Assembly (NCBI RefSeq): GCF_001677475.2
Contig: NZ_CP015229.1
Strand: one strand, 5' to 3'
Length of the DNA: 64,000 nucleotides
Source: Escherichia coli
GTDB taxonomy: Bacteria; Pseudomonadota; Gammaproteobacteria; Enterobacterales; Enterobacteriaceae
The notes beneath the pieces were generated by a model. The model was not told the origin of the DNA. It saw only the letters and a list, made by a program, of their open reading frames with translations, and searched no databases. The number at the start of each line of letters is the position of its first letter. Within the stretch, counting starts at the first letter, position 1. A program made the translations under genes and the position numbers. This document shows positions 1-64,000 of this stretch, piece after piece.

Positions 1-1196
1 AAGTCGATGCGGTACGTGGATTCGGCGGCGAAGTGCTGCTTCATGGCGCGAACTTTGATGAAGCGAAAGCCAAAGCGATCGAACTGTCACAGCAGCAGGG
101 GTTCACCTGGGTGCCGCCGTTCGACCATCCGATGGTGATTGCCGGACAAGGCACGCTAGCGCTGGAACTGCTCCAACAGGACGCCCATCTCGACCGCGTA
201 TTTGTGCCAGTCGGCGGCGGTGGTCTGGCGGCAGGCGTAGCGGTGCTGATCAAACAGCTGATGCCGCAAATCAAAGTGATCGCCGTAGAAGCGGAAGACT
301 CCGCCTGCCTGAAAGCAGCGCTGGATGCGGGTCATCCCGTTGATCTGCCCCGTGTGGGGCTGTTTGCTGAAGGCGTCGCGGTAAAACGCATCGGCGATGA
401 AACCTTCCGTTTGTGCCAGGAGTATCTTGACGACATCATCACCGTCGATAGCGATGCCATCTGTGCGGCGATGAAAGATCTGTTCGAAGATGTGCGCGCG
501 GTGGCGGAACCTTCCGGCGCGCTGGCGCTGGCGGGGATGAAAAAATACATCGCCCAGCACAACATTCGCGGTGAACGGCTGGCGCATATTCTTTCCGGTG
601 CTAACGTGAACTTTCACGGTCTGCGCTACGTCTCGGAACGCTGCGAACTGGGCGAACAGCGTGAAGCGTTGTTGGCGGTGACCATTCCGGAAGAAAAGGG
701 CAGCTTCCTCAAATTCTGCCAGTTACTTGGTGGGCGCTCGGTCACCGAGTTCAACTACCGCTTTGCTGATGCCAAAAACGCCTGCATTTTTGTCGGCGTG
801 CGCCTGAGCCGCGGTCTCGAAGAGCGCAAAGAAATTTTGCAGATGCTCAACGACGGCGGCTACAGCGTGGTTGATCTCTCCGACGACGAAATGGCGAAGC
901 TACATGTGCGCTATATGGTTGGCGGGCGTCCATCGCATCCGTTGCAGGAACGCCTCTACAGCTTCGAATTCCCGGAATCACCGGGCGCGCTGCTGCGCTT
1001 CCTCAACACGCTGGGTACGCACTGGAACATCTCGCTGTTCCATTATCGCAGCCACGGTACCGACTACGGGCGCGTACTGGCGGCGTTCGAGCTTGGCGAT
1101 CATGAACCGGATTTTGAAACCCGGCTGAATGAACTGGGCTACGATTGCCACGACGAAACCAATAACCCGGCGTTCAGGTTCTTTTTGGCGGGTTAG
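1..1196 (+). CDS. ilvA: Threonine dehydratase (biosynthetic), C-terminal part; 5' end lies outside the window (codon frame starts at position 3)
   Basis: ORF 33..1196 translation ends ...[11 protein letters not shown] and matches IlvA C-terminus with ACT-like regulatory domains; frame is open back to the window edge. Confidence 0.9.
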   Translation, partial: VDAVRGFGGEVLLHGANFDEAKAKAIELSQQQGFTWVPPFDHPMVIAGQGTLALELLQQDAHLDRVFVPVGGGGLAAGVAVLIKQLMPQIKVIAVEAEDSACLKAALDAGHPVDLPRVGLFAEGVAVKRIGDETFRLCQEYLDDIITVDSDAICAAMKDLFEDVRAVAEPSGALALAGMKKYIAQHNIRGERLAHILSGANVNFHGLRYVSERCELGEQREALLAVTIPEEKGSFLKFCQLLGGRSVTEFNYRFADAKNACIFVGVRLSRGLEERKEILQMLNDGGYSVVDLSDDEMAKLHVRYMVGGRPSHPLQERLYSFEFPESPGALLRFLNTLGTHWNISLFHYRSHGTDYGRVLAAFELGDHEPDFETRLNELGYDCHDETNNPAFRFFLAG

Positions 1197-2083
1197 TGGT
1201 TCGGCAAAATCTTCCAGAACGCCTCAATCAGCGGCTCATGAAGCCGCTTTTTTTGTACGCACACGCCCAGCTCAAACGGCGTTTTTTCATCACTGCGCTC
1301 TAAAATCATCACGCGGTTACGCACCGGTTCCGGGCTGTTTTCCAGCACCACTTCTGGCAACAAGGCCACGCCGCAGCCGAGCGCCACCATCGAAACCATC
1401 GCTTCATGCCCGCCAACCGTGGCGTAAATCATCGGGTTGCTGATTTTGTTGCGTCGGAACCACAGTTCAATGCGGCGGCGTACCGGTCCCTGATCGGCCA
1501 TGATAAACGGCACTGTAGACCAGTCGGGCTTTTCGACAGATACCTGATTACGCACCGGGCAGGGCAGCGCGGGAGCAATCAGCACCACCGCCAGATTCTC
1601 CAGCATCGAAAACGCCACTGCGCCCGGCAAGGTTTCCGGTTTCCCGGCAATCGCCAGATCCGCTTCGCCAGTGACCACCTTTTCCATCGCATCGGCCGCA
1701 TCACCGGTAGTTAGTTTGATCTCCACTGACGGGTGTTCCGCGCGGAAGCGGTCGAGAATCGGCGGCAGATGGCTGTAAGCGGCGGTCACCGAGCAGAAGA
1801 TATGAAGCTCGCCGGAGAGCGATGGCCCTTGCTGGTCGATGGTGTGGCGCAGTTGCTGATACTGCAACAGCGTTTGTTGGGCGAAAACACGCAGTTCTTC
1901 GCCCGCTTCCGTCAGCGTCACCGTGCGGTTATCGCGCACAAACAGCGGCTGACCAAGATCTTCTTCCAGGCGCTGAATCTGTCGTGAAAGCGTAGACGGG
2001 CTAACGTGCATCGCCCGCGCGCTGCGGCCAAAATGGCGGCTTTCCGCCAGATGCAGGAAGGTTTTCAGATCGCGTAAATCCAA
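1193..2083 (-). CDS. ilvY: LysR-family transcriptional activator of ilvC
   Basis: Translation contains [44 protein letters not shown] wHTH; track ORF is N-terminally over-extended, likely TTG start near 2083; divergent from ilvC. Confidence 0.85.
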
Positions 2084-2232
2084 TGGCGCAGCCCTCAATG
2101 TTGACGTTGCAGAAATTGCAATGTGACGTTGTGAATATATCAATTTCCGCAATAAATTTCCTGTCATATAGTGAATTCAATCTCGCAAACGCGAACCGAA
2201 CAATAAGAAGCACAACATCACGAGGAATCACC
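2084..2232. promoter_or_regulatory. Divergent ilvY/ilvC promoter-operator region
   Basis: 149-nt intergenic spacer between divergently oriented LysR regulator and its target gene; AT-rich with palindromic segments. Confidence 0.5.
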
Positions 2233-3708
2233 ATGGCTAACTACTTCAATACACTGAATCTGCGCCAGCAGCTGGCACAGCTGGGCAAATGTCGCTTTAT
2301 GGGCCGCGATGAATTCGCCGATGGCGCGAGCTACCTTCAGGGTAAAAAAGTAGTCATCGTCGGCTGTGGCGCACAGGGTCTGAACCAGGGCCTGAACATG
2401 CGTGATTCTGGTCTCGATATCTCCTACGCTCTGCGTAAAGAAGCGATTGCCGAGAAGCGCGCGTCCTGGCGTAAAGCGACCGAAAATGGTTTTAAAGTGG
2501 GTACTTACGAAGAACTGATCCCGCAGGCGGATCTGGTGGTTAACCTGACGCCGGATAAGCAGCATTCCGACGTTGTGCGTTCCGTACAGCCGTTGATGAA
2601 AGATGGCGCGGCGCTGGGTTACTCGCACGGTTTCAACATCGTGGAAGTAGGCGAGCAGATCCGCAAAGACATCACCGTAGTAATGGTTGCGCCGAAATGC
2701 CCGGGCACCGAAGTGCGTGAAGAGTACAAACGTGGATTTGGCGTACCGACGCTTATCGCCGTTCACCCGGAAAACGATCCAAAAGGCGAAGGCATGGCGA
2801 TCGCGAAAGCCTGGGCGGCAGCGACCGGCGGTCACCGTGCAGGCGTGCTGGAATCGTCCTTCGTTGCGGAAGTGAAATCTGACCTGATGGGCGAGCAAAC
2901 CATCCTGTGCGGTATGTTGCAGGCTGGCTCTCTGCTGTGCTTCGACAAACTGGTGGAAGAAGGCACCGATCCGGCATACGCAGAAAAACTGATTCAGTTC
3001 GGCTGGGAAACCATCACCGAAGCACTGAAACAGGGCGGCATCACCCTGATGATGGACCGTCTCTCTAACCCGGCGAAACTGCGTGCTTATGCGCTGTCAG
3101 AACAGCTGAAAGAGATCATGGCACCGCTGTTCCAGAAACATATGGACGACATCATCTCCGGCGAATTCTCCTCCGGCATGATGGCGGACTGGGCCAACGA
3201 TGATAAGAAACTGCTGACCTGGCGTGAAGAAACCGGCAAAACCGCGTTTGAAACCGCGCCGCAGTATGAAGGCAAAATCGGCGAGCAGGAGTACTTCGAT
3301 AAAGGCGTACTGATGATCGCGATGGTGAAAGCGGGCGTTGAGCTGGCGTTCGAAACCATGGTCGATTCCGGCATCATTGAAGAGTCTGCATATTATGAAT
3401 CACTGCACGAGCTGCCACTGATTGCCAACACCATCGCCCGTAAGCGTCTGTACGAAATGAACGTGGTTATCTCTGATACCGCCGAGTACGGTAACTATCT
3501 GTTCTCTTACGCTTGTGTGCCGTTGCTGAAACCGTTTATGGCAGAGCTGCAACCGGGCGATCTGGGTAAAGCTATTCCGGAAGGTGCGGTAGATAACGCG
3601 CAACTGCGTGATGTGAACGAAGCGATTCGCTGCCATGCGATTGAGCAGGTAGGTAAGAAACTGCGCGGCTATATGACGGATATGAAACGTATTGCTGTTG
3701 CGGGTTAA
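2233..3708 (+). CDS. ilvC: Ketol-acid reductoisomerase
   Basis: Translation from ATG 2233 [28 protein letters not shown]..., 491 aa; upstream part of the track ORF is spurious. Confidence 0.95.
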
Positions 3709-3724
3709 TAGCGATTCAGAGTTC

Positions 3725-3749
3725 AAGGCCTTCTCCCGGAGAAGGCCTT
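3725..3749. terminator. Bidirectional hairpin terminator between convergent ilvC and ppiC
   Basis: Perfect inverted repeat aaggccttctc / gagaaggcctt with 3-nt loop. Confidence 0.6.
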
Positions 3750-3753
3750 GCTA

Positions 3754-4059
<306 letters not shown>

Positions 4060-4188
4060 TCAGTCAGGGAGGGGGGGGACATATATGGCAAAAGCCCGGA
4101 AAATCCGGGCTTCGCAGGTCCCTCAAGGGGAGAAAACTTAGGGCCTCTATGGGCTACAGAGTCATTATCGGGGATGGTGATTTTATTG

Positions 4189-4638
4189 TCAATTTATGAG
4201 CGATATGGCATTGATTGACTTGATGACTGCCCTCTGTATGTCTGCAACCAACTCATGTGGCAAACATTGATTAAGATACCCCCGATAAGTCCTTGCTCTG
4301 TTTAATCGGTTTCGACTGACTTGTTGTACCAGGTCGGCTTTAGCCCAACGTATCTGCTGATCAAAGAATTGCAGGTCATTGATAACATTACTGGCTATTT
4401 CAACATGCATTCCACGATTTAACTTGTCATGGTCGCGAGTGGTTGATAATGGAACGACGATACATGCGTTGCCATTAATTTTTCCGTTGAGCACGACAAC
4501 CAACCTATTTTTTATCATCTCAGGTGGAATGCGGCCATCGTAATACGTCGTGCTGAACTGTCCATTCTGGCTAACAGGATAGTTACCAAAGTTGCATTCC
4601 AGTATTTCACCAACCTTGGGGCTGAAATTAATCGCCAC
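4189..4638 (-). CDS. yifN: PemK/MazF-fold putative toxin-like protein (YifN-like), no partner antitoxin seen
   Basis: Translation ...VGEILECNFGNYPVSQ...RLVVVLNGK...ACIVVPLSTT resembles PemK/MazF fold; strong SD taaggagag 8 nt before a GTG at 4638; region is AT-rich. Confidence 0.65.
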   Translation of the reverse strand: MAINFSPKVGEILECNFGNYPVSQNGQFSTTYYDGRIPPEMIKNRLVVVLNGKINGNACIVVPLSTTRDHDKLNRGMHVEIASNVINDLQFFDQQIRWAKADLVQQVSRNRLNRARTYRGYLNQCLPHELVADIQRAVIKSINAISLIN

Positions 4639-4855
4639 GAGTAAACCTCTCCTTAGTAAACTCTGAAAAAGTAATAACACAACGTTACGACCCGATATTT
4701 TCTAAGTCTAATGGATTCATGATGAACTCCGGTTTCGGCCTTCCCTCTCTGATTTAAACATCCGCAGCCATCCGGTTAGCGGTTTTCACTCGGTCACATT
4801 CAAATGCGATTCTGCTACAATCCTCCCCCCCGTTCGAAGATTGAGCAATATACCT

Positions 4856-6877
4856 ATGCGTCTAAACCCCGGCCAACAACAAGCTGTCGAATTCGTTACC
4901 GGCCCCTGCCTGGTGCTGGCAGGCGCGGGTTCCGGTAAAACTCGTGTCATCACCAATAAAATCGCCCATCTGATCCGCGGTTGCGGTTATCAGGCGCGAC
5001 ATATCGCGGCGGTGACCTTTACCAATAAGGCGGCGCGCGAGATGAAAGAGCGTGTCGGGCAGACGCTGGGGCGCAAAGAGGCGCGCGGGCTGATGATCTC
5101 CACCTTCCACACGCTGGGGCTGGATATCATCAAGCGTGAGTACGCGGCGTTGGGGATGAAAGCGAACTTTTCGCTGTTTGATGACACCGATCAGCTGGCG
5201 TTGCTTAAAGAGCTGACCGAGGGGCTGATTGAAGATGACAAAGTCCTCCTGCAACAGCTGATTTCGACCATTTCTAACTGGAAGAACGATCTCAAAACAC
5301 CGTCCCAGGCGGCAGCAAGTGCGATTGGCGAGCGGGACCGTATTTTTGCCCATTGTTATGGGCTGTATGATGCACACCTGAAAGCCTGTAACGTTCTCGA
5401 CTTCGATGATCTGATTTTATTGCCGACGTTGCTGCTGCAACGCAATGAAGAAGTCCGCGAGCGCTGGCAGAACAAAATTCGCTACCTGCTGGTGGACGAA
5501 TATCAGGACACCAACACCAGCCAGTATGAACTGGTGAAACTGCTGGTGGGCAGCCGCGCGCGCTTTACCGTGGTGGGGGACGATGACCAGTCGATCTACT
5601 CCTGGCGCGGCGCACGTCCGCAAAACCTGGTGCTGCTGAGTCAGGATTTTCCGGCGCTGAAGGTGATTAAGCTTGAGCAGAACTACCGCTCTTCCGGACG
5701 TATTTTGAAAGCGGCGAACATCCTGATCGCCAATAATCCGCACGTCTTTGAAAAGCGTCTGTTCTCCGAACTGGGTTACGGCACAGAGCTAAAAGTTTTA
5801 AGCGCGAATAACGAAGAACATGAAGCCGAGCGCGTTACTGGCGAGCTGATCGCCCATCACTTCGTCAATAAAACGCAGTACAAAGATTACGCCATTCTTT
5901 ATCGCGGTAACCATCAGTCGCGGGTGTTTGAAAAATTCCTGATGCAAAACCGCATCCCGTACAAAATTTCTGGTGGTACGTCGTTTTTCTCTCGTCCTGA
6001 AATCAAGGACTTGCTGGCTTATCTGCGCGTGCTGACTAACCCGGACGATGACAGCGCATTTCTGCGTATCGTTAACACGCCGAAGCGAGAGATTGGCCCG
6101 GCGACGCTGAAAAAGCTGGGTGAGTGGGCGATGACGCGCAATAAAAGCATGTTTACCGCCAGCTTTGATATGGGCCTGAGTCAGACGCTTAGCGGACGTG
6201 GTTATGAAGCATTGACCCGCTTCACTCACTGGTTGGCAGAAATCCAGCGCCTGGCGGAGCGGGAGCCGATTGCTGCGGTGCGTGATCTAATCCATGGCAT
6301 GGATTATGAATCCTGGCTGTACGAAACATCGCCCAGCCCGAAAGCCGCCGAAATGCGCATGAAGAACGTCAACCAACTGTTTAGCTGGATGACGGAGATG
6401 CTGGAAGGCAGCGAACTGGATGAGCCGATGACGCTCACCCAGGTGGTGACGCGCTTTACTTTGCGCGACATGATGGAGCGTGGTGAGAGTGAAGAAGAGC
6501 TGGATCAGGTGCAACTGATGACTCTGCACGCGTCGAAAGGGCTGGAGTTTCCTTATGTCTACATGGTCGGTATGGAAGAAGGGTTTTTGCCGCACCAGAG
6601 CAGTATCGATGAAGATAATATCGATGAGGAGCGGCGGTTGGCCTATGTCGGCATTACCCGCGCCCAGAAGGAATTGACCTTTACGCTGTGTAAAGAACGC
6701 CGTCAGTACGGCGAACTGGTGCGCCCGGAGCCGAGCCGCTTTTTGCTGGAGCTGCCGCAGGATGATCTGATTTGGGAACAGGAGCGCAAAGTGGTCAGCG
6801 CCGAAGAACGGATGCAGAAAGGGCAAAGCCATCTGGCGAATCTGAAAGCGATGATGGCGGCAAAACGAGGGAAATAA
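4856..6877 (+). CDS. rep: ATP-dependent DNA helicase Rep
   Basis: Translation from ATG 4856 [31 protein letters not shown]..., 673 aa, UvrD/Rep SF1 helicase motifs. Confidence 0.95.
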
Positions 6878-6923
6878 TCAAGGCCGGAAAAGATGCGTCA
6901 GCATCGCATCCGGCACTTACTCA

Positions 6924-8408
6924 TTAATGCACTTCCAGCGGCCAGTGGACATAGCTCTGCCACTGGCTTTCCTGAGCAATAATCTCTTTACCTAGCGGAT
7001 GTTGGGTTAGCCAACCTTGCGGAAGCGTCAAGGTCAACAGTTCATGGTTAGCCTGTAATGTCATCTCTGGCACGAGATCGTCACGGCGACGGCTGGCAAA
7101 AATGATGGCCAGGCGTAGTAAACGGCAGAGTTGTTCTGCGACGCGCGGCGGTACGGCATTTTGCTGATGCAGCGATGAGAGATCGACCGGATTAGTCTGG
7201 TTGAGCAGTAGCGTCGCCAGCAATTTTTTCTGTGCGGGGGTAAAACCGGGAAGATCCAGATTACGTACCAGATAAGCAGCGTGTTGCGGCGCTTGTTTGA
7301 AGTCAACGCTCAGGCCGATTTCATGAAGCTGGCAGGCGCTGATGAGCAAATCGCGGCTTATTGCTTCAAGATGCCATTCTTTTTTCACCTGATCGAAGAA
7401 GTTAGCCGCAACTTTGGCTACGCGCTGTGCCTGATCAATATCGATCATAAAGCGGCGCTGAATATTACGCAGCGTACGGCTGCGAATATCCTGCTCGACA
7501 GTCAGATGCAACATGCCGTAGACCAGGCCTTCACGCAGCGCACCGCCCGCCAGGGTCATACACTGAATATTCAGTTCGGTAAAAATGGCTATCAGGATTG
7601 CCAGACCACTCGGGAACACTAACGCACGTTCCAGCGTCAGCCCGTCAATCTCCAGTTCCTCCAGCCGACCGCAATGAATGGCTCGCTGTTTCAGTTGCTG
7701 CAACTTTTCCAGGGTAATGCGTTCATCCATCCCCTGTGCCATCATGATTTCCTGTAACGCCTGCACGGTGCCGGAAGCGCCAACGCACACTTTCCAGCCG
7801 TGATACCGTAATTCATCGGCAACCGGACGTAACACTTCGCGTGCCGCTTTTTCTGCAGCATCAAAATTTTCCTGCCCCAGATTACGATCGGCAAAATAGC
7901 GTTCCAGCCAGGTCACGCAGCCCATCGACAGGCTGAACAACGAGGTGGTTTGTGCACCCGTGCCGGTTACCAGTTCAGTACTGGCACCGCCTATATCCAC
8001 CACCAGGCGCTGATCGGCACCGCCTGTTGTGTGGGCCACCCCCTGATAAATCAGGCGGGCTTCTTCTTCACCGCTGATGACTTTTACCGGGCAGCCAAGG
8101 ATTTCCTGTGCTTTGGCGATAAAATCACCCGCATTGACGGCTAGTCGTAATGTCGCCGTAGCGACAACGCGAATTTGCGAGGGAGGGATATCTTGCAGAC
8201 GTTCAGCAAACAGGCGCAAACATTGCCAACCGCGCTCCATTGCTTCATTAGACAGGGCATTTTCGCTGTTCAGGCCAGCAGCCAGACGCACTTTGCGTTT
8301 AATTCGCGTCAGCGTCTGGATGCTTCCAGCCACCTCGCGCACAACCAGCATATGAAAACTATTCGAACCGAGATCAATGGCTGCATACAGCGACGAGGTG
8401 GAACCCAT
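6924..8408 (-). CDS. gppA: Guanosine pentaphosphate phosphohydrolase / exopolyphosphatase family
   Basis: Translation [23 protein letters not shown]..., 494 aa from second Met of track ORF. Confidence 0.93.
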
Positions 8409-8542
8409 ACTCTTCATCCTTCAATCTGTCTCTGCGTTGGCTGCGTTCTTTCACCCAAATCACTTACTACAGCATGCGCATCGGGATTCATTCTCTTGCC
8501 ATCTTGATACAGTTTGAATGATTTTGAGTATGACATTTTTAT

Positions 8543-9808
8543 TTAACCTGAACGACGACGATTACGCGGAGCGCCAGTACGACGCGGACCATTGCCTGTA
8601 CGCGGGCGCGTGAGGCGCAGCGGTTTAGGCAGATCGGTCATCAATGCGTCCGGATTGTATTTGCTTACCGGAATTGAGTGACCAATATAGGTCTCAATAG
8701 CAGGCAAATTCAATGCATACTCTTCACATGCCAGGCTGATGGAATGACCACTTGCGCCTGCACGACCTGTACGACCAATACGGTGAACGTAATCTTCACA
8801 GTCATCGGGTAAATCGTAGTTAAAGACGTGCGTCACAGCCGGGATATGCAGGCCACGCGCGGCAACGTCGGTGGCAACCAGAATATCCAGATCCCCACGG
8901 GTAAATTCATCAAGAATACGCAGACGTTTTTTCTGCGCGACATCGCCTGTCAACAAACCGACACGATGACCATCTGCCGCCAGGTGGCCCCAGATCTCTT
9001 CACAACGGTGTTTAGTGTTGGCGAAAATAATCGCTCTGTCTGGCCACTCTTCTTCGATCAGCGTTTGCAGCAAACGCATTTTTTCTTCGTTAGAAGGGTA
9101 GAAAAGCTCTTCTTTAATACGGTGGCCCGTTTTCTGTTCCGGTTCCACTTCAATATATTCGGCATTGTTCATCTGCTCGAACGCCAGTTCACGTACCCGG
9201 TACGAAAGCGTGGCGGAGAACAGCATGTTGAGGCGCTGGTTTGCAGGCGGCATACGGCGGAACAGCCAGCGGATATCTTTAATAAAGCCCAGATCGTACA
9301 TACGATCGGCTTCGTCCAGTACCACTACCTGAATGGCACCGAGGTTAATGTGGTTCTGCTTGGCGTAGTCAATTAAACGCCCCGTGGTGCCAATCAGAAT
9401 GTCAACGCCGCTTTCCAGCACTTTCAGCTGTTTGTCGTAGCCATCACCACCGTAAGCCAGACCCAGCTTCAGGCCGGTAGCATCCGCCAGCGGTTCCGCG
9501 TCGGCGTGGATCTGCACGGCAAGTTCACGCGTCGGTGCCATAATTAAGGCACGCGGTTGATTCACCTTGCGATCGGCAATCGCGGGATGAGAGAGAAGAT
9601 AATGAAACGTTGACGTAAGAAACGCCATCGTTTTCCCGGTACCGGTTTGCGCCTGCCCGGCTACGTCACGACCCGCCAGCGTCAGCGGAAGGGCCAGTGC
9701 CTGAATGGGCGTACAGTTATGAAACCCTTTTTTTTCAAGGGCTTCTACAACCTTCGGATGCAGGGCGAAGTCGGAAAACTTCTGTTCTGTTAAATGTGTT
9801 TTGCTCAT
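8543..9808 (-). CDS. rhlB: ATP-dependent RNA helicase RhlB (DEAD-box)
   Basis: 421-aa translation with DEAD-box motifs ([25 protein letters not shown]) and Arg-rich C-terminus. Confidence 0.95.
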
Positions 9809-9938
9809 AGTGTGGTAGAATATCAGCTTACTATTGCTTTACGAAAGCGTATCCGGTGAAATAAAGTCAACCTTTAGTTGGTTAATGTTACACCAACAAC
9901 GAAACCAACACGCCAGGCTTATTCCTGTGGAGTTATAT

Positions 9939-10268
9939 ATGAGCGATAAAATTATTCACCTGACTGACGACAGTTTTGACACGGATGTACTCAAAGCGGA
10001 CGGGGCGATCCTCGTCGATTTCTGGGCAGAGTGGTGCGGTCCGTGCAAAATGATCGCCCCGATTCTGGATGAAATCGCTGACGAATATCAGGGCAAACTG
10101 ACCGTTGCAAAACTGAACATCGATCAAAACCCTGGCACTGCGCCGAAATATGGCATCCGTGGTATCCCGACTCTGCTGCTGTTCAAAAACGGTGAAGTGG
10201 CGGCAACCAAAGTGGGTGCACTGTCTAAAGGTCAGTTGAAAGAGTTCCTCGACGCTAACCTGGCGTAA
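9939..10268 (+). CDS. trxA: Thioredoxin 1
   Basis: Translation from ATG 9939 [41 protein letters not shown]..., 109 aa, WCGPC active site. Confidence 0.97.
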
Positions 10269-10337
10269 GGGAATTTCATGTTCGGGTGCCCCGTCGCTAA
10301 AAACTGGACGCCCGGCGTGAGTCATGCTAACTTAGTG

Positions 10338-10366
10338 TTGACTTCGTATTAAACATACCTTATTAA
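10338..10366 (+). promoter_or_regulatory. Candidate sigma70 promoter for rhoL-rho (-35 ttgact, 17-nt spacer, -10 tattaa)
   Basis: Hexamers read directly from sequence upstream of the rho leader. Confidence 0.45.
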
Positions 10367-10408
10367 GTTTGAATCTTGTAATGTCCAACGCTTCCCGTTT
10401 TATCTTAA

Positions 10409-10510
10409 ATGCGAAGTGAACAGATTTCTGGCTCGTCACTCAATCCGTCTTGTCGTTTCAGTTCTGCGTACTCTCCTGTGACCAGGCAGCGAAAAGACAT
10501 GAGTCGATGA
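10409..10510 (+). CDS. rhoL: rho operon leader peptide (33 aa) within the rho attenuator region
   Basis: Hand translation atg cga agt gaa... gives MRSEQISGSSLNPSCRFSSAYSPVTRQRKDMSR; below the 60-aa cutoff of the ORF track. Confidence 0.8.
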   Translation: MRSEQISGSSLNPSCRFSSAYSPVTRQRKDMSR

Positions 10511-10594
10511 CCGTAAACAGGCATGGATGATCCTGCCATACCATTCACAACATTAAGTTCGAGATTTACCCCAAGTTTAAGAACTCACACCACT

Positions 10595-11854
10595 ATGAAT
10601 CTTACCGAATTAAAGAATACGCCGGTTTCTGAGCTGATCACTCTCGGCGAAAATATGGGGCTGGAAAACCTGGCTCGTATGCGTAAGCAGGACATTATTT
10701 TTGCCATCCTGAAGCAGCACGCAAAGAGTGGCGAAGATATCTTTGGTGATGGCGTACTGGAGATATTGCAGGATGGATTTGGTTTCCTCCGTTCCGCAGA
10801 CAGCTCCTACCTCGCCGGTCCTGATGACATCTACGTTTCCCCTAGCCAAATCCGCCGTTTCAACCTCCGCACTGGTGATACCATTTCTGGTAAGATTCGC
10901 CCGCCGAAAGAAGGTGAACGCTATTTTGCGCTGCTGAAAGTTAACGAAGTTAACTTCGACAAACCTGAAAACGCCCGCAACAAAATCCTCTTTGAGAACT
11001 TAACCCCGCTGCACGCAAACTCTCGTCTGCGTATGGAACGTGGTAACGGTTCTACTGAAGATTTAACTGCTCGCGTACTGGATCTGGCATCACCTATCGG
11101 TCGTGGTCAGCGTGGTCTGATTGTGGCACCGCCGAAAGCCGGTAAAACCATGCTGCTGCAGAACATTGCTCAGAGCATTGCTTACAACCACCCGGATTGT
11201 GTGCTGATGGTTCTGCTGATCGACGAACGTCCGGAAGAAGTAACCGAGATGCAGCGTCTGGTAAAAGGTGAAGTTGTTGCTTCTACCTTTGACGAACCCG
11301 CATCTCGCCACGTTCAGGTTGCGGAAATGGTGATCGAGAAGGCGAAACGCCTGGTTGAGCACAAGAAAGACGTTATCATTCTGCTCGACTCCATCACTCG
11401 TCTGGCGCGCGCTTACAACACCGTTGTTCCGGCGTCAGGTAAAGTGCTGACCGGTGGTGTGGATGCCAACGCCCTGCATCGTCCGAAACGCTTCTTCGGT
11501 GCGGCGCGTAACGTAGAAGAGGGCGGCAGCCTGACCATTATCGCGACGGCGCTTATCGATACCGGTTCTAAAATGGACGAAGTTATCTACGAAGAGTTTA
11601 AAGGTACAGGCAACATGGAACTGCACCTCTCTCGTAAGATCGCTGAAAAACGCGTCTTCCCGGCTATCGACTACAACCGTTCTGGTACCCGTAAAGAAGA
11701 GCTGCTCACGACTCAGGAAGAACTGCAGAAAATGTGGATCCTGCGCAAAATCATTCACCCGATGGGCGAAATCGATGCAATGGAATTCCTCATTAATAAA
11801 CTGGCAATGACCAAGACCAATGACGATTTCTTCGAAATGATGAAACGCTCATAA
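10595..11854 (+). CDS. rho: Transcription termination factor Rho
   Basis: Translation from ATG 10595 [40 protein letters not shown]..., 419 aa. Confidence 0.97.
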
Positions 11855-11872
11855 ATTTGTCTTATGCCAAAA

Positions 11873-11903
11873 ACGCCACGTGTTTACGTGGCGTTTTGCT
11901 TTT
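11873..11903 (+). terminator. Intrinsic terminator downstream of rho
   Basis: Stem acgccacgt / acgtggcgt with gttt loop followed by tttgctttt. Confidence 0.6.
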
Positions 11904-12093
11904 ATATCTGTAATCTTAATGCCGCGCTGGCAATGTTAGGAAAATTCCTGGATTTTGCTGGTGTGTTATGCAATTTGCATATCAAATGGTTAATTTTTGC
12001 ACAGGACTGGTGGGTTCGGAACGGACTTTCCCTTCTGAATAAAGGTCTTCGTGGTTATACTTCTGCTAATAATTTTCTCTGAGAGCATGCATT

Positions 12094-13197
12094 GTGAATT
12101 TACTGACAGTGAGTACTGATCTCATCAGTATTTTTTTATTCACGACACTGTTTCTGTTTTTTGCCCGTAAGGTGGCAAAAAAAGTCGGTTTAGTGGATAA
12201 ACCTAACTTCCGCAAACGTCACCAGGGATTGATACCTCTCGTTGGGGGGATTTCGGTTTACGCAGGGATTTGCTTCACGTTCGGAATTGTCGATTACTAT
12301 ATTCCGCATGCATCTCTCTATCTCGCTTGTGCCGGTGTGCTTGTTTTCATTGGCGCGCTGGATGACCGTTTTGATATCAGCGTAAAAATCCGTGCAACCA
12401 TACAGGCCGCTGTTGGCATTGTTATGATGGTGTTCGGCAAACTTTATCTCAGTAGCCTGGGTTATATCTTTGGCTCCTGGGAGATGGTGCTCGGACCGTT
12501 TGGCTACTTCCTGACGCTATTTGCCGTCTGGGCGGCCATTAATGCGTTCAACATGGTTGATGGCATTGATGGCTTGCTGGGCGGGTTGTCCTGCGTCTCG
12601 TTTGCAGCAATCGGTATGATTTTGTGGTTCGACGGGCAAACCAGCCTTGCAATCTGGTGTTTTGCGATGATCGCCGCCATCCTGCCATACATCATGCTTA
12701 ACCTTGGTATCCTGGGTCGCCGCTACAAAGTCTTTATGGGTGATGCGGGCAGTACGCTGATTGGTTTTACCGTTATCTGGATCCTGCTCGAAACGACCCA
12801 GGGCAAAACCCATCCCATCAGCCCGGTTACCGCTTTGTGGATAATCGCCATTCCGCTAATGGATATGGTGGCGATTATGTACCGTCGCCTGCGTAAAGGC
12901 ATGAGTCCGTTCTCTCCTGATCGCCAGCATATTCACCATTTGATCATGCGTGCCGGGTTTACTTCCCGCCAGGCGTTTGTGCTGATTACCCTTGCCGCAG
13001 CTCTGCTCGCCTCCATTGGGGTGCTGGCAGAATATTCTCATTTTGTCCCGGAGTGGGTCATGCTGGTGCTCTTTTTGCTAGCATTCTTCCTCTATGGATA
13101 TTGCATTAAGCGTGCCTGGAAAGTTGCTCGCTTTATTAAGCGCGTAAAACGCAGACTGCGTAGAAATCGTGGTGGCAGCCCCAATTTAACCAAATAA
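12094..13197 (+). CDS. wecA: UDP-GlcNAc:undecaprenyl-phosphate GlcNAc-1-phosphate transferase (ECA/O-antigen initiation)
   Basis: 367-aa polytopic membrane protein, GTG start, MNLLTVSTDLISIFLFTTLFLFFARKVAKKVGLVDKPNFRKRHQ... Confidence 0.95.
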   Translation: MNLLTVSTDLISIFLFTTLFLFFARKVAKKVGLVDKPNFRKRHQGLIPLVGGISVYAGICFTFGIVDYYIPHASLYLACAGVLVFIGALDDRFDISVKIRATIQAAVGIVMMVFGKLYLSSLGYIFGSWEMVLGPFGYFLTLFAVWAAINAFNMVDGIDGLLGGLSCVSFAAIGMILWFDGQTSLAIWCFAMIAAILPYIMLNLGILGRRYKVFMGDAGSTLIGFTVIWILLETTQGKTHPISPVTALWIIAIPLMDMVAIMYRRLRKGMSPFSPDRQHIHHLIMRAGFTSRQAFVLITLAAALLASIGVLAEYSHFVPEWVMLVLFLLAFFLYGYCIKRAWKVARFIKRVKRRLRRNRGGSPNLTK

Positions 13198-13208
13198 ATG
13201 AGGATGTG

Positions 13209-14255
13209 ATGACACAACCAATGCCTGGGAAACCGGCCGAAGACGCTGAAAATGAACTGGATATTCGTGGGTTGTTTCGTACCTTGTGGGCTGGGAAGCT
13301 ATGGATTATTGGCATGGGGCTGGCGTTTGCGTTAATCGCGCTGGCGTATACTTTTTTTGCTCGTCAGGAGTGGAGCTCGACGGCGATTACCGATCGTCCA
13401 ACGGTGAATATGCTGGGGGGATATTACTCGCAGCAGCAATTTTTGCGTAACCTGGATGTCCGTTCAAACATGGCTTCTGCCGACCAATCATCGGTCATGG
13501 ACGAAGCCTATAAAGAGTTTGTTATGCAACTGGCCTCGTGGGATACCCGCAGAGAGTTCTGGCTGCAAACCGACTATTACAAACAGCGGATGGTGGGCAA
13601 CAGCAAAGCCGATGCGGCGTTGCTGGATGAAATGATTAACAACATCCAGTTTATCCCCGGAGACTTTACCCGCGCGGTCAATGACAGCGTGAAGCTTATT
13701 GCCGAAACCGCGCCTGACGCTAATAACCTGTTACGTCAGTATGTTGCTTTTGCCAGCCAGCGTGCAGCCAGCCATCTGAATGATGAGCTGAAAGGCGCAT
13801 GGGCGGCACGCACCATCCAGATGAAAGCTCAGGTGAAGCGTCAGGAAGAGGTGGCGAAAGCCATCTACGACCGCCGGATGAACAGCATTGAGCAGGCGCT
13901 GAAAATTGCTGAGCAGCATAATATTTCGCGCAGTGCGACAGATGTGCCTGCCGAGGAATTACCTGATTCAGAAATGTTCCTGCTTGGGCGTCCAATGCTC
14001 CAGGCTCGACTGGAAAATTTACAGGCCGTCGGTCCGGCCTTTGATCTCGACTATGATCAGAATCGGGCCATGTTAAACACCCTGAATGTTGGTCCAACCC
14101 TGGATCCGCGTTTTCAGACCTATCGCTATTTGCGTACGCCGGAAGAACCGGTAAAACGCGATAGCCCACGTCGTGCCTTCCTGATGATTATGTGGGGCAT
14201 TGTCGGGGGGCTGATCGGGGCTGGTGTCGCATTAACCCGCCGTTGCTCGAAATAG
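13209..14255 (+). CDS. wzzE: ECA polysaccharide chain-length modulation protein
   Basis: Translation [37 protein letters not shown]..., Wzz-type topology. Confidence 0.93.
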
Positions 14256-14310
14256 CAACACTGCTGCGGTGAGCGCAAAGGCGCTCGCCGCTTATTCGAA
14301 GAGAATCGAT

Positions 14311-15441
14311 GTGAAAGTACTGACTGTATTTGGTACGCGCCCGGAAGCCATCAAGATGGCTCCGTTGGTGCATGCGTTGGCAAAAGATCCTTTTTTTGAG
14401 GCTAAAGTTTGCGTCACTGCGCAGCATCGGGAGATGCTCGATCAGGTGCTGAAACTCTTTTCCATTGTACCTGACTACGATCTCAACATAATGCAGCCAG
14501 GACAGGGCCTGACAGAGATAACCTGTCGGATTCTGGAAGGGCTAAAACCAATTCTTGCCGAGTTCAAACCAGACGTCGTGCTGGTTCACGGCGATACTAC
14601 GACGACGCTGGCAACCAGCCTGGCGGCGTTTTATCAGCGTATTCCTGTTGGTCACGTTGAGGCTGGTCTGCGCACGGGCGATCTCTATTCGCCGTGGCCG
14701 GAAGAGGCTAACCGTACATTGACCGGGCATCTGGCGATGTATCACTTCTCTCCAACCGAAACTTCCCGGCAAAACTTGCTGCGTGAAAATGTTGCTGACA
14801 GCCGAATCTTCATTACCGGTAATACAGTTATTGATGCACTGTTATGGGTGCGTGACCAGGTGATGAGCAGCGATACGCTGCGTTCAGAACTGGCGGCAAA
14901 TTACCCGTTTATCGACCCCAATAAAAAAATGATTCTGGTGACCGGTCACAGGCGTGAGAGCTTCGGTCGTGGCTTTGAAGAAATCTGCCATGCGCTGGCA
15001 GACATCGCCACCACGCATCAGGACATCCAGATTGTCTATCCAGTGCATCTCAACCCGAACGTCAGAGAGCCGGTCAATCGCATTCTGGGGCATGTGAAAA
15101 ATGTCATTCTGATCGATCCCCAGGAGTATTTACCGTTTGTCTGGCTGATGAACCACGCCTGGCTGATTTTGACCGACTCAGGCGGCATTCAGGAAGAGGC
15201 GCCTTCGCTGGGGAAACCGGTGCTGGTGATGCGCGATACCACTGAGCGTCCGGAAGCGGTGACGGCGGGTACGGTGCGTCTGGTAGGCACGGATAAGCAG
15301 CGAATTGTCGAGGAAGTGACGCGTCTTTTAAAAGACGAAAACGAATATCAAGCTATGAGCCGCGCCCATAACCCGTATGGTGATGGTCAGGCATGCTCTC
15401 GCATTCTGGAAGCGTTAAAAAATAATCGGATATCACTATGA
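14311..15441 (+). CDS. wecB: UDP-N-acetylglucosamine 2-epimerase
   Basis: Translation from GTG 14311 [23 protein letters not shown]..., 376 aa. Confidence 0.95.
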
Positions 15442-16700
15442 GTTTTGCGACCATTTCTGTTATCGGACTGGGTTACATCGGGCTGCCTACAGCAGCTGCG
15501 TTTGCCTCACGGCAAAAACAGGTGATTGGTGTCGATATCAACCAACACGCGGTTGATACCATCAATCGTGGCGAAATCCATATCGTCGAGCCTGATTTGG
15601 CGAGCGTAGTAAAAACTGCCGTAGAAGGCGGTTTTTTACGAGCGAGCACGACGCCAGTTGAAGCGGATGCCTGGCTGATTGCTGTACCCACGCCGTTTAA
15701 AGGCGATCATGAGCCAGATATGACCTACGTTGAATCGGCTGCTCGCTCCATTGCGCCAGTGCTGAAAAAAGGCGCGCTGGTGATCCTTGAATCCACCTCG
15801 CCGGTGGGGTCAACCGAGAAGATGGCAGAATGGTTAGCAGAGATGCGTCCGGATCTCACTTTCCCACAGCAGGTGGGCGAGCAGGCGGACGTCAACATTG
15901 CTTACTGCCCGGAACGCGTGTTACCGGGCCAGGTTATGGTCGAGCTGATTAAAAACGATCGCGTGATTGGTGGTATGACGCCGGTTTGTTCGGCCCGCGC
16001 CAGCGAACTGTACAAGATTTTCCTCGAAGGTGAGTGTGTCGTCACTAACTCGCGGACGGCGGAAATGTGTAAGCTCACCGAAAACAGCTTCCGCGATGTG
16101 AATATCGCTTTTGCTAATGAATTGTCGCTGATTTGTGCCGATCAGGGGATTAACGTCTGGGAACTGATTCGCCTGGCGAATCGTCACCCTCGCGTTAATA
16201 TTCTTCAGCCTGGTCCTGGCGTGGGCGGTCACTGCATCGCTGTTGATCCGTGGTTTATTGTGGCACAGAACCCGCAGCAGGCGCGGCTTATCCGTACCGC
16301 GCGCGAAGTGAACGATCACAAACCTTTCTGGGTTATCGATCAGGTGAAAGCGGCGGTGGCTGATTGCCTGGCGGCTACCGATAAACGCGCCAGTGAACTG
16401 AAAATCGCCTGCTTTGGTCTGGCGTTTAAACCGAATATTGATGACCTGCGCGAAAGCCCGGCGATGGAAATCGCTGAACTGATCGCCCAGTGGCACAGCG
16501 GCGAAACGCTGGTTGTTGAGCCTAACATCCACCAGTTGCCGAAGAAACTGACCGGGCTTTGTACTCTGGCGCAGCTTGACGAGGCGCTGGCAACGGCAGA
16601 TGTGCTGGTGATGTTGGTCGATCATAGTCAGTTCAAAGTTATCAATGGCGACAATGTCCATCAGCAGTATGTCGTCGATGCCAAAGGAGTTTGGCGCTGA
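15438..16700 (+). CDS. wecC: UDP-N-acetyl-D-mannosamine dehydrogenase
   Basis: 420-aa translation [23 protein letters not shown]... with NAD-binding GxGxxG; 4-nt overlap with wecB and with rffG. Confidence 0.95.
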
Positions 16701-17767
16701 TGAGAAAGATTCTGATAACAGGTGGTGCCGGGTTTATTGGCTCGGCGCTGGTGCGTTATATCATCAACGAAACGAGCGATGCGGTGGTAGTGGTCGATAA
16801 GCTGACCTACGCCGGAAACCTGATGTCGCTGGCACCGGTCGCGCAAAGCGAGCGCTTTGCCTTTGAGAAAGTTGATATCTGCGATCGGGCAGAACTGGCG
16901 CGCGTATTCACTGAGCATCAGCCAGACTGTGTCATGCATCTGGCAGCCGAAAGCCATGTTGACCGTTCTATTGACGGCCCGGCAGCGTTTGTTGAAACCA
17001 ACATTGTCGGGACTTATACATTGCTTGAAGCGGCGCGGGCTTACTGGAATGCGCTGACGGAAGATAAAAAATCAGCGTTCCGTTTTCATCATATCTCCAC
17101 CGACGAAGTATATGGTGACCTGCACTCGACGGATGATTTCTTCACCGAAACCACGCCGTATGCGCCGAGCAGCCCTTATTCCGCGTCAAAAGCCAGCAGC
17201 GACCATCTGGTGCGCGCCTGGCTGCGGACCTATGGTCTGCCGACGCTTATCACCAACTGCTCGAATAACTACGGCCCTTACCACTTTCCGGAAAAACTGA
17301 TCCCGCTGATGATCCTCAATGCGCTGGCGGGTAAACCGCTGCCGGTATATGGCAACGGGCAGCAAATCCGTGACTGGCTGTATGTGGAAGATCACGCCCG
17401 CGCGCTGTATTGCGTGGCGACCACCGGGAAAGTCGGTGAAACCTATAATATTGGTGGTCACAACGAGCGTAAGAATCTCGATGTTGTGGAAACCATTTGC
17501 GAGCTGCTGGAAGAACTGGCTCCGAACAAGCCGCACGGCGTGGCGCACTATCGTGACCTGATCACCTTTGTCGCTGACCGTCCGGGGCATGATCTGCGTT
17601 ATGCCATTGATGCTTCGAAAATTGCCCGTGAACTTGGCTGGCTGCCGCAGGAAACCTTTGAAAGTGGAATGCGTAAAACGGTTCAGTGGTATCTGGCTAA
17701 TGAAAGCTGGTGGAAGCAGGTGCAGGACGGCAGCTATCAGGGCGAGCGTTTAGGTCTGAAAGGCTAA
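16700..17767 (+). CDS. rffG: dTDP-glucose 4,6-dehydratase
   Basis: Translation [21 protein letters not shown]..., 355 aa. Confidence 0.95.
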
Positions 17768-17785
17768 TTTTCAGCGGAGGCAAAC

Positions 17786-18667
17786 ATGAAAGGTATTATC
17801 CTGGCGGGCGGTTCCGGTACCCGATTGCATCCGATTACGCGCGGCGTATCGAAGCAACTGTTGCCGATTTACGATAAGCCAATGATTTACTATCCGCTGT
17901 CGGTGCTGATGCTGGCCGGTATCCGCGAAATTCTCATCATCACTACGCCGGAAGATAAAGGTTATTTCCAGCGCCTGCTGGGCGATGGTAGTGAGTTCGG
18001 TATCCAGCTGGAATATGCCGAACAGCCCAGCCCGGACGGTCTGGCGCAGGCCTTTATCATCGGTGAAACCTTCCTCAACGGTGAACCTTCTTGTCTGGTG
18101 CTGGGCGATAACATCTTCTTCGGACAGGGCTTCAGTCCGAAGCTGCGTCATGTTGCGGCGCGCACGCAAGGCGCGACGGTATTTGGCTATCAGGTGATGG
18201 ACCCGGAACGCTTTGGCGTCGTGGAGTTTGACGACAATTTCCGCGCTATCTCGCTGGAAGAAAAGCCAAAACAGCCGAAATCAAACTGGGCGGTGACCGG
18301 GCTTTATTTCTACGACAGTAAAGTCGTGGAGTACGCAAAGCTGGTGAAGCCGTCGGAGCGTGGTGAACTGGAGATCACCTCCATCAACCAGATGTACCTC
18401 GAGGCGGGTAACCTGACCGTTGAACTGCTCGGGCGCGGATTTGCCTGGCTGGACACTGGCACTCACGACAGCCTGATTGAAGCCAGCACCTTTGTACAGA
18501 CGGTGGAGAAACGCCAGGGCTTTAAGATTGCCTGCCTGGAAGAGATCGCCTGGCGTAACGGCTGGCTTGATGACGAAGGCGTGAAGCGCGCCGCCAGCTC
18601 GCTGGCGAAAACTGGCTACGGCCAATATCTGCTGGAGTTACTTCGTGCCCGTCCGCGCCAGTATTGA
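17786..18667 (+). CDS. rffH: Glucose-1-phosphate thymidylyltransferase
   Basis: 293-aa translation [41 protein letters not shown]... Confidence 0.95.
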
Positions 18668-19319
18668 GCCACTCACCTGGGAAAACGCCTTCTTTGGTGT
18701 TAACAGCGCCATCGTGCGTATCACGCCTGAAGCACCGCTCCTGACGTCAGACGCCTTAGCGCCGTGGTCACGGGTGCAGGCCAAAATTGCGGCATCAAAT
18801 ACGGGTGAACTGGATGCCCTGCAACAGCTGGGATTCTCCCTGGTCGAAGGTGAAGTTGATTTGGCTCTACCCGTGAACAATGTCAGTGATAGTGGTGCAG
18901 TAGTGGCACAAGAGACCGATATTCCCGCATTACGTCAGTTAGCCAGCGCCGCATTTGCGCAAAGCCGTTTTCGTGCGCCATGGTATGCGCCTGACGCCAG
19001 CGGTCGCTTTTATGCACAGTGGATTGAAAATGCCGTGCGCGGCACCTTTGATCATCAATGTCTGATTTTACGTGCGGCGTCCGGCGCTATTCGCGGCTAT
19101 GTCTCTTTACGGGAACTCAATGCGACAGATGCGCGAATTGGCCTGCTGGCTGGACGCGGTGCAGGTGCTGAGCTGATGCAAACGGCGCTAAACTGGGCGT
19201 ATGCTCGCGGTAAAACAACTTTGCGGGTGGCGACCCAGATGGGCAACACCGCCGCGCTTAAACGATACATACAAAGTGGTGCGAATGTAGAAAGCACCGC
19301 GTACTGGTTATACAGGTGA
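18645..19319 (+). CDS. wecD: dTDP-fucosamine acetyltransferase (GNAT); start uncertain, ORF overlaps rffH by 23 nt
   Basis: 224-aa ORF in the ECA cluster ending ...[25 protein letters not shown]. Confidence 0.85.
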
Positions 19320-19323
19320 TCAC

Positions 19324-20454
19324 ATGATTCCATTTAACGCACCGCCGGTGGTGGGAACCGAACTCGACTATATGCAGTCGGCAATGGGTAGCGGCAAACT
19401 GTGCGGCGATGGCGGTTTTACCCGTCGCTGCCAGCAGTGGCTGGAGCAACGTTTTGGCAGCGCCAAAGTGTTACTGACGCCATCCTGCACCGCTTCGCTG
19501 GAGATGGCGGCGCTGCTGCTCAATATCCAGCCTGGCGATGAAGTGATCATGCCGAGCTACACCTTTGTCTCCACCGCCAATGCCTTTGTGCTGCGTGGCG
19601 CAAAAATCGTTTTTGTGGATGTTCGCCCGGACACCATGAACATCGACGAAACGTTGATTGAAGCGGCGATCACCGACAAAACGCGCGTTATCGTGCCGGT
19701 CCATTACGCGGGTGTGGCCTGCGAAATGGACACCATTATGGCGTTGGCGAAAAAGCATAATTTGTTTGTGGTGGAAGATGCCGCTCAGGGCGTGATGTCC
19801 ACTTACAAAGGGCGTGCGCTTGGAACCATTGGTCATATTGGCTGCTTTAGCTTCCATGAAACCAAAAACTACACGGCGGGCGGTGAAGGCGGCGCGACGC
19901 TGATTAACGATAAAGCGTTGATCGAACGAGCCGAGATCATCCGTGAAAAAGGCACAAACCGCAGCCAGTTCTTCCGTGGTCAAGTCGATAAATATACCTG
20001 GCGCGATATCGGCTCCAGCTATTTGATGTCCGATCTGCAAGCTGCGTACCTGTGGGCGCAACTGGAAGCAGCGGATCGTATCAACCAGCAACGTCTGGCG
20101 CTGTGGCAAAACTACTACGATGCGTTAGCGCCTCTGGCGAAAGCCGGGCGTATCGAGCTGCCGTCGATTCCCGATGGCTGCGTGCAGAACGCGCATATGT
20201 TCTACATTAAACTGCGGGATATTGATGACCGGAGCGCGTTGATTAACTTTCTGAAAGAAGCGGAAATCATGGCGGTGTTCCATTACATTCCGCTGCACGG
20301 TTGTCCTGCGGGGGAACGCTTTGGTGAGTTCCACGGTGAAGATCGCTACACCACCAAAGAGAGCGAGCGCCTGCTGCGCCTGCCGCTGTTCTACAACCTG
20401 TCGCCCGTCAATCAGCGTACGGTAATTGCGACTTTATTGAACTACTTCTCCTGA
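19324..20454 (+). CDS. wecE: dTDP-4-oxo-6-deoxy-D-glucose transaminase (PLP-dependent)
   Basis: 376-aa DegT/DnrJ/EryC1-type aminotransferase translation. Confidence 0.95.
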   Translation: MIPFNAPPVVGTELDYMQSAMGSGKLCGDGGFTRRCQQWLEQRFGSAKVLLTPSCTASLEMAALLLNIQPGDEVIMPSYTFVSTANAFVLRGAKIVFVDVRPDTMNIDETLIEAAITDKTRVIVPVHYAGVACEMDTIMALAKKHNLFVVEDAAQGVMSTYKGRALGTIGHIGCFSFHETKNYTAGGEGGATLINDKALIERAEIIREKGTNRSQFFRGQVDKYTWRDIGSSYLMSDLQAAYLWAQLEAADRINQQRLALWQNYYDALAPLAKAGRIELPSIPDGCVQNAHMFYIKLRDIDDRSALINFLKEAEIMAVFHYIPLHGCPAGERFGEFHGEDRYTTKESERLLRLPLFYNLSPVNQRTVIATLLNYFS

Positions 20455-20455
20455 T

Positions 20456-21706
20456 ATGTCGTTGGCAAAAGCGTCCTTGTGGACGGCGGCCAGTACACTG
20501 GTCAAGATTGGTGCCGGGTTACTGGTCGGTAAGTTGCTGGCGGTGTCATTTGGTCCGGCGGGGCTTGGGCTGGCGGCAAATTTCCGCCAGTTGATTACCG
20601 TGCTCGGCGTGCTTGCCGGGGCTGGCATCTTTAACGGTGTAACCAAATACGTTGCCCAGTACCATGATAATCCGCAACAGCTGCGCCGCGTGGTCGGCAC
20701 TTCATCAGCGATGGTACTTGGTTTCTCTACGCTGATGGCGCTGGTTTTTGTGCTGGCGGCAGCCCCAATTAGCCAGGGATTGTTTGGTAATACCGACTAT
20801 CAGGGGCTGGTGCGTTTAGTGGCGTTGGTGCAAATGGGGATCGCCTGGGGCAACCTGTTACTGGCGTTGATGAAAGGCTTTCGCGATGCCGCAGGTAATG
20901 CGTTATCCCTGATTGTTGGCAGCCTGATTGGCGTTCTCGCGTACTACGTCAGTTACCGTTTGGGCGGTTATGAAGGGGCGTTGCTGGGGCTGGCGTTGAT
21001 TCCCGCGCTGGTGGTGATTCCTGCCGTCATCATGCTAATTAAGCGTGGTGCAATCCCGTTAAGCTATCTGAAACCCAGCTGGGATAACGGCCTGGCAGGG
21101 CAGTTGAGCAAATTTACGCTCATGGCGTTGATTACGTCGGTGACCTTGCCCGTTGCTTACATCATGATGCGTAAACTGCTGGCGGCGCAGTATAGCTGGG
21201 ATGAGGTGGGGATCTGGCAAGGGGTGAGCAGTATTTCCGATGCCTACCTGCAATTTATTACGGCATCGTTCAGCGTATATTTGCTGCCCACGTTGTCGCG
21301 GCTAACGGAAAAGCGCGATATCACCCGGGAAGTGGTTAAATCGCTGAAATTCGTCTTACCGGCAGTGGCGGCGGCGAGTTTTACCGTCTGGTTGCTGCGT
21401 GATTTTGCTATCTGGCTGCTGTTGTCGAATAAATTTACCGCTATGCGCGATCTCTTTGCCTGGCAGTTAGTGGGTGATGTGTTAAAAGTGGGCGCTTATG
21501 TCTTTGGTTATCTGGTGATCGCCAAAGCGTCACTGCAGTTTTATATTCTGGCGGAAGTCAGCCAGTTCACTTTATTGATGGTATTTGCCCACTGGCTAAT
21601 CCCTGCGCATGGTGCACTGGGCGCGGCGCAGGCCTATATGGCAACCTATATCGTCTATTTTTCTCTTTGTTGTGGCGTGTTTTTACTCTGGCGTAGGCGG
21701 GCATGA
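20456..21706 (+). CDS. wzxE: ECA lipid III flippase
   Basis: 416-aa polytopic membrane protein in the ECA cluster. Confidence 0.93.
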
Positions 21707-22782
21707 CTGTACTGATTCACGTACTGGGATCGGATATCCCTCACCATAACCGAACCGTTTTGCGGTTTTTCAATGACGCGCTGGCCGCGACGAGCGAGCA
21801 CGCGCGCGAGTTTATGGTTGTTGGCAAGGACGACGGCTTAAGTGATAGCTGTCCGGCGCTTTCTGTGCAATTTTTCCCTGGGAAAAAATCGCTGGCGGAA
21901 GCGGTCATCGCGAAAGCAAAAGCTAACCGTCAGCAGCGATTTTTTTTCCACGGTCAGTTCAATCCCACACTGTGGCTGGCTCTGCTGAGTGGTGGCATTA
22001 AGCCCAGCCAGTTTTTCTGGCATATCTGGGGGGCAGACCTGTATGAGCTTTCCAGTGGCTTGAGATATAAGCTTTTTTACCCACTACGTCGCCTGGCGCA
22101 AAAGCGAGTCGGCTGTGTATTTGCCACCCGCGGTGATTTGAGCTTTTTTGCCAAAATGCATCCAAAGGTGCGGGGCGAACTGCTGTACTTCCCGACGCGG
22201 ATGGACCCTTCTCTCAATACGATGGCGAACGATCGGCAACGTGAAGGGAAAATGACCATTCTGGTGGGGAACTCCGGTGACCGCAGCAATGAACATATTG
22301 CTGCCTTGCGCGCCGTTTATCAGCAATTTGGCGATACGGTAAAAGTGGTGGTGCCGATGGGATATCCGCCTAATAACGAAGCGTACATCGAGGAAGTTCG
22401 TCAGGCGGGGCTGGAGTTATTCAGCGAAGAAAATCTGCAAGTTCTGAGCGAAAAACTGGAATTTGACGCCTATCTGACGCTACTTCGCCAGTGCGATCTC
22501 GGCTACTTTATTTTTGCCCGCCAGCAGGGCATTGGTACGCTTTGCTTACTGATTCAGGCGGGCATTCCTTGTGTGCTTAACCGGGAAAATCCGTTCTGGC
22601 AGGATATGACGGAACAGCATTTACCGGTGCTGTTTACTACCGACGATCTCAACGAGGATATTGTGCGTGAAGCGCAGCGCCAGTTGGCGTCGGTGGATAA
22701 AAACACCATTGCCTTCTTTAGCCCGAACTATCTGCAAGGCTGGCAGCGGGCGTTGGCTATTGCCGCCGGGGAGGTTGCATGA
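21703..22782 (+). CDS. wecF: TDP-Fuc4NAc:lipid II Fuc4NAc transferase
   Basis: 359-aa translation [25 protein letters not shown]...; 4-nt overlaps with both neighbours. Confidence 0.93.
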
Positions 22783-24131
22783 GTCTGCTGCAATTCAGTG
22801 GCCTGTTTGTTGTCTGGCTGCTCTGCACGCTGTTTATTGCCACGCTGACCTGGTTTGAGTTTCGCCGTGTGCGCTTTAACTTCAATGTCTTCTTTTCATT
22901 GCTGTTTTTGCTCACCTTTTTCTTCGGCTTCCCGCTGACCAGCGTGCTGGTATTTCGCTTTGATGTTGGTGTCGCGCCGCCAGAAATCTTGTTGCAGGCG
23001 TTGCTTTCTGCGGGCTGTTTCTACGCGGTTTACTATGTCACCTACAAAACCCGCCTACGCAAACGCGTTGCTGATGTACCGCGCCGTCCGCTGTTTACCA
23101 TGAACCGCGTGGAGACCAATCTTACGTGGGTGATCCTGATGGGCATCGCGCTGGTAAGCGTCGGCATCTTCTTCATGCACAACGGCTTTTTGCTGTTCCG
23201 GCTTAACTCCTACAGTCAGATCTTCTCCAGTGAAGTCTCCGGCGTGGCGTTAAAACGCTTCTTTTACTTTTTCATCCCGGCGATGCTGGTGGTCTACTTT
23301 CTGCGCCAGGACAGCAAAGCGTGGCTGTTTTTCCTCGTCAGCACGGTCGCTTTTGGCTTGCTGACTTATATGATTGTCGGCGGCACTCGCGCCAATATCA
23401 TCATCGCATTCGCTATCTTCCTGTTTATTGGCATTATTCGCGGCTGGATTTCGTTGTGGATGCTGGCGGCGGCGGGCGTGCTGGGGATTGTTGGCATGTT
23501 CTGGCTGGCTCTAAAACGCTATGGAATGAATGTGAGCGGCGATGAAGCGTTCTATACGTTTCTCTATCTCACTCGCGACACCTTCTCGCCGTGGGAGAAT
23601 CTGGCGTTGCTGTTGCAGAACTACGACAACATCGACTTCCAGGGCCTGGCTCCAATTGTCCGCGATTTCTATGTCTTTATCCCTTCCTGGCTGTGGCCGG
23701 GTCGCCCGAGTATGGTGCTGAACTCAGCCAACTACTTTACCTGGGAAGTGCTGAATAACCACTCCGGACTGGCGATCTCGCCTACGCTTATAGGCTCACT
23801 GGTGGTGATGGGCGGCGCGTTGTTCATCCCGCTCGGGGCGATTGTGGTTGGACTGATCATCAAATGGTTCGACTGGCTGTATGAGCTGGGCAACCGCGAG
23901 ACTAATCGCTATAAGGCTGCGATATTGCACAGTTTCTGCTTTGGGGCGATCTTCAATATGATCGTGCTGGCACGTGAAGGGCTGGATTCGTTTGTCTCAC
24001 GCGTAGTCTTTTTTATCGTGGTCTTCGGCGCATGTCTGATGATCGCAAAACTGTTGTACTGGCTTTTTGAAAGCGCCGGACTCATTCATAAACGTACAAA
24101 ATCATCGCTCCGGACGCAGGTTGAAGGATAA
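22779..24131 (+). CDS. wzyE: ECA polymerase
   Basis: 450-aa polytopic membrane protein. Confidence 0.93.
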
Positions 24132-24133
24132 CA

Positions 24134-24874
24134 ATGAATAACAACACCACGGCACCGACCTATACGCTGCGTGGCTTACAGTTGATTGGTTGGCGTGATA
24201 TGCAGCACGCCCTTGATTATCTGTTTGCTGACGGGCAGCTTAAGCAGGGAACGCTGGTTGCCATTAATGCTGAAAAAATGCTGACCATTGAAGATAACGC
24301 CGAGGTCAGGGAGTTAATTAACGCTGCCGAATTTAAATATGCGGATGGCATCAGCGTTGTACGTTCAGTACGTAAAAAGTACCCGCAGGCGCAGGTTTCC
24401 CGCGTTGCCGGTGCCGATCTCTGGGAAGAGCTGATGGCGCGCGCAGGCAAAGAAGGGACGCCGGTATTTCTTGTGGGCGGTAAACCTGAAGTGCTGGCGC
24501 AAACTGAAGCTAAACTACGCAACCAGTGGAATGTGAATATCGTTGGCAGTCAGGATGGTTATTTTAAACCCGAGCAGCGTCAGGCGCTGTTTGAACGAAT
24601 TCATGCCAGTGGAGCGCAAATCGTCACCGTTGCGATGGGATCGCCAAAGCAGGAGATCTTCATGCGCGACTGCCGTCTGGTGCATCCAGATGCGCTGTAT
24701 ATGGGTGTTGGCGGGACTTACGATGTTTTCACCGGTCACGTAAAACGCGCACCGAAAATCTGGCAAACGCTGGGACTGGAGTGGCTCTACCGCCTGCTTT
24801 CGCAGCCGAGCCGCATTAAGCGTCAGCTTCGTTTGCTGCGTTATTTACGCTGGCACTACACCGGCAACCTCTGA
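24134..24874 (+). CDS. wecG: UDP-ManNAcA transferase
   Basis: 246-aa translation, last gene of the ECA cluster. Confidence 0.93.
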
Positions 24875-24892
24875 TTTTCCTCTCTTTGTAAA

Positions 24893-24930
24893 GCGACGGA
24901 GTGGTCACTCCGTCGCCTGTCTGCTTTTTT
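24893..24930 (+). terminator. Intrinsic terminator after the ECA operon
   Basis: Stem gcgacggagtg / cactccgtcgc with gtc loop followed by ctgtctgctttttt. Confidence 0.65.
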
Positions 24931-25064
24931 ATTACACAAAGCATTCAAATTTTTAATGCTTTATTTGCCATTTCTCCTGAATTACGAAAACATTCGCAAC
25001 ACTCGATGTACCCATAACGATAACCGGTAACACCGGAAAGCATGCAAACACAACACGAGGATTT

Positions 25065-26450
25065 ATGGCAGATAACAAACCAGAGCTACAGCGTGGGCTG
25101 GAAGCTCGACATATCGAACTCATCGCCCTGGGGGGCACCATTGGCGTCGGCCTGTTTATGGGGGCCGCCAGTACCCTGAAATGGGCCGGGCCATCCGTAT
25201 TGTTGGCCTATATCATCGCCGGGCTGTTCGTCTTTTTCATCATGCGTTCAATGGGTGAAATGTTGTTCCTCGAACCGGTTACCGGTTCGTTCGCCGTTTA
25301 TGCGCATCGTTATATGAGCCCGTTCTTTGGCTATCTCACCGCCTGGTCTTACTGGTTTATGTGGATGGCGGTGGGGATCTCTGAAATCACCGCCATTGGC
25401 GTTTATGTCCAGTTCTGGTTCCCGGAGATGGCGCAGTGGATACCTGCATTGATCGCGGTGGCGCTGGTGGCGTTGGCGAATCTGGCGGCGGTGCGGTTGT
25501 ACGGCGAAATCGAGTTCTGGTTCGCGATGATCAAAGTCACCACGATTATCGTGATGATTGTCATTGGCCTGGGCGTGATTTTCTTTGGCTTTGGCAATGG
25601 CGGGCAGTCGATTGGTTTTAGCAATCTCACAGAGCATGGCGGTTTTTTTGCGGGTGGCTGGAAAGGGTTCCTGACCGCATTGTGTATTGTGGTAGCGTCC
25701 TACCAGGGTGTGGAGCTGATTGGCATCACCGCTGGTGAAGCGAAGAATCCGCAGGTGACGCTGCGCAGTGCCGTAGGCAAGGTGCTGTGGCGGATCCTGA
25801 TTTTCTACGTAGGCGCGATTTTCGTTATCGTCACCATCTTCCCGTGGAATGAAATAGGCAGCAACGGCAGCCCGTTCGTACTGACTTTTGCCAAAATCGG
25901 TATTACCGCAGCGGCGGGCATTATCAACTTTGTGGTGCTGACGGCTGCGCTCTCTGGCTGTAACAGCGGCATGTACAGTTGCGGACGTATGCTCTACGCA
26001 CTGGCGAAAAACCGTCAGTTACCGGCGGCGATGGCGAAAGTTTCCCGTCACGGCGTACCAGTTGCGGGTGTGGCAGTATCTATTGCTATTCTGCTAATTG
26101 GCTCATGCCTGAACTACATCATTCCCAATCCGCAGCGTGTGTTTGTCTACGTCTACAGTGCCAGCGTGCTTCCGGGGATGGTGCCATGGTTTGTGATATT
26201 GATAAGCCAGCTGCGTTTTCGGCGAGCACATAAAGCGGCGATTGCCAGCCATCCGTTCCGCTCAATCCTGTTCCCGTGGGCCAACTACGTAACAATGGCA
26301 TTCCTGATTTGCGTTTTGATCGGCATGTACTTTAATGAAGATACGCGTATGTCGCTGTTTGTCGGCATCATCTTTATGCTGGCGGTGACGGCGATTTATA
26401 AAGTTTTTGGCCTTAATCGCCACGGTAAAGTGCATGAACTGGAGGAATAA
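25065..26450 (+). CDS. yifK: APC-family amino acid permease
   Basis: 461-aa 12-TM amino acid permease translation [31 protein letters not shown]... Confidence 0.93.
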
Positions 26451-26502
26451 TCAGCAAAACGCACAAACCGTAACCAAACGCGCAATTTATTTAAAAAGGG
26501 AC

Positions 26503-26531
26503 TAGACAGAGGGGGGGGAAGTCCGTATTAT
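26503..26531 (+). promoter_or_regulatory. Candidate tRNA operon promoter (-35 tagaca, 17-nt spacer containing a G8 run, -10 tattat, GC-rich discriminator)
   Basis: Hexamers and spacing read directly; GC-rich discriminator ccacccccg is typical of stable-RNA promoters. Confidence 0.5.
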
Positions 26532-26552
26532 CCACCCCCGCAACGGCGCTAA

Positions 26553-26629
<77 letters not shown>

Positions 26630-26686
26630 TTTAGTCCCGGCGCTTGAGCTGCGGTGGTAGTAATGCCGCGTAACAAGATTTGTAGT

Positions 26687-26763
26687 GGTGGCTATAGCTC
26701 AGTTGGTAGAGCCCTGGATTGTGATTCCAGTTGTCGTGGGTTCGAATCCCATTAGCCACCCCA
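26687..26763 (+). tRNA. hisR: tRNA-His (anticodon GTG)
   Basis: ggtggctatagctcagttggtagagccctggattgtgattccag...ccacccca with the extra 5' G typical of tRNA-His. Confidence 0.95.
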
Positions 26764-26783
26764 TTATTAGAAGTTGTGACAAT

Positions 26784-26870
26784 GCGAAGGTGGCGGAATT
26801 GGTAGACGCGCTAGCTTCAGGTGTTAGTGTCCTTACGGACGTGGGGGTTCAAGTCCCCCCCCTCGCACCA
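26784..26870 (+). tRNA. leuT: tRNA-Leu (anticodon CAG), class II with long variable arm
   Basis: 87-nt sequence gcgaaggtggcggaattggtagacgcgctagcttcaggtgttagtgtccttacggacgtgggggttcaagtcccccccctcgcacca. Confidence 0.95.
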
Positions 26871-26912
26871 CGACTTTAAAGAATTGAACTAAAAATTCAA
26901 AAAGCAGTATTT

Positions 26913-26989
26913 CGGCGAGTAGCGCAGCTTGGTAGCGCAACTGGTTTGGGACCAGTGGGTCGGAGGTTCGAATCCTCTCTCGCCGACCA
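26913..26989 (+). tRNA. proM: tRNA-Pro (anticodon TGG)
   Basis: cggcgagtagcgcagcttggtagcgcaactggtttgggaccagtgggtcggaggttcgaatcctctctcgccgacca. Confidence 0.95.
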
Positions 26990-26995
26990 ATTTTG

Positions 26996-27020
26996 AACCC
27001 CGCTTCGGCGGGGTTTTTTG
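26996..27020 (+). terminator. Intrinsic terminator of the tRNA operon
   Basis: ccccgcttcggcgggg hairpin followed by tttttgtttt. Confidence 0.7.
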
Positions 27021-27135
27021 TTTTCTGTGCATTTCGTCACTCTCCCTTCGCAATAAACGCCCGTAATAACTCATTGCCCCACGGTATGATTTCGCCCCTA
27101 ACGTATTGAAGGATGACTTCAGGCAAGGAGCGACC

Positions 27136-28371
27136 ATGCTGCAACAGGTTCCAACGCGTGCTTTTCATGTGATGGCAAAACCGAGCGGTTCCGATTGTAA
27201 TCTGAACTGTGACTACTGTTTTTATCTCGAAAAACAATCCATTTACCGCGAAAAGCCAGTCATGCATATGGACGATGACACGCTGGAAGCGTATGTCCGT
27301 CACTATATCGCTGCCAGCGAAACCCAAAACGAAGTGGCTTTTACCTGGCAGGGTGGCGAACCAACGTTACTCGGGCTGGATTTTTACCGCCGTGCCTTGG
27401 TACTACAGGCGAAATATGGTGCTGGCAGGAAGATAAGTAACAGCTTCCAGACTAACGGCGTTCTGCTTGATGACGAATGGTGTGCATTTCTGGCAGAAAA
27501 TCATTTTCTTGTTGGGTTATCGCTGGATGGTCCGGCTGAGATCCACAATCAATATCGCGTGACCAAAGGCGGCAGACCAACGCATAAGCTGGTGATGCGT
27601 GCCCTGACGCTCCTGCAAAAACATCATGTCGACTATAACGTGCTGGTCTGCGTAAATCGCACCAGCGCGCAGCAACCGTTGCAGGTTTATGATTTTTTGT
27701 GCGATGCGGGAGTCGAATTCATCCAGTTTATTCCGGTGGTCGAGCGCCTGGCTGATGAAACAGCTGCCCGCGATGGACTGAAACTACATGCGCCTGGTGA
27801 TATTCAGGGGGAACTGACGGAATGGTCGGTGCGCCCCGATGAATTTGGTGAATTTCTGGTAGCGATTTTCGACCACTGGATCAAACGCGACGTCGGCAAG
27901 ATTTTCGTGATGAATATCGAATGGGCGTTTGCCAATTTTGTCGGTGCGCCGGGTGCGGTTTGCCATCATCAGCCAACCTGTGGGCGCTCGGTGATTGTTG
28001 AGCACAACGGCGACGTTTACGCCTGCGATCACTATGTTTATCCGCAATATCGACTGGGGAATATGCATCGGCAAACAATTGCAGAAATGATCGATTCCCC
28101 GCAACAGCAGGTGTTTGGTGAAGATAAATTTAAGCAATTACCGGCGCAGTGTCGCAGTTGTAACGTGTTAAAAGCGTGCTGGGGAGGTTGCCCGAAACAC
28201 CGCTTCATGCTCGATGCCAGCGGCAAACCGGGACTGAATTATTTGTGTGCCGGGTATCAGCGTTATTTCCGCCATCTACCGCCATATCTTAAAGCAATGG
28301 CTGATTTGCTGGCGCACGGTCGCCCGGCCAGCGACATTATGCAGGTACATTTGCTGGTGGTGAGTAAGTAG
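27136..28371 (+). CDS. aslB: Anaerobic sulfatase-maturating enzyme (radical SAM)
   Basis: Translation from ATG 27136 MLQQVPTRAFHVMAKPSGSDCNLNCDYCFYLEK..., CxxxCxxC radical-SAM motif. Confidence 0.93.
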   Translation: MLQQVPTRAFHVMAKPSGSDCNLNCDYCFYLEKQSIYREKPVMHMDDDTLEAYVRHYIAASETQNEVAFTWQGGEPTLLGLDFYRRALVLQAKYGAGRKISNSFQTNGVLLDDEWCAFLAENHFLVGLSLDGPAEIHNQYRVTKGGRPTHKLVMRALTLLQKHHVDYNVLVCVNRTSAQQPLQVYDFLCDAGVEFIQFIPVVERLADETAARDGLKLHAPGDIQGELTEWSVRPDEFGEFLVAIFDHWIKRDVGKIFVMNIEWAFANFVGAPGAVCHHQPTCGRSVIVEHNGDVYACDHYVYPQYRLGNMHRQTIAEMIDSPQQQVFGEDKFKQLPAQCRSCNVLKACWGGCPKHRFMLDASGKPGLNYLCAGYQRYFRHLPPYLKAMADLLAHGRPASDIMQVHLLVVSK

Positions 28372-28397
28372 AAATCGGCGGCCGCCTGCGGTTGATT

Positions 28398-28434
28398 GCC
28401 GGATGCGATGCTGACCGCATCTTATCCGGCCTAC
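28398..28434. repeat. REP element (first of a convergent pair)
   Basis: gccggatgcgatgctgaccgcatcttatccggcctac matches the enterobacterial REP palindromic consensus. Confidence 0.7.
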
Positions 28435-28467
28435 AGAACGTTACAATTTATTGAATTTGCAAGGCTT

Positions 28468-28501
28468 GTAGGCCGGATAAGGCGTTCACGCCGCATCCGG
28501 C
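28468..28501. repeat. REP element (inverted copy)
   Basis: gtaggccggataaggcgttcacgccgcatccggc. Confidence 0.7.
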
Positions 28502-28537
28502 AAGGTCAGTGTGGCCCGATGTAGCGATATCGCCGGC

Positions 28538-30193
28538 TTAATCAGATTTAATCTGCGCGCGTGGTGGATATTTTTTCAGGATCTCCATATATGCGTGCAT
28601 TTCGGTCTGTAGCGGTACACCCATCGGAATATGGCGCACGCCGATAGAGTCTCTTTCCTGCGGATCGGTGTACAGGTTAAACACCGACGATCCCGCCGTT
28701 TGCATTACTGTGCCGGTGAACCCACCCTGATACCCGCTCTGGGTATAAGCGTAAGGTTGCTGAATCAGGACGTGATACTTGAACTCATCCATACGCACAG
28801 CAGCGAGTTTACCGTTGAGGAAGTAGTGCTCGGCCTTACGGTTAGACTGACCATTTGTTCCCAGGAAGAAAGAAGCCTGGTCCACACCATCGATAAATGT
28901 GGTTTTCGGCACTAAATTCGCCACTTTCGCTCCAGGATGCCCTGCCAGATCCAGCGCGGTAGGGAAGAGATCTGCCAGATCGACAATACCGTCAGATTTA
29001 CGCGGTTGGATCATGCCTTTCCAGTAAACGAAGGTTGGCACACGAACGCCGCCTTCCCATGTAGAACCTTTCGCACCGCGGAACGGGGTGCGACCGTGCG
29101 GCGGAACTTCGGCTTCCGGACCGTTATCAGAGGTGAACACAATCAGCGTGTTATCAAGCTGACCGTTTTTCTCCAGTGCTTTATACAGATTGGCGAAGAT
29201 TTCGTTCATCTCCACCATGCAGTCGCCGTAAGAGGTGCGCGCCGGAGAGCTACCCGCATATTTCGCATTTGGGTAGTTATCGAAGTGACAGCCGCGAGTG
29301 CCGTAGTAGAGGAAGAAAGGCTTATCGCTCTTCGCCATCTTGTCGAGGAACTTAACGCCATATTCCATCCAGCGTTGATCCAGGTCTTCCATATATTTCG
29401 GCGTAATGTCGGCAATGGCCTCCTGTTCACCGCCGCGCACGGCATGAACGTCATCTTTGCTGAATGGCAGTTTTTGGATGTATTCAGAACGATCCGGGCT
29501 CAGGGCGACTTCCGGGTTGACATGAACATCACGCCATTCGGTATACATATCGGACACCGAGTTAAAGCCGCGGAAATCATCAAAGCCAACGTTCTGCGGC
29601 TGCGACTCTTTGTTTTCCCCCATATGCCATTTCCCGATGGCCTGGGTGACGTAACCCTGATCGTGCAGCAGTTGCGGCAGCGTGGTTAACCCTTGCAGCC
29701 CGCCCGGTTGCCCGTACATTGGCGGCATCAGAATGCCGTGGTGGATGGAGTATTGTCCGGTGAGAATGGTGGCGCGGGTTGGGGAAGAGCTTGGTTGAGA
29801 ATACGCCGAAGTTAAAATCAGCCCCTGGCTGGCAACGGCGTCGATATCTGGTGTAGGGTTACCCACTGCCACGCCGCCGCCGTTAAAGCCGACGTCCATC
29901 CAGCCCACATCATCCAGCAGGAAGATAACCACATTGGGCTTCTTACCGGTTTTTTTCTCAAGTTCTGCCAGCTTGTGCTGGGTTTCTTTATCCTGCGCCG
30001 GATGCTGCATTACTGGCATCATGTTGTCGGCAATAGTGGTCGCCGGTTTAACCAGATACTGGTTTGGGTGATCGTATCCGGAAAAGCCTTTGCGTGCGGT
30101 GGCAGTTGACGGGGTATCTGCTGCGCTGGCCATGAGAGGAAGAGCGGCGGCGACAGCAACAACAAGAAGTTTGGGTGAAAACGAAAATTCCAT
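28538..30193 (-). CDS. aslA: Arylsulfatase-family periplasmic sulfatase
   Basis: 551-aa translation with signal peptide [24 protein letters not shown] and sulfatase core. Confidence 0.93.
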
Positions 30194-30607
30194 GCAAAAT
30201 GCTCCGGTTTCATGTCATCAAAATGATGACGTAATTAAGCATTGATAATTGAGATCCCTCTCCCTGACAGGATGATTACATAAATAATAGTGACAAAAAT
30301 AAATTATTTATTTATCCAGAAAATGCATTGGAAAATCAGGAGAGCGTTTTCAATCCTACCTCTGGCGCAGTTGATATGTAAGGCAGGTTTATTATATCGC
30401 GTTGATTATTGATGCTGTTTTTAGTTTTAACGGCAATTAATATATGTGTTATTAATTGAATAAATTTTATCATTCATAATAAGTATGTGTAGAATCAAGC
30501 TCAGGGTAAATATTCACTCAGGAAGTTATTACTCAGGAAGCAAAGAGGATTACAGAATTATCTCATAACAAGTGTTAAGGGATGTTATTTCCCGATTCTC
30601 TGTGGCA

Positions 30608-30824
30608 TAATAAACGAGTAGATGCTCATTCCATCTCTTATGTTCGCCTTAGTGCCTCATAAACTCCGGAATGACGCAGAGCCGTTTACGGTGCTTATCG
30701 TCCACTGACAGATGTCGCTTATGCCTCATCAGACACCATGGACACAACGTTGAGTGAAGCACCCACTTGTTGTCATACAGACCTGTTTTAACGCCTGCTC
30801 CGTAATAAGAGCAGGCGTTTTTTT
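30608..30824 (+). ncRNA. glmZ: GlmZ small regulatory RNA (GlmY/GlmZ cascade controlling glmS)
   Basis: Recognised sequence gtagatgctcattccatctcttatgttcgccttagtgcctcataaactccggaatgacgcagagcc... ending in terminator gcctgctccgtaataagagcaggcgttttttt; located between aslA and hemY; ends approximate. Confidence 0.85.
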
Positions 30825-30871
30825 ATGTATCAGAAAGGTCCCGGAGGTGCTTGCCTCCGGGTGAGAAAGAA

Positions 30872-32068
30872 CTACTGTGGCGGGTTGTTCTGCAACGTTA
30901 ACATCAAACCGTCGCGGCGCATCGCTGCAGCTTCTTCTGGTTTGTGCAGTCTGTCCAGCGCGTCGGCAAGCCATGCGTAATCGTAGGCGTCCGGACGTTG
31001 TTTCAGCGCTGCGCGGAAGGCGAGCGATGCTTCCTGCCATTCTCCGTGCTTCATCAGCGACTGACCCAGTGTGCTCCACAACAGCGGGCGATCGCCGACG
31101 TTTTTGATCTGTTGGCGCAGCACTTTTTCCAGCTGTTCCGGGTTATTGGTTTTCAGACGCGGGATCGGCAGCAGTAGGCGATCGTCATACTGGCGTTTCA
31201 GGCCGTCGATGATAATTTGCTGGGCAGTATCATGATCGTCACATTCAATAAGATGTTCCGCCATTGCCACCTGCAACGCTACCTGATGACGCGTTTTCCG
31301 GCTTTGGTTTTTCCACCAGTTACGCAAACCTTCGCTACCGTTATCGGCACGAGCCTGATCCATCAGGCCAATCCATGCCTGTTGTTCCAGCATTGCACGA
31401 TGTTCTTCATCACCAACATGGGCTTTCGCCATTGATGGGATGATATCCAGCAGCGAACTCCATGCCCCTGTGCGGATATACGCCTGTTCCGCCAGACGTA
31501 ATACTTCCGGATGGCGTGGCGTAACTTCCAGCAGCTTATCCACGCCGTGGCGTGCAGCGTGGTTTTCATTACGGGCCAGTTGCAGACGTACACGGGTGAT
31601 TTCTACCGGAATGGTGTCATTACCGGCCAGCTCCGCTGCGCGTTCCAGATGTTGGTTGGCGCGTGCTTCATCACCACGTTGTTGCGCGGCTTCGGCAGCC
31701 AGTAGATAGTTCACCACCGGTTGTTCAGCGTGATCGGCATTTTTCGCCATCAGCTTTTCAACTTGCTGATAATCGCCTTCCGCCAGTTTCAGCAGCGCCT
31801 GTTCGGTCTGCTTACGGGCACGGCGACGCTTACGTCCGACAAACCACCCACGGGTGTGCGCGCCAGTGCGGAAGATCCGCCGCAGTAGCCACTCAATGGC
31901 AAACAGCACTACCATCGCCAGAATCAAAATAATCGCCAGGCCCGTGACGCTGGTTTCGATATTGTAGTTGTCGGTCTGGATCAGCACATAACCCTGATGA
32001 CCGGCAATCATCGGGCCAACCACGATCCCCGCAATCAGCAACACAAAGAGCAATAACACTTTTAGCAT
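30872..32068 (-). CDS. hemY: Heme biosynthesis-associated TPR membrane protein HemY
   Basis: 398-aa translation MLKVLLLFVLLIAGIVVGPMIAGHQGYVLIQTDNYNIETS... Confidence 0.93.
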   Translation of the reverse strand: MLKVLLLFVLLIAGIVVGPMIAGHQGYVLIQTDNYNIETSVTGLAIILILAMVVLFAIEWLLRRIFRTGAHTRGWFVGRKRRRARKQTEQALLKLAEGDYQQVEKLMAKNADHAEQPVVNYLLAAEAAQQRGDEARANQHLERAAELAGNDTIPVEITRVRLQLARNENHAARHGVDKLLEVTPRHPEVLRLAEQAYIRTGAWSSLLDIIPSMAKAHVGDEEHRAMLEQQAWIGLMDQARADNGSEGLRNWWKNQSRKTRHQVALQVAMAEHLIECDDHDTAQQIIIDGLKRQYDDRLLLPIPRLKTNNPEQLEKVLRQQIKNVGDRPLLWSTLGQSLMKHGEWQEASLAFRAALKQRPDAYDYAWLADALDRLHKPEEAAAMRRDGLMLTLQNNPPQ

Positions 32069-32070
32069 GG

Positions 32071-33288
32071 TTATTCTCCTTGCGGCGCGGCTGCCGGAGT
32101 ATCAGCTTGCGGTGCAGGTGCAGGTGCAGGTGCAGGTGCAGGTGCAGGTGCAGGTGCAGGTTTAGCTTCCGTTGTCCCCGCTGCCGGTTGTGCCAACAGG
32201 TTACGCACGCGAGTCTGCATCAGTTTTTCCAGCATCGCCTGGCTTTGCAGGGTTTCCGGAAGATCCATCGAGATATTTTGCTGGCTTAACTGGTCCACCT
32301 CGTCGAGGAATGCTTTGGTGGTGGCATCATCAGTATCGTAGTAAGCACGTACCCAGGTGGAGACGTTCTCCAGCGCCTGGCGATAAGTCTCTTCCTGATG
32401 ACGCGGTACAGCTTGTGCAGCGACCAGCAGGCGAGAGCGAATATTTTCGCGCAGATAGATATCCTGATTTGGCGCTAACAGCGGTACGGCGGTGTCATCA
32501 CGACGGCGAATCGTAATGAAGTTGTCCATAAAGTTCTGCCAGCTTTTTTGCAGATTGATACGCCATTCGCTGATGGAACTGGAAAGCTCTTCACCGTCGG
32601 AATCCATCGGCGAACCATCGCTGTCATTATCGGCCAGACGCAGGTTATCTACCTGATTTGAAAGCTGATTAAGCTTAAGGATGATGCCGTCATAATCCAC
32701 CTGCGATACTGCAGAAAGGCTGGCGATATCATCGGTAATTGCCCGACGAACGGTAATCAGACTCGGGTCATTCATATCCGCCAGGCTGGCATCTGCACTT
32801 TTCAGCAACGCTGCAGCGGTCGTGACGTCTTGATCGCTCCACAGCTTCCGTCCTGCGAGTTTCACCAGAAAATCGGCCTGAGCCAGCAGCCAGGTTTTAG
32901 CATCGCTGCCGGAAATGGTGGCGACCTTTTGTTGGACTTCATCCAACTGTTTTGCCAGCGTTTCTTGCTGACGATTCGCCTGCTTAAGCTGTGCAGCTTG
33001 TTGCTTAATAATGCCTTCCAGCTCGGCTTTTTGGCTCTCCTGGGCTTTTTGCAATGCCGTCAGTTGGTTAGCCAGGGCATCGCTGGTGGCGGTCTGATTG
33101 ACGGCCTGTTGTTTACCCCAGCCATACAAACCGACGCCCGCCGCCAGAGCAATCGCGATAGCCACCGCGCTGAGAATCAATGCGGTATTGTTCTTACTCT
33201 TTTTTTCTGTTGCGACAGGTTGTGACGTGGTGTCCACGGCCTCCCTGGTCTCTTCAACCACGGCGGAGGTTTTTTCTTGTTCCGTCAT
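32071..33288 (-). CDS. hemX: HemX (uroporphyrinogen-III C-methyltransferase homolog / membrane protein)
   Basis: 405-aa translation; C-terminal (PA)n tract encoded by the hexanucleotide repeat at 32111..32160. Confidence 0.9.
32111..32160. repeat. Tandem hexanucleotide repeat (GGTGCA)x8 inside hemX, encoding a Pro-Ala repeat
   Basis: Read directly: ggtgcaggtgcaggtgcaggtgcaggtgcaggtgcaggtgcaggtgcagg. Confidence 0.95.
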
Positions 33289-33309
33289 TATGGCTTCCTG
33301 TTATGAGAG

Positions 33310-34050
33310 TTATTGTAATGCCCGTAAAAGCGCATCGTTGTCAGCGTTATCGGCGACCTTAATGTCTTGCCAGCCCAGTTCCCGGGCGAGTTTCGCCAAA
33401 CGCTCACTGACGACCAATAGTCGACAGTGTAGTAACCAGTGCTCACGATACCATTGTGGGATCAGCGACCAGAGTTGCTGCAACATTTCACCGCTGGTAA
33501 CAACGACCGTCGTCACCTCGCGGGATTGCCAGCGCATCGCTTCTTCTGCACCATCGTAATGGATTGCGCATCGTTGATAACATTCACAAAAAGTGACCTC
33601 AGCACCGCGCGCCGTCAGGGTATCCCCAATTAGCTCACGACCGCCATTGCCACGTAATATCAGCGCACGTTTGCCCGCAATATTTTGTAATTCAGGTAAT
33701 TGTAGCAAGACTTCGCTGATTTCCCGATCCTGCGGGTAGAGAATCTTCTGTCCGCTTACGGTATGTAGCGCCAGTGCGGTGGTGCGTCCAATGGCGAAAT
33801 AATCAGGTAGTCGGGGCCATTTACGATCTTGCTGATGCAGCTGTGATTGGGCAAAAGCAACCGCGTGTTGCGAGAGGGCAAACAACAGATCGCTCTCCCC
33901 CAGCGCTGCCAGTTGATCAGCAAGTTGCGGTAATTGTCGACCCGGAGAAAACTCAATCAGCGGAAAATGCCAGGCCACCTGCCCCAGTGTGCGCAGACGG
34001 CTCACTAACTCTTCTCCAGCGGGAGACGGGCGGGTGACCAGGATACTCAT
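33310..34050 (-). CDS. hemD: Uroporphyrinogen-III synthase
   Basis: 246-aa translation [34 protein letters not shown]... Confidence 0.93.
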
Positions 34051-34988
34051 GCCGGGGCGTCTCCGTTATAGACTTCAGCAAGGATCTCGCGCGCGCCGTT
34101 ATTCAGTAGCTCTTCTGCCAGCGAAATCCCCATTTGTTCGGCATCTTGCGGCGCACCGCGGCGTTCACCGCGAATAATCTGCGAACCGTCCGGCGCGCCG
34201 ACCAGCGCACGCAGCCAGATTTCGCCATCAATAAGCTCGGCGTAGCTACCAATTGGCACCTGACATCCGCCTTCGAGACGGGTATTCATGGCGCGTTCTG
34301 CGGTAACGCGCAGTGCAGTTTCGTGGTGATTCAGCGCGGCAAGCAGCTCGCGAGTGCGTGTATCATCAAGGCGGCATTCAATGCCCACCGCACCTTGTCC
34401 TACCGCCGGAAGAGAAATCTCGGGTGGCAACGCGGCGCGAATACGTGACTCCAGACCTAAACGTTTTAGTCCGGCTACGGCAAGAATGATGGCATCGTAT
34501 TCGCCGTTATCCAGTTTGCTCAGGCGAGTGCCGACGTTGCCGCGCAGGGAGCGGATAATCAGATCCGGGCGGCGTTCAGCCAGTTGGCACTGGCGACGTA
34601 AACTGGACGTCCCGACGATACTGCCTGCCGGTAACGCATCCAGACTGTCATAGTTATTGGACACAAAGGCATCGCGAGGATCTTCACGCTCGCAAATAGT
34701 GACCAGCCCCAGACCTTGCGGGAATTCAACCGGCACATCTTTCATTGAATGTACGGCGATATCGGCGCGATTTTCGAGGAGCGCGATTTCCAGCTCTTTA
34801 ACAAATAAGCCTTTTCCGCCTACTTTCGCCAGCGGCGTATCAAGAATCACATCGCCGCGCGTCACCATCGGTACCAATTCAACGACCAGGCCCGGATGGC
34901 TCGCCATCAACTTGTCTTTGACATAGTGTGCCTGCCAGAGTGCAAGTGGGCTTTGGCGTGTGGCAATTCTTAAAACATTGTCTAACAT
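34047..34988 (-). CDS. hemC: Porphobilinogen deaminase (hydroxymethylbilane synthase)
   Basis: Translation [27 protein letters not shown]..., 313 aa from internal Met of track ORF; 4-nt overlap with hemD. Confidence 0.93.
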
Positions 34989-35203
34989 GCTTGTTACCGT
35001 CATTATCATCCGTGGTCCATCCTAACATCCTTGCCAGAGCGATGTCAGTGTTGTGGTGAAACGTAGACGCCTGCGCAAACCGTAAAATGAGGTCTGGCAG
35101 TGGATCCTGACAGGCGTTTCACGCCGTCGTAATAAGGAATTTACAGAGAATAAACGGTGCTACACTTGTATGTAGCGCATCTTTCTTTACGGTCAATCAG
35201 CAA

Positions 35204-35225
35204 GGTGTTAAATTGATCACGTTTT
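35204..35225. promoter_or_regulatory. Candidate CRP-like binding site in the hemC/cyaA divergent control region
   Basis: ggtgttaaattgatcacgtttt shows imperfect TGTGA-N6-TCACA symmetry; cyaA is known to be under cAMP-CRP control. Confidence 0.35.
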
Positions 35226-35374
35226 AGACCATTTTTTCGTCGTGAAACTAAAAAAACCAGGCGCGAAAAGTGGTAACGGTTACCTTTGACATACGAAATA
35301 TCCCGAATGCCGCGTGTTACCGTTGATGTTGGCGGAATCACAGTCATGACGGGTAGCAAATCAGGCGATACGTC

Positions 35375-37921
35375 TTGTACCTCTATATTGAGACTCTGAA
35401 ACAGAGACTGGATGCCATAAATCAATTGCGTGTGGATCGCGCGCTTGCTGCTATGGGGCCTGCATTCCAACAGGTCTACAGTCTACTGCCGACATTGTTG
35501 CACTATCACCATCCGCTAATGCCGGGTTACCTTGATGGTAACGTTCCCAAAGGCATTTGCCTTTACACGCCTGATGAAACTCAACGCCACTACCTGAACG
35601 AGCTTGAACTGTATCGTGGAATGTCAGTACAGGACCCACCGAAAGGTGAGCTTCCAATTACTGGTGTATACACCATGGGCAGCACCTCGTCCGTAGGGCA
35701 AAGTTGTTCCTCTGACCTGGATATTTGGGTCTGTCATCAATCCTGGCTCGATAGCGAAGAGCGCCAGTTACTACAACGTAAATGCAGCTTGCTGGAAAGC
35801 TGGGCCGCCTCGCTGGGTGTGGAAGTCAGCTTCTTCCTGATTGATGAAAACCGCTTCCGTCATAATGAAAGCGGCAGCCTGGGGGGTGAAGATTGTGGCT
35901 CCACCCAGCATATACTGCTGCTTGACGAATTTTATCGTACCGCCGTGCGTCTCGCCGGTAAGCGTATTCTGTGGAATATGGTGCCGTGCGACGAAGAAGA
36001 GCATTACGACGACTATGTGATGACGCTTTACGCGCAGGGCGTGCTGACGCCAAATGAATGGCTGGATCTCGGTGGCTTAAGCTCGCTTTCTGCTGAAGAG
36101 TACTTTGGTGCCAGCCTTTGGCAGCTCTACAAAAGTATCGATTCTCCATACAAAGCGGTGCTGAAAACACTGCTGCTGGAAGCCTATTCCTGGGAATACC
36201 CGAACCCACGTTTGCTGGCGAAAGATATCAAACAGCGTTTGCACGACGGCGAGATTGTATCGTTTGGTCTCGATCCGTACTGCATGATGCTGGAGCGTGT
36301 TACTGAATACCTGACGGCGATTGAAGATTTTACCCGTCTGGATTTAGTACGTCGCTGCTTCTATTTAAAAGTGTGCGAAAAACTCAGCCGTGAACGCGCT
36401 TGCGTAGGCTGGCGTCGCGCAGTGTTGAGCCAGTTAGTGAGCGAGTGGGGTTGGGACGAAGCTCGTCTGACAATGCTCGATAACCGCGCTAACTGGAAGA
36501 TTGATCAGGTGCGTGAGGCGCACAACGAGTTGCTCGACGCGATGATGCAGAGCTACCGTAATCTGATCCGCTTTGCGCGTCGCAATAACCTTAGCGTCTC
36601 CGCCAGCCCGCAGGATATTGGCGTACTGACGCGTAAACTGTATGCCGCGTTTGAAGCGTTACCGGGTAAAGTGACGCTGGTAAACCCGCAGATTTCGCCC
36701 GATCTCTCGGAACCGAACCTGACCTTTATTTATGTGCCGCCGGGCCGGGCTAACCGTTCCGGTTGGTATCTGTATAACCGCGCGCCAAACATTGAGTCGA
36801 TCATCAGCCATCAGCCGCTGGAATATAACCGTTACCTGAATAAACTGGTGGCGTGGGCATGGTTTAACGGCCTGCTGACCTCGCGTACCCGTTTGTATAT
36901 TAAAGGTAACGGCATTGTCGATTTGCCTAAGTTGCAGGAGATGGTCGCCGATGTGTCACACCATTTCCCGCTGCGCCTGCCTGCACCGACGCCAAAAGCG
37001 CTCTACAGCCCGTGTGAAATTCGCCATCTGGCGATTATCGTTAACCTGGAATATGACCCGACAGCTGCGTTCCGCAATCAGGTGGTGCATTTTGATTTCC
37101 GTAAGCTGGATGTCTTCAGCTTTGGCGAGAATCAAAATTGCCTGGTAGGTAGCGTTGACCTGCTGTACCGCAACTCGTGGAACGAAGTGCGTACGCTGCA
37201 CTTTAACGGCGAGCAATCGATGATCGAAGCCCTGAAAACCATTCTCGGCAAAATGCATCAGGATGCCGCACCGCCAGATAGCGTGGAAGTCTTCTGTTAT
37301 AGCCAGCATCTGCGCGGGTTAATCCGTACTCGCGTGCAGCAACTGGTTTCTGAGTGTATTGAATTGCGTCTTTCCAGCACCCGCCAGGAAACCGGGCGTT
37401 TCAAGGCGCTGCGCGTTTCTGGTCAAACCTGGGGCTTGTTCTTCGAACGCCTGAATGTATCGGTACAGAAACTGGAAAACGCCATCGAGTTTTATGGCGC
37501 TATTTCGCATAACAAACTACACGGCCTGTCAGTGCAGGTTGAAACCAATCACGTCAAATTACCGGCGGTGGTGGACGGCTTTGCCAGCGAAGGGATCATC
37601 CAGTTCTTCTTCGAAGAAACGCATGACGAGAATGGCTTTAATATTTACATTCTCGACGAAAGCAACCGGGTTGAGGTGTATCACCACTGCGAAGGCAGCA
37701 AAGAGGAGCTGGTGCGTGACGTCAGTCGCTTCTACTCGTCATCGCACGACCGTTTTACCTACGGCTCAAGCTTCATCAACTTCAACCTGCCGCAGTTCTA
37801 TCAGATTGTGAAGGTTGATGGTCGTGAACAGGTGATTCCGTTCCGCACCAAATCGATTGGCAACATGCCGCCTGCCAATCAGGATCACGACACGCCGCTA
37901 TTACAGCAGTATTTTTCGTGA
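35375..37921 (+). CDS. cyaA: Class I adenylate cyclase
   Basis: 848-aa translation [42 protein letters not shown]...; TTG start codon at 35375. Confidence 0.95.
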
Positions 37922-37960
37922 TGAGCGTGCCGGAAAGCGAAGCTTATCCGGCATGCAATA

Positions 37961-38281
37961 TTAGCGGAAACTGACTGTTTCACCCGCCTGCTGCGTCGCC
38001 GCCTGTTCCAGCAAATCCCAGAAGGTTTCGCCGCTACGATCACAAATCCACTCATCGCCTTTCAGATCAAAATGGTAGCCGCCCTGTTTGGTTGCCAGCC
38101 ATACCTGGTGCAGCGGTTCCTGGCGGTTGATAATGATTTTGCTGCCGTTTTCAAAGGTAATGGTCAGTACACCGCCGTTGATTTCGCAGTCGATATCGCT
38201 GTCGCCATCCCAGTCGTCCAGGCGTTCTTCAATGGTCAGCCAGAGTTGATCAGCCAGGCGATGAAATTCACTGTCGTTCAT
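37961..38281 (-). CDS. cyaY: Frataxin homolog (iron-sulfur cluster assembly)
   Basis: 106-aa translation [63 protein letters not shown]... Confidence 0.93.
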
Positions 38282-38743
38282 TGTTGTATCCTGTTTTTAA
38301 GTGATGGCGGCAGTATAGCGGCATGGGGTCAGGGCTTCAAAGTTTGCACCTCTGCGGCTGCGTTACGGCATGATTCATCCGTCACCGGAATAATGATGTC
38401 TCTGTGTAGCGAAAGATTTGTCTCTTCATTAGGGCGCAGTTACACCACGCCTTTCCCTGTTTCTGGTAAACATTATGATCAGGTTTACCGAGCGAGCATC
38501 CTCACGCTGACGGAACTAAAAAAGCCAACAAACAAACCACATTGCGATAGTGCATAAAGCCATCCTGGCACGAGGTGCCGATCACGAAACTGCCAGCAAA
38601 ACATAAATCGCCACGTGTAAGCGTTATACTCGCAGCATTTCCTCACTTTTCAGACTTCATAAAGAGTCGCTAAACGCTTGCTTTTACGCCTTCTCCTGCG
38701 ATGATAGAAAGCAGAAAGCGATGAACTTTACAGGCAATCCATA

Positions 38744-38947
38744 ATGAAAAACGTGTTTAAGGCACTCACTGTATTACTTACTCTCTTCAGCCTGACGGGC
38801 TGCGGTCTGAAAGGTCCGCTCTATTTCCCGCCTGCAGATAAAAACGCACCGCCGCCGACCAAACCGGTAGAGACGCAAACGCAATCCACGGTGCCGGATA
38901 AAAACGACCGTGCCACTGGCGATGGTCCATCCCAGGTGAATTACTAA
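38744..38947 (+). CDS. lptM: Small lipoprotein YifL/LptM
   Basis: 67-aa translation MKNVFKALTVLLTLFSLTGCGLKGP... with lipobox LTGC. Confidence 0.85.
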   Translation: MKNVFKALTVLLTLFSLTGCGLKGPLYFPPADKNAPPPTKPVETQTQSTVPDKNDRATGDGPSQVNY

Positions 38948-38983
38948 AAGTCAGTTTCTGTACCCGCGTGATTGGAGTAAATG

Positions 38984-39808
38984 ATGCAGTTCTCGAAAAT
39001 GCATGGCCTTGGCAACGATTTTATGGTCGTCGACGCGGTAACGCAGAATGTCTTTTTTTCACCGGAGCTGATTCGTCGCCTGGCGGATCGGCACCTGGGG
39101 GTAGGGTTTGACCAACTGCTGGTGGTTGAGCCACCGTATGATCCTGAACTGGATTTTCACTATCGCATTTTTAATGCTGATGGCAGTGAAGTGGCGCAGT
39201 GCGGCAACGGCGCGCGCTGCTTTGCCCGTTTTGTGCGTCTGAAAGGGCTGACCAATAAGCGCGATATCCGCGTCAGCACCGCCAACGGGCGGATGGTTCT
39301 GACCGTCACCGATGATGATCTGGTTCGCGTAAACATGGGCGAGCCCAACTTCGAACCTTCCGCTGTGCCGTTTCGCGCTAACAAAGCGGAAAAGACCTAT
39401 ATTATGCGCGCCGCCGAGCAGACAATCTTATGTGGCGTGGTGTCGATGGGAAATCCGCACTGCGTGATTCAGGTCGATGATGTCGATACCGCGGCGGTAG
39501 AAACGCTTGGTCCTGTTCTGGAAAGCCACGAGCGTTTTCCGGAGCGCGCCAATATCGGTTTTATGCAAGTGGTTAAGCGCGAGCATATTCGTTTACGCGT
39601 TTATGAGCGTGGGGCAGGAGAAACCCAGGCCTGCGGCAGCGGCGCATGTGCGGCGGTGGCGGTAGGGATTCAGCAAGGTTTGCTGGCCGAAGAAGTACGC
39701 GTGGAACTCCCCGGCGGTCGTCTTGATATCGCCTGGAAAGGTCCGGGTCACCCGTTATATATGACTGGCCCGGCGGTACATGTCTACGACGGATTTATTC
39801 ATCTATGA
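38984..39808 (+). CDS. dapF: Diaminopimelate epimerase
   Basis: Translation [25 protein letters not shown]..., 274 aa. Confidence 0.95.
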
Positions 39809-40512
39809 AGCAACCAGGGGAAGAACTGCAGGAAACACTCACGGAGCTTGATGACCGGGCGGTTGTCGATTATCTGATTAAAAATCCTGAGTTTTTTATC
39901 CGCAATGCGCGCGCAGTTGAAGCGATACGTGTGCCGCATCCGGTACGCGGCACCGTTTCGTTGGTCGAATGGCACATGGCCCGTGCACGTAATCATATTC
40001 ATGTTCTGGAAGAGAACATGGCGTTGTTGATGGAGCAGGCTATCGCCAACGAAGGGCTGTTTTATCGCTTACTCTACTTGCAGCGCAGTCTCACCGCCGC
40101 CAGCAGTCTCGATGATATGCTGATGCGCTTTCACCGCTGGGCGCGCGATCTCGGCCTGGCGGGTGCGAGTCTGCGCCTGTTTCCGGATCGCTGGCGCTTA
40201 GGTGCGCCGTCGAACCACACTCATCTGGCATTAAGCCGTCAGTCTTTCGAACCGCTGCGTATTCAGCGTTTGGGGCAGGAACAGCACTATCTTGGGCCAC
40301 TTAACGGACCAGAGCTGCTGGTGGTGCTACCGGAAGCGAAAGCGGTGGGATCGGTGGCGATGTCGATGCTGGGAAGCGATGCTGATTTGGGTGTCGTGCT
40401 GTTTACCAGTCGCGATGCCAGTCACTATCAACAAGGGCAGGGAACGCAGTTACTTCATGAAATTGCGCTGATGTTGCCGGAGCTTCTGGAGCGTTGGATT
40501 GAACGCGTATGA
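39805..40512 (+). CDS. yigA: DUF484-family protein
   Basis: 235-aa ORF between dapF and xerC, 4-nt overlaps on both sides. Confidence 0.85.
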
Positions 40513-41405
40513 CCGATTTACACACCGATGTAGAACGCTACCTACGTTATCTGAGCGTGGAGCGTCAGCTTAGCCCGATAACCCTGCTTAACTATCAGCG
40601 TCAGCTTGAGGCGATCATCAATTTTGCCAGTGAAAACGGCCTGCAAAGCTGGCAGCAATGTGATGTGACGATGGTGCGCAATTTTGCTGTACGCAGTCGC
40701 CGTAAAGGGCTGGGAGCAGCAAGTCTGGCGTTACGGCTCTCTGCGCTACGTAGCTTTTTTGACTGGCTGGTCAGCCAGAACGAACTCAAAGCTAACCCGG
40801 CGAAAGGTGTTTCGGCACCGAAAGCGCCGCGTCATCTGCCGAAAAACATCGACGTCGACGATATGAATCGGCTGCTGGATATTGATATCAACGATCCCCT
40901 TGCTGTACGCGACCGTGCAATGCTGGAAGTGATGTACGGCGCGGGTCTGCGTCTTTCCGAGCTGGTGGGGCTGGATATAAAACACCTCGACCTGGAGTCC
41001 GGCGAAGTGTGGGTGATGGGGAAAGGCAGCAAAGAGCGCCGCCTGCCGATTGGTCGCAACGCTGTGGCGTGGATTGAGCACTGGCTTGATTTGCGCGACC
41101 TGTTTGGTAGCGAAGACGACGCGCTTTTTCTGTCGAAACTGGGCAAGCGTATCTCCGCGCGTAATGTGCAGAAACGCTTTGCCGAATGGGGCATAAAACA
41201 AGGGCTGAATAATCACGTTCACCCGCATAAATTACGTCACTCGTTCGCTACGCATATGCTGGAGTCGAGCGGCGATCTTCGTGGTGTGCAGGAGCTGCTG
41301 GGTCATGCCAACCTCTCCACCACGCAAATCTATACTCATCTTGATTTTCAACACCTTGCCTCGGTGTACGATGCGGCGCATCCACGCGCCAAACGGGGGA
41401 AATAA
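40509..41405 (+). CDS. xerC: Tyrosine site-specific recombinase XerC (chromosome dimer resolution)
   Basis: 298-aa translation with C-terminal [10 protein letters not shown]...LLGH...TTQIYTHL tyrosine recombinase motifs; core operon context, not a mobile-element integrase. Confidence 0.93.
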
Positions 41406-42121
41406 TGCGTTTTTACCGGCCTTTGGGGCGCATCTCGGCGCTCACCTTTGACCTGGATGATACCCTTTACGATAACCGTCCGGTGATTTTGCGCACCGAG
41501 CGAGAGGCGCTTACCTTTGTGCAAAATTATCATCCGGCGCTGCGCAGCTTCCAGAATGAAGATCTGCAACGCCTGCGCCAGGCGGTACGGGAAGCGGAAC
41601 CCGAGATTTATCACGACGTGACGCGCTGGCGTTTTCGTTCGATTGAACAAGCCATGCTCGACGCCGGGCTGAGTGCCGAAGAAGCCAGTGCAGGCGCACA
41701 CGCAGCAATGATCAACTTTGCCAAATGGCGCAGCCGAATCGATGTCCCGCAGCAAACCCACGACACCTTAAAACAGCTGGCGAAGAAATGGCCGCTGGTG
41801 GCGATCACCAACGGTAACGCCCAGCCGGAGCTGTTTGGTTTAGGGGATTATTTTGAGTTTGTGTTGCGCGCTGGCCCGCACGGGCGCTCAAAACCGTTCA
41901 GCGATATGTACTTCCTGGCGGCGGAAAAACTCAACGTGCCGATCGGCGAGATCTTACATGTCGGGGACGATCTCACCACTGACGTGGGTGGGGCAATTCG
42001 CAGCGGAATGCAGGCCTGTTGGATCAGACCGGAAAATGGCGATCTGATGCAAACCTGGGACAGCCGTTTACTCCCGCATCTGGAAATTTCCCGGTTGGCA
42101 TCTCTGACCTCGCTGATATAA
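41405..42121 (+). CDS. yigB: HAD-superfamily phosphatase
   Basis: 238-aa translation with N-terminal [13 protein letters not shown] motif I. Confidence 0.9.
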
Positions 42122-42130
42122 TCAGCAAAT

Positions 42131-42146
42131 CTGTATATATACCCAG
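42131..42146. promoter_or_regulatory. LexA (SOS) box upstream of uvrD
   Basis: ctgtatatatacccag fits CTGT-N8-ACAG with one mismatch; uvrD is a known SOS gene. Confidence 0.7.
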
Positions 42147-42204
42147 CTTTTTGGCGGAGGGCGTTGCGCTTCTCCGCCCAACCTATTTTTACGCGGCGGT
42201 GCCA

Positions 42205-44367
42205 ATGGACGTTTCTTACCTGCTCGACAGCCTTAATGACAAACAGCGCGAAGCGGTGGCCGCGCCACGCAGCAACCTTCTGGTGCTGGCGGGCGCGGGC
42301 AGTGGTAAGACGCGCGTACTGGTGCATCGTATCGCCTGGCTGATGAGCGTGGAAAACTGCTCGCCATACTCGATTATGGCGGTAACGTTTACCAACAAAG
42401 CGGCGGCAGAGATGCGTCATCGTATTGGGCAGCTGATGGGCACCAGCCAGGGCGGCATGTGGGTCGGCACCTTCCACGGGCTGGCGCACCGTCTGCTGCG
42501 TGCGCACCATATGGACGCCAATCTGCCGCAGGATTTTCAGATCCTCGACAGCGAGGACCAGCTACGCCTGCTCAAACGCCTAATCAAGGCGATGAACCTC
42601 GACGAGAAGCAGTGGCCGCCGCGCCAGGCAATGTGGTACATCAACAGCCAGAAAGATGAAGGCCTGCGTCCACATCATATTCAAAGCTACGGTAATCCGG
42701 TGGAGCAGACCTGGCAGAAGGTGTATCAGGCGTATCAGGAAGCGTGTGACCGCGCGGGCCTGGTGGACTTCGCCGAGCTGCTGCTACGTGCTCACGAGTT
42801 GTGGCTTAACAAGCCGCATATCCTTCAGCACTATCGCGAACGGTTTACCAATATCCTGGTGGACGAATTCCAGGATACCAACAACATTCAATACGCGTGG
42901 ATCCGCCTGCTGGCGGGCGATACCGGCAAAGTGATGATCGTTGGCGATGACGATCAGTCAATCTACGGCTGGCGCGGAGCGCAGGTGGAGAATATTCAGC
43001 GTTTCCTCAATGATTTCCCCGGTGCTGAAACTATCCGTCTGGAGCAGAACTACCGCTCTACCAGCAATATTCTGAGCGCCGCGAACGCCCTGATTGAAAA
43101 CAACAACGGGCGTTTGGGTAAAAAACTGTGGACCGATGGCGCGGACGGTGAGCCTATTTCCCTCTATTGCGCTTTTAACGAACTCGACGAAGCGCGTTTT
43201 GTGGTTAACCGTATCAAGACCTGGCAGGACAACGGTGGGGCGCTTGCCGAGTGCGCCATTCTCTACCGCAGCAACGCCCAGTCGCGTGTACTGGAAGAGG
43301 CCTTATTACAGGCGAGTATGCCGTACCGTATTTACGGCGGGATGCGCTTCTTCGAACGCCAGGAAATCAAAGATGCGCTCTCGTATCTGCGCCTGATTGC
43401 CAACCGTAACGACGACGCGGCCTTTGAGCGTGTGGTGAATACGCCAACGCGGGGTATTGGTGACCGGACGCTGGACGTGGTACGTCAGACATCGCGCGAT
43501 CGCCAGTTAACACTCTGGCAGGCATGTCGTGAACTGTTGCAGGAAAAAGCCCTCGCCGGACGTGCTGCCAGTGCCTTGCAACGGTTTATGGAACTGATCG
43601 ACGCCTTAGCGCAGGAAACTGCCGATATGCCGCTGCATGTACAGACTGACCGGGTCATTAAAGACTCCGGCCTGCGCACCATGTACGAGCAGGAGAAGGG
43701 CGAAAAAGGCCAGACGCGTATCGAAAACTTAGAGGAACTGGTGACGGCGACGCGCCAGTTCAGCTACAACGAAGAAGACGAAGATTTAATGCCGCTGCAG
43801 GCGTTCCTCTCCCATGCGGCACTGGAAGCAGGTGAAGGGCAGGCGGATACCTGGCAGGATGCGGTGCAGTTGATGACGCTACACTCGGCGAAAGGTCTGG
43901 AGTTCCCGCAGGTGTTTATCGTCGGTATGGAAGAGGGCATGTTCCCAAGCCAGATGTCGCTGGATGAAGGCGGACGTCTGGAAGAAGAACGCCGTCTGGC
44001 CTACGTTGGCGTAACCCGCGCGATGCAGAAACTGACGCTGACCTACGCGGAAACCCGCCGTCTGTATGGCAAAGAAGTTTACCATCGCCCGTCGCGCTTT
44101 ATCGGCGAGCTGCCGGAAGAGTGTGTGGAAGAGGTGCGCCTGCGCGCCACGGTAAGCCGCCCGGTCAGCCATCAACGGATGGGTACGCCGATGGTCGAGA
44201 ACGACAGCGGCTACAAGCTCGGCCAGCGCGTACGCCACGCTAAGTTTGGTGAAGGCACCATCGTCAATATGGAAGGCAGTGGCGAGCATAGCCGTTTGCA
44301 GGTGGCATTCCAGGGCCAGGGTATTAAATGGCTGGTGGCGGCTTACGCCCGGTTGGAGACGGTGTGA
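42205..44367 (+). CDS. uvrD: DNA helicase II
   Basis: Translation from ATG 42205 [38 protein letters not shown]..., 720 aa. Confidence 0.95.
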   Translation: MDVSYLLDSLNDKQREAVAAPRSNLLVLAGAGSGKTRVLVHRIAWLMSVENCSPYSIMAVTFTNKAAAEMRHRIGQLMGTSQGGMWVGTFHGLAHRLLRAHHMDANLPQDFQILDSEDQLRLLKRLIKAMNLDEKQWPPRQAMWYINSQKDEGLRPHHIQSYGNPVEQTWQKVYQAYQEACDRAGLVDFAELLLRAHELWLNKPHILQHYRERFTNILVDEFQDTNNIQYAWIRLLAGDTGKVMIVGDDDQSIYGWRGAQVENIQRFLNDFPGAETIRLEQNYRSTSNILSAANALIENNNGRLGKKLWTDGADGEPISLYCAFNELDEARFVVNRIKTWQDNGGALAECAILYRSNAQSRVLEEALLQASMPYRIYGGMRFFERQEIKDALSYLRLIANRNDDAAFERVVNTPTRGIGDRTLDVVRQTSRDRQLTLWQACRELLQEKALAGRAASALQRFMELIDALAQETADMPLHVQTDRVIKDSGLRTMYEQEKGEKGQTRIENLEELVTATRQFSYNEEDEDLMPLQAFLSHAALEAGEGQADTWQDAVQLMTLHSAKGLEFPQVFIVGMEEGMFPSQMSLDEGGRLEEERRLAYVGVTRAMQKLTLTYAETRRLYGKEVYHRPSRFIGELPEECVEEVRLRATVSRPVSHQRMGTPMVENDSGYKLGQRVRHAKFGEGTIVNMEGSGEHSRLQVAFQGQGIKWLVAAYARLETV

Positions 44368-44371
44368 CGTT

Positions 44372-44402
44372 GCGGAATGCGGTGCGCCACACCGCATTCC
44401 GC
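44372..44402. terminator. Palindromic hairpin (13-bp stem) between convergent uvrD and the DUF62 gene; candidate bidirectional terminator
   Basis: gcggaatgcggtg cgcca caccgcattccgc read directly. Confidence 0.55.
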
Positions 44403-44411
44403 ATCAGCACC

Positions 44412-45314
44412 TTACTTAGCGCACTTCTTCACATCAATATTCCAGTTAGCACCAGACGCAACCTGATGTTTCTGCGCGAAATTAGCCATATTCAGCGCCA
44501 CGGAAACATTCAATAAGCTGTTCAGATACACCATCGGCTGTCCTTCCGGCACATCGCCGAAGCTTGCGACATACGGCATTTTCCCTGCGTATTTTTGCTG
44601 GGAACCTTCGGAAATGGTCACACACAACGTGTCGTTGAGTTTGATTCCTGCCTGATTCAGCAACTCGTCGCTGATATTGCTCCAGACGTTGCCGTACTGA
44701 ATATCGAGAATCGGGATATTGCCCTTCACTTCACCTTTTGTTGCTTTTGCTTTCTGATAAGAAAGTTCGACAACTTTTGCAGGAAGCTCTGGCCCCACCT
44801 GTTCGAACGTAATCGCCCCGGAAGCCAGACGCGCCCCTGTGTAGGCATATACATCGCGACCATGGAAGGTATATGACTTTTCGGAACCTTTCAGGCGGTT
44901 GGTTTTTTCATCGATTTGCCGGACGCTCTCAATACCCAGCGATTCCGCCACCAAAGTGAGCGTACCGTTATCCGGTGAAACGAAGTATTGACCGTTTTTG
45001 GTTTTCAGCACTACCGATTTACGGTCAGTGCCTACGCCCGGATCGACCACACTGACAAATACCGAACCTTGCGGCCAGTAGCTGGCTGTCTGATACAGGC
45101 GGTAAGCGCCTTCCCAGATGTTATACGGTGGAATTTCGTGTGTTAAATCAAATATTTTAAGATTATGGTCAACACCGAATGCGACCCCTTTCATCGCCGA
45201 GACGGCACCATCTTTCAGGCTAAAATCAGTTTGTAAAATCAAAGCGTTATCCGCATAAGCGGATGATGATCCCAGACACGTTAATAAAAATAACGTTGCG
45301 AGCGTTTTTTTCAT
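44412..45314 (-). CDS. Secreted DUF62 / SAM hydroxide adenosyltransferase-fold (fluorinase-chlorinase superfamily) protein
   Basis: 300-aa translation; N-terminal signal peptide MKKTLATLFLLTCLGSSSAYA; blocks LILQTDFSLKDGAVSAMKGVAFGV...DLTHEIPPYNIWEGA, FVSPDNGTL, YGNVWSNI, FGDVPEGQPMVYLNS align with conserved blocks of the family as I remember them from SalL-type proteins. Confidence 0.7.
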   Translation of the reverse strand: MKKTLATLFLLTCLGSSSAYADNALILQTDFSLKDGAVSAMKGVAFGVDHNLKIFDLTHEIPPYNIWEGAYRLYQTASYWPQGSVFVSVVDPGVGTDRKSVVLKTKNGQYFVSPDNGTLTLVAESLGIESVRQIDEKTNRLKGSEKSYTFHGRDVYAYTGARLASGAITFEQVGPELPAKVVELSYQKAKATKGEVKGNIPILDIQYGNVWSNISDELLNQAGIKLNDTLCVTISEGSQQKYAGKMPYVASFGDVPEGQPMVYLNSLLNVSVALNMANFAQKHQVASGANWNIDVKKCAK

Positions 45315-45396
45315 TTTTGTTTCCCTTCATTTATCTGATAATTTTCCAGCTGTGTAGCCAGCCCCAGTTTGTCTGGCCTCCTCGAGTGTACAATGC

Positions 45397-46161
45397 TTAA
45401 CCTTTCCGCTCGACGGAAATCATGGTAACAAAAGGATAGCGTTGCCACGGGATTGCCCCGCCTTTCATATACATATGTGAAATCGTGCCATCAAGATAAA
45501 GCAGCTGCTCAACGTTCAGTTTCGCTTTGGCATAACAGGCAAAATCATAAAAATTTGTCGCCTGCTGGCTCAACAAAAACACGGCGCTCCCTTGTTTATT
45601 AATCCCAACACCGTTACGAATTTTACGTGAGGCGACGTTGGGATGAATACGCGGATTAATTACGCCGTTTTCCATCAACATTGGCCCTGACTGCACCGCA
45701 AACTGAATCTCTTTACTGGTTTTGAAGGCATCCAGACGAACGATGCCGACTTTATCTCCCGCGACATAAAACACGCCGCCAGGACGGATAAAGAAATTCC
45801 CTTCACCTGAAGCGAGATTTAACGCCACCTTCTGCTGACCGTTTTCGATGTACAAACCGAGCGGCGCATAGCTTTCATCATAGATGCCGCCGTTCATCGC
45901 CATCTGCACCTGACCCTGACTATTCATATCCGCCAGCAGAGCATGTAACGTTCCCCACGCTTCGGCATTGGCTTTTTGCCAGTACATTTTCACCCGCTCT
46001 GTTTGAGGATTAACGGTATACGCCTGTACGGTCAGCGCCGGATCTGAGAGTGCGCAATCATCAGCGGCAACAGCAAACAAGGGAAGTAAGGTGAGGGCGA
46101 GAAAAATCCGTTTGAGATTCAAGGTGATCATTCCTTTACCAATGAGTAGCCGATGCGCCAT
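45397..46161 (-). CDS. yigE: DUF2233-family (phosphodiester glycosidase-like) secreted protein
   Basis: 254-aa translation with signal-like N-terminus ...LKRIFLALTLLPLFAVAA. Confidence 0.85.
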   Translation of the reverse strand: MAHRLLIGKGMITLNLKRIFLALTLLPLFAVAADDCALSDPALTVQAYTVNPQTERVKMYWQKANAEAWGTLHALLADMNSQGQVQMAMNGGIYDESYAPLGLYIENGQQKVALNLASGEGNFFIRPGGVFYVAGDKVGIVRLDAFKTSKEIQFAVQSGPMLMENGVINPRIHPNVASRKIRNGVGINKQGSAVFLLSQQATNFYDFACYAKAKLNVEQLLYLDGTISHMYMKGGAIPWQRYPFVTMISVERKG

Positions 46162-46377
46162 TATAGGTCCTGGATGTGGGATTTTTTTATCCTGTTAGCG
46201 ACCTTGACGAGTACCAAAAAGCGCGAAGTTCAACTATTGTTCTGTGGTGTTCTGTTGCGTGTTGACGGCAAAATTTTGCTGGCGTAACATGCGCGCACGA
46301 TCACTCTAAGAGGACATTCGCCTTGGACACACCCAGTAGATACTGGCTCACTATCCTGTCATCCAGGATCAACTCCT

Positions 46378-46405
46378 AAGGCTATCCCTTTTTGCTGATA
46401 GCCTT
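46378..46405 (+). promoter_or_regulatory. Stem-loop in the long corA 5' leader
   Basis: aaggctatc / gatagcctt 9-bp stem with 10-nt loop, about 125 nt upstream of the corA start. Confidence 0.35.
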
Positions 46406-46530
46406 AGCGGTTGTCAGCGACCTCAATTTTTCCCGTCGCGCTGAGTCAGGCTGTTTAATGGTCTGAAACCCAATTTGTTTCTGTGTGCCCACCGAACTGT
46501 CCGATATTTTAAGCATTGGGAGTCCCGGTC

Positions 46531-47481
46531 ATGCTGAGCGCATTTCAACTGGAAAATAACCGACTGACCCGGCTGGAAGTCGAAGAGTCACAACCCCTTG
46601 TAAATGCAGTATGGATTGATCTTGTCGAACCGGACGACGACGAGCGACTGCGCGTACAATCTGAACTTGGTCAGAGCCTGGCAACCCGCCCGGAACTGGA
46701 AGACATCGAAGCATCGGCACGTTTCTTTGAAGACGATGACGGCCTGCATATTCACTCCTTCTTCTTCTTTGAAGATGCGGAAGATCACGCCGGTAACTCC
46801 ACTGTGGCATTTACCATCCGTGATGGTCGTCTGTTTACTCTGCGTGAGCGTGAACTGCCTGCATTCCGTCTGTATCGTATGCGTGCCCGTAGCCAGTCGA
46901 TGGTAGACGGTAATGCCTACGAGCTGCTGCTGGATCTGTTCGAAACCAAAATCGAACAGTTGGCAGATGAAATTGAAAATATCTATAGCGACCTGGAGCA
47001 GTTGAGCCGGGTGATTATGGAAGGGCATCAGGGCGATGAGTACGACGAGGCGCTCTCCACGCTGGCGGAACTGGAAGATATCGGCTGGAAAGTTCGCCTG
47101 TGTCTGATGGATACCCAGCGCGCGCTCAACTTCCTGGTACGTAAAGCACGCTTACCGGGTGGGCAACTGGAGCAGGCGCGTGAAATCCTGCGAGATATCG
47201 AATCCCTGCTGCCGCATAACGAATCCCTGTTCCAGAAGGTGAACTTCCTGATGCAGGCGGCGATGGGCTTTATCAACATCGAGCAGAACCGCATCATCAA
47301 AATCTTCTCGGTGGTATCCGTCGTGTTCCTGCCGCCGACGCTGGTCGCTTCCAGCTATGGGATGAACTTTGAGTTTATGCCGGAACTGAAGTGGAGTTTC
47401 GGCTACCCTGGCGCGATTATCTTTATGATCCTCGCGGGCCTGGCACCGTATCTGTACTTTAAGCGCAAGAACTGGTTGTAA
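46531..47481 (+). CDS. corA: Magnesium/cobalt transport protein CorA
   Basis: Translation [31 protein letters not shown]..., 316 aa, C-terminal [11 protein letters not shown] motif. Confidence 0.95.
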
Positions 47482-47490
47482 AAATAAGGC

Positions 47491-47515
47491 GGTGGCTTAG
47501 CCTGGCTAAGCCACC
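47491..47515. terminator. Hairpin between convergent corA and yigF
   Basis: ggtggcttag / ctaagccacc inverted repeat with 5-nt loop. Confidence 0.5.
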
Positions 47516-47521
47516 TGTTAT

Positions 47522-47902
47522 TCAAAGGCTCCAGGTATTTAACCCTTTTACCTCTTTCTCATAAAACCATTTGTTCGTGTTAACAGCAACATAGGCTGCT
47601 ACGGCAATTCCCAGAATGTTAACGCCAATTAGTGCACCAACAAATAGAGATAGAATGCCAAGTAATAGAACTATAATTGCTTTTTTCCATAATCCTAGAA
47701 CAAATAAATAGATCCAGGAACAGAAGAAAGCAATGAAATTCATTTGAATAGTTAATCGTTGTCTTACTTTTAATGTTTTAAATGCTGCTTTATATTCTGG
47801 TGTTGCCCCCCAGAATCCAGGAAAGCCATGTTGATCATAAAAATTAAATCGGTATTTCCATTTTTCACTTAATGAACCATCGTTCATATATTCCTTACTC
47901 AT
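47522..47902 (-). CDS. yigF: Small inner-membrane protein of unknown function
   Basis: Translation MSKEYMNDGSLSEKWKYRFNFYDQHGFPGFWGATPEYKAAFK... with two TM segments; AT-rich. Confidence 0.8.
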   Translation of the reverse strand: MSKEYMNDGSLSEKWKYRFNFYDQHGFPGFWGATPEYKAAFKTLKVRQRLTIQMNFIAFFCSWIYLFVLGLWKKAIIVLLLGILSLFVGALIGVNILGIAVAAYVAVNTNKWFYEKEVKGLNTWSL

Positions 47903-47915
47903 AAATACACCATAA

Positions 47916-48296
47916 CTATTGTTTTGATGAATCAGTAGGTGCAAGCATTAGCATACTGAAAGTGGAAAAATAACAAATCAAAAAAATCATCGAACCATTG
48001 CCTGAACAATCAAAATGTTCGGCTATCATTGTGATGATAGAGATGATATATACTGCTAATGTACCAAAAACATAAGTTTTTATATATATGAAACCACTAT
48101 CACGGAGTCGTTGGCAATTCATGTTGATGACGAGATAATGGAGTGCGATGGTAGAGACAATAACAAGAAAACCTGCGTCCCCATCGTTAAAAAAGATAAT
48201 AAGAAAGGCAAAAATGAAATTTATTAAAATAAATGAAAATATATAACGACGTCTGGAAATCTTACCGTTAGATGTTGGGATAAATATACGCAACAT
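47916..48296 (-). CDS. yigG: Small inner-membrane protein of unknown function; start uncertain (could be 48332 or 48356)
   Basis: Translation ...[36 protein letters not shown]...; AT-rich. Confidence 0.75.
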
Positions 48297-48390
48297 AAAT
48301 TTTACATCCTTGTGTGAGTCTCCTGTCAGCATGGCAATATGCCCACTCTCATGCAAGAGTCGGCATATTTTTTCAGAATATATTTATTTT

Positions 48391-49281
48391 TTATTTGGAC
48401 GTTCTACGCTGCGTATAAATCGCATCCATCACAAAAATTGCCAGCGCCACCCAAATAAAGGCGAAAGTCACCATCTTATCGGCACCCGGTTTTTCACCAT
48501 AAAACGTCACAGCCAGCAGGAACATCAGTGTCGGGCCAATGTACTGGAAAAAGCCTAACGTTGAGAGACGCAGGCGTGTCGCAGCTGCAGTAAAACACAA
48601 CAGCGGTACGGTAGTGACAATACCGGCAGCGATCAGCAGTAAATTCAGCGATATCGGGTTTTGCCCCATATGGCTGGTTGCGCTGTCGGCAATAGCAAAC
48701 AGGTAAATCGCCGCCACGGGCAGCAACCACATGGTTTCGATTAACATGCCGGTTTGCGCTTCAACGGCAATCTTCTTTCGTACCAGGCCGTAGAAGGCAA
48801 AACTAAACGCCAGCCCCAGCGCGATGATCGGCAGTGAACCAAAAGTCCACAACTGAACCAACACGCCACATATCGCCAGAATCACCGCCAGCCATTGCAT
48901 CCGGCGGAATCGCTCGCCGAGGAAAATCATCCCCAGCACAATGTTCACCAGCGGATTAATAAAGTAACCAAGGCTTGCTTCCAGCATATGGTGATTGTTC
49001 ACCGCCCAGATAAACAGTAGCCAGTTGCCACCAATCAGCACGGCAGAGACTGCCAGCATAAAAATTTTCTGTGGCGTCCGAATCAGCGTTTTTAAATAGG
49101 ACCACTGGCGGCAAATGCTCATCAGCACCACCATAAAGAAAAACGACCAGATCACGCGATGCGTCAGGATCTCATCGGCGGGCACGTAGTAAATCAGCTT
49201 GAAGTACGCTGGCGCAATACCCCAAATAAAATAAGCGGCAAGAGCGAGTAATACGCCCTGCCGCGTTTGTTTTGCATCCAT
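48391..49281 (-). CDS. rarD: DMT-superfamily transporter RarD
   Basis: 296-aa 10-TM translation MDAKQTRQGVLLALAAYFIWGIAPAYFKLIYYVPADEILTHRVIWSFFFM... Confidence 0.9.
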   Translation of the reverse strand: MDAKQTRQGVLLALAAYFIWGIAPAYFKLIYYVPADEILTHRVIWSFFFMVVLMSICRQWSYLKTLIRTPQKIFMLAVSAVLIGGNWLLFIWAVNNHHMLEASLGYFINPLVNIVLGMIFLGERFRRMQWLAVILAICGVLVQLWTFGSLPIIALGLAFSFAFYGLVRKKIAVEAQTGMLIETMWLLPVAAIYLFAIADSATSHMGQNPISLNLLLIAAGIVTTVPLLCFTAAATRLRLSTLGFFQYIGPTLMFLLAVTFYGEKPGADKMVTFAFIWVALAIFVMDAIYTQRRTSK

Positions 49282-49332
49282 CGGGAATACTCATTTTTAA
49301 TTGGTAACAGCAGTTTACCTGCTTTTACGTTA

Positions 49333-49800
49333 TCAACCTACCATATAGGTGGCGGTGGCACTGGCAATATAAAGCTGTTCTTCATTGTGTAATTCAACGC
49401 GGGCGACGGCGACTTTATTGCCTGCACGCAACAGGCTACTGGTAGCAGTAAAACGCTCGCCCCTACCTGGGCGCAGATAATCAACGCGAAGATCAATGGT
49501 CCCCATCCGCGATAGCCGCTGGCGTAGTTCATCTTCACTGATGGTTTCGTGGCGGGTTAAGGTACTTCCCACGCACACCAGACCTGCGGCGACATCCAGC
49601 GCCGACGCAATGACCCCGCCGTGCAAAATGCTTTGCGCCCAGTTGCCCACCATCATCGGCTGATTTTTAAAGGCCAGCTGTGCGAACTCTTTTTCGTAAC
49701 GCTCCAGTTCCATCCCCAATGCGCGGTTAAATGGCATGTGATAAACAAACATCTCACCCACTAATTTCAGGGCTTGTTCAGCGGTCAGTACGGCAGACAT
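49333..49800 (-). CDS. yigI: Hotdog-fold thioesterase (PaaI-like)
   Basis: Translation [37 protein letters not shown]... Confidence 0.85.
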
Positions 49801-49964
49801 ATCATCCTTACACTTCATTGGTTAATGAAATGTTGATTTTATGCTTCTTTGTTGTTGGTTTCTACTTTAGGAAGGGATAACTAACGGCTATGGAGTTAAG
49901 TATGTAAAATAGCCCGCAGAAAAATATTCACCTTATCAATAATTCGTTACGGAGAACACGACCG

Positions 49965-50834
49965 ATGCGGACTCTGCAGGGCTGGTTGTTGCCGGTGTTT
50001 ATGTTGCCTATGGCAGTATATGCACAAGAGGCAACGGTGAAAGAGGTGCATGACGCGCCAGCGGTGCGTGGCAGTATTATCGCCAATATGCTGCAGGAGC
50101 ATGACAATCCGTTCACGCTCTATCCTTATGACACTAACTACCTCATCTACACACAAACCAGCGATCTGAATAAAGAAGCGATTGCCAGTTACGACTGGGC
50201 GGAAAATGCGCGTAAGGATGAAGTAAAGTTTCAGTTGAGCCTGGCATTTCCGCTGTGGCGTGGGATTTTAGGCCCGAACTCGGTATTGGGTGCGTCTTAT
50301 ACGCAAAAATCCTGGTGGCAACTGTCCAATAGCGAAGAGTCTTCACCGTTTCGTGAAACCAACTACGAACCGCAATTGTTCCTCGGTTTTGCCACCGATT
50401 ACCGTTTTGCAGGTTGGACGCTGCGCGATGTGGAGATGGGGTATAACCACGACTCTAACGGGCGTTCAGACCCGACCTCCCGCAGCTGGAACCGCCTTTA
50501 TACTCGCCTGATGGCAGAAAACGGTAACTGGCTGGTAGAAGTGAAGCCGTGGTATGTGGTGGGTAATACTGACGATAACCCGGATATCACCAAATATATG
50601 GGTTACTACCAGCTTAAAATCGGCTATCACCTCGGTGATGCGGTATTGAGTGCGAAAGGACAGTACAACTGGAACACGGGCTACGGCGGCGCGGAGTTAG
50701 GCTTAAGTTACCCGATCACCAAACATGTGCGCCTTTATACTCAGGTTTACAGCGGCTATGGCGAATCGCTCATCGACTATAACTTCAACCAGACCCGTGT
50801 CGGTGTGGGGGTTATGCTAAACGATTTGTTTTGA
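49965..50834 (+). CDS. pldA: Outer membrane phospholipase A
   Basis: 289-aa translation with signal peptide and C-terminal ...NQTRVGVGVMLNDLF beta-barrel end. Confidence 0.93.
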   Translation: MRTLQGWLLPVFMLPMAVYAQEATVKEVHDAPAVRGSIIANMLQEHDNPFTLYPYDTNYLIYTQTSDLNKEAIASYDWAENARKDEVKFQLSLAFPLWRGILGPNSVLGASYTQKSWWQLSNSEESSPFRETNYEPQLFLGFATDYRFAGWTLRDVEMGYNHDSNGRSDPTSRSWNRLYTRLMAENGNWLVEVKPWYVVGNTDDNPDITKYMGYYQLKIGYHLGDAVLSAKGQYNWNTGYGGAELGLSYPITKHVRLYTQVYSGYGESLIDYNFNQTRVGVGVMLNDLF

Positions 50835-50917
50835 TGAACGGTTGAGTGGTTGGCAAATCTGGAATCCAGCATCCAGGATTACCCTCTCAGAGACTAAAAG
50901 CATTGCAGTTTCTCGCG

Positions 50918-50948
50918 CAGGCGCTGAAAATAGCGCCTGTTTTTATTT
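50918..50948 (+). terminator. Intrinsic terminator after pldA
   Basis: caggcgct / agcgcctg stem with gaaaat loop followed by tttttattt. Confidence 0.65.
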
Positions 50949-50966
50949 CAGGCAATCGGGGTGAAT

Positions 50967-52796
50967 GTGGCGCAGGCGGAAGTGTTGAATCTGGAGTCCG
51001 GAGCTAAACAGGTTTTACAAGAAACCTTTGGCTACCAACAGTTTCGCCCCGGCCAGGAAGAAATTATCGACACTGTGCTTTCCGGCCGCGATTGCCTCGT
51101 CGTCATGCCCACTGGTGGCGGAAAATCCCTTTGCTATCAAATCCCTGCCTTATTGCTAAACGGCCTTACCGTGGTTGTTTCACCGCTGATTTCGTTGATG
51201 AAAGATCAGGTGGATCAACTGCAAGCCAACGGGGTGGCGGCGGCGTGCCTTAACTCGACGCAAACCCGCGAGCAGCAACTTGAAGTGATGACAGGCTGCC
51301 GCACCGGGCAAATTCGTCTGCTTTATATCGCCCCGGAACGCCTGATGCTGGATAACTTTCTTGAGCATCTGGCGCACTGGAATCCGGTGTTATTAGCCGT
51401 TGATGAAGCGCACTGTATCTCCCAATGGGGCCACGATTTCCGCCCGGAATATGCCGCGCTCGGTCAGTTGCGCCAGCGGTTCCCGACGCTGCCGTTTATG
51501 GCGCTGACTGCCACAGCCGACGACACCACGCGCCAGGATATCGTGCGCCTGCTGGGGCTGAACGATCCGCTGATTCAAATCAGCAGTTTTGACCGTCCGA
51601 ATATTCGCTACATGCTGATGGAGAAATTCAAACCGCTCGATCAGTTGATGCGCTACGTGCAGGAACAGCGCGGTAAGTCCGGCATTATCTACTGCAACAG
51701 CCGGGCGAAAGTAGAAGACACCGCTGCGCGCCTGCAAAGCAAGGGTATTAGCGCGGCGGCCTATCATGCCGGGCTGGAAAATAATGTCCGCGCCGACGTG
51801 CAGGAAAAATTTCAGCGCGATGACCTGCAAATTGTGGTGGCGACGGTGGCGTTCGGCATGGGCATCAATAAACCAAACGTTCGCTTCGTGGTGCATTTTG
51901 ATATTCCGCGCAATATCGAATCCTATTATCAAGAAACCGGACGCGCCGGGCGTGATGGCCTGCCCGCGGAAGCGATGCTGTTTTACGATCCGGCTGATAT
52001 GGCGTGGCTGCGCCGTTGTCTGGAAGAGAAGCCGCAGGGGCAGTTGCAGGATATCGAGCGCCACAAACTCAATGCGATGGGCGCGTTTGCCGAAGCGCAA
52101 ACTTGCCGTCGTCTGGTATTGCTGAACTATTTTGGTGAAGGGCGTCAGGAGCCGTGCGGAAACTGCGATATTTGCCTCGATCCGCCGAAACGGTACGATG
52201 GTTCAACCGATGCACAGATTGCCCTTTCCACCATTGGTCGGGTGAATCAGCGTTTTGGTATGGGTTATGTGGTGGAAGTGATTCGCGGTGCTAATAATCA
52301 GCGTATCCGCGACTATGGTCATGACAAACTGAAAGTCTATGGCATGGGCCGTGATAAAAGCCATGAACATTGGGTTAGCGTGATCCGCCAGCTGATTCAC
52401 CTCGGCCTGGTGACGCAAAATATTGCCCAGCATTCTGCCCTACAACTGACAGAGGCCGCACGCCCGGTGCTGCGCGGCGAATCCTCTTTGCAACTTGCCG
52501 TGCCGCGTATCGTGGCGCTCAAACCGAAAGCGATGCAGAAATCCTTCGGCGGCAATTACGATCGCAAACTGTTCGCCAAATTACGCAAACTGCGTAAATC
52601 GATTGCCGATGAAAGTAATGTCCCGCCGTACGTGGTATTTAACGACGCAACCTTGATTGAGATGGCGGAACAGATGCCGATCACTGCCAGCGAAATGCTC
52701 AGCGTTAACGGCGTTGGGATGCGCAAGCTGGAACGCTTTGGCAAACCGTTTATGGCGCTGATTCGTGCGCATGTCGATGGCGATGACGAAGAGTAG
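50967..52796 (+). CDS. recQ: ATP-dependent DNA helicase RecQ
   Basis: Translation from GTG 50967 [34 protein letters not shown]..., 609 aa. Confidence 0.95.
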
Positions 52797-52859
52797 TCAG
52801 CAGGATAAAAAAGTGCCAGGATGAAGACTCCGTAAACGCTTCCCCCGCGAGTCTAATGT

Positions 52860-53480
52860 ATGTTGATGTTATTCCTCACCGTCGCCATGGTGCACATTGT
52901 GGCGCTTATGAGCCCCGGTCCCGATTTCTTTTTTGTCTCTCAGACCGCTGTCAGTCGTTCCCGTAAAGAAGCGATGATGGGCGTGCTGGGCATTACCTGC
53001 GGCGTAATGGTTTGGGCTGGGATTGCGTTGCTTGGCCTGCATTTGATTATCGAAAAAATGGCCTGGCTGCATACGCTAATTATGGTGGGCGGTGGCCTGT
53101 ATCTCTGCTGGATGGGTTACCAGATGCTACGCGGCGCACTGAAAAAAGAGGCTGTATCTGCGCCTGCACCACAGGTTGAGCTGGCGAAAAGCGGGCGCAG
53201 TTTCCTGAAAGGCTTACTGACCAATCTCGCCAATCCGAAAGCGATTATCTACTTTGGCTCGGTGTTCTCGCTGTTTGTTGGCGATAACGTCGGCACTACC
53301 GAACGCTGGGGCATTTTTGCGTTGATTATTATCGAAACGCTGGCGTGGTTTACCGTTGTTGCCAGCCTGTTTGCGCTACCGCAAATGCGCAGGGGTTATC
53401 AACGTCTGGCGAAGTGGATCGACGGTTTTGCCGGAGCGTTATTTGCCGGATTTGGCATTCATTTGATTATTTCGCGTTGA
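52860..53480 (+). CDS. rhtC: Threonine efflux protein (LysE/RhtB family)
   Basis: 206-aa LysE-type translation MLMLFLTVAMVHIVALMSPGPDFFFVSQTAVSRSRKEAMMGVLGI... Confidence 0.93.
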   Translation: MLMLFLTVAMVHIVALMSPGPDFFFVSQTAVSRSRKEAMMGVLGITCGVMVWAGIALLGLHLIIEKMAWLHTLIMVGGGLYLCWMGYQMLRGALKKEAVSAPAPQVELAKSGRSFLKGLLTNLANPKAIIYFGSVFSLFVGDNVGTTERWGIFALIIIETLAWFTVVASLFALPQMRRGYQRLAKWIDGFAGALFAGFGIHLIISR

Positions 53481-53499
53481 TGCCAGACGCATTATCAGA

Positions 53500-53533
53500 G
53501 TAGGTCGGATAAGGCGTTTACGCCGCATCCGAC
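53500..53533. repeat. REP element between convergent rhtC and rhtB
   Basis: gtaggtcggataaggcgtttacgccgcatccgac. Confidence 0.7.
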
Positions 53534-53540
53534 ATTATTT

Positions 53541-54161
53541 TCAGGCATGTCTTGCCGATGCCAACAGCGCCCCCACCAGCATAAACAGCGAGCCGAATAT
53601 CTTATTCAGCGCCTTCATCTGTTTCGGCCCTTTAATCCAGAGTGCGATTCGTTGGGCGAGGGTGGCGTAACCGATCATCACAATAATATCGACCACAATA
53701 GTGGTGACGCCGAGCACGATATACTGCATCAGTTGCGGCTGTTGCGGCATGATGAATTGCGGAAATAGCGCCGCCAGAAACACAATACTTTTGGGATTGG
53801 TGAGATTCACAAAAACTGCGCGCTGGAACAAATGTCGACGTGATTGAGTAGAGGCCAGCGATTTAAGATCAATTGCGCCAGCGGCGCGCCACTGCTGGAT
53901 CCCAAGCCAAATCAGATAAGCTGCGCCCGCCCACTTCAACACTTCAAACGCAATCACTGAGCGGGAAAACAGCGTCCCCAAACCTACGCCAACCAGCACA
54001 ATATGAATCGCCAGTCCGGTCTGAAGCCCAGCAATAGACGCCACCGCGCCGCGATAACCGTGGTTGAGCGAGGTGGTCATGGTGTTGATTGCGCCAGAGC
54101 CTGGCGACAGGCTTAAAATGATCGATGTCAGCAGGTAGGCAAACCACCATTCTAAGGTCAT
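53541..54161 (-). CDS. rhtB: Homoserine/homoserine-lactone efflux protein (LysE/RhtB family)
   Basis: 206-aa translation [39 protein letters not shown]... Confidence 0.93.
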
Positions 54162-54271
54162 GATGAACTCCCGGTGTGTCTATTTTTGTGCCACAATACG
54201 CTACTGTCGCAGCGTTGTGTCAGGCACGCTTAAAAAAACGATTTTACGTGGTTTAAGAGGCAGATTACCCG

Positions 54272-55294
54272 ATGTTTCAGCAGCAAAAAGACTGGGAAAC
54301 AAGAGAAAACGCGTTTGCTGCTTTTACCATGGGACCGCTGACTGATTTCTGGCGTCAGCGTGATGAAGCAGAGTTTACTGGTGTGGATGACATTCCGGTG
54401 CGCTTTGTCCGTTTTCGCGCACAGCACCATGACCGGGTGGTAGTCATCTGCCCGGGGCGTATTGAGAGCTACGTAAAATATGCGGAACTGGCCTACGACC
54501 TGTTCCATTTGGGGTTTGATGTCTTAATCATCGACCATCGCGGGCAGGGACGTTCCGGTCGCCTGTTAGCCGATCCGCATCTCGGGCATGTTAATCGCTT
54601 TAATGATTATGTTGATGATCTGGCGGCATTCTGGCAACAGGAGGTTCAGCCCGGTCCGTGGCGTAAACGCTATATACTGGCGCACTCGATGGGCGGTGCG
54701 ATCACCACATTATTTCTGCAACGCCATCCTGGGGTATGCGACGCCATTGCGCTAACTGCGCCAATGTTTGGGATCGTGATTCGTATGCCGTCATTTATGG
54801 CACGGCAGATCCTCAACTGGGCCGAAGCGCATCCACGTTTCCGCGATGGCTATGCAATAGGCACCGGGCGCTGGCGCGCGTTGCCGTTTGCTATCAACGT
54901 ACTGACCCACAGCAGACAGCGATATCGACGTAACTTACGCTTCTATGCTGATGACCCAACGATTCGCGTCGGTGGGCCGACCTACCATTGGGTACGCGAA
55001 AGTATTCTGGCTGGCGAACAGGTGTTAGCCGGTGCGGGTGATGACGCCACGCCAACGCTTCTCTTACAAGCTGAAGAGGAACGCGTGGTGGATAACCGCA
55101 TGCACGACCGTTTTTGTGAACTCCGCACCGCCGCGGGCCATCCTGTCGAAGGTGGACGGCCGTTGGTAATTAAAGGTGCGTACCATGAGATCCTTTTTGA
55201 AAAGGACGCAATGCGCTCAGTCGCGCTCCACGCCATCGTTGATTTTTTCAACAGGCATAACTCACCCAGCGGAAACCGCTCTACAGAGGTTTAA
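54272..55294 (+). CDS. pldB: Lysophospholipase L2
   Basis: 340-aa alpha/beta hydrolase with GHSMGG nucleophile elbow. Confidence 0.93.
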   Translation: MFQQQKDWETRENAFAAFTMGPLTDFWRQRDEAEFTGVDDIPVRFVRFRAQHHDRVVVICPGRIESYVKYAELAYDLFHLGFDVLIIDHRGQGRSGRLLADPHLGHVNRFNDYVDDLAAFWQQEVQPGPWRKRYILAHSMGGAITTLFLQRHPGVCDAIALTAPMFGIVIRMPSFMARQILNWAEAHPRFRDGYAIGTGRWRALPFAINVLTHSRQRYRRNLRFYADDPTIRVGGPTYHWVRESILAGEQVLAGAGDDATPTLLLQAEEERVVDNRMHDRFCELRTAAGHPVEGGRPLVIKGAYHEILFEKDAMRSVALHAIVDFFNRHNSPSGNRSTEV

Positions 55295-55301
55295 ATTTCT
55301 T

Positions 55302-56102
55302 ATGTACCAGGTTGTTGCGTCTGATTTAGATGGCACGTTACTTTCTCCCGACCATACGTTATCCCCTTACGCCAAAGAAACTCTGAAGCTGCTCACCGCG
55401 CGCGGCATCAACTTTGTGTTTGCGACCGGTCGTCACCACGTTGATGTGGGGCAAATTCGCGATAATCTGGAGATTAAGTCTTACATGATTACCTCCAATG
55501 GTGCGCGCGTTCACGATCTGGATGGTAATCTGATTTTTGCTCATAACCTGGATCGCGACATTGCCAGCGATCTGTTTGGCGTAGTCAACGACAATCCGGA
55601 CATCATTACTAACGTTTATCGCGACGACGAATGGTTTATGAATCGCCATCGCCCGGAAGAGATGCGCTTTTTTAAAGAAGCGGTGTTCAAATATGCGCTG
55701 TATGAGCCTGGATTACTGGAGCCGGAAGGCGTCAGCAAAGTGTTTTTCACCTGCGATTCCCATGAACAACTGCTGCCGCTGGAGCAGGCGATTAACGCTC
55801 GCTGGGGCGATCGCGTCAACGTCAGTTTCTCTACCTTAACCTGTCTGGAAGTGATGGCGGGCGGCGTGTCGAAAGGCCATGCGCTGGAAGCAGTGGCGAA
55901 GAAACTGGGCTACAGCCTGAAGGATTGTATTGCGTTTGGTGACGGGATGAACGACGCCGAAATGCTGTCGATGGCGGGGAAAGGCTGCATTATGGGCAGT
56001 GCGCACCAGCGTCTGAAAGATCTGCATCCGGAGCTGGAAGTGATTGGTACTAATGCCGACGACGCGGTGCCGCATTATCTGCGTAAACTCTATTTATCGT
56101 AA
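55302..56102 (+). CDS. yigL: HAD-family (Cof-type) sugar/pyridoxal phosphate phosphatase
   Basis: Translation from ATG 55302 MYQVVASDLDGTLLSPDHTLSPYAKETLKLLTARGINFVFATGRHH..., 266 aa. Confidence 0.9.
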   Translation: MYQVVASDLDGTLLSPDHTLSPYAKETLKLLTARGINFVFATGRHHVDVGQIRDNLEIKSYMITSNGARVHDLDGNLIFAHNLDRDIASDLFGVVNDNPDIITNVYRDDEWFMNRHRPEEMRFFKEAVFKYALYEPGLLEPEGVSKVFFTCDSHEQLLPLEQAINARWGDRVNVSFSTLTCLEVMAGGVSKGHALEAVAKKLGYSLKDCIAFGDGMNDAEMLSMAGKGCIMGSAHQRLKDLHPELEVIGTNADDAVPHYLRKLYLS

Positions 56103-56177
56103 TCGTTCTTTATTTGGTCAGTTGTCAACCTGATACTTCGCTACAATGGATACTCGTTAATCAAAGAGTTTTCCATT

Positions 56178-57077
56178 GTGGCGCTACTTATCATCACCAC
56201 GATTCTGTGGGCCTTCTCCTTTAGCTTTTATGGCGAGTACCTTGCGGGGCACGTCGATAGCTATTTTGCGGTGCTGGCGCGCGTTGGCCTGGCGGCACTC
56301 GTTTTTCTGCCGTTTCTGCGTACCCGTGGCAATAGCCTGAAAACAGTCGGCCTGTATATGCTGGTGGGCGCGATGCAGCTCGGCGTGATGTATATGCTGA
56401 GTTTCCGCGCCTATCTCTACCTGACGGTCTCTGAACTGCTGCTGTTTACCGTGCTGACGCCGCTCTACATCACGCTGATTTATGACATTATGAGCAGACG
56501 TCGTCTGCGCTGGGGCTATGCCTTTAGCGCCTTGCTGGCGGTGATTGGTGCCGGGATTATTCGCTATGATCAGGTCACCGACCATTTCTGGACTGGCTTG
56601 TTGCTGGTGCAACTCTCCAATATCACTTTTGCCATCGGCATGGTGGGTTACAAACGCCTGATGGAAACTCGCCCGATGCCGCAGCATAACGCCTTTGCGT
56701 GGTTCTATCTTGGCGCGTTCCTGGTGGCGGTAATTGCATGGTTCTTGCTGGGCAATACGCAGAAAATGCCGGAAACAACGCTGCAATGGGGCATTCTGGT
56801 ATTTCTTGGCGTGGTGGCTTCAGGGATTGGCTACTTTATGTGGAACTACGGCGCGACGCAGGTGGACGCCGGAACGCTCGGCATTATGAACAATATGCAC
56901 GTTCCGGCAGGGCTGCTGGTTAACCTGGCTATCTGGCACCAACAGCCGCACTGGCCAACGTTTATTACAGGCGCGCTGGTGATCCTGGCCTCACTGTGGG
57001 TGCATCGTAAGTGGGTCGCTCCGCGCTCTTCACAAACGGCAGATGATCGCAGGCGTGATTGCGCGCTGAGCGAATAA
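56178..57077 (+). CDS. yigM: DMT/EamA-family transporter (biotin transporter YigM/BioP)
   Basis: 299-aa 10-TM translation; 3' end overlaps the convergent metR by 113 nt. Confidence 0.85.
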
Positions 57078-57918
57078 ACGCTTCCGTAACTGGCTGACGC
57101 TGCTCTCCATCGCGCACGGCGGCGTAAAGTCGGCTCCACAAGCCTTCGCCCAGGGTTTTGGTCACCACCAGAACCTGGCGTTCAAAACTCTCTACTACCC
57201 AATGCGGTAGCGCGGCAATACCCATCCGCGCGGCAACCATCTGAATCAACAATAAGGTGTTATCGACGCTTTTCAGTGACGGGCTGACGCCTGCCGGCTG
57301 AAGAAAATGCCGCCAGACATCCAGTCGACTACGCTGTACCGGATAAATCAACAGCGTCTCGCTGGCTAGATCTTCCGGTGTAATTCGCGTTTTCGCCGCC
57401 AGTGGATGGTCAGGTGCTAACACCAGACGCACTTCATAATCGAACATCGGCGAATAATGCAGGCCACTGCGCGGCAGAATATCGGAGGTCATCACCAGAT
57501 CCAGCTCGCCCTGCTGCAACGCAGGCTGCGGGTCAAACGTTACGCCTGATTTAAAATCCATCTCGACCTGCGGCCAGTTCTTATGGAAATTTTCTAACGC
57601 GGGTGTCAGCCACTGAATACAGCTATGGCACTCAATGGCAATACGCAGGCGCGTTTGCTGCGGTTCATTGCAGGCTTGCAGTGCCTGACTGATTTGCGGC
57701 AGTACCTGGTTTGCCAGTTGCAATAGGATTTCTCCCTGCGGCGTAAAACGTAGCGGCTGGCTTTTACGCACAAATAGCCGGAAGCCAAGGCGTTGTTCCA
57801 GATCGCTAAACTGGTGAGACAGGGCGGATTGCGTCTGATGCAACGTCGCCGCAGCGGCTGCGAGCGAGCCGCAATTCCGCAACGCTTGTAGCGTTTTCAG
57901 GTGTTTTACTTCGATCAT
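56965..57918 (-). CDS. metR: LysR-family transcriptional activator of metE/metH
   Basis: 317-aa translation [63 protein letters not shown]...; divergent from metE. Confidence 0.95.
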
Positions 57919-58035
57919 GAAAGTCCTTCACTTCGGCATGAATAATTTGCGCTTGAGGAATATACAGTAACCGCCAATTATGGATGTGTAAACATCTGGA
58001 CGGCTAAATACTAAAAATTCCATAAGGGGCATATA
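57919..58035. promoter_or_regulatory. metR/metE divergent control region (MetR and MetJ sites expected)
   Basis: 117-nt spacer; contains aaacatctggacggctaaat with tandem met-box-like octamers (consensus AGACGTCT). Confidence 0.5.
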
Positions 58036-60297
58036 ATGACAATTCTTAATCACACCCTCGGTTTCCCTCGCGTTGGCCTGCGTCGCGAGCTGAAAAAAGC
58101 GCAAGAAAGTTATTGGGCGGGGAACTCCACGCGTGAAGAATTACTGGCAGTAGGGCGTGAATTGCGTGCTCGTCACTGGGATCAACAAAAGCAGGCGGGT
58201 ATCGACCTGCTGCCGGTGGGCGATTTTGCCTGGTACGATCATGTTCTGACCACCAGCCTGCTGCTGGGTAACGTTCCGGCGCGTCATCAGAATAAAGACG
58301 GTTCGGTGGATATCGACACCCTGTTCCGTATTGGTCGCGGTCGTGCGCCAACTGGTGAACCTGCGGCGGCGGCAGAAATGACCAAATGGTTTAACACCAA
58401 CTATCACTACATGGTGCCGGAATTCGTTAAAGGCCAACAGTTCAAACTGACCTGGACGCAGCTGCTGGATGAAGTAGACGAGGCGCTGGCGTTGGGTCAC
58501 AAGGTGAAACCTGTGCTTCTGGGGCCGGTTACCTGGCTGTGGCTGGGTAAGGTGAAAGGTGAACAGTTTGACCGCCTGAGCCTGCTGAACGACATTCTGC
58601 CGGTTTATCAGCAGGTTCTGGCAGAACTGGCCAAACGTGGTATTGAGTGGGTACAGATTGACGAACCGGCGCTGGTGCTGGAACTGCCGCAGGCGTGGCT
58701 GGATGCGTATAAACCTGCTTACGATGCACTCCAGGGGCAGGTGAAACTGCTGCTGACCACCTATTTTGAAGGTGTAACGCCAAACCTTGACACGATTACT
58801 GCGCTGCCTGTTCAGGGGCTGCATGTGGACCTTGTACATGGTAAAGATGACGTTGTTGAACTGCACAAGCGTTTGCCTTCTGACTGGTTGCTGTCTGCGG
58901 GTCTGATCAATGGTCGTAACGTCTGGCGCGCCGATCTCACCGAGAAATATGCGCAAATTAAGGACATTGTCGGCAAACGTGATTTGTGGGTGGCATCTTC
59001 CTGCTCACTGCTGCATAGCCCCATCGACCTGAGCGTGGAAACGCGTCTTGATGTAGAAGTGAAAAGCTGGTTTGCCTTCGCCCTACAAAAATGCCATGAA
59101 CTGGCACTGCTGCGCGATGCGCTGAACAGTGGTGACACGGCAGCTCTGGCAGAGTGGAGCGCCCCAATTCAGGCGCGTCGTCACTCAACCCGCGTACATA
59201 ATCCGGCGGTAGAAAAGCGTCTGGCAGCGATCACCGCCCAGGACAGCCAGCGTGAGAATGTCTATGAAGTGCGTGCCGAAGCTCAGCGTGCGCGTTTTAA
59301 ACTGCCAGCGTGGCCGACCACCACGATTGGTTCTTTCCCGCAAACCACGGAAATTCGTACCCTGCGTCTGGATTTCAAAAAGGGTAATCTCGACGCCAAC
59401 AACTACCGCACGGGCATTGCGGAACATATCAAGCAGGCCATTGTTGAGCAGGAACGTTTAGGACTGGATGTGCTGGTACATGGCGAGGCTGAGCGTAATG
59501 ACATGGTGGAATACTTTGGCGAGCACCTCGACGGGTTTGTCTTTACGCAAAACGGTTGGGTACAGAGCTACGGTTCCCGCTGCGTGAAGCCACCGATTGT
59601 TATTGGTGACGTTAGCCGCCCGGCACCGATTACCGTGGAGTGGGCGAAGTATGCGCAATCGCTGACCGACAAACCGGTGAAAGGGATGCTGACCGGCCCG
59701 GTGACGATTCTCTGCTGGTCGTTCCCGCGTGAAGATGTCAGCCGTGAAACCATCGCCAAACAAATTGCGCTGGCGCTGCGTGATGAAGTGGCGGACCTGG
59801 AAGCCGCAGGAATTGGCATCATCCAGATTGATGAACCGGCGCTGCGCGAAGGTTTACCGCTGCGTCGCAGCGACTGGGATGCCTATCTCCAGTGGGGCGT
59901 GGAGGCTTTCCGTATCAACGCCGCCGTGGCGAAAGATGACACACAAATCCACACTCACATGTGTTACTGCGAGTTCAACGACATCATGGATTCGATTGCT
60001 GCACTGGACGCAGACGTCATCACCATCGAAACCTCGCGTTCTGACATGGAGTTGCTGGAGTCGTTCGAAGAGTTTGATTATCCGAATGAAATCGGTCCAG
60101 GCGTCTATGACATTCACTCGCCAAACGTACCGAGCGTGGAATGGATTGAAGCCTTGCTGAAGAAAGCGGCAAAACGCATTCCGGCAGAGCGCCTGTGGGT
60201 CAACCCGGACTGTGGCCTGAAAACGCGCGGCTGGCCAGAAACCCGCGCGGCACTGGCGAACATGGTGCAGGCGGCGCAGAATTTGCGTCGGGGATGA
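58036..60297 (+). CDS. metE: Cobalamin-independent methionine synthase
   Basis: 753-aa translation [48 protein letters not shown]... Confidence 0.96.
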
Positions 60298-60333
60298 TGA
60301 ATATTAACGAGTCACTGTAAATTGCAGTACGAT

Positions 60334-60364
60334 AATGGCTTCCAGCACTGGAAGCCATTTTGCT
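60334..60364 (+). terminator. Intrinsic terminator after metE
   Basis: aatggcttcca / tggaagccatt stem followed by ttttgct. Confidence 0.65.
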
Positions 60365-60390
60365 ATGTGTGCTGGGTATTAAAAGGATTC

Positions 60391-61287
60391 TCAGGAACAG
60401 AAAATTAATTGCGGATTTCTTAAATATTCCATGCACCACTGGCAGGCTTTGCCCATACCATCGGAACGAGCGGCAAGAAATAACTTGGTGGCGTGTTTAT
60501 GTTCGCGCATTGGCTTTTTAAGCAATTTACCGCTGTTTAATAATGGCAATGCCAGATGATGTGGAATATAGCCAATACCGACGTTTTGTTCTATTAAGGC
60601 GATTGCCGTAGCGAAGTCAGGAACAAAAATGGGTTTTTGTCCTTCCAACAGCCAGGCTTGCATCGGGGGAAAGTTAACGGAGGTATCGCGGATACAAACC
60701 GCCGGATAATGACGCAATTCACTGTTTTCTAATGGATGCCGCTTCGCTGCCAGTGGGTGGAGTGGGCTGACGACAAAATCCCATTCCATTTGTCCGATCG
60801 GTTCGCTAATGATGCCTTCACTGCTTGGCACTGCATGAGGAGCACCGTAGACCAGATCGGCACGCTTACTGTACAGAGCATCCCAGCAGCCGTTGTATAC
60901 CTCAAGATCAACCGTCAGCGTTGTTGATGTGAATTGCCGTTCAAAATCTCGAATAAATGCCACCAGCAAATCACCAGGAATAATATTGTTCACCGCAATT
61001 GTTAGTTCACGCTCAATACCATCGTGAATCAGCACTGTGTTGCGCTTTAATGCTTCCAGGTCGCCAAGAATAGTTTTGCTATGTTCGATGAAGTAACTCC
61101 CCGCCGGAGATAATTCAATATAGCGTCCCTTACGAATGAACAGTTCAACGCCCAGGCTCTCTTCCGCTTTCTTGATGGTGTAACTGATGGCGGAAGGGAC
61201 TTTATTTAACTGCTCGGCTGCGGTGGTAATGCTCTGGTGTCTGGCGACCAGATGAATAACACGAAGCGTTTCGTCTGAGATGAACAT
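60391..61287 (-). CDS. LysR-family regulator, AllS-like (allantoin-regulon activator paralog)
   Basis: 298-aa translation MFISDETLRVIHLVARHQSITTAAEQLNKVPSAISYTIKKAEESLGVELF...; motifs NDGIERE...IAVNN, W-DFVVSPLHPLA, YPAVCIRD, GQKPIFVPD, GIGYIP resemble AllS as I remember it. Confidence 0.75.
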   Translation of the reverse strand: MFISDETLRVIHLVARHQSITTAAEQLNKVPSAISYTIKKAEESLGVELFIRKGRYIELSPAGSYFIEHSKTILGDLEALKRNTVLIHDGIERELTIAVNNIIPGDLLVAFIRDFERQFTSTTLTVDLEVYNGCWDALYSKRADLVYGAPHAVPSSEGIISEPIGQMEWDFVVSPLHPLAAKRHPLENSELRHYPAVCIRDTSVNFPPMQAWLLEGQKPIFVPDFATAIALIEQNVGIGYIPHHLALPLLNSGKLLKKPMREHKHATKLFLAARSDGMGKACQWCMEYLRNPQLIFCS

Positions 61288-61364
61288 AAGGCTCCCTGGT
61301 CAGTGGTAAAGTGGCTGAATCTCTCCAGATTCAGCCGTAATCATTGCTTGAGTATACTCAGGAA

Positions 61365-62588
61365 TTAGCGGCGTTGACTTGCCCGACTGAGAATCGCATA
61401 CGCGATACATGCCACCAGAATCGAGTCTACCGAAGGGATCGTCGTCAGGGTGAATAAGCCTTTGACGGTCATAAAGCCAACCGCTGCGCCTATGATCCAT
61501 GCCGCGAATGTCAGCACTTTAATCTGTGACTCCTGGGCTAACACTGACTCTTGATAGCCATTACGGCGATAAAGGAAAAAGTCAGCGATATAAATTCCGG
61601 CAACGGGTGGCGTGGCGATACCGAGGAACAGCAGAAACGGAATAAACCACGCCATAATATCCAGACTGCCTACGATGGCGGAAAGGATACCCAGCGCCAC
61701 GGTAATCTGCCATTTTGGAAAGCGGGTAAGCAGTGTGGAAACCACCAGCGTGCCCTGGAACATATTGCCCGCGTTACCGGTGACGCAGGCGAAAATCAAC
61801 AACAGCGCCGCGGGCAGAACCGCACCGAATACCGCCATAGCACCCAGTAAAGATCCCTGACCACTAATGGCGCTCGGCGTTGCACCCGCCCAGTAGAGCA
61901 GAGGGTAGGCAACCAGAAACGTCACGCTTGCGGCAATCAGCGCATGTTTGCGGTTATGCACAAAACTACCGAAATCAGGCAGTGTGGCAACCAGCACAAT
62001 AATGGTGCCAACAACGGTGGAAACGGCGACACCCGTATTCATCTCCACAATCGCCGCTGGTGCTGTCACTTCGGTATGGGTTGCCACATAGAGGATGTAA
62101 CACAGCACCAGCGCGATAACCGGCACGGCAACCTGGGCAATTTTTCCCAGAACGGCAAAACCAAATGCCGTAGAGGCGATAAAAATGACACAGCCAGCCG
62201 CCACTAACAGTGCTAGTGGAACTTCCAGTCCATGTTGAGCCAGTAAGTCATGTACCGAATGACCAAACATATTGGCGGTAACGGCAATCCAGCCGAACAG
62301 ACTTATCGCCATCAAAATGTTAATGGCGATGGCCCCTTTTTCGCCAAACGAATATTTCACAATGCCATACGTTGGCAGGCGGGCTTTTTCTCCCACGCTA
62401 ATAGTGATGGCTGAAAGTAAGGTCAGAATGACGCCGCCTAACAATACGACGCTAATTAAACTGCCGCTGGAAAGTTGATTGCCGAGGCTTGAGGATGACA
62501 ACAGCACAGGTGTGACGGCAATACCCAACAAAATCATGGCAATACGCAATCCTGATGCCGTATTCAGACTCTCTTCTTTTTTACGCAT
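61365..62588 (-). CDS. NCS1-family permease, CodB-like (cytosine/purine/ureide-type transporter)
   Basis: 407-aa polytopic membrane protein; blocks YSFGEKG, LPDFGSFVHNRK, PPVAGIYIADFFLYRR align with CodB FSFGVKG, TADFVRFGRNAK, PPVGGVIIADYLMNRR. Confidence 0.75.
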   Translation of the reverse strand: MRKKEESLNTASGLRIAMILLGIAVTPVLLSSSSLGNQLSSGSLISVVLLGGVILTLLSAITISVGEKARLPTYGIVKYSFGEKGAIAINILMAISLFGWIAVTANMFGHSVHDLLAQHGLEVPLALLVAAGCVIFIASTAFGFAVLGKIAQVAVPVIALVLCYILYVATHTEVTAPAAIVEMNTGVAVSTVVGTIIVLVATLPDFGSFVHNRKHALIAASVTFLVAYPLLYWAGATPSAISGQGSLLGAMAVFGAVLPAALLLIFACVTGNAGNMFQGTLVVSTLLTRFPKWQITVALGILSAIVGSLDIMAWFIPFLLFLGIATPPVAGIYIADFFLYRRNGYQESVLAQESQIKVLTFAAWIIGAAVGFMTVKGLFTLTTIPSVDSILVACIAYAILSRASQRR

Positions 62589-62613
62589 AGTATGTTCCCT
62601 TTAAAAATGCGCG

Positions 62614-63003
62614 TTACACAGTATGAAAATGCCCGGTGTATTTGCGCCAGCTACCCAGTTCTGTAATTTCCCGTTGGCCTTCTGTGAGCCAGTTTTCAGC
62701 CAGTACACCGAGCACTTCGCTACCATCGGCAAGTTTGATTTTGCCTATTGCCAGCCCGGCAGGTTCGCTCATTAACAGAGCGGCAAAACTGGCCAGCGGT
62801 AGTTGCCAAATTTCTACGTCGACGTGTGTTCCACCTTCATTCACGCGAATCATTCCTGGATGGCGATCGTTAATACTCCACAGCCGGTAATGGGCGTCAG
62901 TTCTGTCTTCACGGACAAAAATGCCGCCCGCTTTTTGCATATTTGGGTTAAGTTCCAGGCCGCGCATCAGTGTTCCGTTAACGGCTAAAAGCGTTGTAGT
63001 CAT
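62614..63003 (-). CDS. Stand-alone AIG2/GGCT-fold protein resembling the C-terminal domain of allophanate hydrolase
   Basis: 129-aa translation MTTTLLAVNGTLMRGLELNPNMQKAGG...AHYRLWSI...VDVEIWQLPLASFAALL...LAIGKIKLADGSEVLGVLAE...ELGSWRKY follows the conserved pattern of that domain as I remember it. Confidence 0.6.
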   Translation of the reverse strand: MTTTLLAVNGTLMRGLELNPNMQKAGGIFVREDRTDAHYRLWSINDRHPGMIRVNEGGTHVDVEIWQLPLASFAALLMSEPAGLAIGKIKLADGSEVLGVLAENWLTEGQREITELGSWRKYTGHFHTV

Positions 63004-63019
63004 TATGTTCTCCAGAAAA

Positions 63020-63976
63020 TTAAAGGGTTATCCATGTACCGCTCTGATGCGCCAGGGCCGCTTTTATGGTTTGCGGTGAGGTAATCAGGCCGCTGGCCTG
63101 TTTGCCTTGTTGCTGGCTGGTATTGATGAAATCAACAATGGCTTCCACTTTGGGTTGCATACTGCCGACACCAAATTGACCTTCCCGCAACAGTGTTTGC
63201 GCTTCGGCAACGCTAATGGCGTCGAGCCACTGTTGTTGTGGTGTACCAAAGTTAATCGCCACTTTTTCTACTCCGGTGGGTATCACCAGCAGATCCGCAC
63301 CTAACTGACTGGCGAGCAGCGCGGAGGCCAGATCTTTATCGATCACGGCTTCCACACCTTTCAGTTGTTGCCCGTCTCGCACCACCGGAATGCCGCCGCC
63401 GCCGCAGGCAATAACCAGATATCCCTGTCGCACCAGATGAGCGATGGTGTTGTGTTCAATAATTTCCAGTGGCGCAGGAGAGGGAACCGTACGCCGCCAC
63501 CCGCGCCCGGCATCCTCCATCAGAGTCCAGCCGAGCTGCTGCTGGCGTTGTTGGGCCGTTGCTTCATCGAGAAACGCGCCAATCGGTTTACTGGGGCTGG
63601 CGAAAGCATCGTCATGTGGGCTAACTCGCGTTTGTGTCACTAGCGCAATTACCGGTTTGTTTATGCCACGGCGAGCGAGTTCGTTATGCAGCGCCTTCTG
63701 GAACATGTAGCCAATTGCGCCTTGTGTATCACCCACGGCGTAATCAAGCGGAACCGGAGAAACTTCGTTACAAGCAAGTTCAGAGCGACGCAGAATAAAG
63801 CCCACCTGCGGTCCATTACCGTGGGTTAGCACCAGATCCCATCCGGCTTCAACCATATCAACGATATGCTGCACGCTTTCCATCACTGCAACATATTGAT
63901 CGGGAATACTATTGTGTTGATCGTCTTGAATGAGCGCATTGCCGCCAACCGCGACAACAGCCAGTGGCTTAACCAT
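63020..63976 (-). CDS. Carbamate kinase-family protein (YahI/YbcF/YqeA-like paralog)
   Basis: 318-aa translation MVKPLAVVAVGGNALIQDD...DLVLTHGNGPQVG...DTQGAIGYM...KPIGAF...EDAGRGWRR...ACGGGGIPVV...VIDKDL; SD aaaggag 7 nt upstream of ATG. Confidence 0.85.
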   Translation of the reverse strand: MVKPLAVVAVGGNALIQDDQHNSIPDQYVAVMESVQHIVDMVEAGWDLVLTHGNGPQVGFILRRSELACNEVSPVPLDYAVGDTQGAIGYMFQKALHNELARRGINKPVIALVTQTRVSPHDDAFASPSKPIGAFLDEATAQQRQQQLGWTLMEDAGRGWRRTVPSPAPLEIIEHNTIAHLVRQGYLVIACGGGGIPVVRDGQQLKGVEAVIDKDLASALLASQLGADLLVIPTGVEKVAINFGTPQQQWLDAISVAEAQTLLREGQFGVGSMQPKVEAIVDFINTSQQQGKQASGLITSPQTIKAALAHQSGTWITL

Positions 63977-64000
63977 GATGATTCTCCTTTGCGACGATCT

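Follow-up and report, generated by a model that had tools for sequence, protein, structure and literature searches.

The corA–rarD gap and its genes

The window (the whole stretch of Escherichia coli DNA that was analysed, 64 kb) carries two small genes, yigG and yigF, in the gap between the convergent genes corA and rarD. The features of this region are listed in Table 1. A six-frame ORF listing shows that the two minus-strand frames fill 47522–48296 exactly: the yigF stop codon ends at 47522 and the ATG of yigG starts at 48296. The original prediction had placed yigF and yigG here, between corA and rarD. Its coordinates are exact and RefSeq agrees with the names: megablast against 5,426 complete E. 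coli genomes found one, 99.5% identical at this locus, in which both genes are labelled in this position. This places the window on the chromosome of E. coli. Among the matches listed, the best is strain MEI003 (99.5%) and K-12-derived strains are at about 97%; other E. coli genomes with the same type of cassette in this slot are 97–99.5% identical to the stretch in the window. The genes yigI, pldA and recQ lie beyond rarD (ORF listing, Pfam).

Table 1. Features of the corA–rarD region, in window coordinates
Feature	Coordinates	Strand	Description	Evidence
corA	46516..47481	+	conserved flank; RefSeq start at 46531	Pfam CorA, E 1.7e-56
variable cassette	47482..48401	.	fills the convergent corA/rarD junction, including the last rarD codons; GC 0.34	BLASTN breaks
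hairpin	47491..47515	.	perfect 12+12 hairpin with T-rich tails on both strands	terminator scan (both strands), inverted repeat
yigF	47522..47902	-	126 aa, DUF2628 membrane protein	ORF listing, Pfam, RefSeq name, AlphaFold2, dN/dS
spacer	47903..47915	-	yigG stop to yigF start, 13 nt	read from sequence
yigG	47916..48296	-	126 aa, four-helix inner-membrane protein, divergent DUF805-like	ORF, NCBIfam, AlphaFold2, dN/dS
counterpart of published "yigG 1.2" fragment	47996..48145	-		primer and synthetic-fragment sequences of PMC7229825 matched by eye
AT-rich region	48297..48390	-	upstream of yigG, downstream of rarD	imperfect hairpin at 48336–48369, no T-run after it
rarD	48391..49281	-	conserved flank	Pfam EamA

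The two genes are 13 nt apart and therefore form one operon. On the evidence of the sequence, the perfect hairpin is likely to be a two-way terminator, serving corA on the plus strand and yigF on the minus strand. In the region upstream of yigG (48297–48390) a promoter scan found no strict sigma-70 match on the minus strand. E. coli genomes that do not have yigF–yigG still match the rarD-proximal part of this region (the last 84 query bases), and 48209–48400 of the window is kept in a slot of the L004 type, which has lost yigF and most of yigG.

The stretch had been described as markedly AT-rich in comparison with its neighbours, and this is the case. The GC content of 47522–48296 is 0.332, compared with 0.523 for the window as a whole. 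Among all 775-bp windows in the 64 kb (mean 0.523, SD 0.036) no value is lower, and it lies about 5 SD under the mean; corA (0.53) and rarD (0.51) are ordinary. Codon usage deviates as well. GC3 is 0.27 for yigF and 0.31 for yigG compared with 0.583±0.055 in the 51 other ORFs of at least 100 aa in the window, and a codon-adaptation index trained on the window's own genes gives 0.50 and 0.51 for the two genes compared with 0.665±0.057. There is no integrase, transposase or tRNA gene at the slot and there are no flanking repeats (ORF list, tRNA check and a repeat search that returned short chance repeats only). No Rfam RNA elements were found in 46000–50000.

Both yigF and yigG are real genes under purifying selection. 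Nei–Gojobori dN/dS, calculated between alleles and between genera, is 0.13–0.15 for yigF and 0.16–0.22 for yigG, and the probability of meeting a 126-codon open frame by chance at the base composition of the islet is about 1e-4 per frame. The gene order, yigG then yigF, is constant in every lineage that has the pair. Such strict linkage over deep divergence suggests joint action of the two proteins, probably in the inner membrane.

The YigF and YigG proteins

Both proteins had been predicted to be small and hydrophobic, and the AlphaFold2 models are in agreement with this. YigF passes the threshold for Pfam DUF2628 (PF10947) with 40.7 bits (cut-off 23, E 3.4e-10), residues 17–117 aligning to profile positions 9–91 of 93. 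In the YigF model, which is confident (pLDDT 86.7), the first 50 or so residues are helical and lead into hydrophobic helices; judging from the model, we take the conserved, largely helical N-terminal part to be soluble. The protein is 126 aa long in every enterobacterial lineage for which the ORF was read out. The motifs KW..RF.F (invariant) and LGLWKK are common to YigF and its relatives in Pseudomonas, Pantoea and Budvicia. However, outside the Enterobacteriaceae listed below, the relatives differ from YigF in their setting: distant ones (33–45% identity) occur in Pseudomonas, Pantoea, Budvicia, Leminorella and Luteibacter as single genes in unrelated contexts, away from corA–rarD, with near-genomic GC content and without a YigG partner.

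YigG matches the NCBIfam YigG equivalog NF008474 (PRK11371) with 251.9 bits (cut-off 217) over profile positions 13–138 of 138. There is an alternative upstream ATG for yigG at 48332, which would give a protein of 138 aa; the start at 48296 is favoured because homologues in other genera begin at or near the start of the 126-aa form. The AlphaFold2 model of YigG is a four-helix bundle (pLDDT 75.7).

The hallmark of DUF805, as we take it to be, is a four-helix membrane topology combined with N-terminal GRxSR and RLxDxG motifs. The YigG model has four helices, and a G(R/K)ISRxxY stretch near the N-terminus and a loop with RLRDSG may be the counterparts of these motifs; the corresponding sequences GKISRRRY and CQRLRDSG are conserved across the YigG family and align to the DUF805 profile. 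YigG differs from DUF805 in that it is itself below the threshold for Pfam DUF805 (PF05656; 17.3 bits, E 0.0067, cut-off 25.7) and in that the YigG family is tiny. When ten YigG relatives were compared with DUF805, four scored 14–17 bits, four had no match and only the distant P0173 passed (27.0 bits). Among 1.84 billion representative proteins, a search with a profile built from YigG alleles found only 25 relatives (cluster representatives). The description that fits YigG best is a divergent and very narrow branch that resembles DUF805. A comparison of YigF with YigG by hhalign shows no relationship between them (probability 0.2%). Structure searches for the two proteins were uninformative, and a literature search on the function of DUF2628 and DUF805 found nothing mechanistic.

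Foreign origin and H-NS silencing in K-12

The two genes correspond to yigF (b3817) and yigG (b3818) of K-12: the genes, their order, lengths and flanks are the same and the intragenic promoter fragment described below is present. The window strain is not K-12 itself; otherwise there is no essential difference. In MG1655 the yigF–yigG region is the Figure 1 example of a "promoter island", and in Table 1 of the same study the region is marked as foreign by two gene-transfer surveys, with H-NS bound to it in every ChIP study compiled there (PMC3661553). A small extended protein occupancy domain (EPOD) covers yigF, yigG and rarD and is presented as an example of a silenced, uncharacterised operon (Fig. 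7C of PMC8282354). In addition, a promoter inside yigG is among six H-NS-repressed intragenic promoters and needs an AT-tract and residue R451 of sigma-70 (PMC7229825). Within the counterpart of the published fragment (Table 1), we infer that the extended -10 of this promoter is TGGTACATT at 48066–48058.

The cassette thus has published H-NS silencing in K-12, together with the deviant AT content and codon usage and the patchy distribution among close relatives that are used to recognize H-NS-silenced foreign DNA. By extrapolation from K-12, H-NS would coat the cassette in the window strain and leave it largely silent in laboratory growth. The ideas of the original prediction on composition, horizontal origin and H-NS are correct and already known, yigF/yigG being a published example. 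One part of the proposed ancient acquisition needs to be changed: foreign origin is supported by the AT content, by codon usage and by the two published surveys, but a single fixed acquisition is contradicted by the segregating cassettes and deletions that are found at the slot. What is added here is the polymorphism of the slot and an unannotated relative of YigG; it is not a new kind of system.

Polymorphism of the corA–rarD slot in E. coli

We surveyed the slot in 5,426 complete E. coli genomes with megablast, taking the pair to be present where at least 80% of 47400–48450 was covered and using junction-specific counts for the individual states. The yigG–yigF pair is present in 2,960 of the 5,426 genomes (55%), so that it is far from being universally present in this position; universal presence would have told against the original prediction. 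About 2,394 genomes have the pair in the form found in the window and in K-12, and about 566 have it in a form typified by ST131, with about 81% DNA identity. In a further 1,430 genomes (26%) the slot is of the O157 type, an 845-bp segment that encodes a 99-aa membrane protein and, on the other strand, a 128-aa ORF which is unannotated in RefSeq. The L004 type, in which yigF and most of yigG are deleted and the 5' end of yigG and its upstream region are kept, accounts for 931 genomes (about 17%). Finally, 28 genomes have a 136-bp "empty" site, as in SCU-111. These five states sum to 5,349 of the 5,426 genomes.

The 128-aa ORF of the O157-type module is a distant member of the YigG family (hhalign probability 96%, E 3.9e-9); its 99-aa partner is unrelated to YigF. 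The SCU-111 site was considered as a virgin corA–rarD junction and rejected, as it is actually derived from the O157-type module by an 845-bp deletion. BLASTN comparison of the window with four other E. coli slot types shows that similarity is lost exactly after the corA stop codon (47481) and is picked up again at 48402, within the final codons of rarD. All cargo of the slot is AT-rich (GC 0.31–0.34). The cassette belongs to the accessory DNA of E. coli, in which the corA–rarD slot is filled by one or another of several alternatives. A non-exhaustive keyword search of the literature found no description of this polymorphism or of a hotspot at corA–rarD.

The slot can hold a further module on its corA-proximal side. 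In 2,627 of the 5,426 genomes (48%) corA is followed by genes for DUF3289 and DUF943 proteins and then by a 147-bp duplicate of the 3' end of corA. DUF3289 is a colicin M-like toxin that is neutralised by DUF943, and the two are a candidate type VI effector and its immunity protein (PMC11148199). The module co-occurs with the O157 and L004 types and, by subtraction, with about 266 of the genomes that have yigG–yigF; a BL21-type strain has the module together with a yigG that contains an internal stop codon and an intact yigF. No gene with PF11692 or PF06092 is present in the window, where yigF comes directly after corA. The DUF3289/DUF943 module resembles the yigG–yigF cassette in occupying the same gap, in its GC content (0.33) and in having no mobility genes. 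It differs in that its proteins are unrelated to YigF and YigG in sequence and in that it is a separate module with its own duplicated corA end.

Distribution in other genera and age of the alleles

In a scan of one genome per species in GTDB, YigF orthologues with at least 46% identity were found only in Escherichia (E. coli, E. sp. E1V33, E. whittamii and E. albertii), Superficieibacter, Atlantibacter and two Kosakonia species. Wherever such a locus spans the slot, a yigG homologue immediately precedes yigF and lies between rarD and corA. In E. albertii the contig stops at yigF, so that corA is the only flank visible there. The low GC content of the cassette is kept across genera (0.33–0.37; Kosakonia, 0.45). 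Salmonella Senftenberg also has a yigG–yigF pair between corA and rarD. In another Salmonella enterica assembly, whose flanks are 99.3% identical to those of Senftenberg, an O157-type module takes the place of the pair, and the proteins of this module are 49% and 58% identical to those of E. coli. Both module types therefore segregate in E. coli and in Salmonella enterica alike.

The alleles of yigG–yigF within E. coli are far more divergent than their flanks. A comparison of the window allele with that of ST131 gives dS values of 1.32 (yigF) and 0.66 (yigG), compared with 0.081 for corA and 0.086 for rarD. Allele dS is thus 8–16 times flank dS, ratios that are approximate because dS is near saturation and was obtained by a simple method on AT-rich sequence. 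At the protein level, YigF of the window is 83% identical to that of Salmonella Senftenberg, 83% to that of Superficieibacter and 88% to that of E. whittamii, compared with 70% to that of ST131; CorA is 100% identical within E. coli. The pattern for YigG is different, with 78% identity within E. coli and 56% to Salmonella, and a database protein (P0107) is a mosaic of two YigG alleles. The mosaic and the discordant patterns of YigF and YigG point to recombination inside the cassette. Similar divergence is seen within Kosakonia, where YigF is 60% and YigG 65% identical compared with 99% for CorA and 93% for RarD. Alleles of this age would persist either because they are imported again and again or because balancing selection of some kind maintains them.

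Proposed exchange of cassettes through the flanking genes

The structure of the junctions suggests how the cassettes might move. Homologous recombination within corA and rarD, the conserved flanks, would carry them from one strain or species to another, double crossovers in the two genes cleanly replacing one cassette by another; this matches the breaks in similarity at the gene ends. In Atlantibacter, including "Enterobacter sp. E76", the order is rarD - yigG - yigF - corA' - rarD' - DUF3289 - DUF943 - corA, which amounts to two full slots one after the other. Such an arrangement would arise if a circularised fragment, rarD'-cassette-corA', entered the chromosome by one crossover, and the 147-bp corA' duplicate in E. 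coli would fit the same route. corA and rarD are thus likely to serve as recombination arms, as far as can be judged from the junction sequences.

The cassettes are like integrase-borne genomic islands in their low GC content, in their strain-variable presence and in the duplication of the 3' end of a flanking gene. They are unlike them in being under 1 kb, in having gene ends as boundaries, and in carrying no integrase, tRNA, attachment repeats or transposase. Matches to plasmid and phage records were considered as evidence of mobility and rejected. The two records of eight that were read in context are a mislabelled piece of chromosome and an unverified host contig, and the rest look alike by size or annotation (chromosome-sized "plasmids", records that also carry rarD, and another tiny contig). 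The slot offers a clean case in which to study how small silenced cassettes may pass from species to species without mobility genes.

Possible functions of YigG and YigF

Taken together, the data make it likely that yigG and yigF are an operon on a 920-bp AT-rich cassette that fills the corA/rarD gap, and that this cassette is accessory, silenced (in K-12) and exchanged through its flanks. The analysis adds context to a published example: two very old yigG–yigF alleles, a second module, deletions and a neighbouring toxin–immunity module, with module types that recur in Salmonella. As to what the proteins do, our preferred guess, which we hold tentatively, is that they contribute to properties of the envelope or surface as accessory factors, under certain conditions. 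Such a role is hinted at because deletion of yigG in Salmonella leads to less attachment to plastic and produce and to less growth under chlorine stress (PMC3579871). These phenotypes are modest and were only partly complemented, and yigG is absent from serovar Enteritidis. The frequent loss of the pair (it is absent from 45% of E. coli, and yigG has a stop codon in a BL21-type strain) could mean that it confers little current benefit.

Three other readings were weighed against an envelope or surface role; in decreasing order of likelihood they are an orphan protective role, decaying cargo and a self-contained toxin–antitoxin pair. The suggestion in the original prediction of a toxin or immunity-like role was not borne out by the searches. 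Pfam, NCBIfam, PHROGs and PADLOC (E <= 0.1) reveal no signature of toxins, defence or phages in either protein, and no toxin gene adjoins the pair in any lineage examined, the neighbours always being rarD and either corA or a corA' fragment. The sole link to such systems is circumstantial, namely the presence of DUF3289/DUF943 in the same gap elsewhere. We consider it highly improbable that yigG–yigF is itself a toxin–antitoxin or toxin–immunity unit in which one protein depolarises the membrane and the other neutralises it. Two small hydrophobic proteins, encoded 13 nt apart in one operon, always inherited together and lying in AT-rich silenced DNA, might be read in this way. However, both are multi-helix proteins of 126 aa in, or related to, widespread housekeeping-type families (DUF2628 and DUF805) rather than short pore-forming peptides, neither matches a toxin family in the databases, and relatives of YigF occur alone in many genomes. 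Neither the BL21-type stop in yigG beside an intact yigF nor the joint loss of yigF and most of yigG in the L004 type suggests addiction, and an ASKA clone of yigG was alive in an IPTG-induced screen (PMC10299036). It is also very unlikely that the cassette is a functionless foreign leftover, tolerated because it is silenced by H-NS and lies at a harmless convergent junction, with its ORFs in decay. The 45% of E. coli without the pair, the independent deletions, the yigG pseudogene in the BL21-type strain, a frameshifted yigG in the Atlantibacter strain E76, the many truncated protein clusters among the search matches and the silence of the genes in K-12 are all in keeping with decay. Against this, dN/dS remains at 0.13–0.22 over divergences at which synonymous sites are saturated, the 126-aa frame of YigF is intact in all enterobacterial lineages read out when chance would rarely leave it open in even one frame, the motifs are conserved, and deletion phenotypes exist in Salmonella.

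A further possibility, unlikely in our view, is that YigG, alone or together with YigF, protects the cell as an orphan membrane protein, giving immunity to a delivered envelope toxin or excluding phage, the types being kept by frequency-dependent selection. Very old alleles at a fixed locus would fit immunity or defence better than a general envelope role. Three YigG-family types and null states coexist in E. coli, two of the types also occur in Salmonella, and the alleles combine dS values far above those of the flanks with purifying selection within types. The gap itself holds the DUF3289/DUF943 toxin–immunity pair in nearly half of E. coli genomes, and a lone DUF943 gene lies beside yigF in E. 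whittamii. Moreover, small membrane proteins of three or four helices, orphans included, are proven immunity factors against colicin M-like toxins (PMC5277000). YigG resembles these proteins, PmiA and BmiA, by their published description in size (about 130 aa), in having three or four membrane helices, in poor sequence conservation and in orphan occurrence; the likeness is an analogy of size and topology, and no toxin is linked to yigG–yigF. Nor is there a toxin gene or remnant upstream of yigG in any lineage, the neighbour always being rarD, and PADLOC and PHROGs gave no match. The yigG–yigF and DUF3289–DUF943 modules are separate units with their own corA' and rarD' ends and each is found without the other, and the relatives of YigF in Pseudomonas, Pantoea and Budvicia are single genes in toxin-free contexts.

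A broader conjecture, to which we give a slender chance, is that corA–rarD is a long-lived "choice" locus in E. coli, Salmonella and their relatives, at which alternative YigG-family modules (yigG–yigF, or the YigG-like gene together with its 99-aa partner) would protect against envelope toxins or phages, for example lipid II-degrading effectors like DUF3289, with trans-species polymorphism maintained by frequency-dependent selection. Whatever the role of the proteins, the slot offers a concrete handle on two uncharacterised families of membrane protein, as natural null, type-1, type-2 and type-3 strains exist.

YigG relatives outside the yigG-yigF arrangement

The gap where corA and rarD converge is filled differently in some other E. 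coli. In O157:H7 strain SS17 (L001), a 128-aa ORF without RefSeq annotation lies between rarD and corA', a duplicated 3' fragment of corA. It belongs to the YigG family with a probability of 96% (hhalign), and the segment bearing it is found in 1,430 of 5,426 E. coli genomes. Together with an annotated gene for a 99-aa membrane protein it forms a two-gene module, which is also kept in a Salmonella enterica assembly (L092).

Only one distant YigG relative, P0173, was above the DUF805 threshold. It is encoded on a plasmid-like contig, where hha, an hns-family gene and pmp3 are directly upstream and parA is close by. This setting puts the YigG family among AT-rich mobile genes that bring along a silencer of their own.

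In Escherichia whittamii (L013), a gene for DUF943, the immunity protein to the colicin M-like toxin DUF3289, lies between yigF and corA. A tblastn scan did not detect the DUF3289 toxin, and the DUF943 gene looks like an orphan immunity gene.

Features at the compared loci and in the window
Feature	Location	Strand	Remarks
GlmZ small RNA	window 30618-30824		Rfam, 218 bits; inside low-GC stretch
SAM hydrolase/halogenase-family gene	window 44412-45314		adjoins yigE
yigE	window 45397-46161		uvrD-corA interval
128-aa ORF, YigG family	L001:1607-1993	-	O157:H7 SS17
99-aa membrane protein gene	L001:2209-2508		O157:H7 SS17; annotated
P0173 locus	L093:2273-4171		Logan SRR26015881 contig
DUF943 immunity gene	L013:5487-5975		E. 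whittamii

Other regions of the window

GC falls to 0.42-0.49 in the uvrD-corA interval (44412-46161). The immediate neighbour of corA is the SAM hydrolase gene in strain SCU-111 but yigE in ST131 and AR0349, suggesting that the far side of corA may be variable too. RefSeq genomes have ysgD (YsgD/CorL family, 18 codons) annotated about 150 nt upstream of corA, and from these it should lie at about 46320-46380 in the window. Apart from the yigF-yigG stretch, GC in the window is below 0.42 only at 29851-31000, the stretch that contains GlmZ.

Records with doubtful labels

CorA and RarD of L006 (CP042499.1), labelled Enterobacter sp. E76, are 100% identical to their Atlantibacter subterranea counterparts, so the strain label looks wrong; yigG in this record is apparently frameshifted close to its 3' end. 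L090 (NZ_LN868946.1, 141 kb), 'plasmid 4' of Salmonella Senftenberg, carries xerC, uvrD, corA, rarD and recQ and is therefore a chromosome fragment rather than a plasmid. L010, a bin contig of 'uncultured Alistipes sp.', is misbinned, because its proteins are 97-100% identical to those of E. coli (tblastn).

Follow-up and report, generated by a model that had tools for sequence, protein, structure and literature searches.

The window, as we call the whole 64,000-nt stretch of Escherichia coli DNA that was analysed, carries a pair of convergent genes whose coding sequences share their 3' ends. The first, yigM (bioP; 56178..57077, + strand), is an ORF of 299 aa with a GTG start that encodes a biotin transporter of the EamA/DMT family, a role that has been described previously (PMC5120140; PMC4049904). 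The second, metR (56965..57918, - strand), is an ORF of 317 aa that encodes the LysR-type regulator of metE/metH. Pfam annotation detected EamA in YigM (E=4e-22), the domain ending at aa 275, and HTH_1 and LysR_substrate in MetR, with the domain end at aa 288. Based on these domains, the RefSeq names, published function and the PDB entries for MetR, both overlapping ORFs are real, functional genes.

The stretch common to the two ORFs spans 113 nt (56965..57077, both strands) and codes for YigM aa 263-299 on one strand and MetR aa 281-317 on the other. The two frames are arranged such that yigM codon position 1 lies opposite metR position 1, position 2 opposite 3 and position 3 opposite 2. Each gene terminates against a Phe-Ile pair of its partner: the metR stop TAA (56965..56967, - strand) is antisense to YigM F262-I263 (TTT ATT), and the last codon and stop of yigM, GAA TAA (57072..57077, + strand), are antisense to MetR F281-I282 (also TTT ATT). 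The same arrangement is annotated in the RefSeq genomes of K-12 W3110 (bioP 1579-2478 and metR 2366-3319 in the extracted locus, L001) and MG1655 (bioP 4011076-4011975, metR 4011863-4012816). Accordingly, the 113-nt convergent overlap that the original prediction had read from the letters is confirmed by the ORF coordinates and by identical K-12 annotation, and the ORF lengths of 299 and 317 aa, which it had matched to the K-12 proteins, are indeed those in RefSeq. It had also named an earlier end of one ORF as the finding that would abolish the overlap; no earlier in-frame stops are present, and the same stops are used across genera.

The locus is nearly universal in the species, at least 80% of the yigM-metR segment being found in 5,422 of 5,426 complete E. 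coli genomes. Compared with each of 5,425 complete E. coli genomes, the yigM-metR segment of the window (56100-58000) shows an identity of only 96.1-97.5%, and the hemC-cyaA segment (30000-36000) reaches 98.9%. This looks like either a somewhat diverged Escherichia lineage or a locally more diverged locus. One strain, E. coli Z135-6 (L003, NZ_CP159632.1, 1579-3398), has both bioP and metR annotated as pseudogenes lacking their C-termini, and a 636-nt 'hypothetical protein' CDS sits between the two, which means that both genes had their overlapping ends replaced jointly.

Phylogenetic distribution of the overlap

One genome per species was scanned with a degenerate DNA pattern located in the metR-only part, outside the overlap in order to keep the estimate of conservation unbiased. 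The scan returned 120 Enterobacterales loci, 109 of which contained both gene ends and could be entered into a census based on motif anchors and the first in-frame stops. Conservation in other Enterobacteriaceae, the check that the original prediction had proposed, was found: the overlap is present in 89 of the 109 Enterobacterales species, from six families, with lengths between 86 and 116 nt. More specifically, the length is exactly 113 nt in 62 species, 116 nt in nine, 98 nt in eight, 95 nt in seven, 86 nt in two and 107 nt in one. Every one of these lengths equals 2 modulo 3, hence the phase of the two frames is fixed.

Taxa bearing the overlap comprise Enterobacteriaceae as well as Yersinia, Rahnella, Rouxiella, Hafnia, Dickeya, Brenneria, Lonsdalea, Proteus, Morganella and Moellerella. 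Look-ups of named MetR proteins gave 113 nt for both Salmonella and Yersinia and 98 nt for Dickeya; the overlap in Proteus is 86 nt and that of several Rahnella and Hafnia loci 95 nt. The 116-, 98- and 95-nt forms in other genera result from shifts of the metR stop by +3, -15 or -18 nt, respectively.

The remaining 20 of the 109 loci, from Serratia, Pantoea and Erwinia, show no overlap. The two genes are separated by 4-36 nt in Serratia (2.8 kb in one case), and in Erwinia and Pantoea by either 5 nt or 0.5-1.1 kb. In Pantoea sp. IMH (L022, 9045-9521), a 158-aa ORF (MTNNDVLRSVRYMLNLSDAQ...) lies between metR and yigM and is co-directional with metR, which explains why the Pantoea lineage lacks the overlap. 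More distant homologues of YigM, 292-294 aa long and about 50% identical, are free-standing and do not adjoin metR. The accepted family tree of the order makes the overlap an ancestral feature with secondary losses. The yigM/metR overlap is therefore a genuine and ancient one, between a tail-to-tail pair of unrelated genes.

Several records encountered in the scan deserve mention on their own account. A record under the alphaproteobacterial name 'Martelella alba' carries an Enterobacterales-type metR-yigM pair (in the group of L100, L072 and L096). The titles of two more seem inconsistent with their sequences: 'Enterobacter cancerogenus M004' has a Pantoea-type spacer and 'Serratia marcescens 1001295B' has Dickeya-like tails. 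Rouxiella silvae (L107) and Serratia sp. M24T3 (L116) encode a MetR of 317-318 aa without an adjoining yigM. In the Rouxiella silvae locus (7030-8404), a glutamine-rich 105-aa ORF (7030-7347) is found just downstream of metR, followed by a 251-aa ORF on the opposite strand.

Codon-position diversity within the overlap

A gap-free alignment of 81 distinct overlap-bearing loci was used to calculate nucleotide diversity by codon position. The calculation was repeated with one sequence per genus (n=32) with the same result; the measure itself ignores phylogeny. With one sequence per genus, the yigM-only part read in the yigM frame has a diversity of.18/.09/.50 at positions 1/2/3, and the metR-only part read in the metR frame has.13/.06/.44. 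Within the overlap, the half proximal to the metR stop (half A, 56965-57017) displays.19/.12/.48 in the yigM frame, and the half proximal to the yigM stop (half B, 57025-57077) displays.18/.11/.45 in the metR frame. The switch from yigM-type to metR-type diversity takes place near window position 57020.

The other frame in each half evolves like non-coding sequence. In half A, MetR position-2 diversity is.48 versus.06 elsewhere in metR (p=5e-10), and in half B, YigM position-2 diversity is.45 versus.09 elsewhere in yigM (p=1e-8), so that in both halves the variability at the second positions of this frame exceeds that in the rest of the gene by a factor of about 5-8. We also looked for suppression of synonymous variation and found none either at metR position 3 in half B (.447 versus.441 in the metR-only part, p=.82) or at yigM position 3 in half A (.483 versus.499 in the yigM-only part, p=.66). 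A 20-nt stretch that was invariant in six sequences had been considered as a mark of dual constraint; it was discarded, as across 81 taxa its MetR third positions proved as variable as those in the remainder of the gene.

These patterns show that in half A purifying selection acts on the end of the last membrane helix of YigM (aa 263-280) and leaves the MetR tail (about aa 301-317) free of constraint, and that in half B it acts on the C-terminal segment of MetR (aa 281-298), with essentially no constraint on the YigM tail (aa 283-299). With selection on one frame per half and normal synonymous variation, the 113 nt are not doubly constrained. The statement of the original prediction that the overlap constrains both C-termini thus survives in part: the tails are dictated by the conserved codons of the partner, but the diversity data show no double constraint, and Serratia and the Erwiniaceae manage with shorter YigM tails and no overlap.

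A small exception is found at the very end of yigM. MetR F281 is encoded by TTT in 86 of 86 overlap taxa, and codon 282 ends in T in all 86 (ATT in 83). The two invariant third positions correspond to the second bases of the final yigM codon GAA (Glu299) and of the TAA stop. In the 20 non-overlap taxa, a control that represents only two or three clades and so few independent events, TTC occurs at codon 281, and codon 282 is ATC in 11, GTG in three, ATT in two, ACC in two and ATG in one. Within the metR-only part, the invariant third positions all belong to Trp or Met codons and no degenerate site is invariant. A skew is also seen at MetR F295 (window 57034, opposite YigM Gln286), which is TTT in 79 of 86 overlap taxa versus 10 of 20 non-overlap taxa. 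Positions 57072-57077 therefore look like a small island in which both frames appear constrained, the sole exception to the general lack of synonymous suppression. This suggests selection on YigM Glu299 and the stop, and perhaps on Gln286, within a tail that would otherwise be unconstrained.

Structural context of the C-terminal tails

The AF2 model of YigM (mean pLDDT 90.8) contains ten helices, and its confidence declines along the C-terminus from a pLDDT of 89 (aa 271-280) to 66 (aa 281-290) and 57 (aa 291-299). A PDB sequence search with YigM returned no match. For MetR, PDB entry 5FO5 covers aa 1-92 of the E. coli protein, and the regulatory domain of Neisseria MetR (PDB 4AB5) aligns to aa 87-296; since this alignment extends up to aa 296, the MetR segment encoded in half B belongs to the folded domain. 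The YigM proteins of the overlap-free Serratia, Pantoea and Erwinia stop 6-12 residues past the WVH(R/K)RW motif, and the MetR tail following ...RP is unrelated in sequence, with protein lengths of 308-316 aa. Overall, MetR ranges from 308 to 318 aa and its tail is variable in sequence. The 4AB5 alignment, the drop in YigM pLDDT and the tails of the overlap-free taxa together indicate that on the DNA the conserved core of YigM borders directly on that of MetR, the tails being appendages.

The length of the overlap can be related to this geometry. The MetR codons were resampled in 5,000 trials that allowed synonymous changes only and so left the protein as it is. In 61% of these trials, the yigM frame ran on for the same 17 extra codons as in the window, and in none did it run further. 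Stops in the in-phase antisense frame are sparse: opposite metR there are seven over 280 codons, and opposite yigM there are 19 over 262. The resampling result indicates that the length of the overlap is the chance expectation once the MetR protein is fixed and the cores abut.

Transcription through the overlap

Because both coding sequences are transcribed through the overlap, the two mRNAs share a complementary stretch of at least 113 nt. Scans for intrinsic terminators and promoters over 56600-57500 and 54800-58300 gave nothing above the shuffled expectation, and folding of the overlap RNA revealed no unusual stability on either strand (z = +0.96 for the + strand and -0.21 for the - strand). 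An Rfam scan of the whole window at the gathering score produced six matches, all outside 56965-57077. These are the GlmZ sRNA, the trxA 5' UTR thermometer and four tRNA genes, located within 30618-30824, 9869-9968 and 26553-26986.

Published termination data cover the same genes in MG1655. Supplementary file 2 of Adams et al. 2021 (eLife, PMC7815308) lists a Rho termination region at 4011704 on the + strand, internal to yigM, with a Rho score of 5.07 and a significance of 1.3e-12. The underlying reads, which are low counts taken over 800-nt windows, number 98 upstream and 21 downstream in untreated cells and 300 and 326 after bicyclomycin treatment (PMC7815308). Through the MG1655 coordinates, this region corresponds to about window position 56806 (+ strand), some 270 nt before the yigM stop, a placement that is coarse given the 800-nt windows. 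No curated Term-seq 3' end falls within MG1655 4011600-4012199, and metR is absent from the tables (PMC7815308), so that the Rho region is the only published signal we found at the locus. The data fit a situation in which Rho terminates transcripts of the yigM strand near the 3' end of the gene or beyond it, which would limit antisense read-through into metR. The position of the Rho region within yigM may reflect weak translation of yigM or merely the coarse resolution of the method.

Discussion

We consider it very likely that yigM/metR is a genuine, ancient overlap of unrelated genes that arose and has been kept passively. The conserved cores abut, the end of the tenth YigM membrane helix (~V280) meeting the C-terminal segment of MetR (~P302), and each frame continues into the antisense strand of its partner up to the first in-phase stop. 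Both stops are set by conserved residues of the partner, namely MetR Phe281-Ile282 and YigM Phe262-Ile263. The outcome is a pair of appended tails, YigM 281-299 and MetR ~303-317, whose sequence is set by the partner gene and not by their own function. Each mRNA must reach into the partner gene by 113 nt or more, and Rho, in the apparent lack of an intrinsic terminator, would probably end yigM-sense transcription once ribosomes leave at the stop codon. Regulatory coupling is not required to explain the arrangement. As a counterpoint, its retention across six families could reflect selection for the arrangement itself.

The original prediction had gone further and proposed mutual transcriptional interference or an antisense effect, neither of which is favoured by what can be read from the sequence. 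A regulatory device of this kind, in which polymerase collision or 3'-end pairing would link biotin uptake with expression of the methionine regulator, is in our judgement improbable. Such a coupling is plausible because biotin synthesis uses S-adenosylmethionine at several steps, and it would draw on the necessary complementarity of the two mRNAs, on the missing intrinsic terminator between the genes and on the wide retention of the arrangement in 89 of 109 species. However, the overlap RNA shows neither a hairpin or pause-like structure nor a surplus of folding energy, the synonymous sites lack the extra conservation that an RNA element would need, the overlap was lost in Serratia and Erwiniaceae, Rho appears to stop yigM-sense transcription and so to limit antisense read-through, and neither gene is known for high expression. 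Collision-driven bidirectional termination is known for other convergent pairs of E. coli, but the yigM/metR pair is not mentioned in that work (bioRxiv 10.1101/2022.10.23.513370). We regard as a still slimmer prospect that selection actively keeps the overlap in most Enterobacterales because convergent transcription or pairing of the 3' ends of the RNAs would couple MetR expression, and with it methionine/SAM status, to biotin uptake, with the invariant GAA-TAA as a trace of this selection.

It is very improbable that the 113 nt represent true dual coding, with both C-terminal tails functional and the entire overlap under purifying selection in two frames. The constancy of the 299- and 317-aa lengths across most Enterobacteriaceae and Yersinia might be taken this way, as might the 20-nt stretch shared without change by E. 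coli, Salmonella, Yersinia and Dickeya and the invariant terminal GAA-TAA of yigM. Yet the lengths are constant because the stops are encoded by the partner, the second positions of YigM in half B and of MetR in half A vary several-fold more than in the rest of each gene, and the tails are missing or different in overlap-free taxa; dual coding thus seems largely refuted by the diversity analysis. To an artefact of annotation or sequencing, in which one ORF would end earlier and no overlap would exist, we give next to no credence. The survey of Pallejà et al. 2008, in which 124 overlaps were judged misannotated, counts in favour of this explanation (PMC2478687). Against it, the same stops are found in thousands of E. 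coli genomes and in dozens of genera (Salmonella, Yersinia, Dickeya, Proteus and others), a recurrence that a strain-specific frameshift or an annotation artefact does not produce; neither frame has an earlier stop, and the phenotype of the Keio metR deletion is that of yigM loss (PMC5120140).

The passive overlap we favour offers a textbook example of how an overlap conserved across a whole order can exist without double coding constraint. This would be possible because the tail of each protein, probably dispensable, covers the essential end of its partner. It also cautions against inferring regulation from the length of an overlap alone.

The arrangement has a practical consequence for genetics. 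By the design of the Keio collection, the metR allele deletes about the last 30 codons of yigM and, conversely, the yigM allele deletes about the last 30 codons of metR. As the metR allele takes part of the last membrane helix of YigM, its phenotype proves that the overlap is relevant to knockouts but does not bear on the extreme tail. There are hints that the C-terminal end of MetR is not essential. Côté et al. 2016 (mBio, PMC5120140) noted that yigM and metR "overlap substantially" and that the Keio metR deletion phenocopies loss of the yigM biotin transporter, and concluded that yigM is also disrupted. That single-gene knockouts of metR or yigM, such as the Keio alleles, damage the neighbour is thus already recognised (PMC5120140), and as a result a phenotype ascribed to one gene can belong to the other.

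The closest known system is the K-12 pair bioP(yigM)/metR itself (b3827/b3828; PMC5120140). The genes, the 113-nt overlap and the protein tails are the same and there is no structural difference, the window sequence being slightly diverged at 96-97.5% DNA identity. The overlap is already annotated and published; the comparative selection analysis is what we add here, as it is absent from PMC5120140. The pair also resembles the overlapping bidirectional terminators (Ju et al. 2019; Wang et al. 2022 preprint) in being convergent without a canonical intrinsic terminator between the genes. Those terminators, however, are intergenic sites with a hairpin in the overlapped transcript region, whereas in yigM/metR the coding sequences themselves overlap, no hairpin was detected and the data point to Rho on the yigM strand.

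As an overlap, yigM/metR is like the long convergent ones described before (Rogozin et al. 2002; PMC2478687): it is tail-to-tail, longer than 60 bp and formed by two well-characterised genes. It shares with them an origin by 3' extension into the neighbour and is, like them, free of problems of start-codon annotation. The survey of Pallejà et al. retained 54 overlaps as possibly real, mostly conserved only in very close species (PMC2478687). Unlike most of these, yigM/metR spans at least six Enterobacterales families. The pair therefore belongs to the genuine minority of long overlaps, with unusually wide conservation, and its evolution is that of the standard 3'-extension model.

Follow-up and report, generated by a model that had tools for sequence, protein, structure and literature searches.

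The window analyzed here, that is, the whole stretch of 64,000 nucleotides of Escherichia coli DNA, ends in a group of genes directly after metE, and the question is which compound they serve to break down and how. A preliminary description, made from the window alone, had listed four co-oriented minus-strand genes at this position, and the open reading frames lie exactly so, with gaps of 77, 25, and 16 nt. The features are as follows.

60298..60390, no strand assigned: junction that separates the stop codons of metE and the LysR gene (sequence and folding)
60391–61287, minus strand: LysR-type regulator, 298 aa (open reading frame)
61365–62588, minus strand: NCS1-family permease, 407 aa (open reading frame, Pfam PF02133)
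62614–63003, minus strand: stand-alone AH_C/GGCT-fold protein, 129 aa (open reading frame, Pfam AH_C PF21986)
63020–63976, minus strand: carbamate kinase, 318 aa (open reading frame, TIGR00746 and NF009007)
63969–64000, minus strand: AllG-like (DUF1116) gene, 3′ end IVAKENHHG*, cut by the window end (translation)

Organization of the operon and its junction with metE

The last 32 nt of the window already form the 3′ end of an AllG-like gene, which overlaps the start of the carbamate kinase gene by 8 nt, suggesting translational coupling. The upstream genes of the operon are supplied by contig L002, which is 100% identical to positions 53020–64000. Beyond the window, gene calls and Pfam matches on this contig give the rest of the AllG-like gene, followed by an AllF-like gene, an AllH-like gene, a cysteine hydrolase gene, and ysgA. 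The expectation that an amidohydrolase or a carbamoyltransferase would lie past position 64000 was thus borne out on both counts, by the cysteine amidohydrolase and by the AllG-, AllF-, and AllH-like subunits. The full operon order is cysteine hydrolase, AllH-like, AllF-like, AllG-like, carbamate kinase, AH_C-like, NCS1 permease, and LysR, and adjacent genes are separated by 5–94 nt or overlap by 4 and 8 nt. Collectively, these results indicate that the four window genes are the promoter-distal half of a horizontally mobile eight-gene catabolic operon.

The LysR stop codon lies 93 nt past that of metE. On the plus strand of this junction, a hairpin with an 11-bp stem (60334–60359) is followed by UUUU, and a 56-nt segment folds with −23.7 kcal/mol (z = −3.8); the metE terminator proposed earlier at 60334..60364 is therefore a real hairpin, likely the terminator common to both convergent transcription units. 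A simple consensus terminator scan did not list it because its T-run is short. Divergence from K-12 begins at the metE stop codon. In K-12, metE and ysgA are convergent with a 39-nt gap and no cassette genes between them, in agreement with the preliminary description, which placed ysgA after metE there. The lower GC content noted in the preliminary description is weakly true: positions 60298–64000 have 50.4% GC, compared with 52.5% for the remainder of the window and 55.4% for metE. It is clear only for the LysR gene (46.9%), the sole clearly low gene of the four.

Regulator and permease

The regulator contains HTH_1 and LysR_substrate domains (Pfam). It scores 287.1 bits against the PunR model (cut-off 345) and 214.6 bits against the AllS model (cut-off 372), reaching neither cut-off, and shares 35% identity with YahB and 34% with AllS. 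The label AllS-like does not hold, since the protein is no nearer to AllS than to YahB or PunR. It is probably an activator that responds to the substrate or an intermediate. Its distal, co-oriented gene, a position previously pointed out as unusual, is a conserved feature of the cassette, kept in Paraburkholderia, Silvimonas, and Dyella.

The permease is a member of the NCS1 family (Pfam Transp_cyt_pur, PF02133), as had been described; its likeness to CodB does not extend to membership, since it scores 148.3 bits against the CodB equivalog NF008241 with a cut-off of 326, and an assignment as a CodB orthologue was rejected on this basis. The permease occupies the same position in all six cassettes, with 61–76% identity, and we propose that it imports the substrate.

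Carbamate kinase and the AllFGH-type subunits

The carbamate kinase paralog proposed earlier passes both curated cut-offs, with 365.5 bits for TIGR00746 (arcC equivalog, cut-off 358.25) and 375.6 bits for NF009007 (cut-off 266). It shares 48% identity with YahI and 39% with AllK and would make ATP from carbamoyl phosphate. The three subunit families are encoded together on the upstream contig (Pfam HMA_AllF_N with Ligase_CoA, AllG, and AllH), and the AllF-like protein passes the FdrA subfamily cut-off (494.8 bits against 433). The F, G, and H subunits are 40%, 48%, and 32% identical to AllF, AllG, and AllH and 42%, 46%, and 26% identical to YahF, YahG, and YahE. They are not orthologues of K-12 AllF/G/H (b0518–b0520): the Yah proteins are as close, the gene order is of the yah type, and no all genes are adjacent. 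The complex thus appears to be a third paralogue of the oxamate carbamoyltransferase AllFGH.

AllFGH has been shown experimentally to be an oxalurate phosphorolysis enzyme, with AllK as its coupled kinase (PMC11326118, PMC9843812). The K-12 allFGH-allK genes (fdrA-ylbE-ylbF-ybcF; same sources) form the oxalurate branch of anaerobic allantoin catabolism, and the parallel with the allantoin route drawn in the preliminary description stands at the level of its AllS, NCS1, and carbamate kinase logic. In both systems, carbamate kinase follows a three-subunit FdrA/DUF1116/DUF2877 enzyme, and both include an NCS1 permease as well as an AllS/PunR/YahB-type LysR activator; allFGH-allK yields ATP from a ureide via carbamoyl phosphate, and the same is predicted for the cassette. 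In contrast, the identities are only 32–48%, the cassette genes run H-F-G-K instead of F-G-H-K, the cassette additionally encodes a TrtA-type cysteine hydrolase and the AH_C protein, and the allantoin-specific AllB, AllC, AllD, and AllE are missing; moreover, the cassette is accessory and mobile, whereas allFGH-allK is core. The uncharacterized K-12 cluster yahEFG-yahI-yahJ has the same order of DUF2877, FdrA-like, DUF1116, and carbamate kinase genes, with the LysR gene yahB nearby, and its proteins show a similar level of identity to those of the cassette (26–48%). However, the metallo-amidohydrolase YahJ stands in place of the cysteine hydrolase, and it has neither an AH_C protein nor an NCS1 permease.

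The cysteine hydrolase carries a TrtA-type residue set

The hydrolase is the most conserved cassette gene (82–83% identity). It scores 271 bits against TrtA (6xix), 234 against BiuH, and 101 against RutB. Its best NCBIfam match is the BiuH model, yet the score of 279.2 bits misses the cut-off of 370 of this equivalog (NF050097). It is about 56–59% identical to characterized TrtA and about 51% to crystallized BiuH enzymes; among cluster representatives, the nearest (59–66% identity) are TrtA-type, whereas the BiuH-type ones reach at most 57%. The triad D24/K129/C162 of the isochorismatase-like fold and the ligand residues E72, K132, and Q202 are present in six cassette orthologues. Furthermore, the six positions that discriminate TrtA from BiuH (PMC7948467) are all TrtA-type in six cassettes, namely F35, N41, A134, E160, Y187, and I205. 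The readout is F N A E Y I for the cassette enzymes and TrtA, in contrast to Y Y S D T V for Rhizobium BiuH. Because this signature was derived by comparing TrtA with BiuH alone, an enzyme that carries it could have a third specificity.

The cassette shares this full catalytic and discriminating residue set with trtA-(trtB)-biuH-atzF of Herbaspirillum and Rhizobium (PMC7948467). All downstream enzymes differ, however. BiuH, TrtB, and the amidase-type AtzF are missing; biuH and atzF, the neighbors of characterized trtA, were found in none of seven cassettes examined. In their place are the carbamoyltransferase-type complex, carbamate kinase, and the stand-alone AH_C protein, which implies a phosphorolytic, ATP-yielding breakdown rather than a purely hydrolytic one. 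One TrtA-type relative carries a fused SnoaL/NTF2 domain. AtzH belongs to the NTF2 superfamily (PMC6219798). The carboxybiuret decarboxylase TrtB may be related to this superfamily as well.

A stand-alone AH_C protein without the histidine of allophanate hydrolase

Over residues 1–129, the 129-aa protein is 100% identical to PDB 5c5z, the structure of c4763 from uropathogenic E. coli. Its match to the allophanate hydrolase models is confined to their C-terminal portion (positions 440–562/563 and 472–595/600), as the preliminary description had anticipated, and it belongs to Pfam AH_C (PF21986). It is not an allophanate hydrolase of the TIGR02713/AtzF type, given 99 bits against a cut-off of 511 and no amidase-signature domain. 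Homologues of the c4763 type are 66–98% identical across orders and share the invariant motif AVNGTLMRGLxLN; by sequence, the protein belongs to its own, tightly conserved subfamily. The equivalent of KlAH His492 is missing: this position corresponds to Leu12, a residue shared without exception by 109 stand-alone homologues. A catalytic role for His492 in the C domain of yeast allophanate hydrolase was reportedly described by Fan et al. in 2013.

Proposed function and its alternatives

Triuret (carbonyldiurea) arises when uric acid is oxidized and also occurs as an impurity in urea; to our knowledge, its natural availability in the gut or urine is sparsely documented. The operon may well import a triuret-like compound formed in the breakdown of uric acid or urea and convert it to ammonia and ATP, a reading that we favor while rating it somewhat short of an even chance; what we infer is which substrate is imported, how the steps follow one another, on what the carbamoyltransferase acts, and what the AH_C protein does. 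The permease would take up a small planar acylurea, most likely triuret or a close analogue, from which the TrtA-type hydrolase would release one terminal amide as NH3 to give an N-carboxy acylurea (1-carboxybiuret), resembling oxalurate in shape and charge. The AllH/F/G-like complex would phosphorolyze carboxybiuret, and possibly also the resulting allophanate, to carbamoyl phosphate. Carbamate kinase would use carbamoyl phosphate and ADP to form ATP and carbamate, the latter decaying to NH3 and CO2, and the LysR protein would activate the operon. In keeping with this scheme, biuH/trtA genes of ammonia oxidizers adjoin allFGHK, sometimes together with codB (PMC12625717). We know of no AllFGH-type enzyme shown to accept carboxybiuret or allophanate. 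The c4763-type protein might handle or protect the unstable N-carboxylated intermediate, which, unprotected, would decarboxylate to biuret or urea, taken here as dead ends without a biuret hydrolase and a urease. N-carboxy intermediates do decay to dead-end biuret or urea (PMC6219798).

A more specific version, which we regard as possible but rather doubtful, is that the AllFGH-type enzyme is a carboxybiuret/allophanate carbamoyltransferase that replaces allophanate hydrolase and yields up to 2 ATP per triuret, with the c4763-type protein serving N-carboxylated intermediates as a new enzyme or chaperone. If true, the cassette would encode an undescribed energy-conserving poly-ureide route, and the use of uric acid oxidation products in urine, inflamed tissue, or the avian gut would account for its spread among ExPEC chromosomes and conjugative IncF plasmids.

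The pyrimidine- or hydantoin-like substrate suggested in the preliminary description is less likely than a linear triuret-type acylurea because of the TrtA score (271 bits, compared with 101 for RutB) and signature and because the cassette has no ring-opening enzyme. A Rut-like pyrimidine route, suggested for GR29 in PMC12928451, with import of cytosine or uracil and a RutB-like hydrolase acting on a ureido-acid, is very improbable: the weak similarities of the hydrolase to RutB (31.8% identity per PMC12928451) and of the permease to CodB speak for it, whereas the hydrolase is far nearer to TrtA and BiuH, the permease falls under the CodB cut-off, and none of the seven cassettes encodes a ring-opening monooxygenase of the RutA type, a dihydropyrimidinase, or a deaminase. 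We find scarcely credible a urease-independent urea route via allophanate, as suggested in the summary of the c4763 structure paper given in PMC7558591. The fold and sequence of c4763 do resemble the allophanate hydrolase C-terminal domain, but neither urea carboxylase nor the amidase-signature domain occurs in or beside any cassette, and Leu invariably replaces His492 in the subfamily.

Oxalurate and parabanate are oxidation products of urate or allantoin, and a second oxalurate/oxamate route, although unlikely, would extend the K-12 pathway, which stops at oxamate: the AllH/F/G-like isozyme would act on imported oxalurate or parabanate and the hydrolase would deamidate oxamate or a related amide. 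Membership in the FdrA subfamily, the 40–48% identity that the F and G subunits share with AllF and AllG, the purine-related regulators (PunR/AllS model scores, and PucR in a rearranged version), and the fact that AllFGH is the sole characterized member of its enzyme type (PMC11326118) are consistent with it. However, the subunits are as close to uncharacterized YahEFG and share the yah order H-F-G-K, the hydrolase pocket has the residues of TrtA, whose ligand is a neutral three-ureide chain, and the AH_C protein would have no obvious role. Biuret itself is a still less probable substrate. Here, the hydrolase would give allophanate, and the AllH/F/G-like enzyme would replace allophanate hydrolase by phosphorolyzing it to carbamoyl phosphate and carbamate. 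The top-ranking BiuH model (279 bits), the identity of about 51% to crystallized BiuH enzymes, the lack of the allophanate hydrolase amidase, and the location of biuH beside allFGHK in nitrifiers (PMC12625717) point this way. In contrast, the score lies under the BiuH equivalog cut-off, all six discriminating residues are TrtA-type, the relative activity of TrtA on biuret is about 10^−5, and single changes towards BiuH gave TrtA no useful biuret activity (PMC7948467).

Distribution and relation to the known island

K-12 lacks the cassette, whereas 1555 of 5426 complete E. coli genomes (~29%) have it, which agrees with the accessory status assigned to it earlier. Moreover, 81 conjugative plasmids carry it at 93–94% identity. 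The same seven genes occur in identical order in Paraburkholderia, Silvimonas, Photobacterium, Psychrobacter, and Dyella with unrelated flanks, and on a 68.5%-GC contig the same gene content is rearranged, the permease is a different one, and the regulator is a PucR protein. An amidase-type allophanate hydrolase, a second biuret hydrolase, and a urease are missing from every cassette. Judged from these comparisons, the cassette is self-contained.

The island is already known as the metE-ysgA "tkt1 island" (PMC3349570) or GR29 (PMC12928451) of ExPEC and is present here in a short 8-kb form. In B2 ExPEC, it occupies the same site between metE and ysgA and contains the same eight-gene cassette, with 100% identical c4763. 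The tkt1 island, however, spans 16 kb and includes tkt1, a PTS IIBC gene, a sugar isomerase, and RpiR, a module missing from the form in the window. New beyond the known island are the cross-genus synteny, the rearranged version on the 68.5%-GC contig, and the TrtA-type residue set of the hydrolase. The direct metE-LysR junction occurs in only 363 of the 5426 complete genomes, and in a core segment no complete E. coli genome exceeds 98.4% identity to the window's lineage.

Gene content and the metE junction

The region downstream of metE, at window positions 60391–64000, holds the promoter-distal four genes of a cassette that continues past the window end. The upstream genes were taken from contig L002 (GCA_012921415.1), which is 100% identical to window 53020–64000 and which carries four further cassette genes past the window end, followed by ysgA, udp, and rmuC.

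Genes of the cassette
60391–61287, minus strand: LysR regulator, 298 aa (ORF; PunR model scores above AllS model, both below cut-off)
61365–62588, minus strand: NCS1 permease, 407 aa (ORF; score below the CodB cut-off)
62614–63003, minus strand: AH_C protein, 129 aa (Pfam AH_C; matches allophanate hydrolase models in its C-terminal part only)
63020–63976, minus strand: carbamate kinase, 318 aa (TIGR00746, 365.5 against a cut-off of 358.25)
63969–63998, minus strand: last ten codons of an AllG-like (DUF1116) gene, cut by the window end
L002, past the window end: AllF/FdrA-like gene (NF004760, 494.8 against a cut-off of 433)
L002, past the window end: AllH-like (DUF2877) gene (precomputed Pfam match)
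L002, past the window end: cysteine hydrolase of the isochorismatase family, 222 aa

The cassette is thus eight genes long and spans about 8.5 kb. Between its genes are gaps of 5–94 nt or overlaps of 4 and 8 nt, and therefore a single operon fits. The ORF calls bear out the four co-oriented genes of the preliminary description, with gaps of 77, 25, and 16 nt, and profile searches recover its carbamate kinase paralog and its protein resembling the allophanate hydrolase C-terminus. The permease proposed as CodB-like belongs to NCS1 but misses the CodB cut-off; similarly, the regulator is of the LysR type, while its AllS-like assignment is not supported. The missing upstream genes, predicted as an amidohydrolase or carbamoyltransferase past position 64000, are present in L002. 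The AllH-like protein matches no NCBIfam model, and its family assignment comes from the Pfam match. The exact carbamate kinase protein is recorded in many assemblies. The lower GC content described for the region is slight (50.4% in the cassette segment, 52.5% in the remaining window), with 55.4% for metE and 46.9% for the LysR gene.

metE ends at 60297, leaving a spacer of 93 nt to the LysR gene, in which a perfect 11-bp hairpin (60334–60359) is followed by UUUU. The consensus terminator scan did not list this hairpin, and folding was therefore used as evidence; the 56-nt fold has −23.7 kcal/mol with z = −3.8, in support of the hairpin of the terminator proposed after metE. The promoter scan found none convincing in the window region or in the examined interval upstream of the hydrolase gene, with counts below the shuffle expectation. 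In K-12, metE and ysgA are convergent and 39 nt apart without the cassette genes, as had been supposed, and identity between the window and K-12 ends at the metE stop codon.

Distribution

At least 80% of window 60200–64000 is found in 1555 of 5426 complete E. coli genomes, and the direct metE–LysR junction in only 363 of these 5426. The metE–ysgA island is already catalogued: the site and genes of the cassette correspond to the tkt1 genomic island known from B2 strains of extraintestinal pathogenic E. coli, which spans 16 kb and has an extra sugar isomerase–PTS–tkt1–RpiR block (PMC3349570). In strain BEN2908 the same region is called GR29, and the cassette ORFs were compared only with CodB, YqeA, YahG, FdrA, and RutB (PMC12928451). 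Literature matches to the locus tags c4762–c4768 were catalogue numbers and unrelated papers only. In two chicken isolates, H11 and H12 (NZ_CP148483.1 and NZ_CP148498.1), the match to window 60200–64000 is split in two by an IS4-like ISVsa5 insertion.

Moreover, 81 E. coli and Klebsiella plasmids, every one typed as conjugative, carry the complete eight-gene cassette at 93–94% identity; the cassette is therefore mobile on plasmids besides occupying the metE–ysgA site. On the one plasmid inspected (L022, NZ_CP104593.1; IncFIA/FIB/FIC), the cassette at 100522–108700 adjoins iron ABC transporter and bacteriocin-immunity genes. The window itself appears to belong to a divergent Escherichia lineage that complete genomes cover poorly, because its 8-kb core segment at 40000–48000 (uvrD–corA–xerC) is at most 98.4% identical to any of the 5426 genomes. 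The best cassette match is 96.9%, and soil and wild-bird isolates are among the closest records.

The cysteine hydrolase and the carbamoyl-phosphate module

Compared with solved structures, the hydrolase scores 271 bits against the triuret hydrolase TrtA of Herbaspirillum (6xix), about 234 bits against two biuret hydrolases, and 101 bits against RutB. It fails the equivalog model of the biuret hydrolase BiuH (279 bits, cut-off 370). Six positions separate TrtA from the BiuH consensus (F35, N41, A134, E160, Y187, and I205; PMC7948467), and each of the six cassette hydrolases has the TrtA-type residue at every one of them. The triad D24/K129/C162 is likewise kept throughout, as are the ligands E72, K132, and Q202. 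Among representative proteins clustered at 50% identity, the cassette enzymes fall together with TrtA; these clusters are too coarse for a fine tree, and the matches were therefore sorted by signature residues. The nearest representatives (59–66% identity) are TrtA-type, and BiuH-type proteins appear from 57% down. Of all cassette genes, the hydrolase gene is the best conserved (82–83% identity). Two relatives are fusions: P0130 (357 aa), TrtA-type, is joined to a SnoaL/NTF2 domain, and P0121 (498 aa) carries a BiuH-type N-terminal and a TrtA-type C-terminal domain in tandem. AtzH is a member of the NTF2 superfamily (PMC6219798), and we infer that the carboxybiuret decarboxylase TrtB is related to it.

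Identity of the cassette F, G, and H subunits is 40, 48, and 32% to AllF, AllG, and AllH of K-12, and 42, 46, and 26% to YahF, YahG, and YahE. The kinase shares 48% identity with YahI and 39% with AllK, and the cassette has the order H-F-G-K in common with the yah cluster. Based on these identities and this order, the enzyme is by sequence a third paralogue group rather than an orthologue of the oxalurate enzyme. For AllFGH, the conversion of oxalurate and phosphate to oxamate and carbamoyl phosphate has been demonstrated, with AllK as the coupled catabolic kinase (PMC11326118, PMC9843812).

The AH_C protein

The AH_C protein matches PDB 5c5z, the uropathogen-specific c4763, with 100% identity. 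Across 109 stand-alone homologues AVNGTLMRGLxLN is invariant, whereas the fused C domains of allophanate hydrolase read AVVGAHL.G.PLH at this place. E64 and E103 are common to both, and His492 of the yeast allophanate hydrolase aligns with the invariant Leu12 of the stand-alone family. Reportedly, His492 was proposed by Fan et al. in 2013 as catalytic in the breakdown of N-carboxycarbamate. The motif difference and Leu12 therefore mark the stand-alone family, as judged from its sequences, as a subfamily of its own, in which several basic residues are invariant. For the allophanate hydrolase C domain, the dimer-interface glycines have been given (PMC5770610). Many database records, PDB 5c5z included, name the AH_C protein "glutamyl-tRNA amidotransferase", yet the amidase domain is absent; the name looks like annotation carryover from the amidase-signature family of allophanate hydrolase.

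Conservation of the cassette

Stand-alone AH_C homologues with 66–98% identity occur across Enterobacterales, Burkholderiales, Neisseriales, Vibrionales, Moraxellales, and Xanthomonadales. The order hydrolase–AllH–AllF–AllG–kinase–AH_C–NCS1 is kept in five neighbourhoods, those of Paraburkholderia, Silvimonas, Photobacterium, Psychrobacter, and Dyella, with unrelated flanks. The LysR gene had been placed at the distal end and called unusual for not being divergent; the position stands, and it is shared by three of these five cassettes, which have a downstream co-oriented LysR gene. Paraburkholderia has an upstream copy as well, Photobacterium has the gene upstream, and Psychrobacter lacks an adjacent one. 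On a 68.5%-GC contig the gene content is the same but the order differs: a PucR-family regulator, AllH–AllF–AllG–kinase, a hydrolase of the TrtA type (63% identity), a multi-pass membrane protein that matches no family, and an AH_C protein (47% identity) that keeps the VNGTLMRGLxLNPN motif. That the content is kept despite a shuffled order and a non-homologous permease and regulator argues that the cassette functions act in one pathway.

In five of six cassettes, the intergenic region ahead of the hydrolase gene carries ATCRAAA-N2-TTTG (L002 5216–5228, L010 4065, L011 4304, L012 4354, and L014 4116). The core TC[AG]AAA-N2-TTTG has a single other occurrence in about 117 kb on both strands and is absent from the Psychrobacter cassette, which alone of the six has no LysR gene beside it. 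E. coli has a second, similar repeat, AAAAATTTCGTTGCTG, some 70 nt downstream of the first. Because the pattern was derived from the very sequences searched, this candidate operator is a lead and not a result.

Proposed pathway

Collectively, the cassette probably converts an imported ureide to carbamoyl phosphate and then to ATP and ammonia, and the logic of the preliminary description was largely right. Its heterocyclic substrate gives way to a linear triuret-type acylurea as the likelier one. All cassettes examined lack ring-opening enzymes, a urease, a second biuret hydrolase, and an allophanate hydrolase of the amidase type. A Rut-like pyrimidine route was rejected on the lack of ring opening and because the hydrolase, although RutB is among its matches, is nearer to TrtA and BiuH. 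A urea/allophanate route, to which the AH_C domain might point, was likewise rejected, given Leu12 at the His492 position and the absence of a urea carboxylase and of an amidase-signature domain in or beside any cassette.

The specific triuret/carboxybiuret version of the ureide route is more tentative, and we place it slightly short of an even chance. TrtA hydrolyzes triuret to 1-carboxybiuret, H2N-CO-NH-CO-NH-COO−, with a half-life of about 20 minutes (PMC7948467). This compound resembles oxalurate, H2N-CO-NH-CO-COO−. The H/F/G paralogue of the oxalurate enzyme could move the terminal carbamoyl of carboxybiuret to phosphate, leaving allophanate, which could be processed likewise to carbamate. 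The cassette kinase would then make ATP, and the N-carboxy intermediates may be acted on or shielded by the AH_C protein. E. coli is not known to have a biuret or allophanate hydrolase and usually lacks urease, so that spontaneous decarboxylation to biuret or urea would be a dead end. The same problem has been described in Pseudomonas sp. ADP (PMC6219798). In ammonia oxidisers, biuH/trtA adjoin allFGHK, sometimes with codB, and were read as two separate pathways (PMC12625717). The conserved cassette suggests one pathway for these genes, a proposal for which no precedent was found in the literature searched.

If true, this reading would give a function to an island of most B2 extraintestinal pathogenic E. 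coli and of large conjugative IncF plasmids, and a role to the functionless protein c4763, whose structure is solved. It would extend the AllFGH enzyme type, a recent discovery whose K-12 paralogue YahEFG is still an orphan, to a second class of substrates, and explain the biuret/triuret hydrolase genes beside allFGHK in ammonia-oxidising archaea and comammox Nitrospira. Triuret-type compounds would then be fermentable for ATP and not merely hydrolyzed. If it is false, the region remains an ordinary, already catalogued accessory metabolic island.

Other observations

In L001, a cassette-bearing E. coli strain, a 5.5-kb islet lies between udp and rmuC (24506–29945), with genes for a TctABC-type transporter, 2-dehydro-3-deoxygalactonokinase, an aldolase, and IclR. 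It matches the "small islet" of an earlier report (PMC3349570), and the lineage of the window lacks it (L002 3168–3309). Within the window, bioP (56178–57077, plus strand) and metR (56965–57918, minus strand) overlap convergently by 113 nt, an ordinary arrangement that the K-12 annotation shares.

What the first reader, a model, noticed from the sequence alone, without database searches (positions are those of the whole stretch)
62614..63003. Stand-alone allophanate-hydrolase C-terminal-like domain coupled to carbamate kinase
In allophanate hydrolase this small GGCT-fold domain is fused to an amidase. Here it is a free 129-aa protein, 16 nt downstream of a carbamate kinase gene and 25 nt upstream of a permease gene, which suggests translational coupling. 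A free domain next to a carbamate-consuming kinase suggests it could process an N-carboxy or N-carbamoyl intermediate, but no function can be read from the sequence.
Basis: inference. Interest (0 to 1): 0.5.

Follow-up and report, generated by a model that had tools for sequence, protein, structure and literature searches.

The report
Free decarboxylase-like domain in triuret operon
The small gene is real and its protein has already been crystallised (E. coli c4763, function unknown); its conserved neighbours suggest it strips CO2 from unstable N-carboxy intermediates in a mobile operon that probably breaks down triuret, a uric-acid oxidation product found in urine, while making ATP.

Summary
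A 129-aa ORF lies at 62614-63003 on the minus strand, 16 nt after a carbamate kinase gene and 25 nt before an NCS1 permease gene. It matches Pfam AH_C (E=1.8e-41). It is not new as an object: it is 100% identical to PDB 5C5Z (c4763 of uropathogenic E. coli, function unknown).

The operon runs past the window end. In E. coli relatives it reads cysteine hydrolase, DUF2877, FdrA, DUF1116, carbamate kinase, AH_C, permease, LysR. The hydrolase carries all six residues that separate triuret hydrolase (TrtA) from biuret hydrolase. FdrA/DUF1116/DUF2877 plus the kinase parallel AllFGH-AllK.

Across 80 species-level loci the kinase is the immediate upstream gene in 64, and the TrtA/BiuH-type hydrolase is the most constant partner (70). 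Natural fusions join AH_C to carbamate kinase and to BiuH.

The protein belongs to a distinct subfamily. The His of allophanate-hydrolase C domains is Leu, and an invariant Glu80 appears.

Best reading (inferred, about 0.45): it decarboxylates N-carboxylated ureides (carboxybiuret and/or allophanate) in an ATP-yielding triuret pathway.

The object is known. The pathway is an uncharacterised variant of known kinds.

The parts
62614..63003 (-). AH_C-family stand-alone protein, 129 aa, identical to E. coli c4763 / PDB 5C5Z. It belongs to the 'VNGTLMRG / Glu80' subfamily.
   Evidence: ORF. Pfam PF21986 E=1.8e-41. 5C5Z 100% identity. AF2 model matches 5C5Z and the K. lactis AH C domain at TM 0.78. 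Subfamily-defining residues.
63004..63019 (-). 16-nt intergenic spacer carrying a GGAG ribosome-binding site (63010-63013), 6 nt before the ATG.
   Evidence: Read directly from the sequence. No terminator or promoter on the minus strand here.
63020..63976 (-). Carbamate kinase (arcC/AllK-like), 318 aa.
   Evidence: TIGR00746 365.5 bits, above the 358.25 cutoff. Immediate upstream gene of AH_C in 64 of 80 loci. Fused to AH_C in L071, L081 and P0125.
63969..64000 (-). 3' end of the DUF1116 (AllG/YlbE-like) gene. It overlaps the kinase start by 8 nt and is cut by the window end.
   Evidence: By collinearity with E. coli SCU-172 locus L001, where the DUF1116 CDS ends 8 nt inside arcC.
61365..62588 (-). 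NCS1 / CodB-like permease, 407 aa. It is the predicted importer of the pathway substrate.
   Evidence: NCBIfam cytosine permease 148 bits, below its cutoff. Follows AH_C in 57 of 80 loci.
60391..61287 (-). LysR-type regulator, PunR/AllS-like, 298 aa. It is the last gene of the cassette.
   Evidence: NCBIfam PunR 287 bits and AllS 215 bits, both below their cutoffs. Found within 8 kb in 52 of 80 loci.

Best explanation
The gene encodes a free-standing GGCT-fold enzyme of the AH_C family. It most likely decarboxylates N-carboxylated ureides (R-CO-NH-COO-). In this operon those are carboxybiuret, allophanate, or both.

The cassette has eight genes: a TrtA-type cysteine hydrolase, AllH/AllF/AllG-like DUF2877/FdrA/DUF1116, carbamate kinase, AH_C, a CodB-like permease and a LysR regulator.

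The proposed pathway has five steps:
1. The permease imports triuret.
2. The TrtA-type hydrolase converts triuret to carboxybiuret plus NH3.
3. The AllFGH-like complex phosphorolyses a carbamoyl group from carboxybiuret or biuret, giving carbamoyl phosphate.
4. Carbamate kinase makes ATP and carbamate.
5. AH_C irreversibly removes the N-carboxy group, either carboxybiuret to biuret or allophanate to urea. This pulls the pathway forward and disposes of an unstable intermediate.

Either placement of AH_C gives the same predicted overall result: triuret to about 2 NH3 + 2 CO2 + urea + 1 ATP.

What is shown: the gene, its fold, its family, the conserved operon, the domain fusions, the TrtA signature residues in the neighbouring hydrolase, and the His-to-Leu / Val-to-Glu switch. 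What is inferred: every enzymatic activity, the identity of the substrate, and Glu80 acting as the general acid in place of the His of allophanate-hydrolase C domains.
For: Family and fold:
- Pfam AH_C, 5C5Z identity, Foldseek TM 0.78 to the K. lactis allophanate hydrolase C domain.
- That domain was proposed to decarboxylate N-carboxycarbamate (Fan et al. 2013 J Biol Chem 288:21422, from memory), which is the same reaction type.

Operon conservation:
- The order hydrolase-DUF2877-FdrA-DUF1116-CK-AH_C-permease is kept across Enterobacterales, Burkholderiales, Neisseriales, Vibrionales, Xanthomonadales and alpha-proteobacteria.

The neighbouring hydrolase:
- It is closest to TrtA 6XIX (E=9e-80, 58.7% identity) and BiuH (E=1e-69), and far from RutB.
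- It has the TrtA residue at all six published discriminating positions, F35 N41 A134 E160 Y187 I205 (PMC7948467), in 69 of 77 copies.

Other contexts:
- Verrucomicrobial loci have trtA-type + permease + biuH-type + AH_C with no FdrA or kinase. This ties AH_C to the hydrolase products.
- Other loci place AH_C beside urea/guanidine carboxylase with UAAP1/2, which produce allophanate.

Fusions:
- AH_C::BiuH (BiuH model 394.6 bits, above the 370 cutoff), IHL::AH_C, AH_C::BiuH::TrtA-like, GGT-like::AH_C and CK::AH_C.

Absence of an alternative decarboxylase:
- TrtB, the known carboxybiuret decarboxylase, is an unrelated AtzH/HpxZ-type protein. The annotated eight-gene E. coli cassette lists no such gene. 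Comammox clusters that carry allFGHK are reported to lack trtB (PMC12625717).

Precedent for the phosphorolytic module:
- AllFGH is oxamic transcarbamylase and AllK a catabolic kinase (PMC11326118, PMC9843812).

Constraint on the gene:
- 48 invariant residues across 18 diverse homologues, and 18 synonymous against 0 non-synonymous differences from E. coli SCU-172.
Against: - No activity has been measured for this protein or for any gene of the cassette.
- The proposed catalytic His of allophanate-hydrolase C domains (K. lactis His492) is Leu12 here, so the chemistry may differ.
- For AtzF, the C domain was reported to have no relevant catalytic role and to organise quaternary structure instead (Balotra et al. 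2015, from memory; truncation data in PMC3944691).
- If the AllFGH-like complex phosphorolysed carboxybiuret and then allophanate, no decarboxylase would be needed.
- A decarboxylase ending in urea wastes half of the nitrogen in urease-negative E. coli.
- I could not decide between carboxybiuret and allophanate as the substrate. Homologues next to urea carboxylase, where no carboxybiuret is made, are still about 64% identical, which favours allophanate. The amidase-then-decarboxylase logic favours carboxybiuret.
- The TrtA-type gene lies outside the window, so its presence in this genome is assumed from relatives.
Confidence: 0.45

Rival explanations
1. It is a non-catalytic partner. The protein would bind an unstable N-carboxy intermediate, or bridge the hydrolase, the AllFGH-like complex and the kinase, so that intermediates are channelled. 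This is what was proposed for the C domain of AtzF.
For: AtzF lacking its C domain keeps full activity but changes oligomeric state (PMC3944691). The AtzF C domain was reported as structural (Balotra et al. 2015, from memory). The His of the AH-type domain is absent. Very high conservation across phyla (48 of 129 invariant) is typical of obligate complex subunits. Fusions to several different partners fit an adaptor role.
Against: The invariant residues include many polar and charged ones (R14, N19, N21, R31, D36, R40, D46, H48, R53, E64, E80, K88, E103, E112, R120), plus a GGACT-like VNGTLMRG motif. That pattern looks like an active site. The K-12 AllFGH-AllK module works without such a protein (PMC11326118). 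The protein also occurs where there is no FdrA or kinase to bridge.
Confidence: 0.2
2. It does exactly what the allophanate-hydrolase C domain was proposed to do, converting N-carboxycarbamate to carbamate plus CO2. It would act as one half of a 'split' allophanate hydrolase in which a cysteine hydrolase replaces the amidase-signature domain.
For: Homology to the AH C domain. The cysteine hydrolase plus AH_C pair is the conserved core, and the two are fused in both orders. That mirrors the amidase plus AH_C architecture.
Against: The hydrolase next to it has the TrtA signature. Herbaspirillum TrtA is reported as highly specific for triuret, and carboxybiuret was not hydrolysed further in NMR time courses (PMC7948467). 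His492 is not conserved. Stand-alone proteins with the true AH-type 'GAH' motif exist separately (P0218, P0260), so this subfamily is something else.
Confidence: 0.12
3. It acts on the kinase product. It would be a carbamate decarboxylase that speeds breakdown of carbamate to NH3 and CO2 and so pulls the carbamate kinase reaction. This is the closest form of the first reader's idea.
For: It lies immediately downstream of the kinase in 64 of 80 loci. CK::AH_C fusion proteins occur in at least two assemblies and one protein cluster.
Against: Carbamate decomposes spontaneously and fast (general chemistry). The K-12 allK, yahI and rut systems have no such protein. AH_C persists next to TrtA/BiuH-type hydrolases and next to urea carboxylase where no kinase is encoded nearby.
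Confidence: 0.1
4. It supports urea utilisation in the urinary tract through an allophanate-hydrolase-like route, as the authors of the crystal structure suggested. A related alternative is that it is a gamma-glutamyl(amine) cyclotransferase.
For: Structural similarity to the AH C domain and to GGCT/GGACT. The urea idea is cited in PMC7558591. The motif VNGTLMRG resembles VYGTLKRG of GGACT.
Against: The cassette has no urea carboxylase and no amidase-signature domain. The Pfam GGACT match is marginal (E=0.0012) and hhalign to GGACT is weak (E=0.027). All conserved neighbours deal with ureides and carbamoyl phosphate, not gamma-glutamyl compounds.
Confidence: 0.04

Closest known systems
c4763 of uropathogenic E. 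coli (PDB 5C5Z; Kim, Choi, Kim & Kim 2015, Acta Cryst F 71:1042)
   Same: Identical sequence over all 129 residues. The AF2 model superposes on it. This is the same protein.
   Different: Nothing at the protein level. The window DNA differs from E. coli alleles by 4.6%, all of it synonymous. The published work left the function open and suggested urea utilisation (cited in PMC7558591; the paper itself is not held).
C-terminal domain of allophanate hydrolase (K. lactis 4ISS/5I8I, G. bethesdensis 4GYR/4GYS, AtzF)
   Same: Same Pfam family and fold, about 27% identity, TM 0.78. Shared invariant core: A7 V8 G10 T35 Y39 P49 R53 E64 W66 E103 W119 R120. Both are associated with enzymes that hydrolyse the terminal amide of a ureide.
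   Different: It is free-standing, and no amidase-signature domain is encoded nearby. The 'GAH' His (K. lactis His492) is Leu12. The AH-type Ile/Val is an invariant Glu80. Further switches are N9, T11, G83, V100, Q110 and E112. The partner amidase has an unrelated fold (isochorismatase-like cysteine hydrolase).
TrtB / AtzH / HpxZ (NTF2-like decarboxylases of carboxybiuret, 1,3-dicarboxyurea and N-carboxy-oxamate)
   Same: The proposed role is the same: removing CO2 from the N-acylcarbamate left by a ureide amidase. The genomic logic is also the same, next to trtA/biuH (PMC7948467; PMC12625717).
   Different: No homology. TrtB groups with AtzH and HpxZ, whereas this protein has the GGCT fold. 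If the role is confirmed, it would be a non-homologous replacement.
Triuret pathway of Herbaspirillum sp. BH-1 (trtA, trtB, biuH, atzF)
   Same: The first gene of the cassette in relatives has the complete TrtA residue signature and is 58.7% identical to TrtA. A transporter of the nucleobase type is present.
   Different: BiuH, TrtB and AtzF are absent. In their place are an AllFGH-like complex, carbamate kinase and AH_C. BiuH-type hydrolases appear only in AH_C loci that lack FdrA and the kinase.
Oxamic transcarbamylase AllFGH with catabolic carbamate kinase AllK of E. coli K-12 (and the paralogous yahEFG-yahI cluster)
   Same: The same four-gene module: FdrA, DUF1116, DUF2877 and carbamate kinase. 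The paralogues are 40-47% identical according to PMC12928451. An ATP-yielding phosphorolysis of a ureido group is expected.
   Different: The K-12 clusters, as I know them, contain neither a TrtA-type hydrolase nor an AH_C protein (not checked here). The substrate is presumably not oxalurate.
Gamma-glutamyl cyclotransferase / GGACT (AIG2-like) enzymes
   Same: Same fold (TM 0.5-0.6). An N-terminal xGTLxRG motif is present, and there is an invariant Glu close to where GGACT has its catalytic Glu82.
   Different: The sequence match is marginal. The Glu is offset by two positions in the only alignment obtained. No gamma-glutamyl metabolism genes lie nearby.

Membership tests
Pfam AH_C (PF21986), allophanate hydrolase C-terminal domain family | Significant full-length match to the family profile | tested here: met
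   E=1.8e-41, residues 5-123 against model positions 2-122 of 123. NCBIfam AH models match only their last ~125 positions.
Pfam AH_C / GGCT-like fold | GGCT-like beta-barrel fold, superposable on solved AH C domains | tested here: met
   AF2 model (pLDDT 79.8) hits 5C5Z (100% identity), the K. lactis AH C domain at TM 0.78, and GGCT/GGACT at TM 0.5-0.6.
Allophanate hydrolase (EC 3.5.1.54) | Amidase-signature N domain fused to, or encoded with, the C domain | tested here: not met
   The protein is 129 aa and free-standing. No amidase-signature gene is present in the eight-gene cassette in E. coli chromosomes or plasmids. Whole-protein scores of 99-105 bits are far below the AH cutoffs of 487-511.
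Allophanate hydrolase C domain (catalytic type) | Conserved His of the 'V-G-A-H' motif (K. lactis His492, proposed catalytic residue; its role is recalled from Fan et al. 2013) | tested here: not met
   The numbering was verified from the 5I8I alignment (K485...H492). The position is Leu in 28 of 28 c4763-type proteins and His in 14 of 15 AH-type C domains.
Allophanate hydrolase C domain (catalytic type) | Decarboxylation of N-carboxycarbamate | not testable with these tools
   This needs an enzyme assay.
GGCT / GGACT cyclotransferases | YGxL substrate-binding motif plus a catalytic Glu (Glu82 in human GGACT) | tested here: inconclusive
   VNGTLMRG aligns with VYGTLKRG. Invariant Glu80 lies 2 positions from the residue aligned to Glu82, in a weak hhalign match (E=0.027). 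Pfam GGACT scores E=0.0012.
TrtB / AtzH / HpxZ carboxybiuret-type decarboxylases | Homology to the NTF2-like AtzH/HpxZ family | tested here: not met
   TrtB is placed in one tree with AtzH and HpxZ (supplement of PMC12625717). This protein matches only AH_C/GGACT profiles. Any shared role would be by analogy.
Triuret catabolic gene cluster | A TrtA-type hydrolase: catalytic D-K-C triad and the six TrtA-versus-BiuH residues F35 N41 A134 E160 Y187 I205 | tested here: met
   The pattern D F F N .. A E C Y Q I is identical to TrtA 6XIX in the E. coli cassette and in 69 of 77 hydrolase copies next to AH_C. The gene lies outside the window, so this was tested in relatives.
Triuret catabolic gene cluster | Downstream enzymes BiuH, TrtB and AtzF | tested here: not met
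   They are absent from the E. coli cassette. A BiuH-type copy is present only in verrucomicrobial loci.
AllFGH-AllK type carbamoyl-phosphate-forming module | FdrA + DUF1116 + DUF2877 genes together with a carbamate kinase gene | tested here: met
   RefSeq annotation and NCBIfam (FdrA 496.6 bits, above the 433 cutoff; arcC above its cutoff). Present in 64-66 of 80 loci. Activity and substrate were not tested.

The most novel reading that the evidence does not exclude
The cassette encodes a previously undescribed, phosphorolytic and ATP-yielding route for triuret, or a related product of uric-acid oxidation. It is carried on the chromosome of about 29% of complete E. coli genomes and on ColV-type conjugative plasmids. 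Within it, the c4763-type protein would be a new mechanistic class of N-acylcarbamate decarboxylase: GGCT fold, with Glu80 in place of the His of allophanate hydrolase. It would replace TrtB/AtzH non-homologously and act together with an AllFGH-like carbamoyltransferase that accepts carboxybiuret or biuret.
Probability: 0.3. Interest if true: 0.7.

Novelty: new variant of a known kind. Interest (0 to 1): 0.45.

Why it matters
c4763 was singled out as a protein specific to uropathogenic E. coli and was crystallised, but its function remained unknown. The context analysis turns it into a concrete and inexpensive set of experiments.

Triuret forms from uric acid and peroxynitrite and has been detected in human urine (PMC7948467). 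An operon that imports it and extracts nitrogen and ATP would be a plausible fitness trait for extraintestinal and avian pathogenic strains. The operon's presence on conjugative ColV plasmids fits that idea.

There are biochemical consequences as well. It would assign substrates to a second AllFGH-type carbamoyltransferase. It would settle whether AH_C domains are catalytic, which is disputed between the K. lactis and AtzF studies. It would also explain the collocation of biuH/trtA with allFGHK and codB noted, but not explained, in nitrifier genomes (PMC12625717).

If the prediction fails, the protein is still a well-conserved orphan with a solved structure.

Tried and rejected
- **TrtB homology.** I asked whether the protein is TrtB, the known carboxybiuret decarboxylase. 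It is not. TrtB belongs with AtzH and HpxZ.
- **RutB-like pyrimidine hydrolase.** A genome paper suggested this for the neighbouring hydrolase (PMC12928451). I rejected it: RutB scores E=4e-29 against 9e-80 for TrtA, and all TrtA signature residues are present.
- **Catalytic Glu equivalence.** I tried to show that Glu80 equals the catalytic Glu of GGACT by profile alignment. The match was too weak (E=0.027, two-residue offset), so this stays inconclusive.
- **Split allophanate hydrolase.** I looked for an amidase-signature gene near AH_C in the urea-carboxylase loci L080 and L078. None was found within the fetched DNA.
- **The ~530-aa permease.** Pfam and NCBIfam scans of the permease that replaces CodB in Phytobacter and Verrucomicrobia gave nothing.
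- **Literature.** The c4763 structure paper (PMC4528939), Aukema et al. 2020 (PMC6952224), Fan et al. 2013 and Balotra et al. 2015 are not held. Statements from them rest on memory or on citing papers. Searches for the neighbouring CFT073 locus tags, and for triuret together with FdrA or carbamate kinase, found nothing beyond PMC12625717 and PMC7948467.
- **Promoters and terminators.** The scan showed nothing on the minus strand inside the operon.
- **Not attempted.** I did not run a TrtA-anchored survey, which would show whether such clusters ever lack AH_C.
Full report
**Observation**

It begins 16 nt after the stop of a 318-aa carbamate kinase gene (63020-63976) and ends 25 nt before a 407-aa permease gene (61365-62588). 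A LysR regulator gene follows at 60391-61287, and all four genes are on the minus strand. A GGAG ribosome-binding site lies 6 nt before the ATG. No terminator-like or promoter-like site was found on the minus strand between the genes.

Pfam places residues 5-123 in AH_C (PF21986, E=1.8e-41), with a marginal GGACT match (E=0.0012). NCBIfam allophanate hydrolase models match only through their last ~125 positions. The neighbours are a carbamate kinase (TIGR00746, above cutoff) and an NCS1/CodB-like permease. The regulator is PunR/AllS-like.

**The protein is already known as an object**

A sequence search of the PDB returned chain 5C5Z_A, identical over all 129 residues. Foldseek lists that entry as 'Crystal structure analysis of c4763, a uropathogenic E. 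coli-specific protein', released in 2015. The paper itself is not held. A citing paper summarises it as a homologue of allophanate hydrolase with a suggested role in urea breakdown (PMC7558591).

An AlphaFold model built from 18 homologues (pLDDT 79.8) matches three groups in order:
- 5C5Z;
- the C domain of K. lactis allophanate hydrolase / urea amidolyase (TM 0.78, 27% identity);
- gamma-glutamyl cyclotransferases (TM 0.5-0.6).

RefSeq already names the protein 'allophanate hydrolase-related protein'.

**The operon continues beyond the window**

In E. coli SCU-172 the same region is an eight-gene insertion between metE and ysgA. On one strand it reads:
1. cysteine hydrolase
2. DUF2877
3. FdrA
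4. DUF1116
5. carbamate kinase
6. AH_C
7. cytosine-permease-like transporter
8. LysR regulator

The last 32 nt of the window are the 3' end of the DUF1116 gene. The cassette occurs in 1555 of 5426 complete E. coli genomes. It has been noted before as 'GR 29' of strain BEN2908, where it was read as pyrimidine-related (PMC12928451).

FdrA/DUF1116/DUF2877 are the families of AllF/AllG/AllH, the oxamic transcarbamylase that converts oxalurate and phosphate to carbamoyl phosphate and oxamate. AllK is the catabolic carbamate kinase that then makes ATP (PMC11326118, PMC9843812). In this kind of module the kinase therefore releases carbamate rather than consuming it.

**Conservation of the neighbourhood**

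The stand-alone protein has thousands of close relatives:
- 4749 hits in the word-indexed database, 60-90% identical across several phyla;
- 1464 clusters at 50% identity with E<=1e-3.

A scan of one genome per species found 454 confirmed relatives, and the best 80 loci were fetched. Using the E. coli cassette proteins as tblastn queries, I counted partners within 8 kb of AH_C:

| Partner | Loci (of 80) |
|---|---|
| cysteine hydrolase | 70 |
| carbamate kinase | 66 |
| DUF1116 | 66 |
| FdrA | 64 |
| permease | 57 |
| LysR regulator | 52 |

Eleven loci have less than 6 kb of upstream DNA, so these counts are minima.

The kinase is the immediate upstream gene in 64 loci. The gap has a median of 36 nt and ranges from an 8-nt overlap to 271 nt. 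Co-transcription is well supported. Translational coupling in the strict sense is not.

**The hydrolase is the key neighbour**

The cassette's cysteine hydrolase is most similar to three solved enzymes, in this order:
- triuret hydrolase TrtA (6XIX, E=9e-80; 58.7% identity);
- biuret hydrolase BiuH (6AZO, E=1e-69);
- RutB, much more weakly (E=4e-29).

It scores below the NCBIfam BiuH cutoff (279.8 against 370 bits).

Tassoulas et al. list six positions that separate TrtA from BiuH: F35, N41, A134, E160, Y187 and I205 in TrtA against Y, Y, S, D, T (and, in the copies seen here, V) in BiuH (PMC7948467). After mapping the numbering through the 6XIX alignment, the E. coli protein and 69 of 77 hydrolase copies found next to AH_C carry the full TrtA pattern.

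In verrucomicrobial loci there are two hydrolase genes, one TrtA-type and one with the complete BiuH pattern. They are arranged trtA-type, a ~530-aa permease, biuH-type, AH_C, with no FdrA or kinase. BiuH-type copies occur only in loci that lack the FdrA/kinase module.

In a few verrucomicrobial and cyanobacterial loci, AH_C instead sits beside urea/guanidine carboxylase, the associated UAAP1/UAAP2 proteins and an ABC transporter. These enzymes also generate allophanate.

**Fusions**

Representative homologues include proteins in which the c4763-type domain is fused to another enzyme:
- carbamate kinase (P0125, 458 aa);
- a bona fide BiuH (P0136; BiuH model 394.6 bits, above the 370 cutoff);
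- another isochorismatase-like hydrolase, in the opposite order (P0132);
- BiuH plus a TrtA-like domain (P0202);
- a gamma-glutamyltransferase-family hydrolase (P0225).

The kinase fusion is an uninterrupted ORF in two fetched assemblies, L071 and L081.

The domain is thus repeatedly coupled to enzymes that hydrolyse the terminal amide of a ureide and leave an N-carboxy product. That is the same logic as amidase plus C domain in allophanate hydrolase. It is also coupled to the kinase.

**A distinct subfamily**

I aligned 28 stand-alone relatives with 15 AH-type C domains. The two groups share a core: A7, V8, G10, T35, Y39, P49, R53, E64, W66, E103, W119 and R120. They differ at several fixed positions:

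| Position | Stand-alone (c4763-type) | AH-type C domain |
|---|---|---|
| 9 | N | V/C |
| 11 | T | A |
| 12 | L | H |
| 80 | E | I/V |
| 83 | G | P |
| 100 | V | F |
| 110 | Q | A |
| 112 | E | D |

Position 12 corresponds to K. lactis His492. The numbering was checked through the 5I8I alignment. From memory of Fan et al. 2013, this is the residue proposed to be catalytic in the C domain.

Free proteins with the AH-type 'GAH' motif also exist (P0218, P0260). The c4763 type is therefore not simply a detached allophanate-hydrolase domain.

Its N-terminal motif VNGTLMRG resembles VYGTLKRG of GGACT. Its invariant Glu80 lies two positions from where the catalytic Glu82 of GGACT aligns, but that alignment is weak (E=0.027). 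I treat the equivalence as unproven.

**Mechanism proposed**

The chemistry common to all contexts is an N-acylcarbamate, R-CO-NH-COO-:
- carboxybiuret, from TrtA;
- allophanate, from BiuH, from urea/guanidine carboxylase systems, or from phosphorolysis of carboxybiuret;
- N-carboxycarbamate, in allophanate hydrolase.

Carboxybiuret loses CO2 spontaneously with a half-life of about 20 min. In other bacteria the unrelated TrtB speeds this step (PMC7948467). No TrtB-type gene is annotated in the E. coli cassette. Comammox clusters with allFGHK are reported to lack trtB (PMC12625717).

I therefore propose that the protein is a decarboxylase of N-carboxylated ureides within a triuret operon. The steps would be:
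1. uptake by the permease;
2. triuret to carboxybiuret plus NH3 by the TrtA-type hydrolase;
3. carbamoyl transfer to phosphate by the AllFGH-like complex;
4. ATP formation by the kinase;
5. irreversible CO2 removal by AH_C.

I cannot decide where AH_C acts. One option is before the transferase (carboxybiuret to biuret). The other is after it (allophanate to urea).

- Three observations lean towards allophanate: gene order, the kinase fusion, and the ~64% identity of homologues in urea-carboxylase loci.
- The amidase-then-decarboxylase pattern leans towards carboxybiuret.

Both placements predict the same overall stoichiometry, with urea as an end product. All activities are inferred.

**Rivals**

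- **Non-catalytic adaptor or channelling role.** This remains plausible because the AtzF C domain was reported to be structurally rather than catalytically important (truncation data in PMC3944691; Balotra et al. 2015 from memory).
- **Split allophanate hydrolase acting on N-carboxycarbamate.** This is weakened by the TrtA signature of the hydrolase and by the missing His.
- **Carbamate decarboxylase tied to the kinase.** This fits the fusion. It does not fit the kinase-free contexts, and carbamate decays quickly without an enzyme.
- **Urea utilisation or gamma-glutamyl cyclotransferase activity.** Neither has support from the neighbourhood.

**Novelty and interest**

The object is known: a solved structure, a Pfam family and a RefSeq name. 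Three things appear undescribed in the literature I could search:
- the assignment of the neighbouring hydrolase as TrtA-type;
- the recurrent TrtA + AllFGHK-like + AH_C architecture with its fusions;
- the His/Glu switch that defines the subfamily.

One metagenomic paper notes the collocation of biuH/trtA with allFGHK and codB without explaining it (PMC12625717).

Triuret is reported in human urine and arises from uric acid and peroxynitrite (PMC7948467). That gives a rationale for a cassette first flagged as specific to uropathogenic strains, which is also carried on ColV plasmids of avian pathogenic E. coli.

I rate it a new variant of known kinds, of moderate interest and readily testable.

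Noticed in passing
window 60391-64000; L082 (pAPEC-O2-211A-ColV) 7033-15211: The whole eight-gene cassette is also carried on large conjugative plasmids. It was found on 82 E. coli plasmids at about 91-94% identity. One example is a ColV IncFIB/IncFIC plasmid of avian pathogenic E. coli, where it lies near an IS1 element. More distant copies are on Citrobacter, Klebsiella and Enterobacter plasmids. The module is mobile.
   Followed up: partly
window 56965-63976 compared with L001: The window DNA differs from every complete E. coli genome by about 5% in metE, metR, the carbamate kinase gene and the AH_C gene, almost all of it synonymous. It differs by only about 2% in the permease and LysR genes. 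This suggests a divergent Escherichia lineage and a recombination break inside the cassette.
   Followed up: partly
L071 9011-10390; L081 2276-3652; P0125: Carbamate kinase and the AH_C domain are translated as one ~458-aa fusion protein in a Burkholderiaceae MAG and a Verrucomicrobia MAG. The two fusion proteins are very similar to each other, so the taxonomic binning or a horizontal transfer deserves a look.
   Followed up: partly
P0202 (644 aa), P0136, P0132, P0225, P0128, P0145, P0168: The c4763-type domain is fused to many partners. These include BiuH, a BiuH plus TrtA-like pair in which the usual catalytic Cys position reads Gly-Cys, a gamma-glutamyltransferase-family hydrolase, a cupin/ChrR-like domain, a flavodoxin-like domain, and membrane proteins of unknown function.
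   Followed up: partly
L057 10398-11996; L059, L063, L065, L069, L077 (the ~530-aa ORF between or next to the hydrolase genes): A ~530-aa polytopic membrane protein takes the place of the CodB-like permease next to AH_C in Phytobacter and Verrucomicrobia. It has no Pfam or NCBIfam match. It may be an undescribed transporter family for ureides.
   Followed up: partly
L080 8614-12699; L078 2102-6744: In Chthoniobacter and Chamaesiphon the stand-alone AH_C gene sits next to urea/guanidine carboxylase, UAAP1/2 and an ABC transporter. No amidase-signature allophanate hydrolase lies in the fetched flanks. How allophanate is disposed of there is unclear.
   Followed up: partly
P0218, P0260: Free-standing ~125-134-aa proteins with the allophanate-hydrolase-type 'GAH' motif also exist. 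These are true split C domains, distinct from the c4763 type. Their genomic contexts were not examined.
   Followed up: no
window 56178-57077 (+) and 56965-57918 (-): The 3' ends of the bioP (yigM) and metR genes overlap by about 110 nt on opposite strands, in the window and in the E. coli annotation. This is an ordinary feature of the locus and is recorded only for completeness.
   Followed up: no
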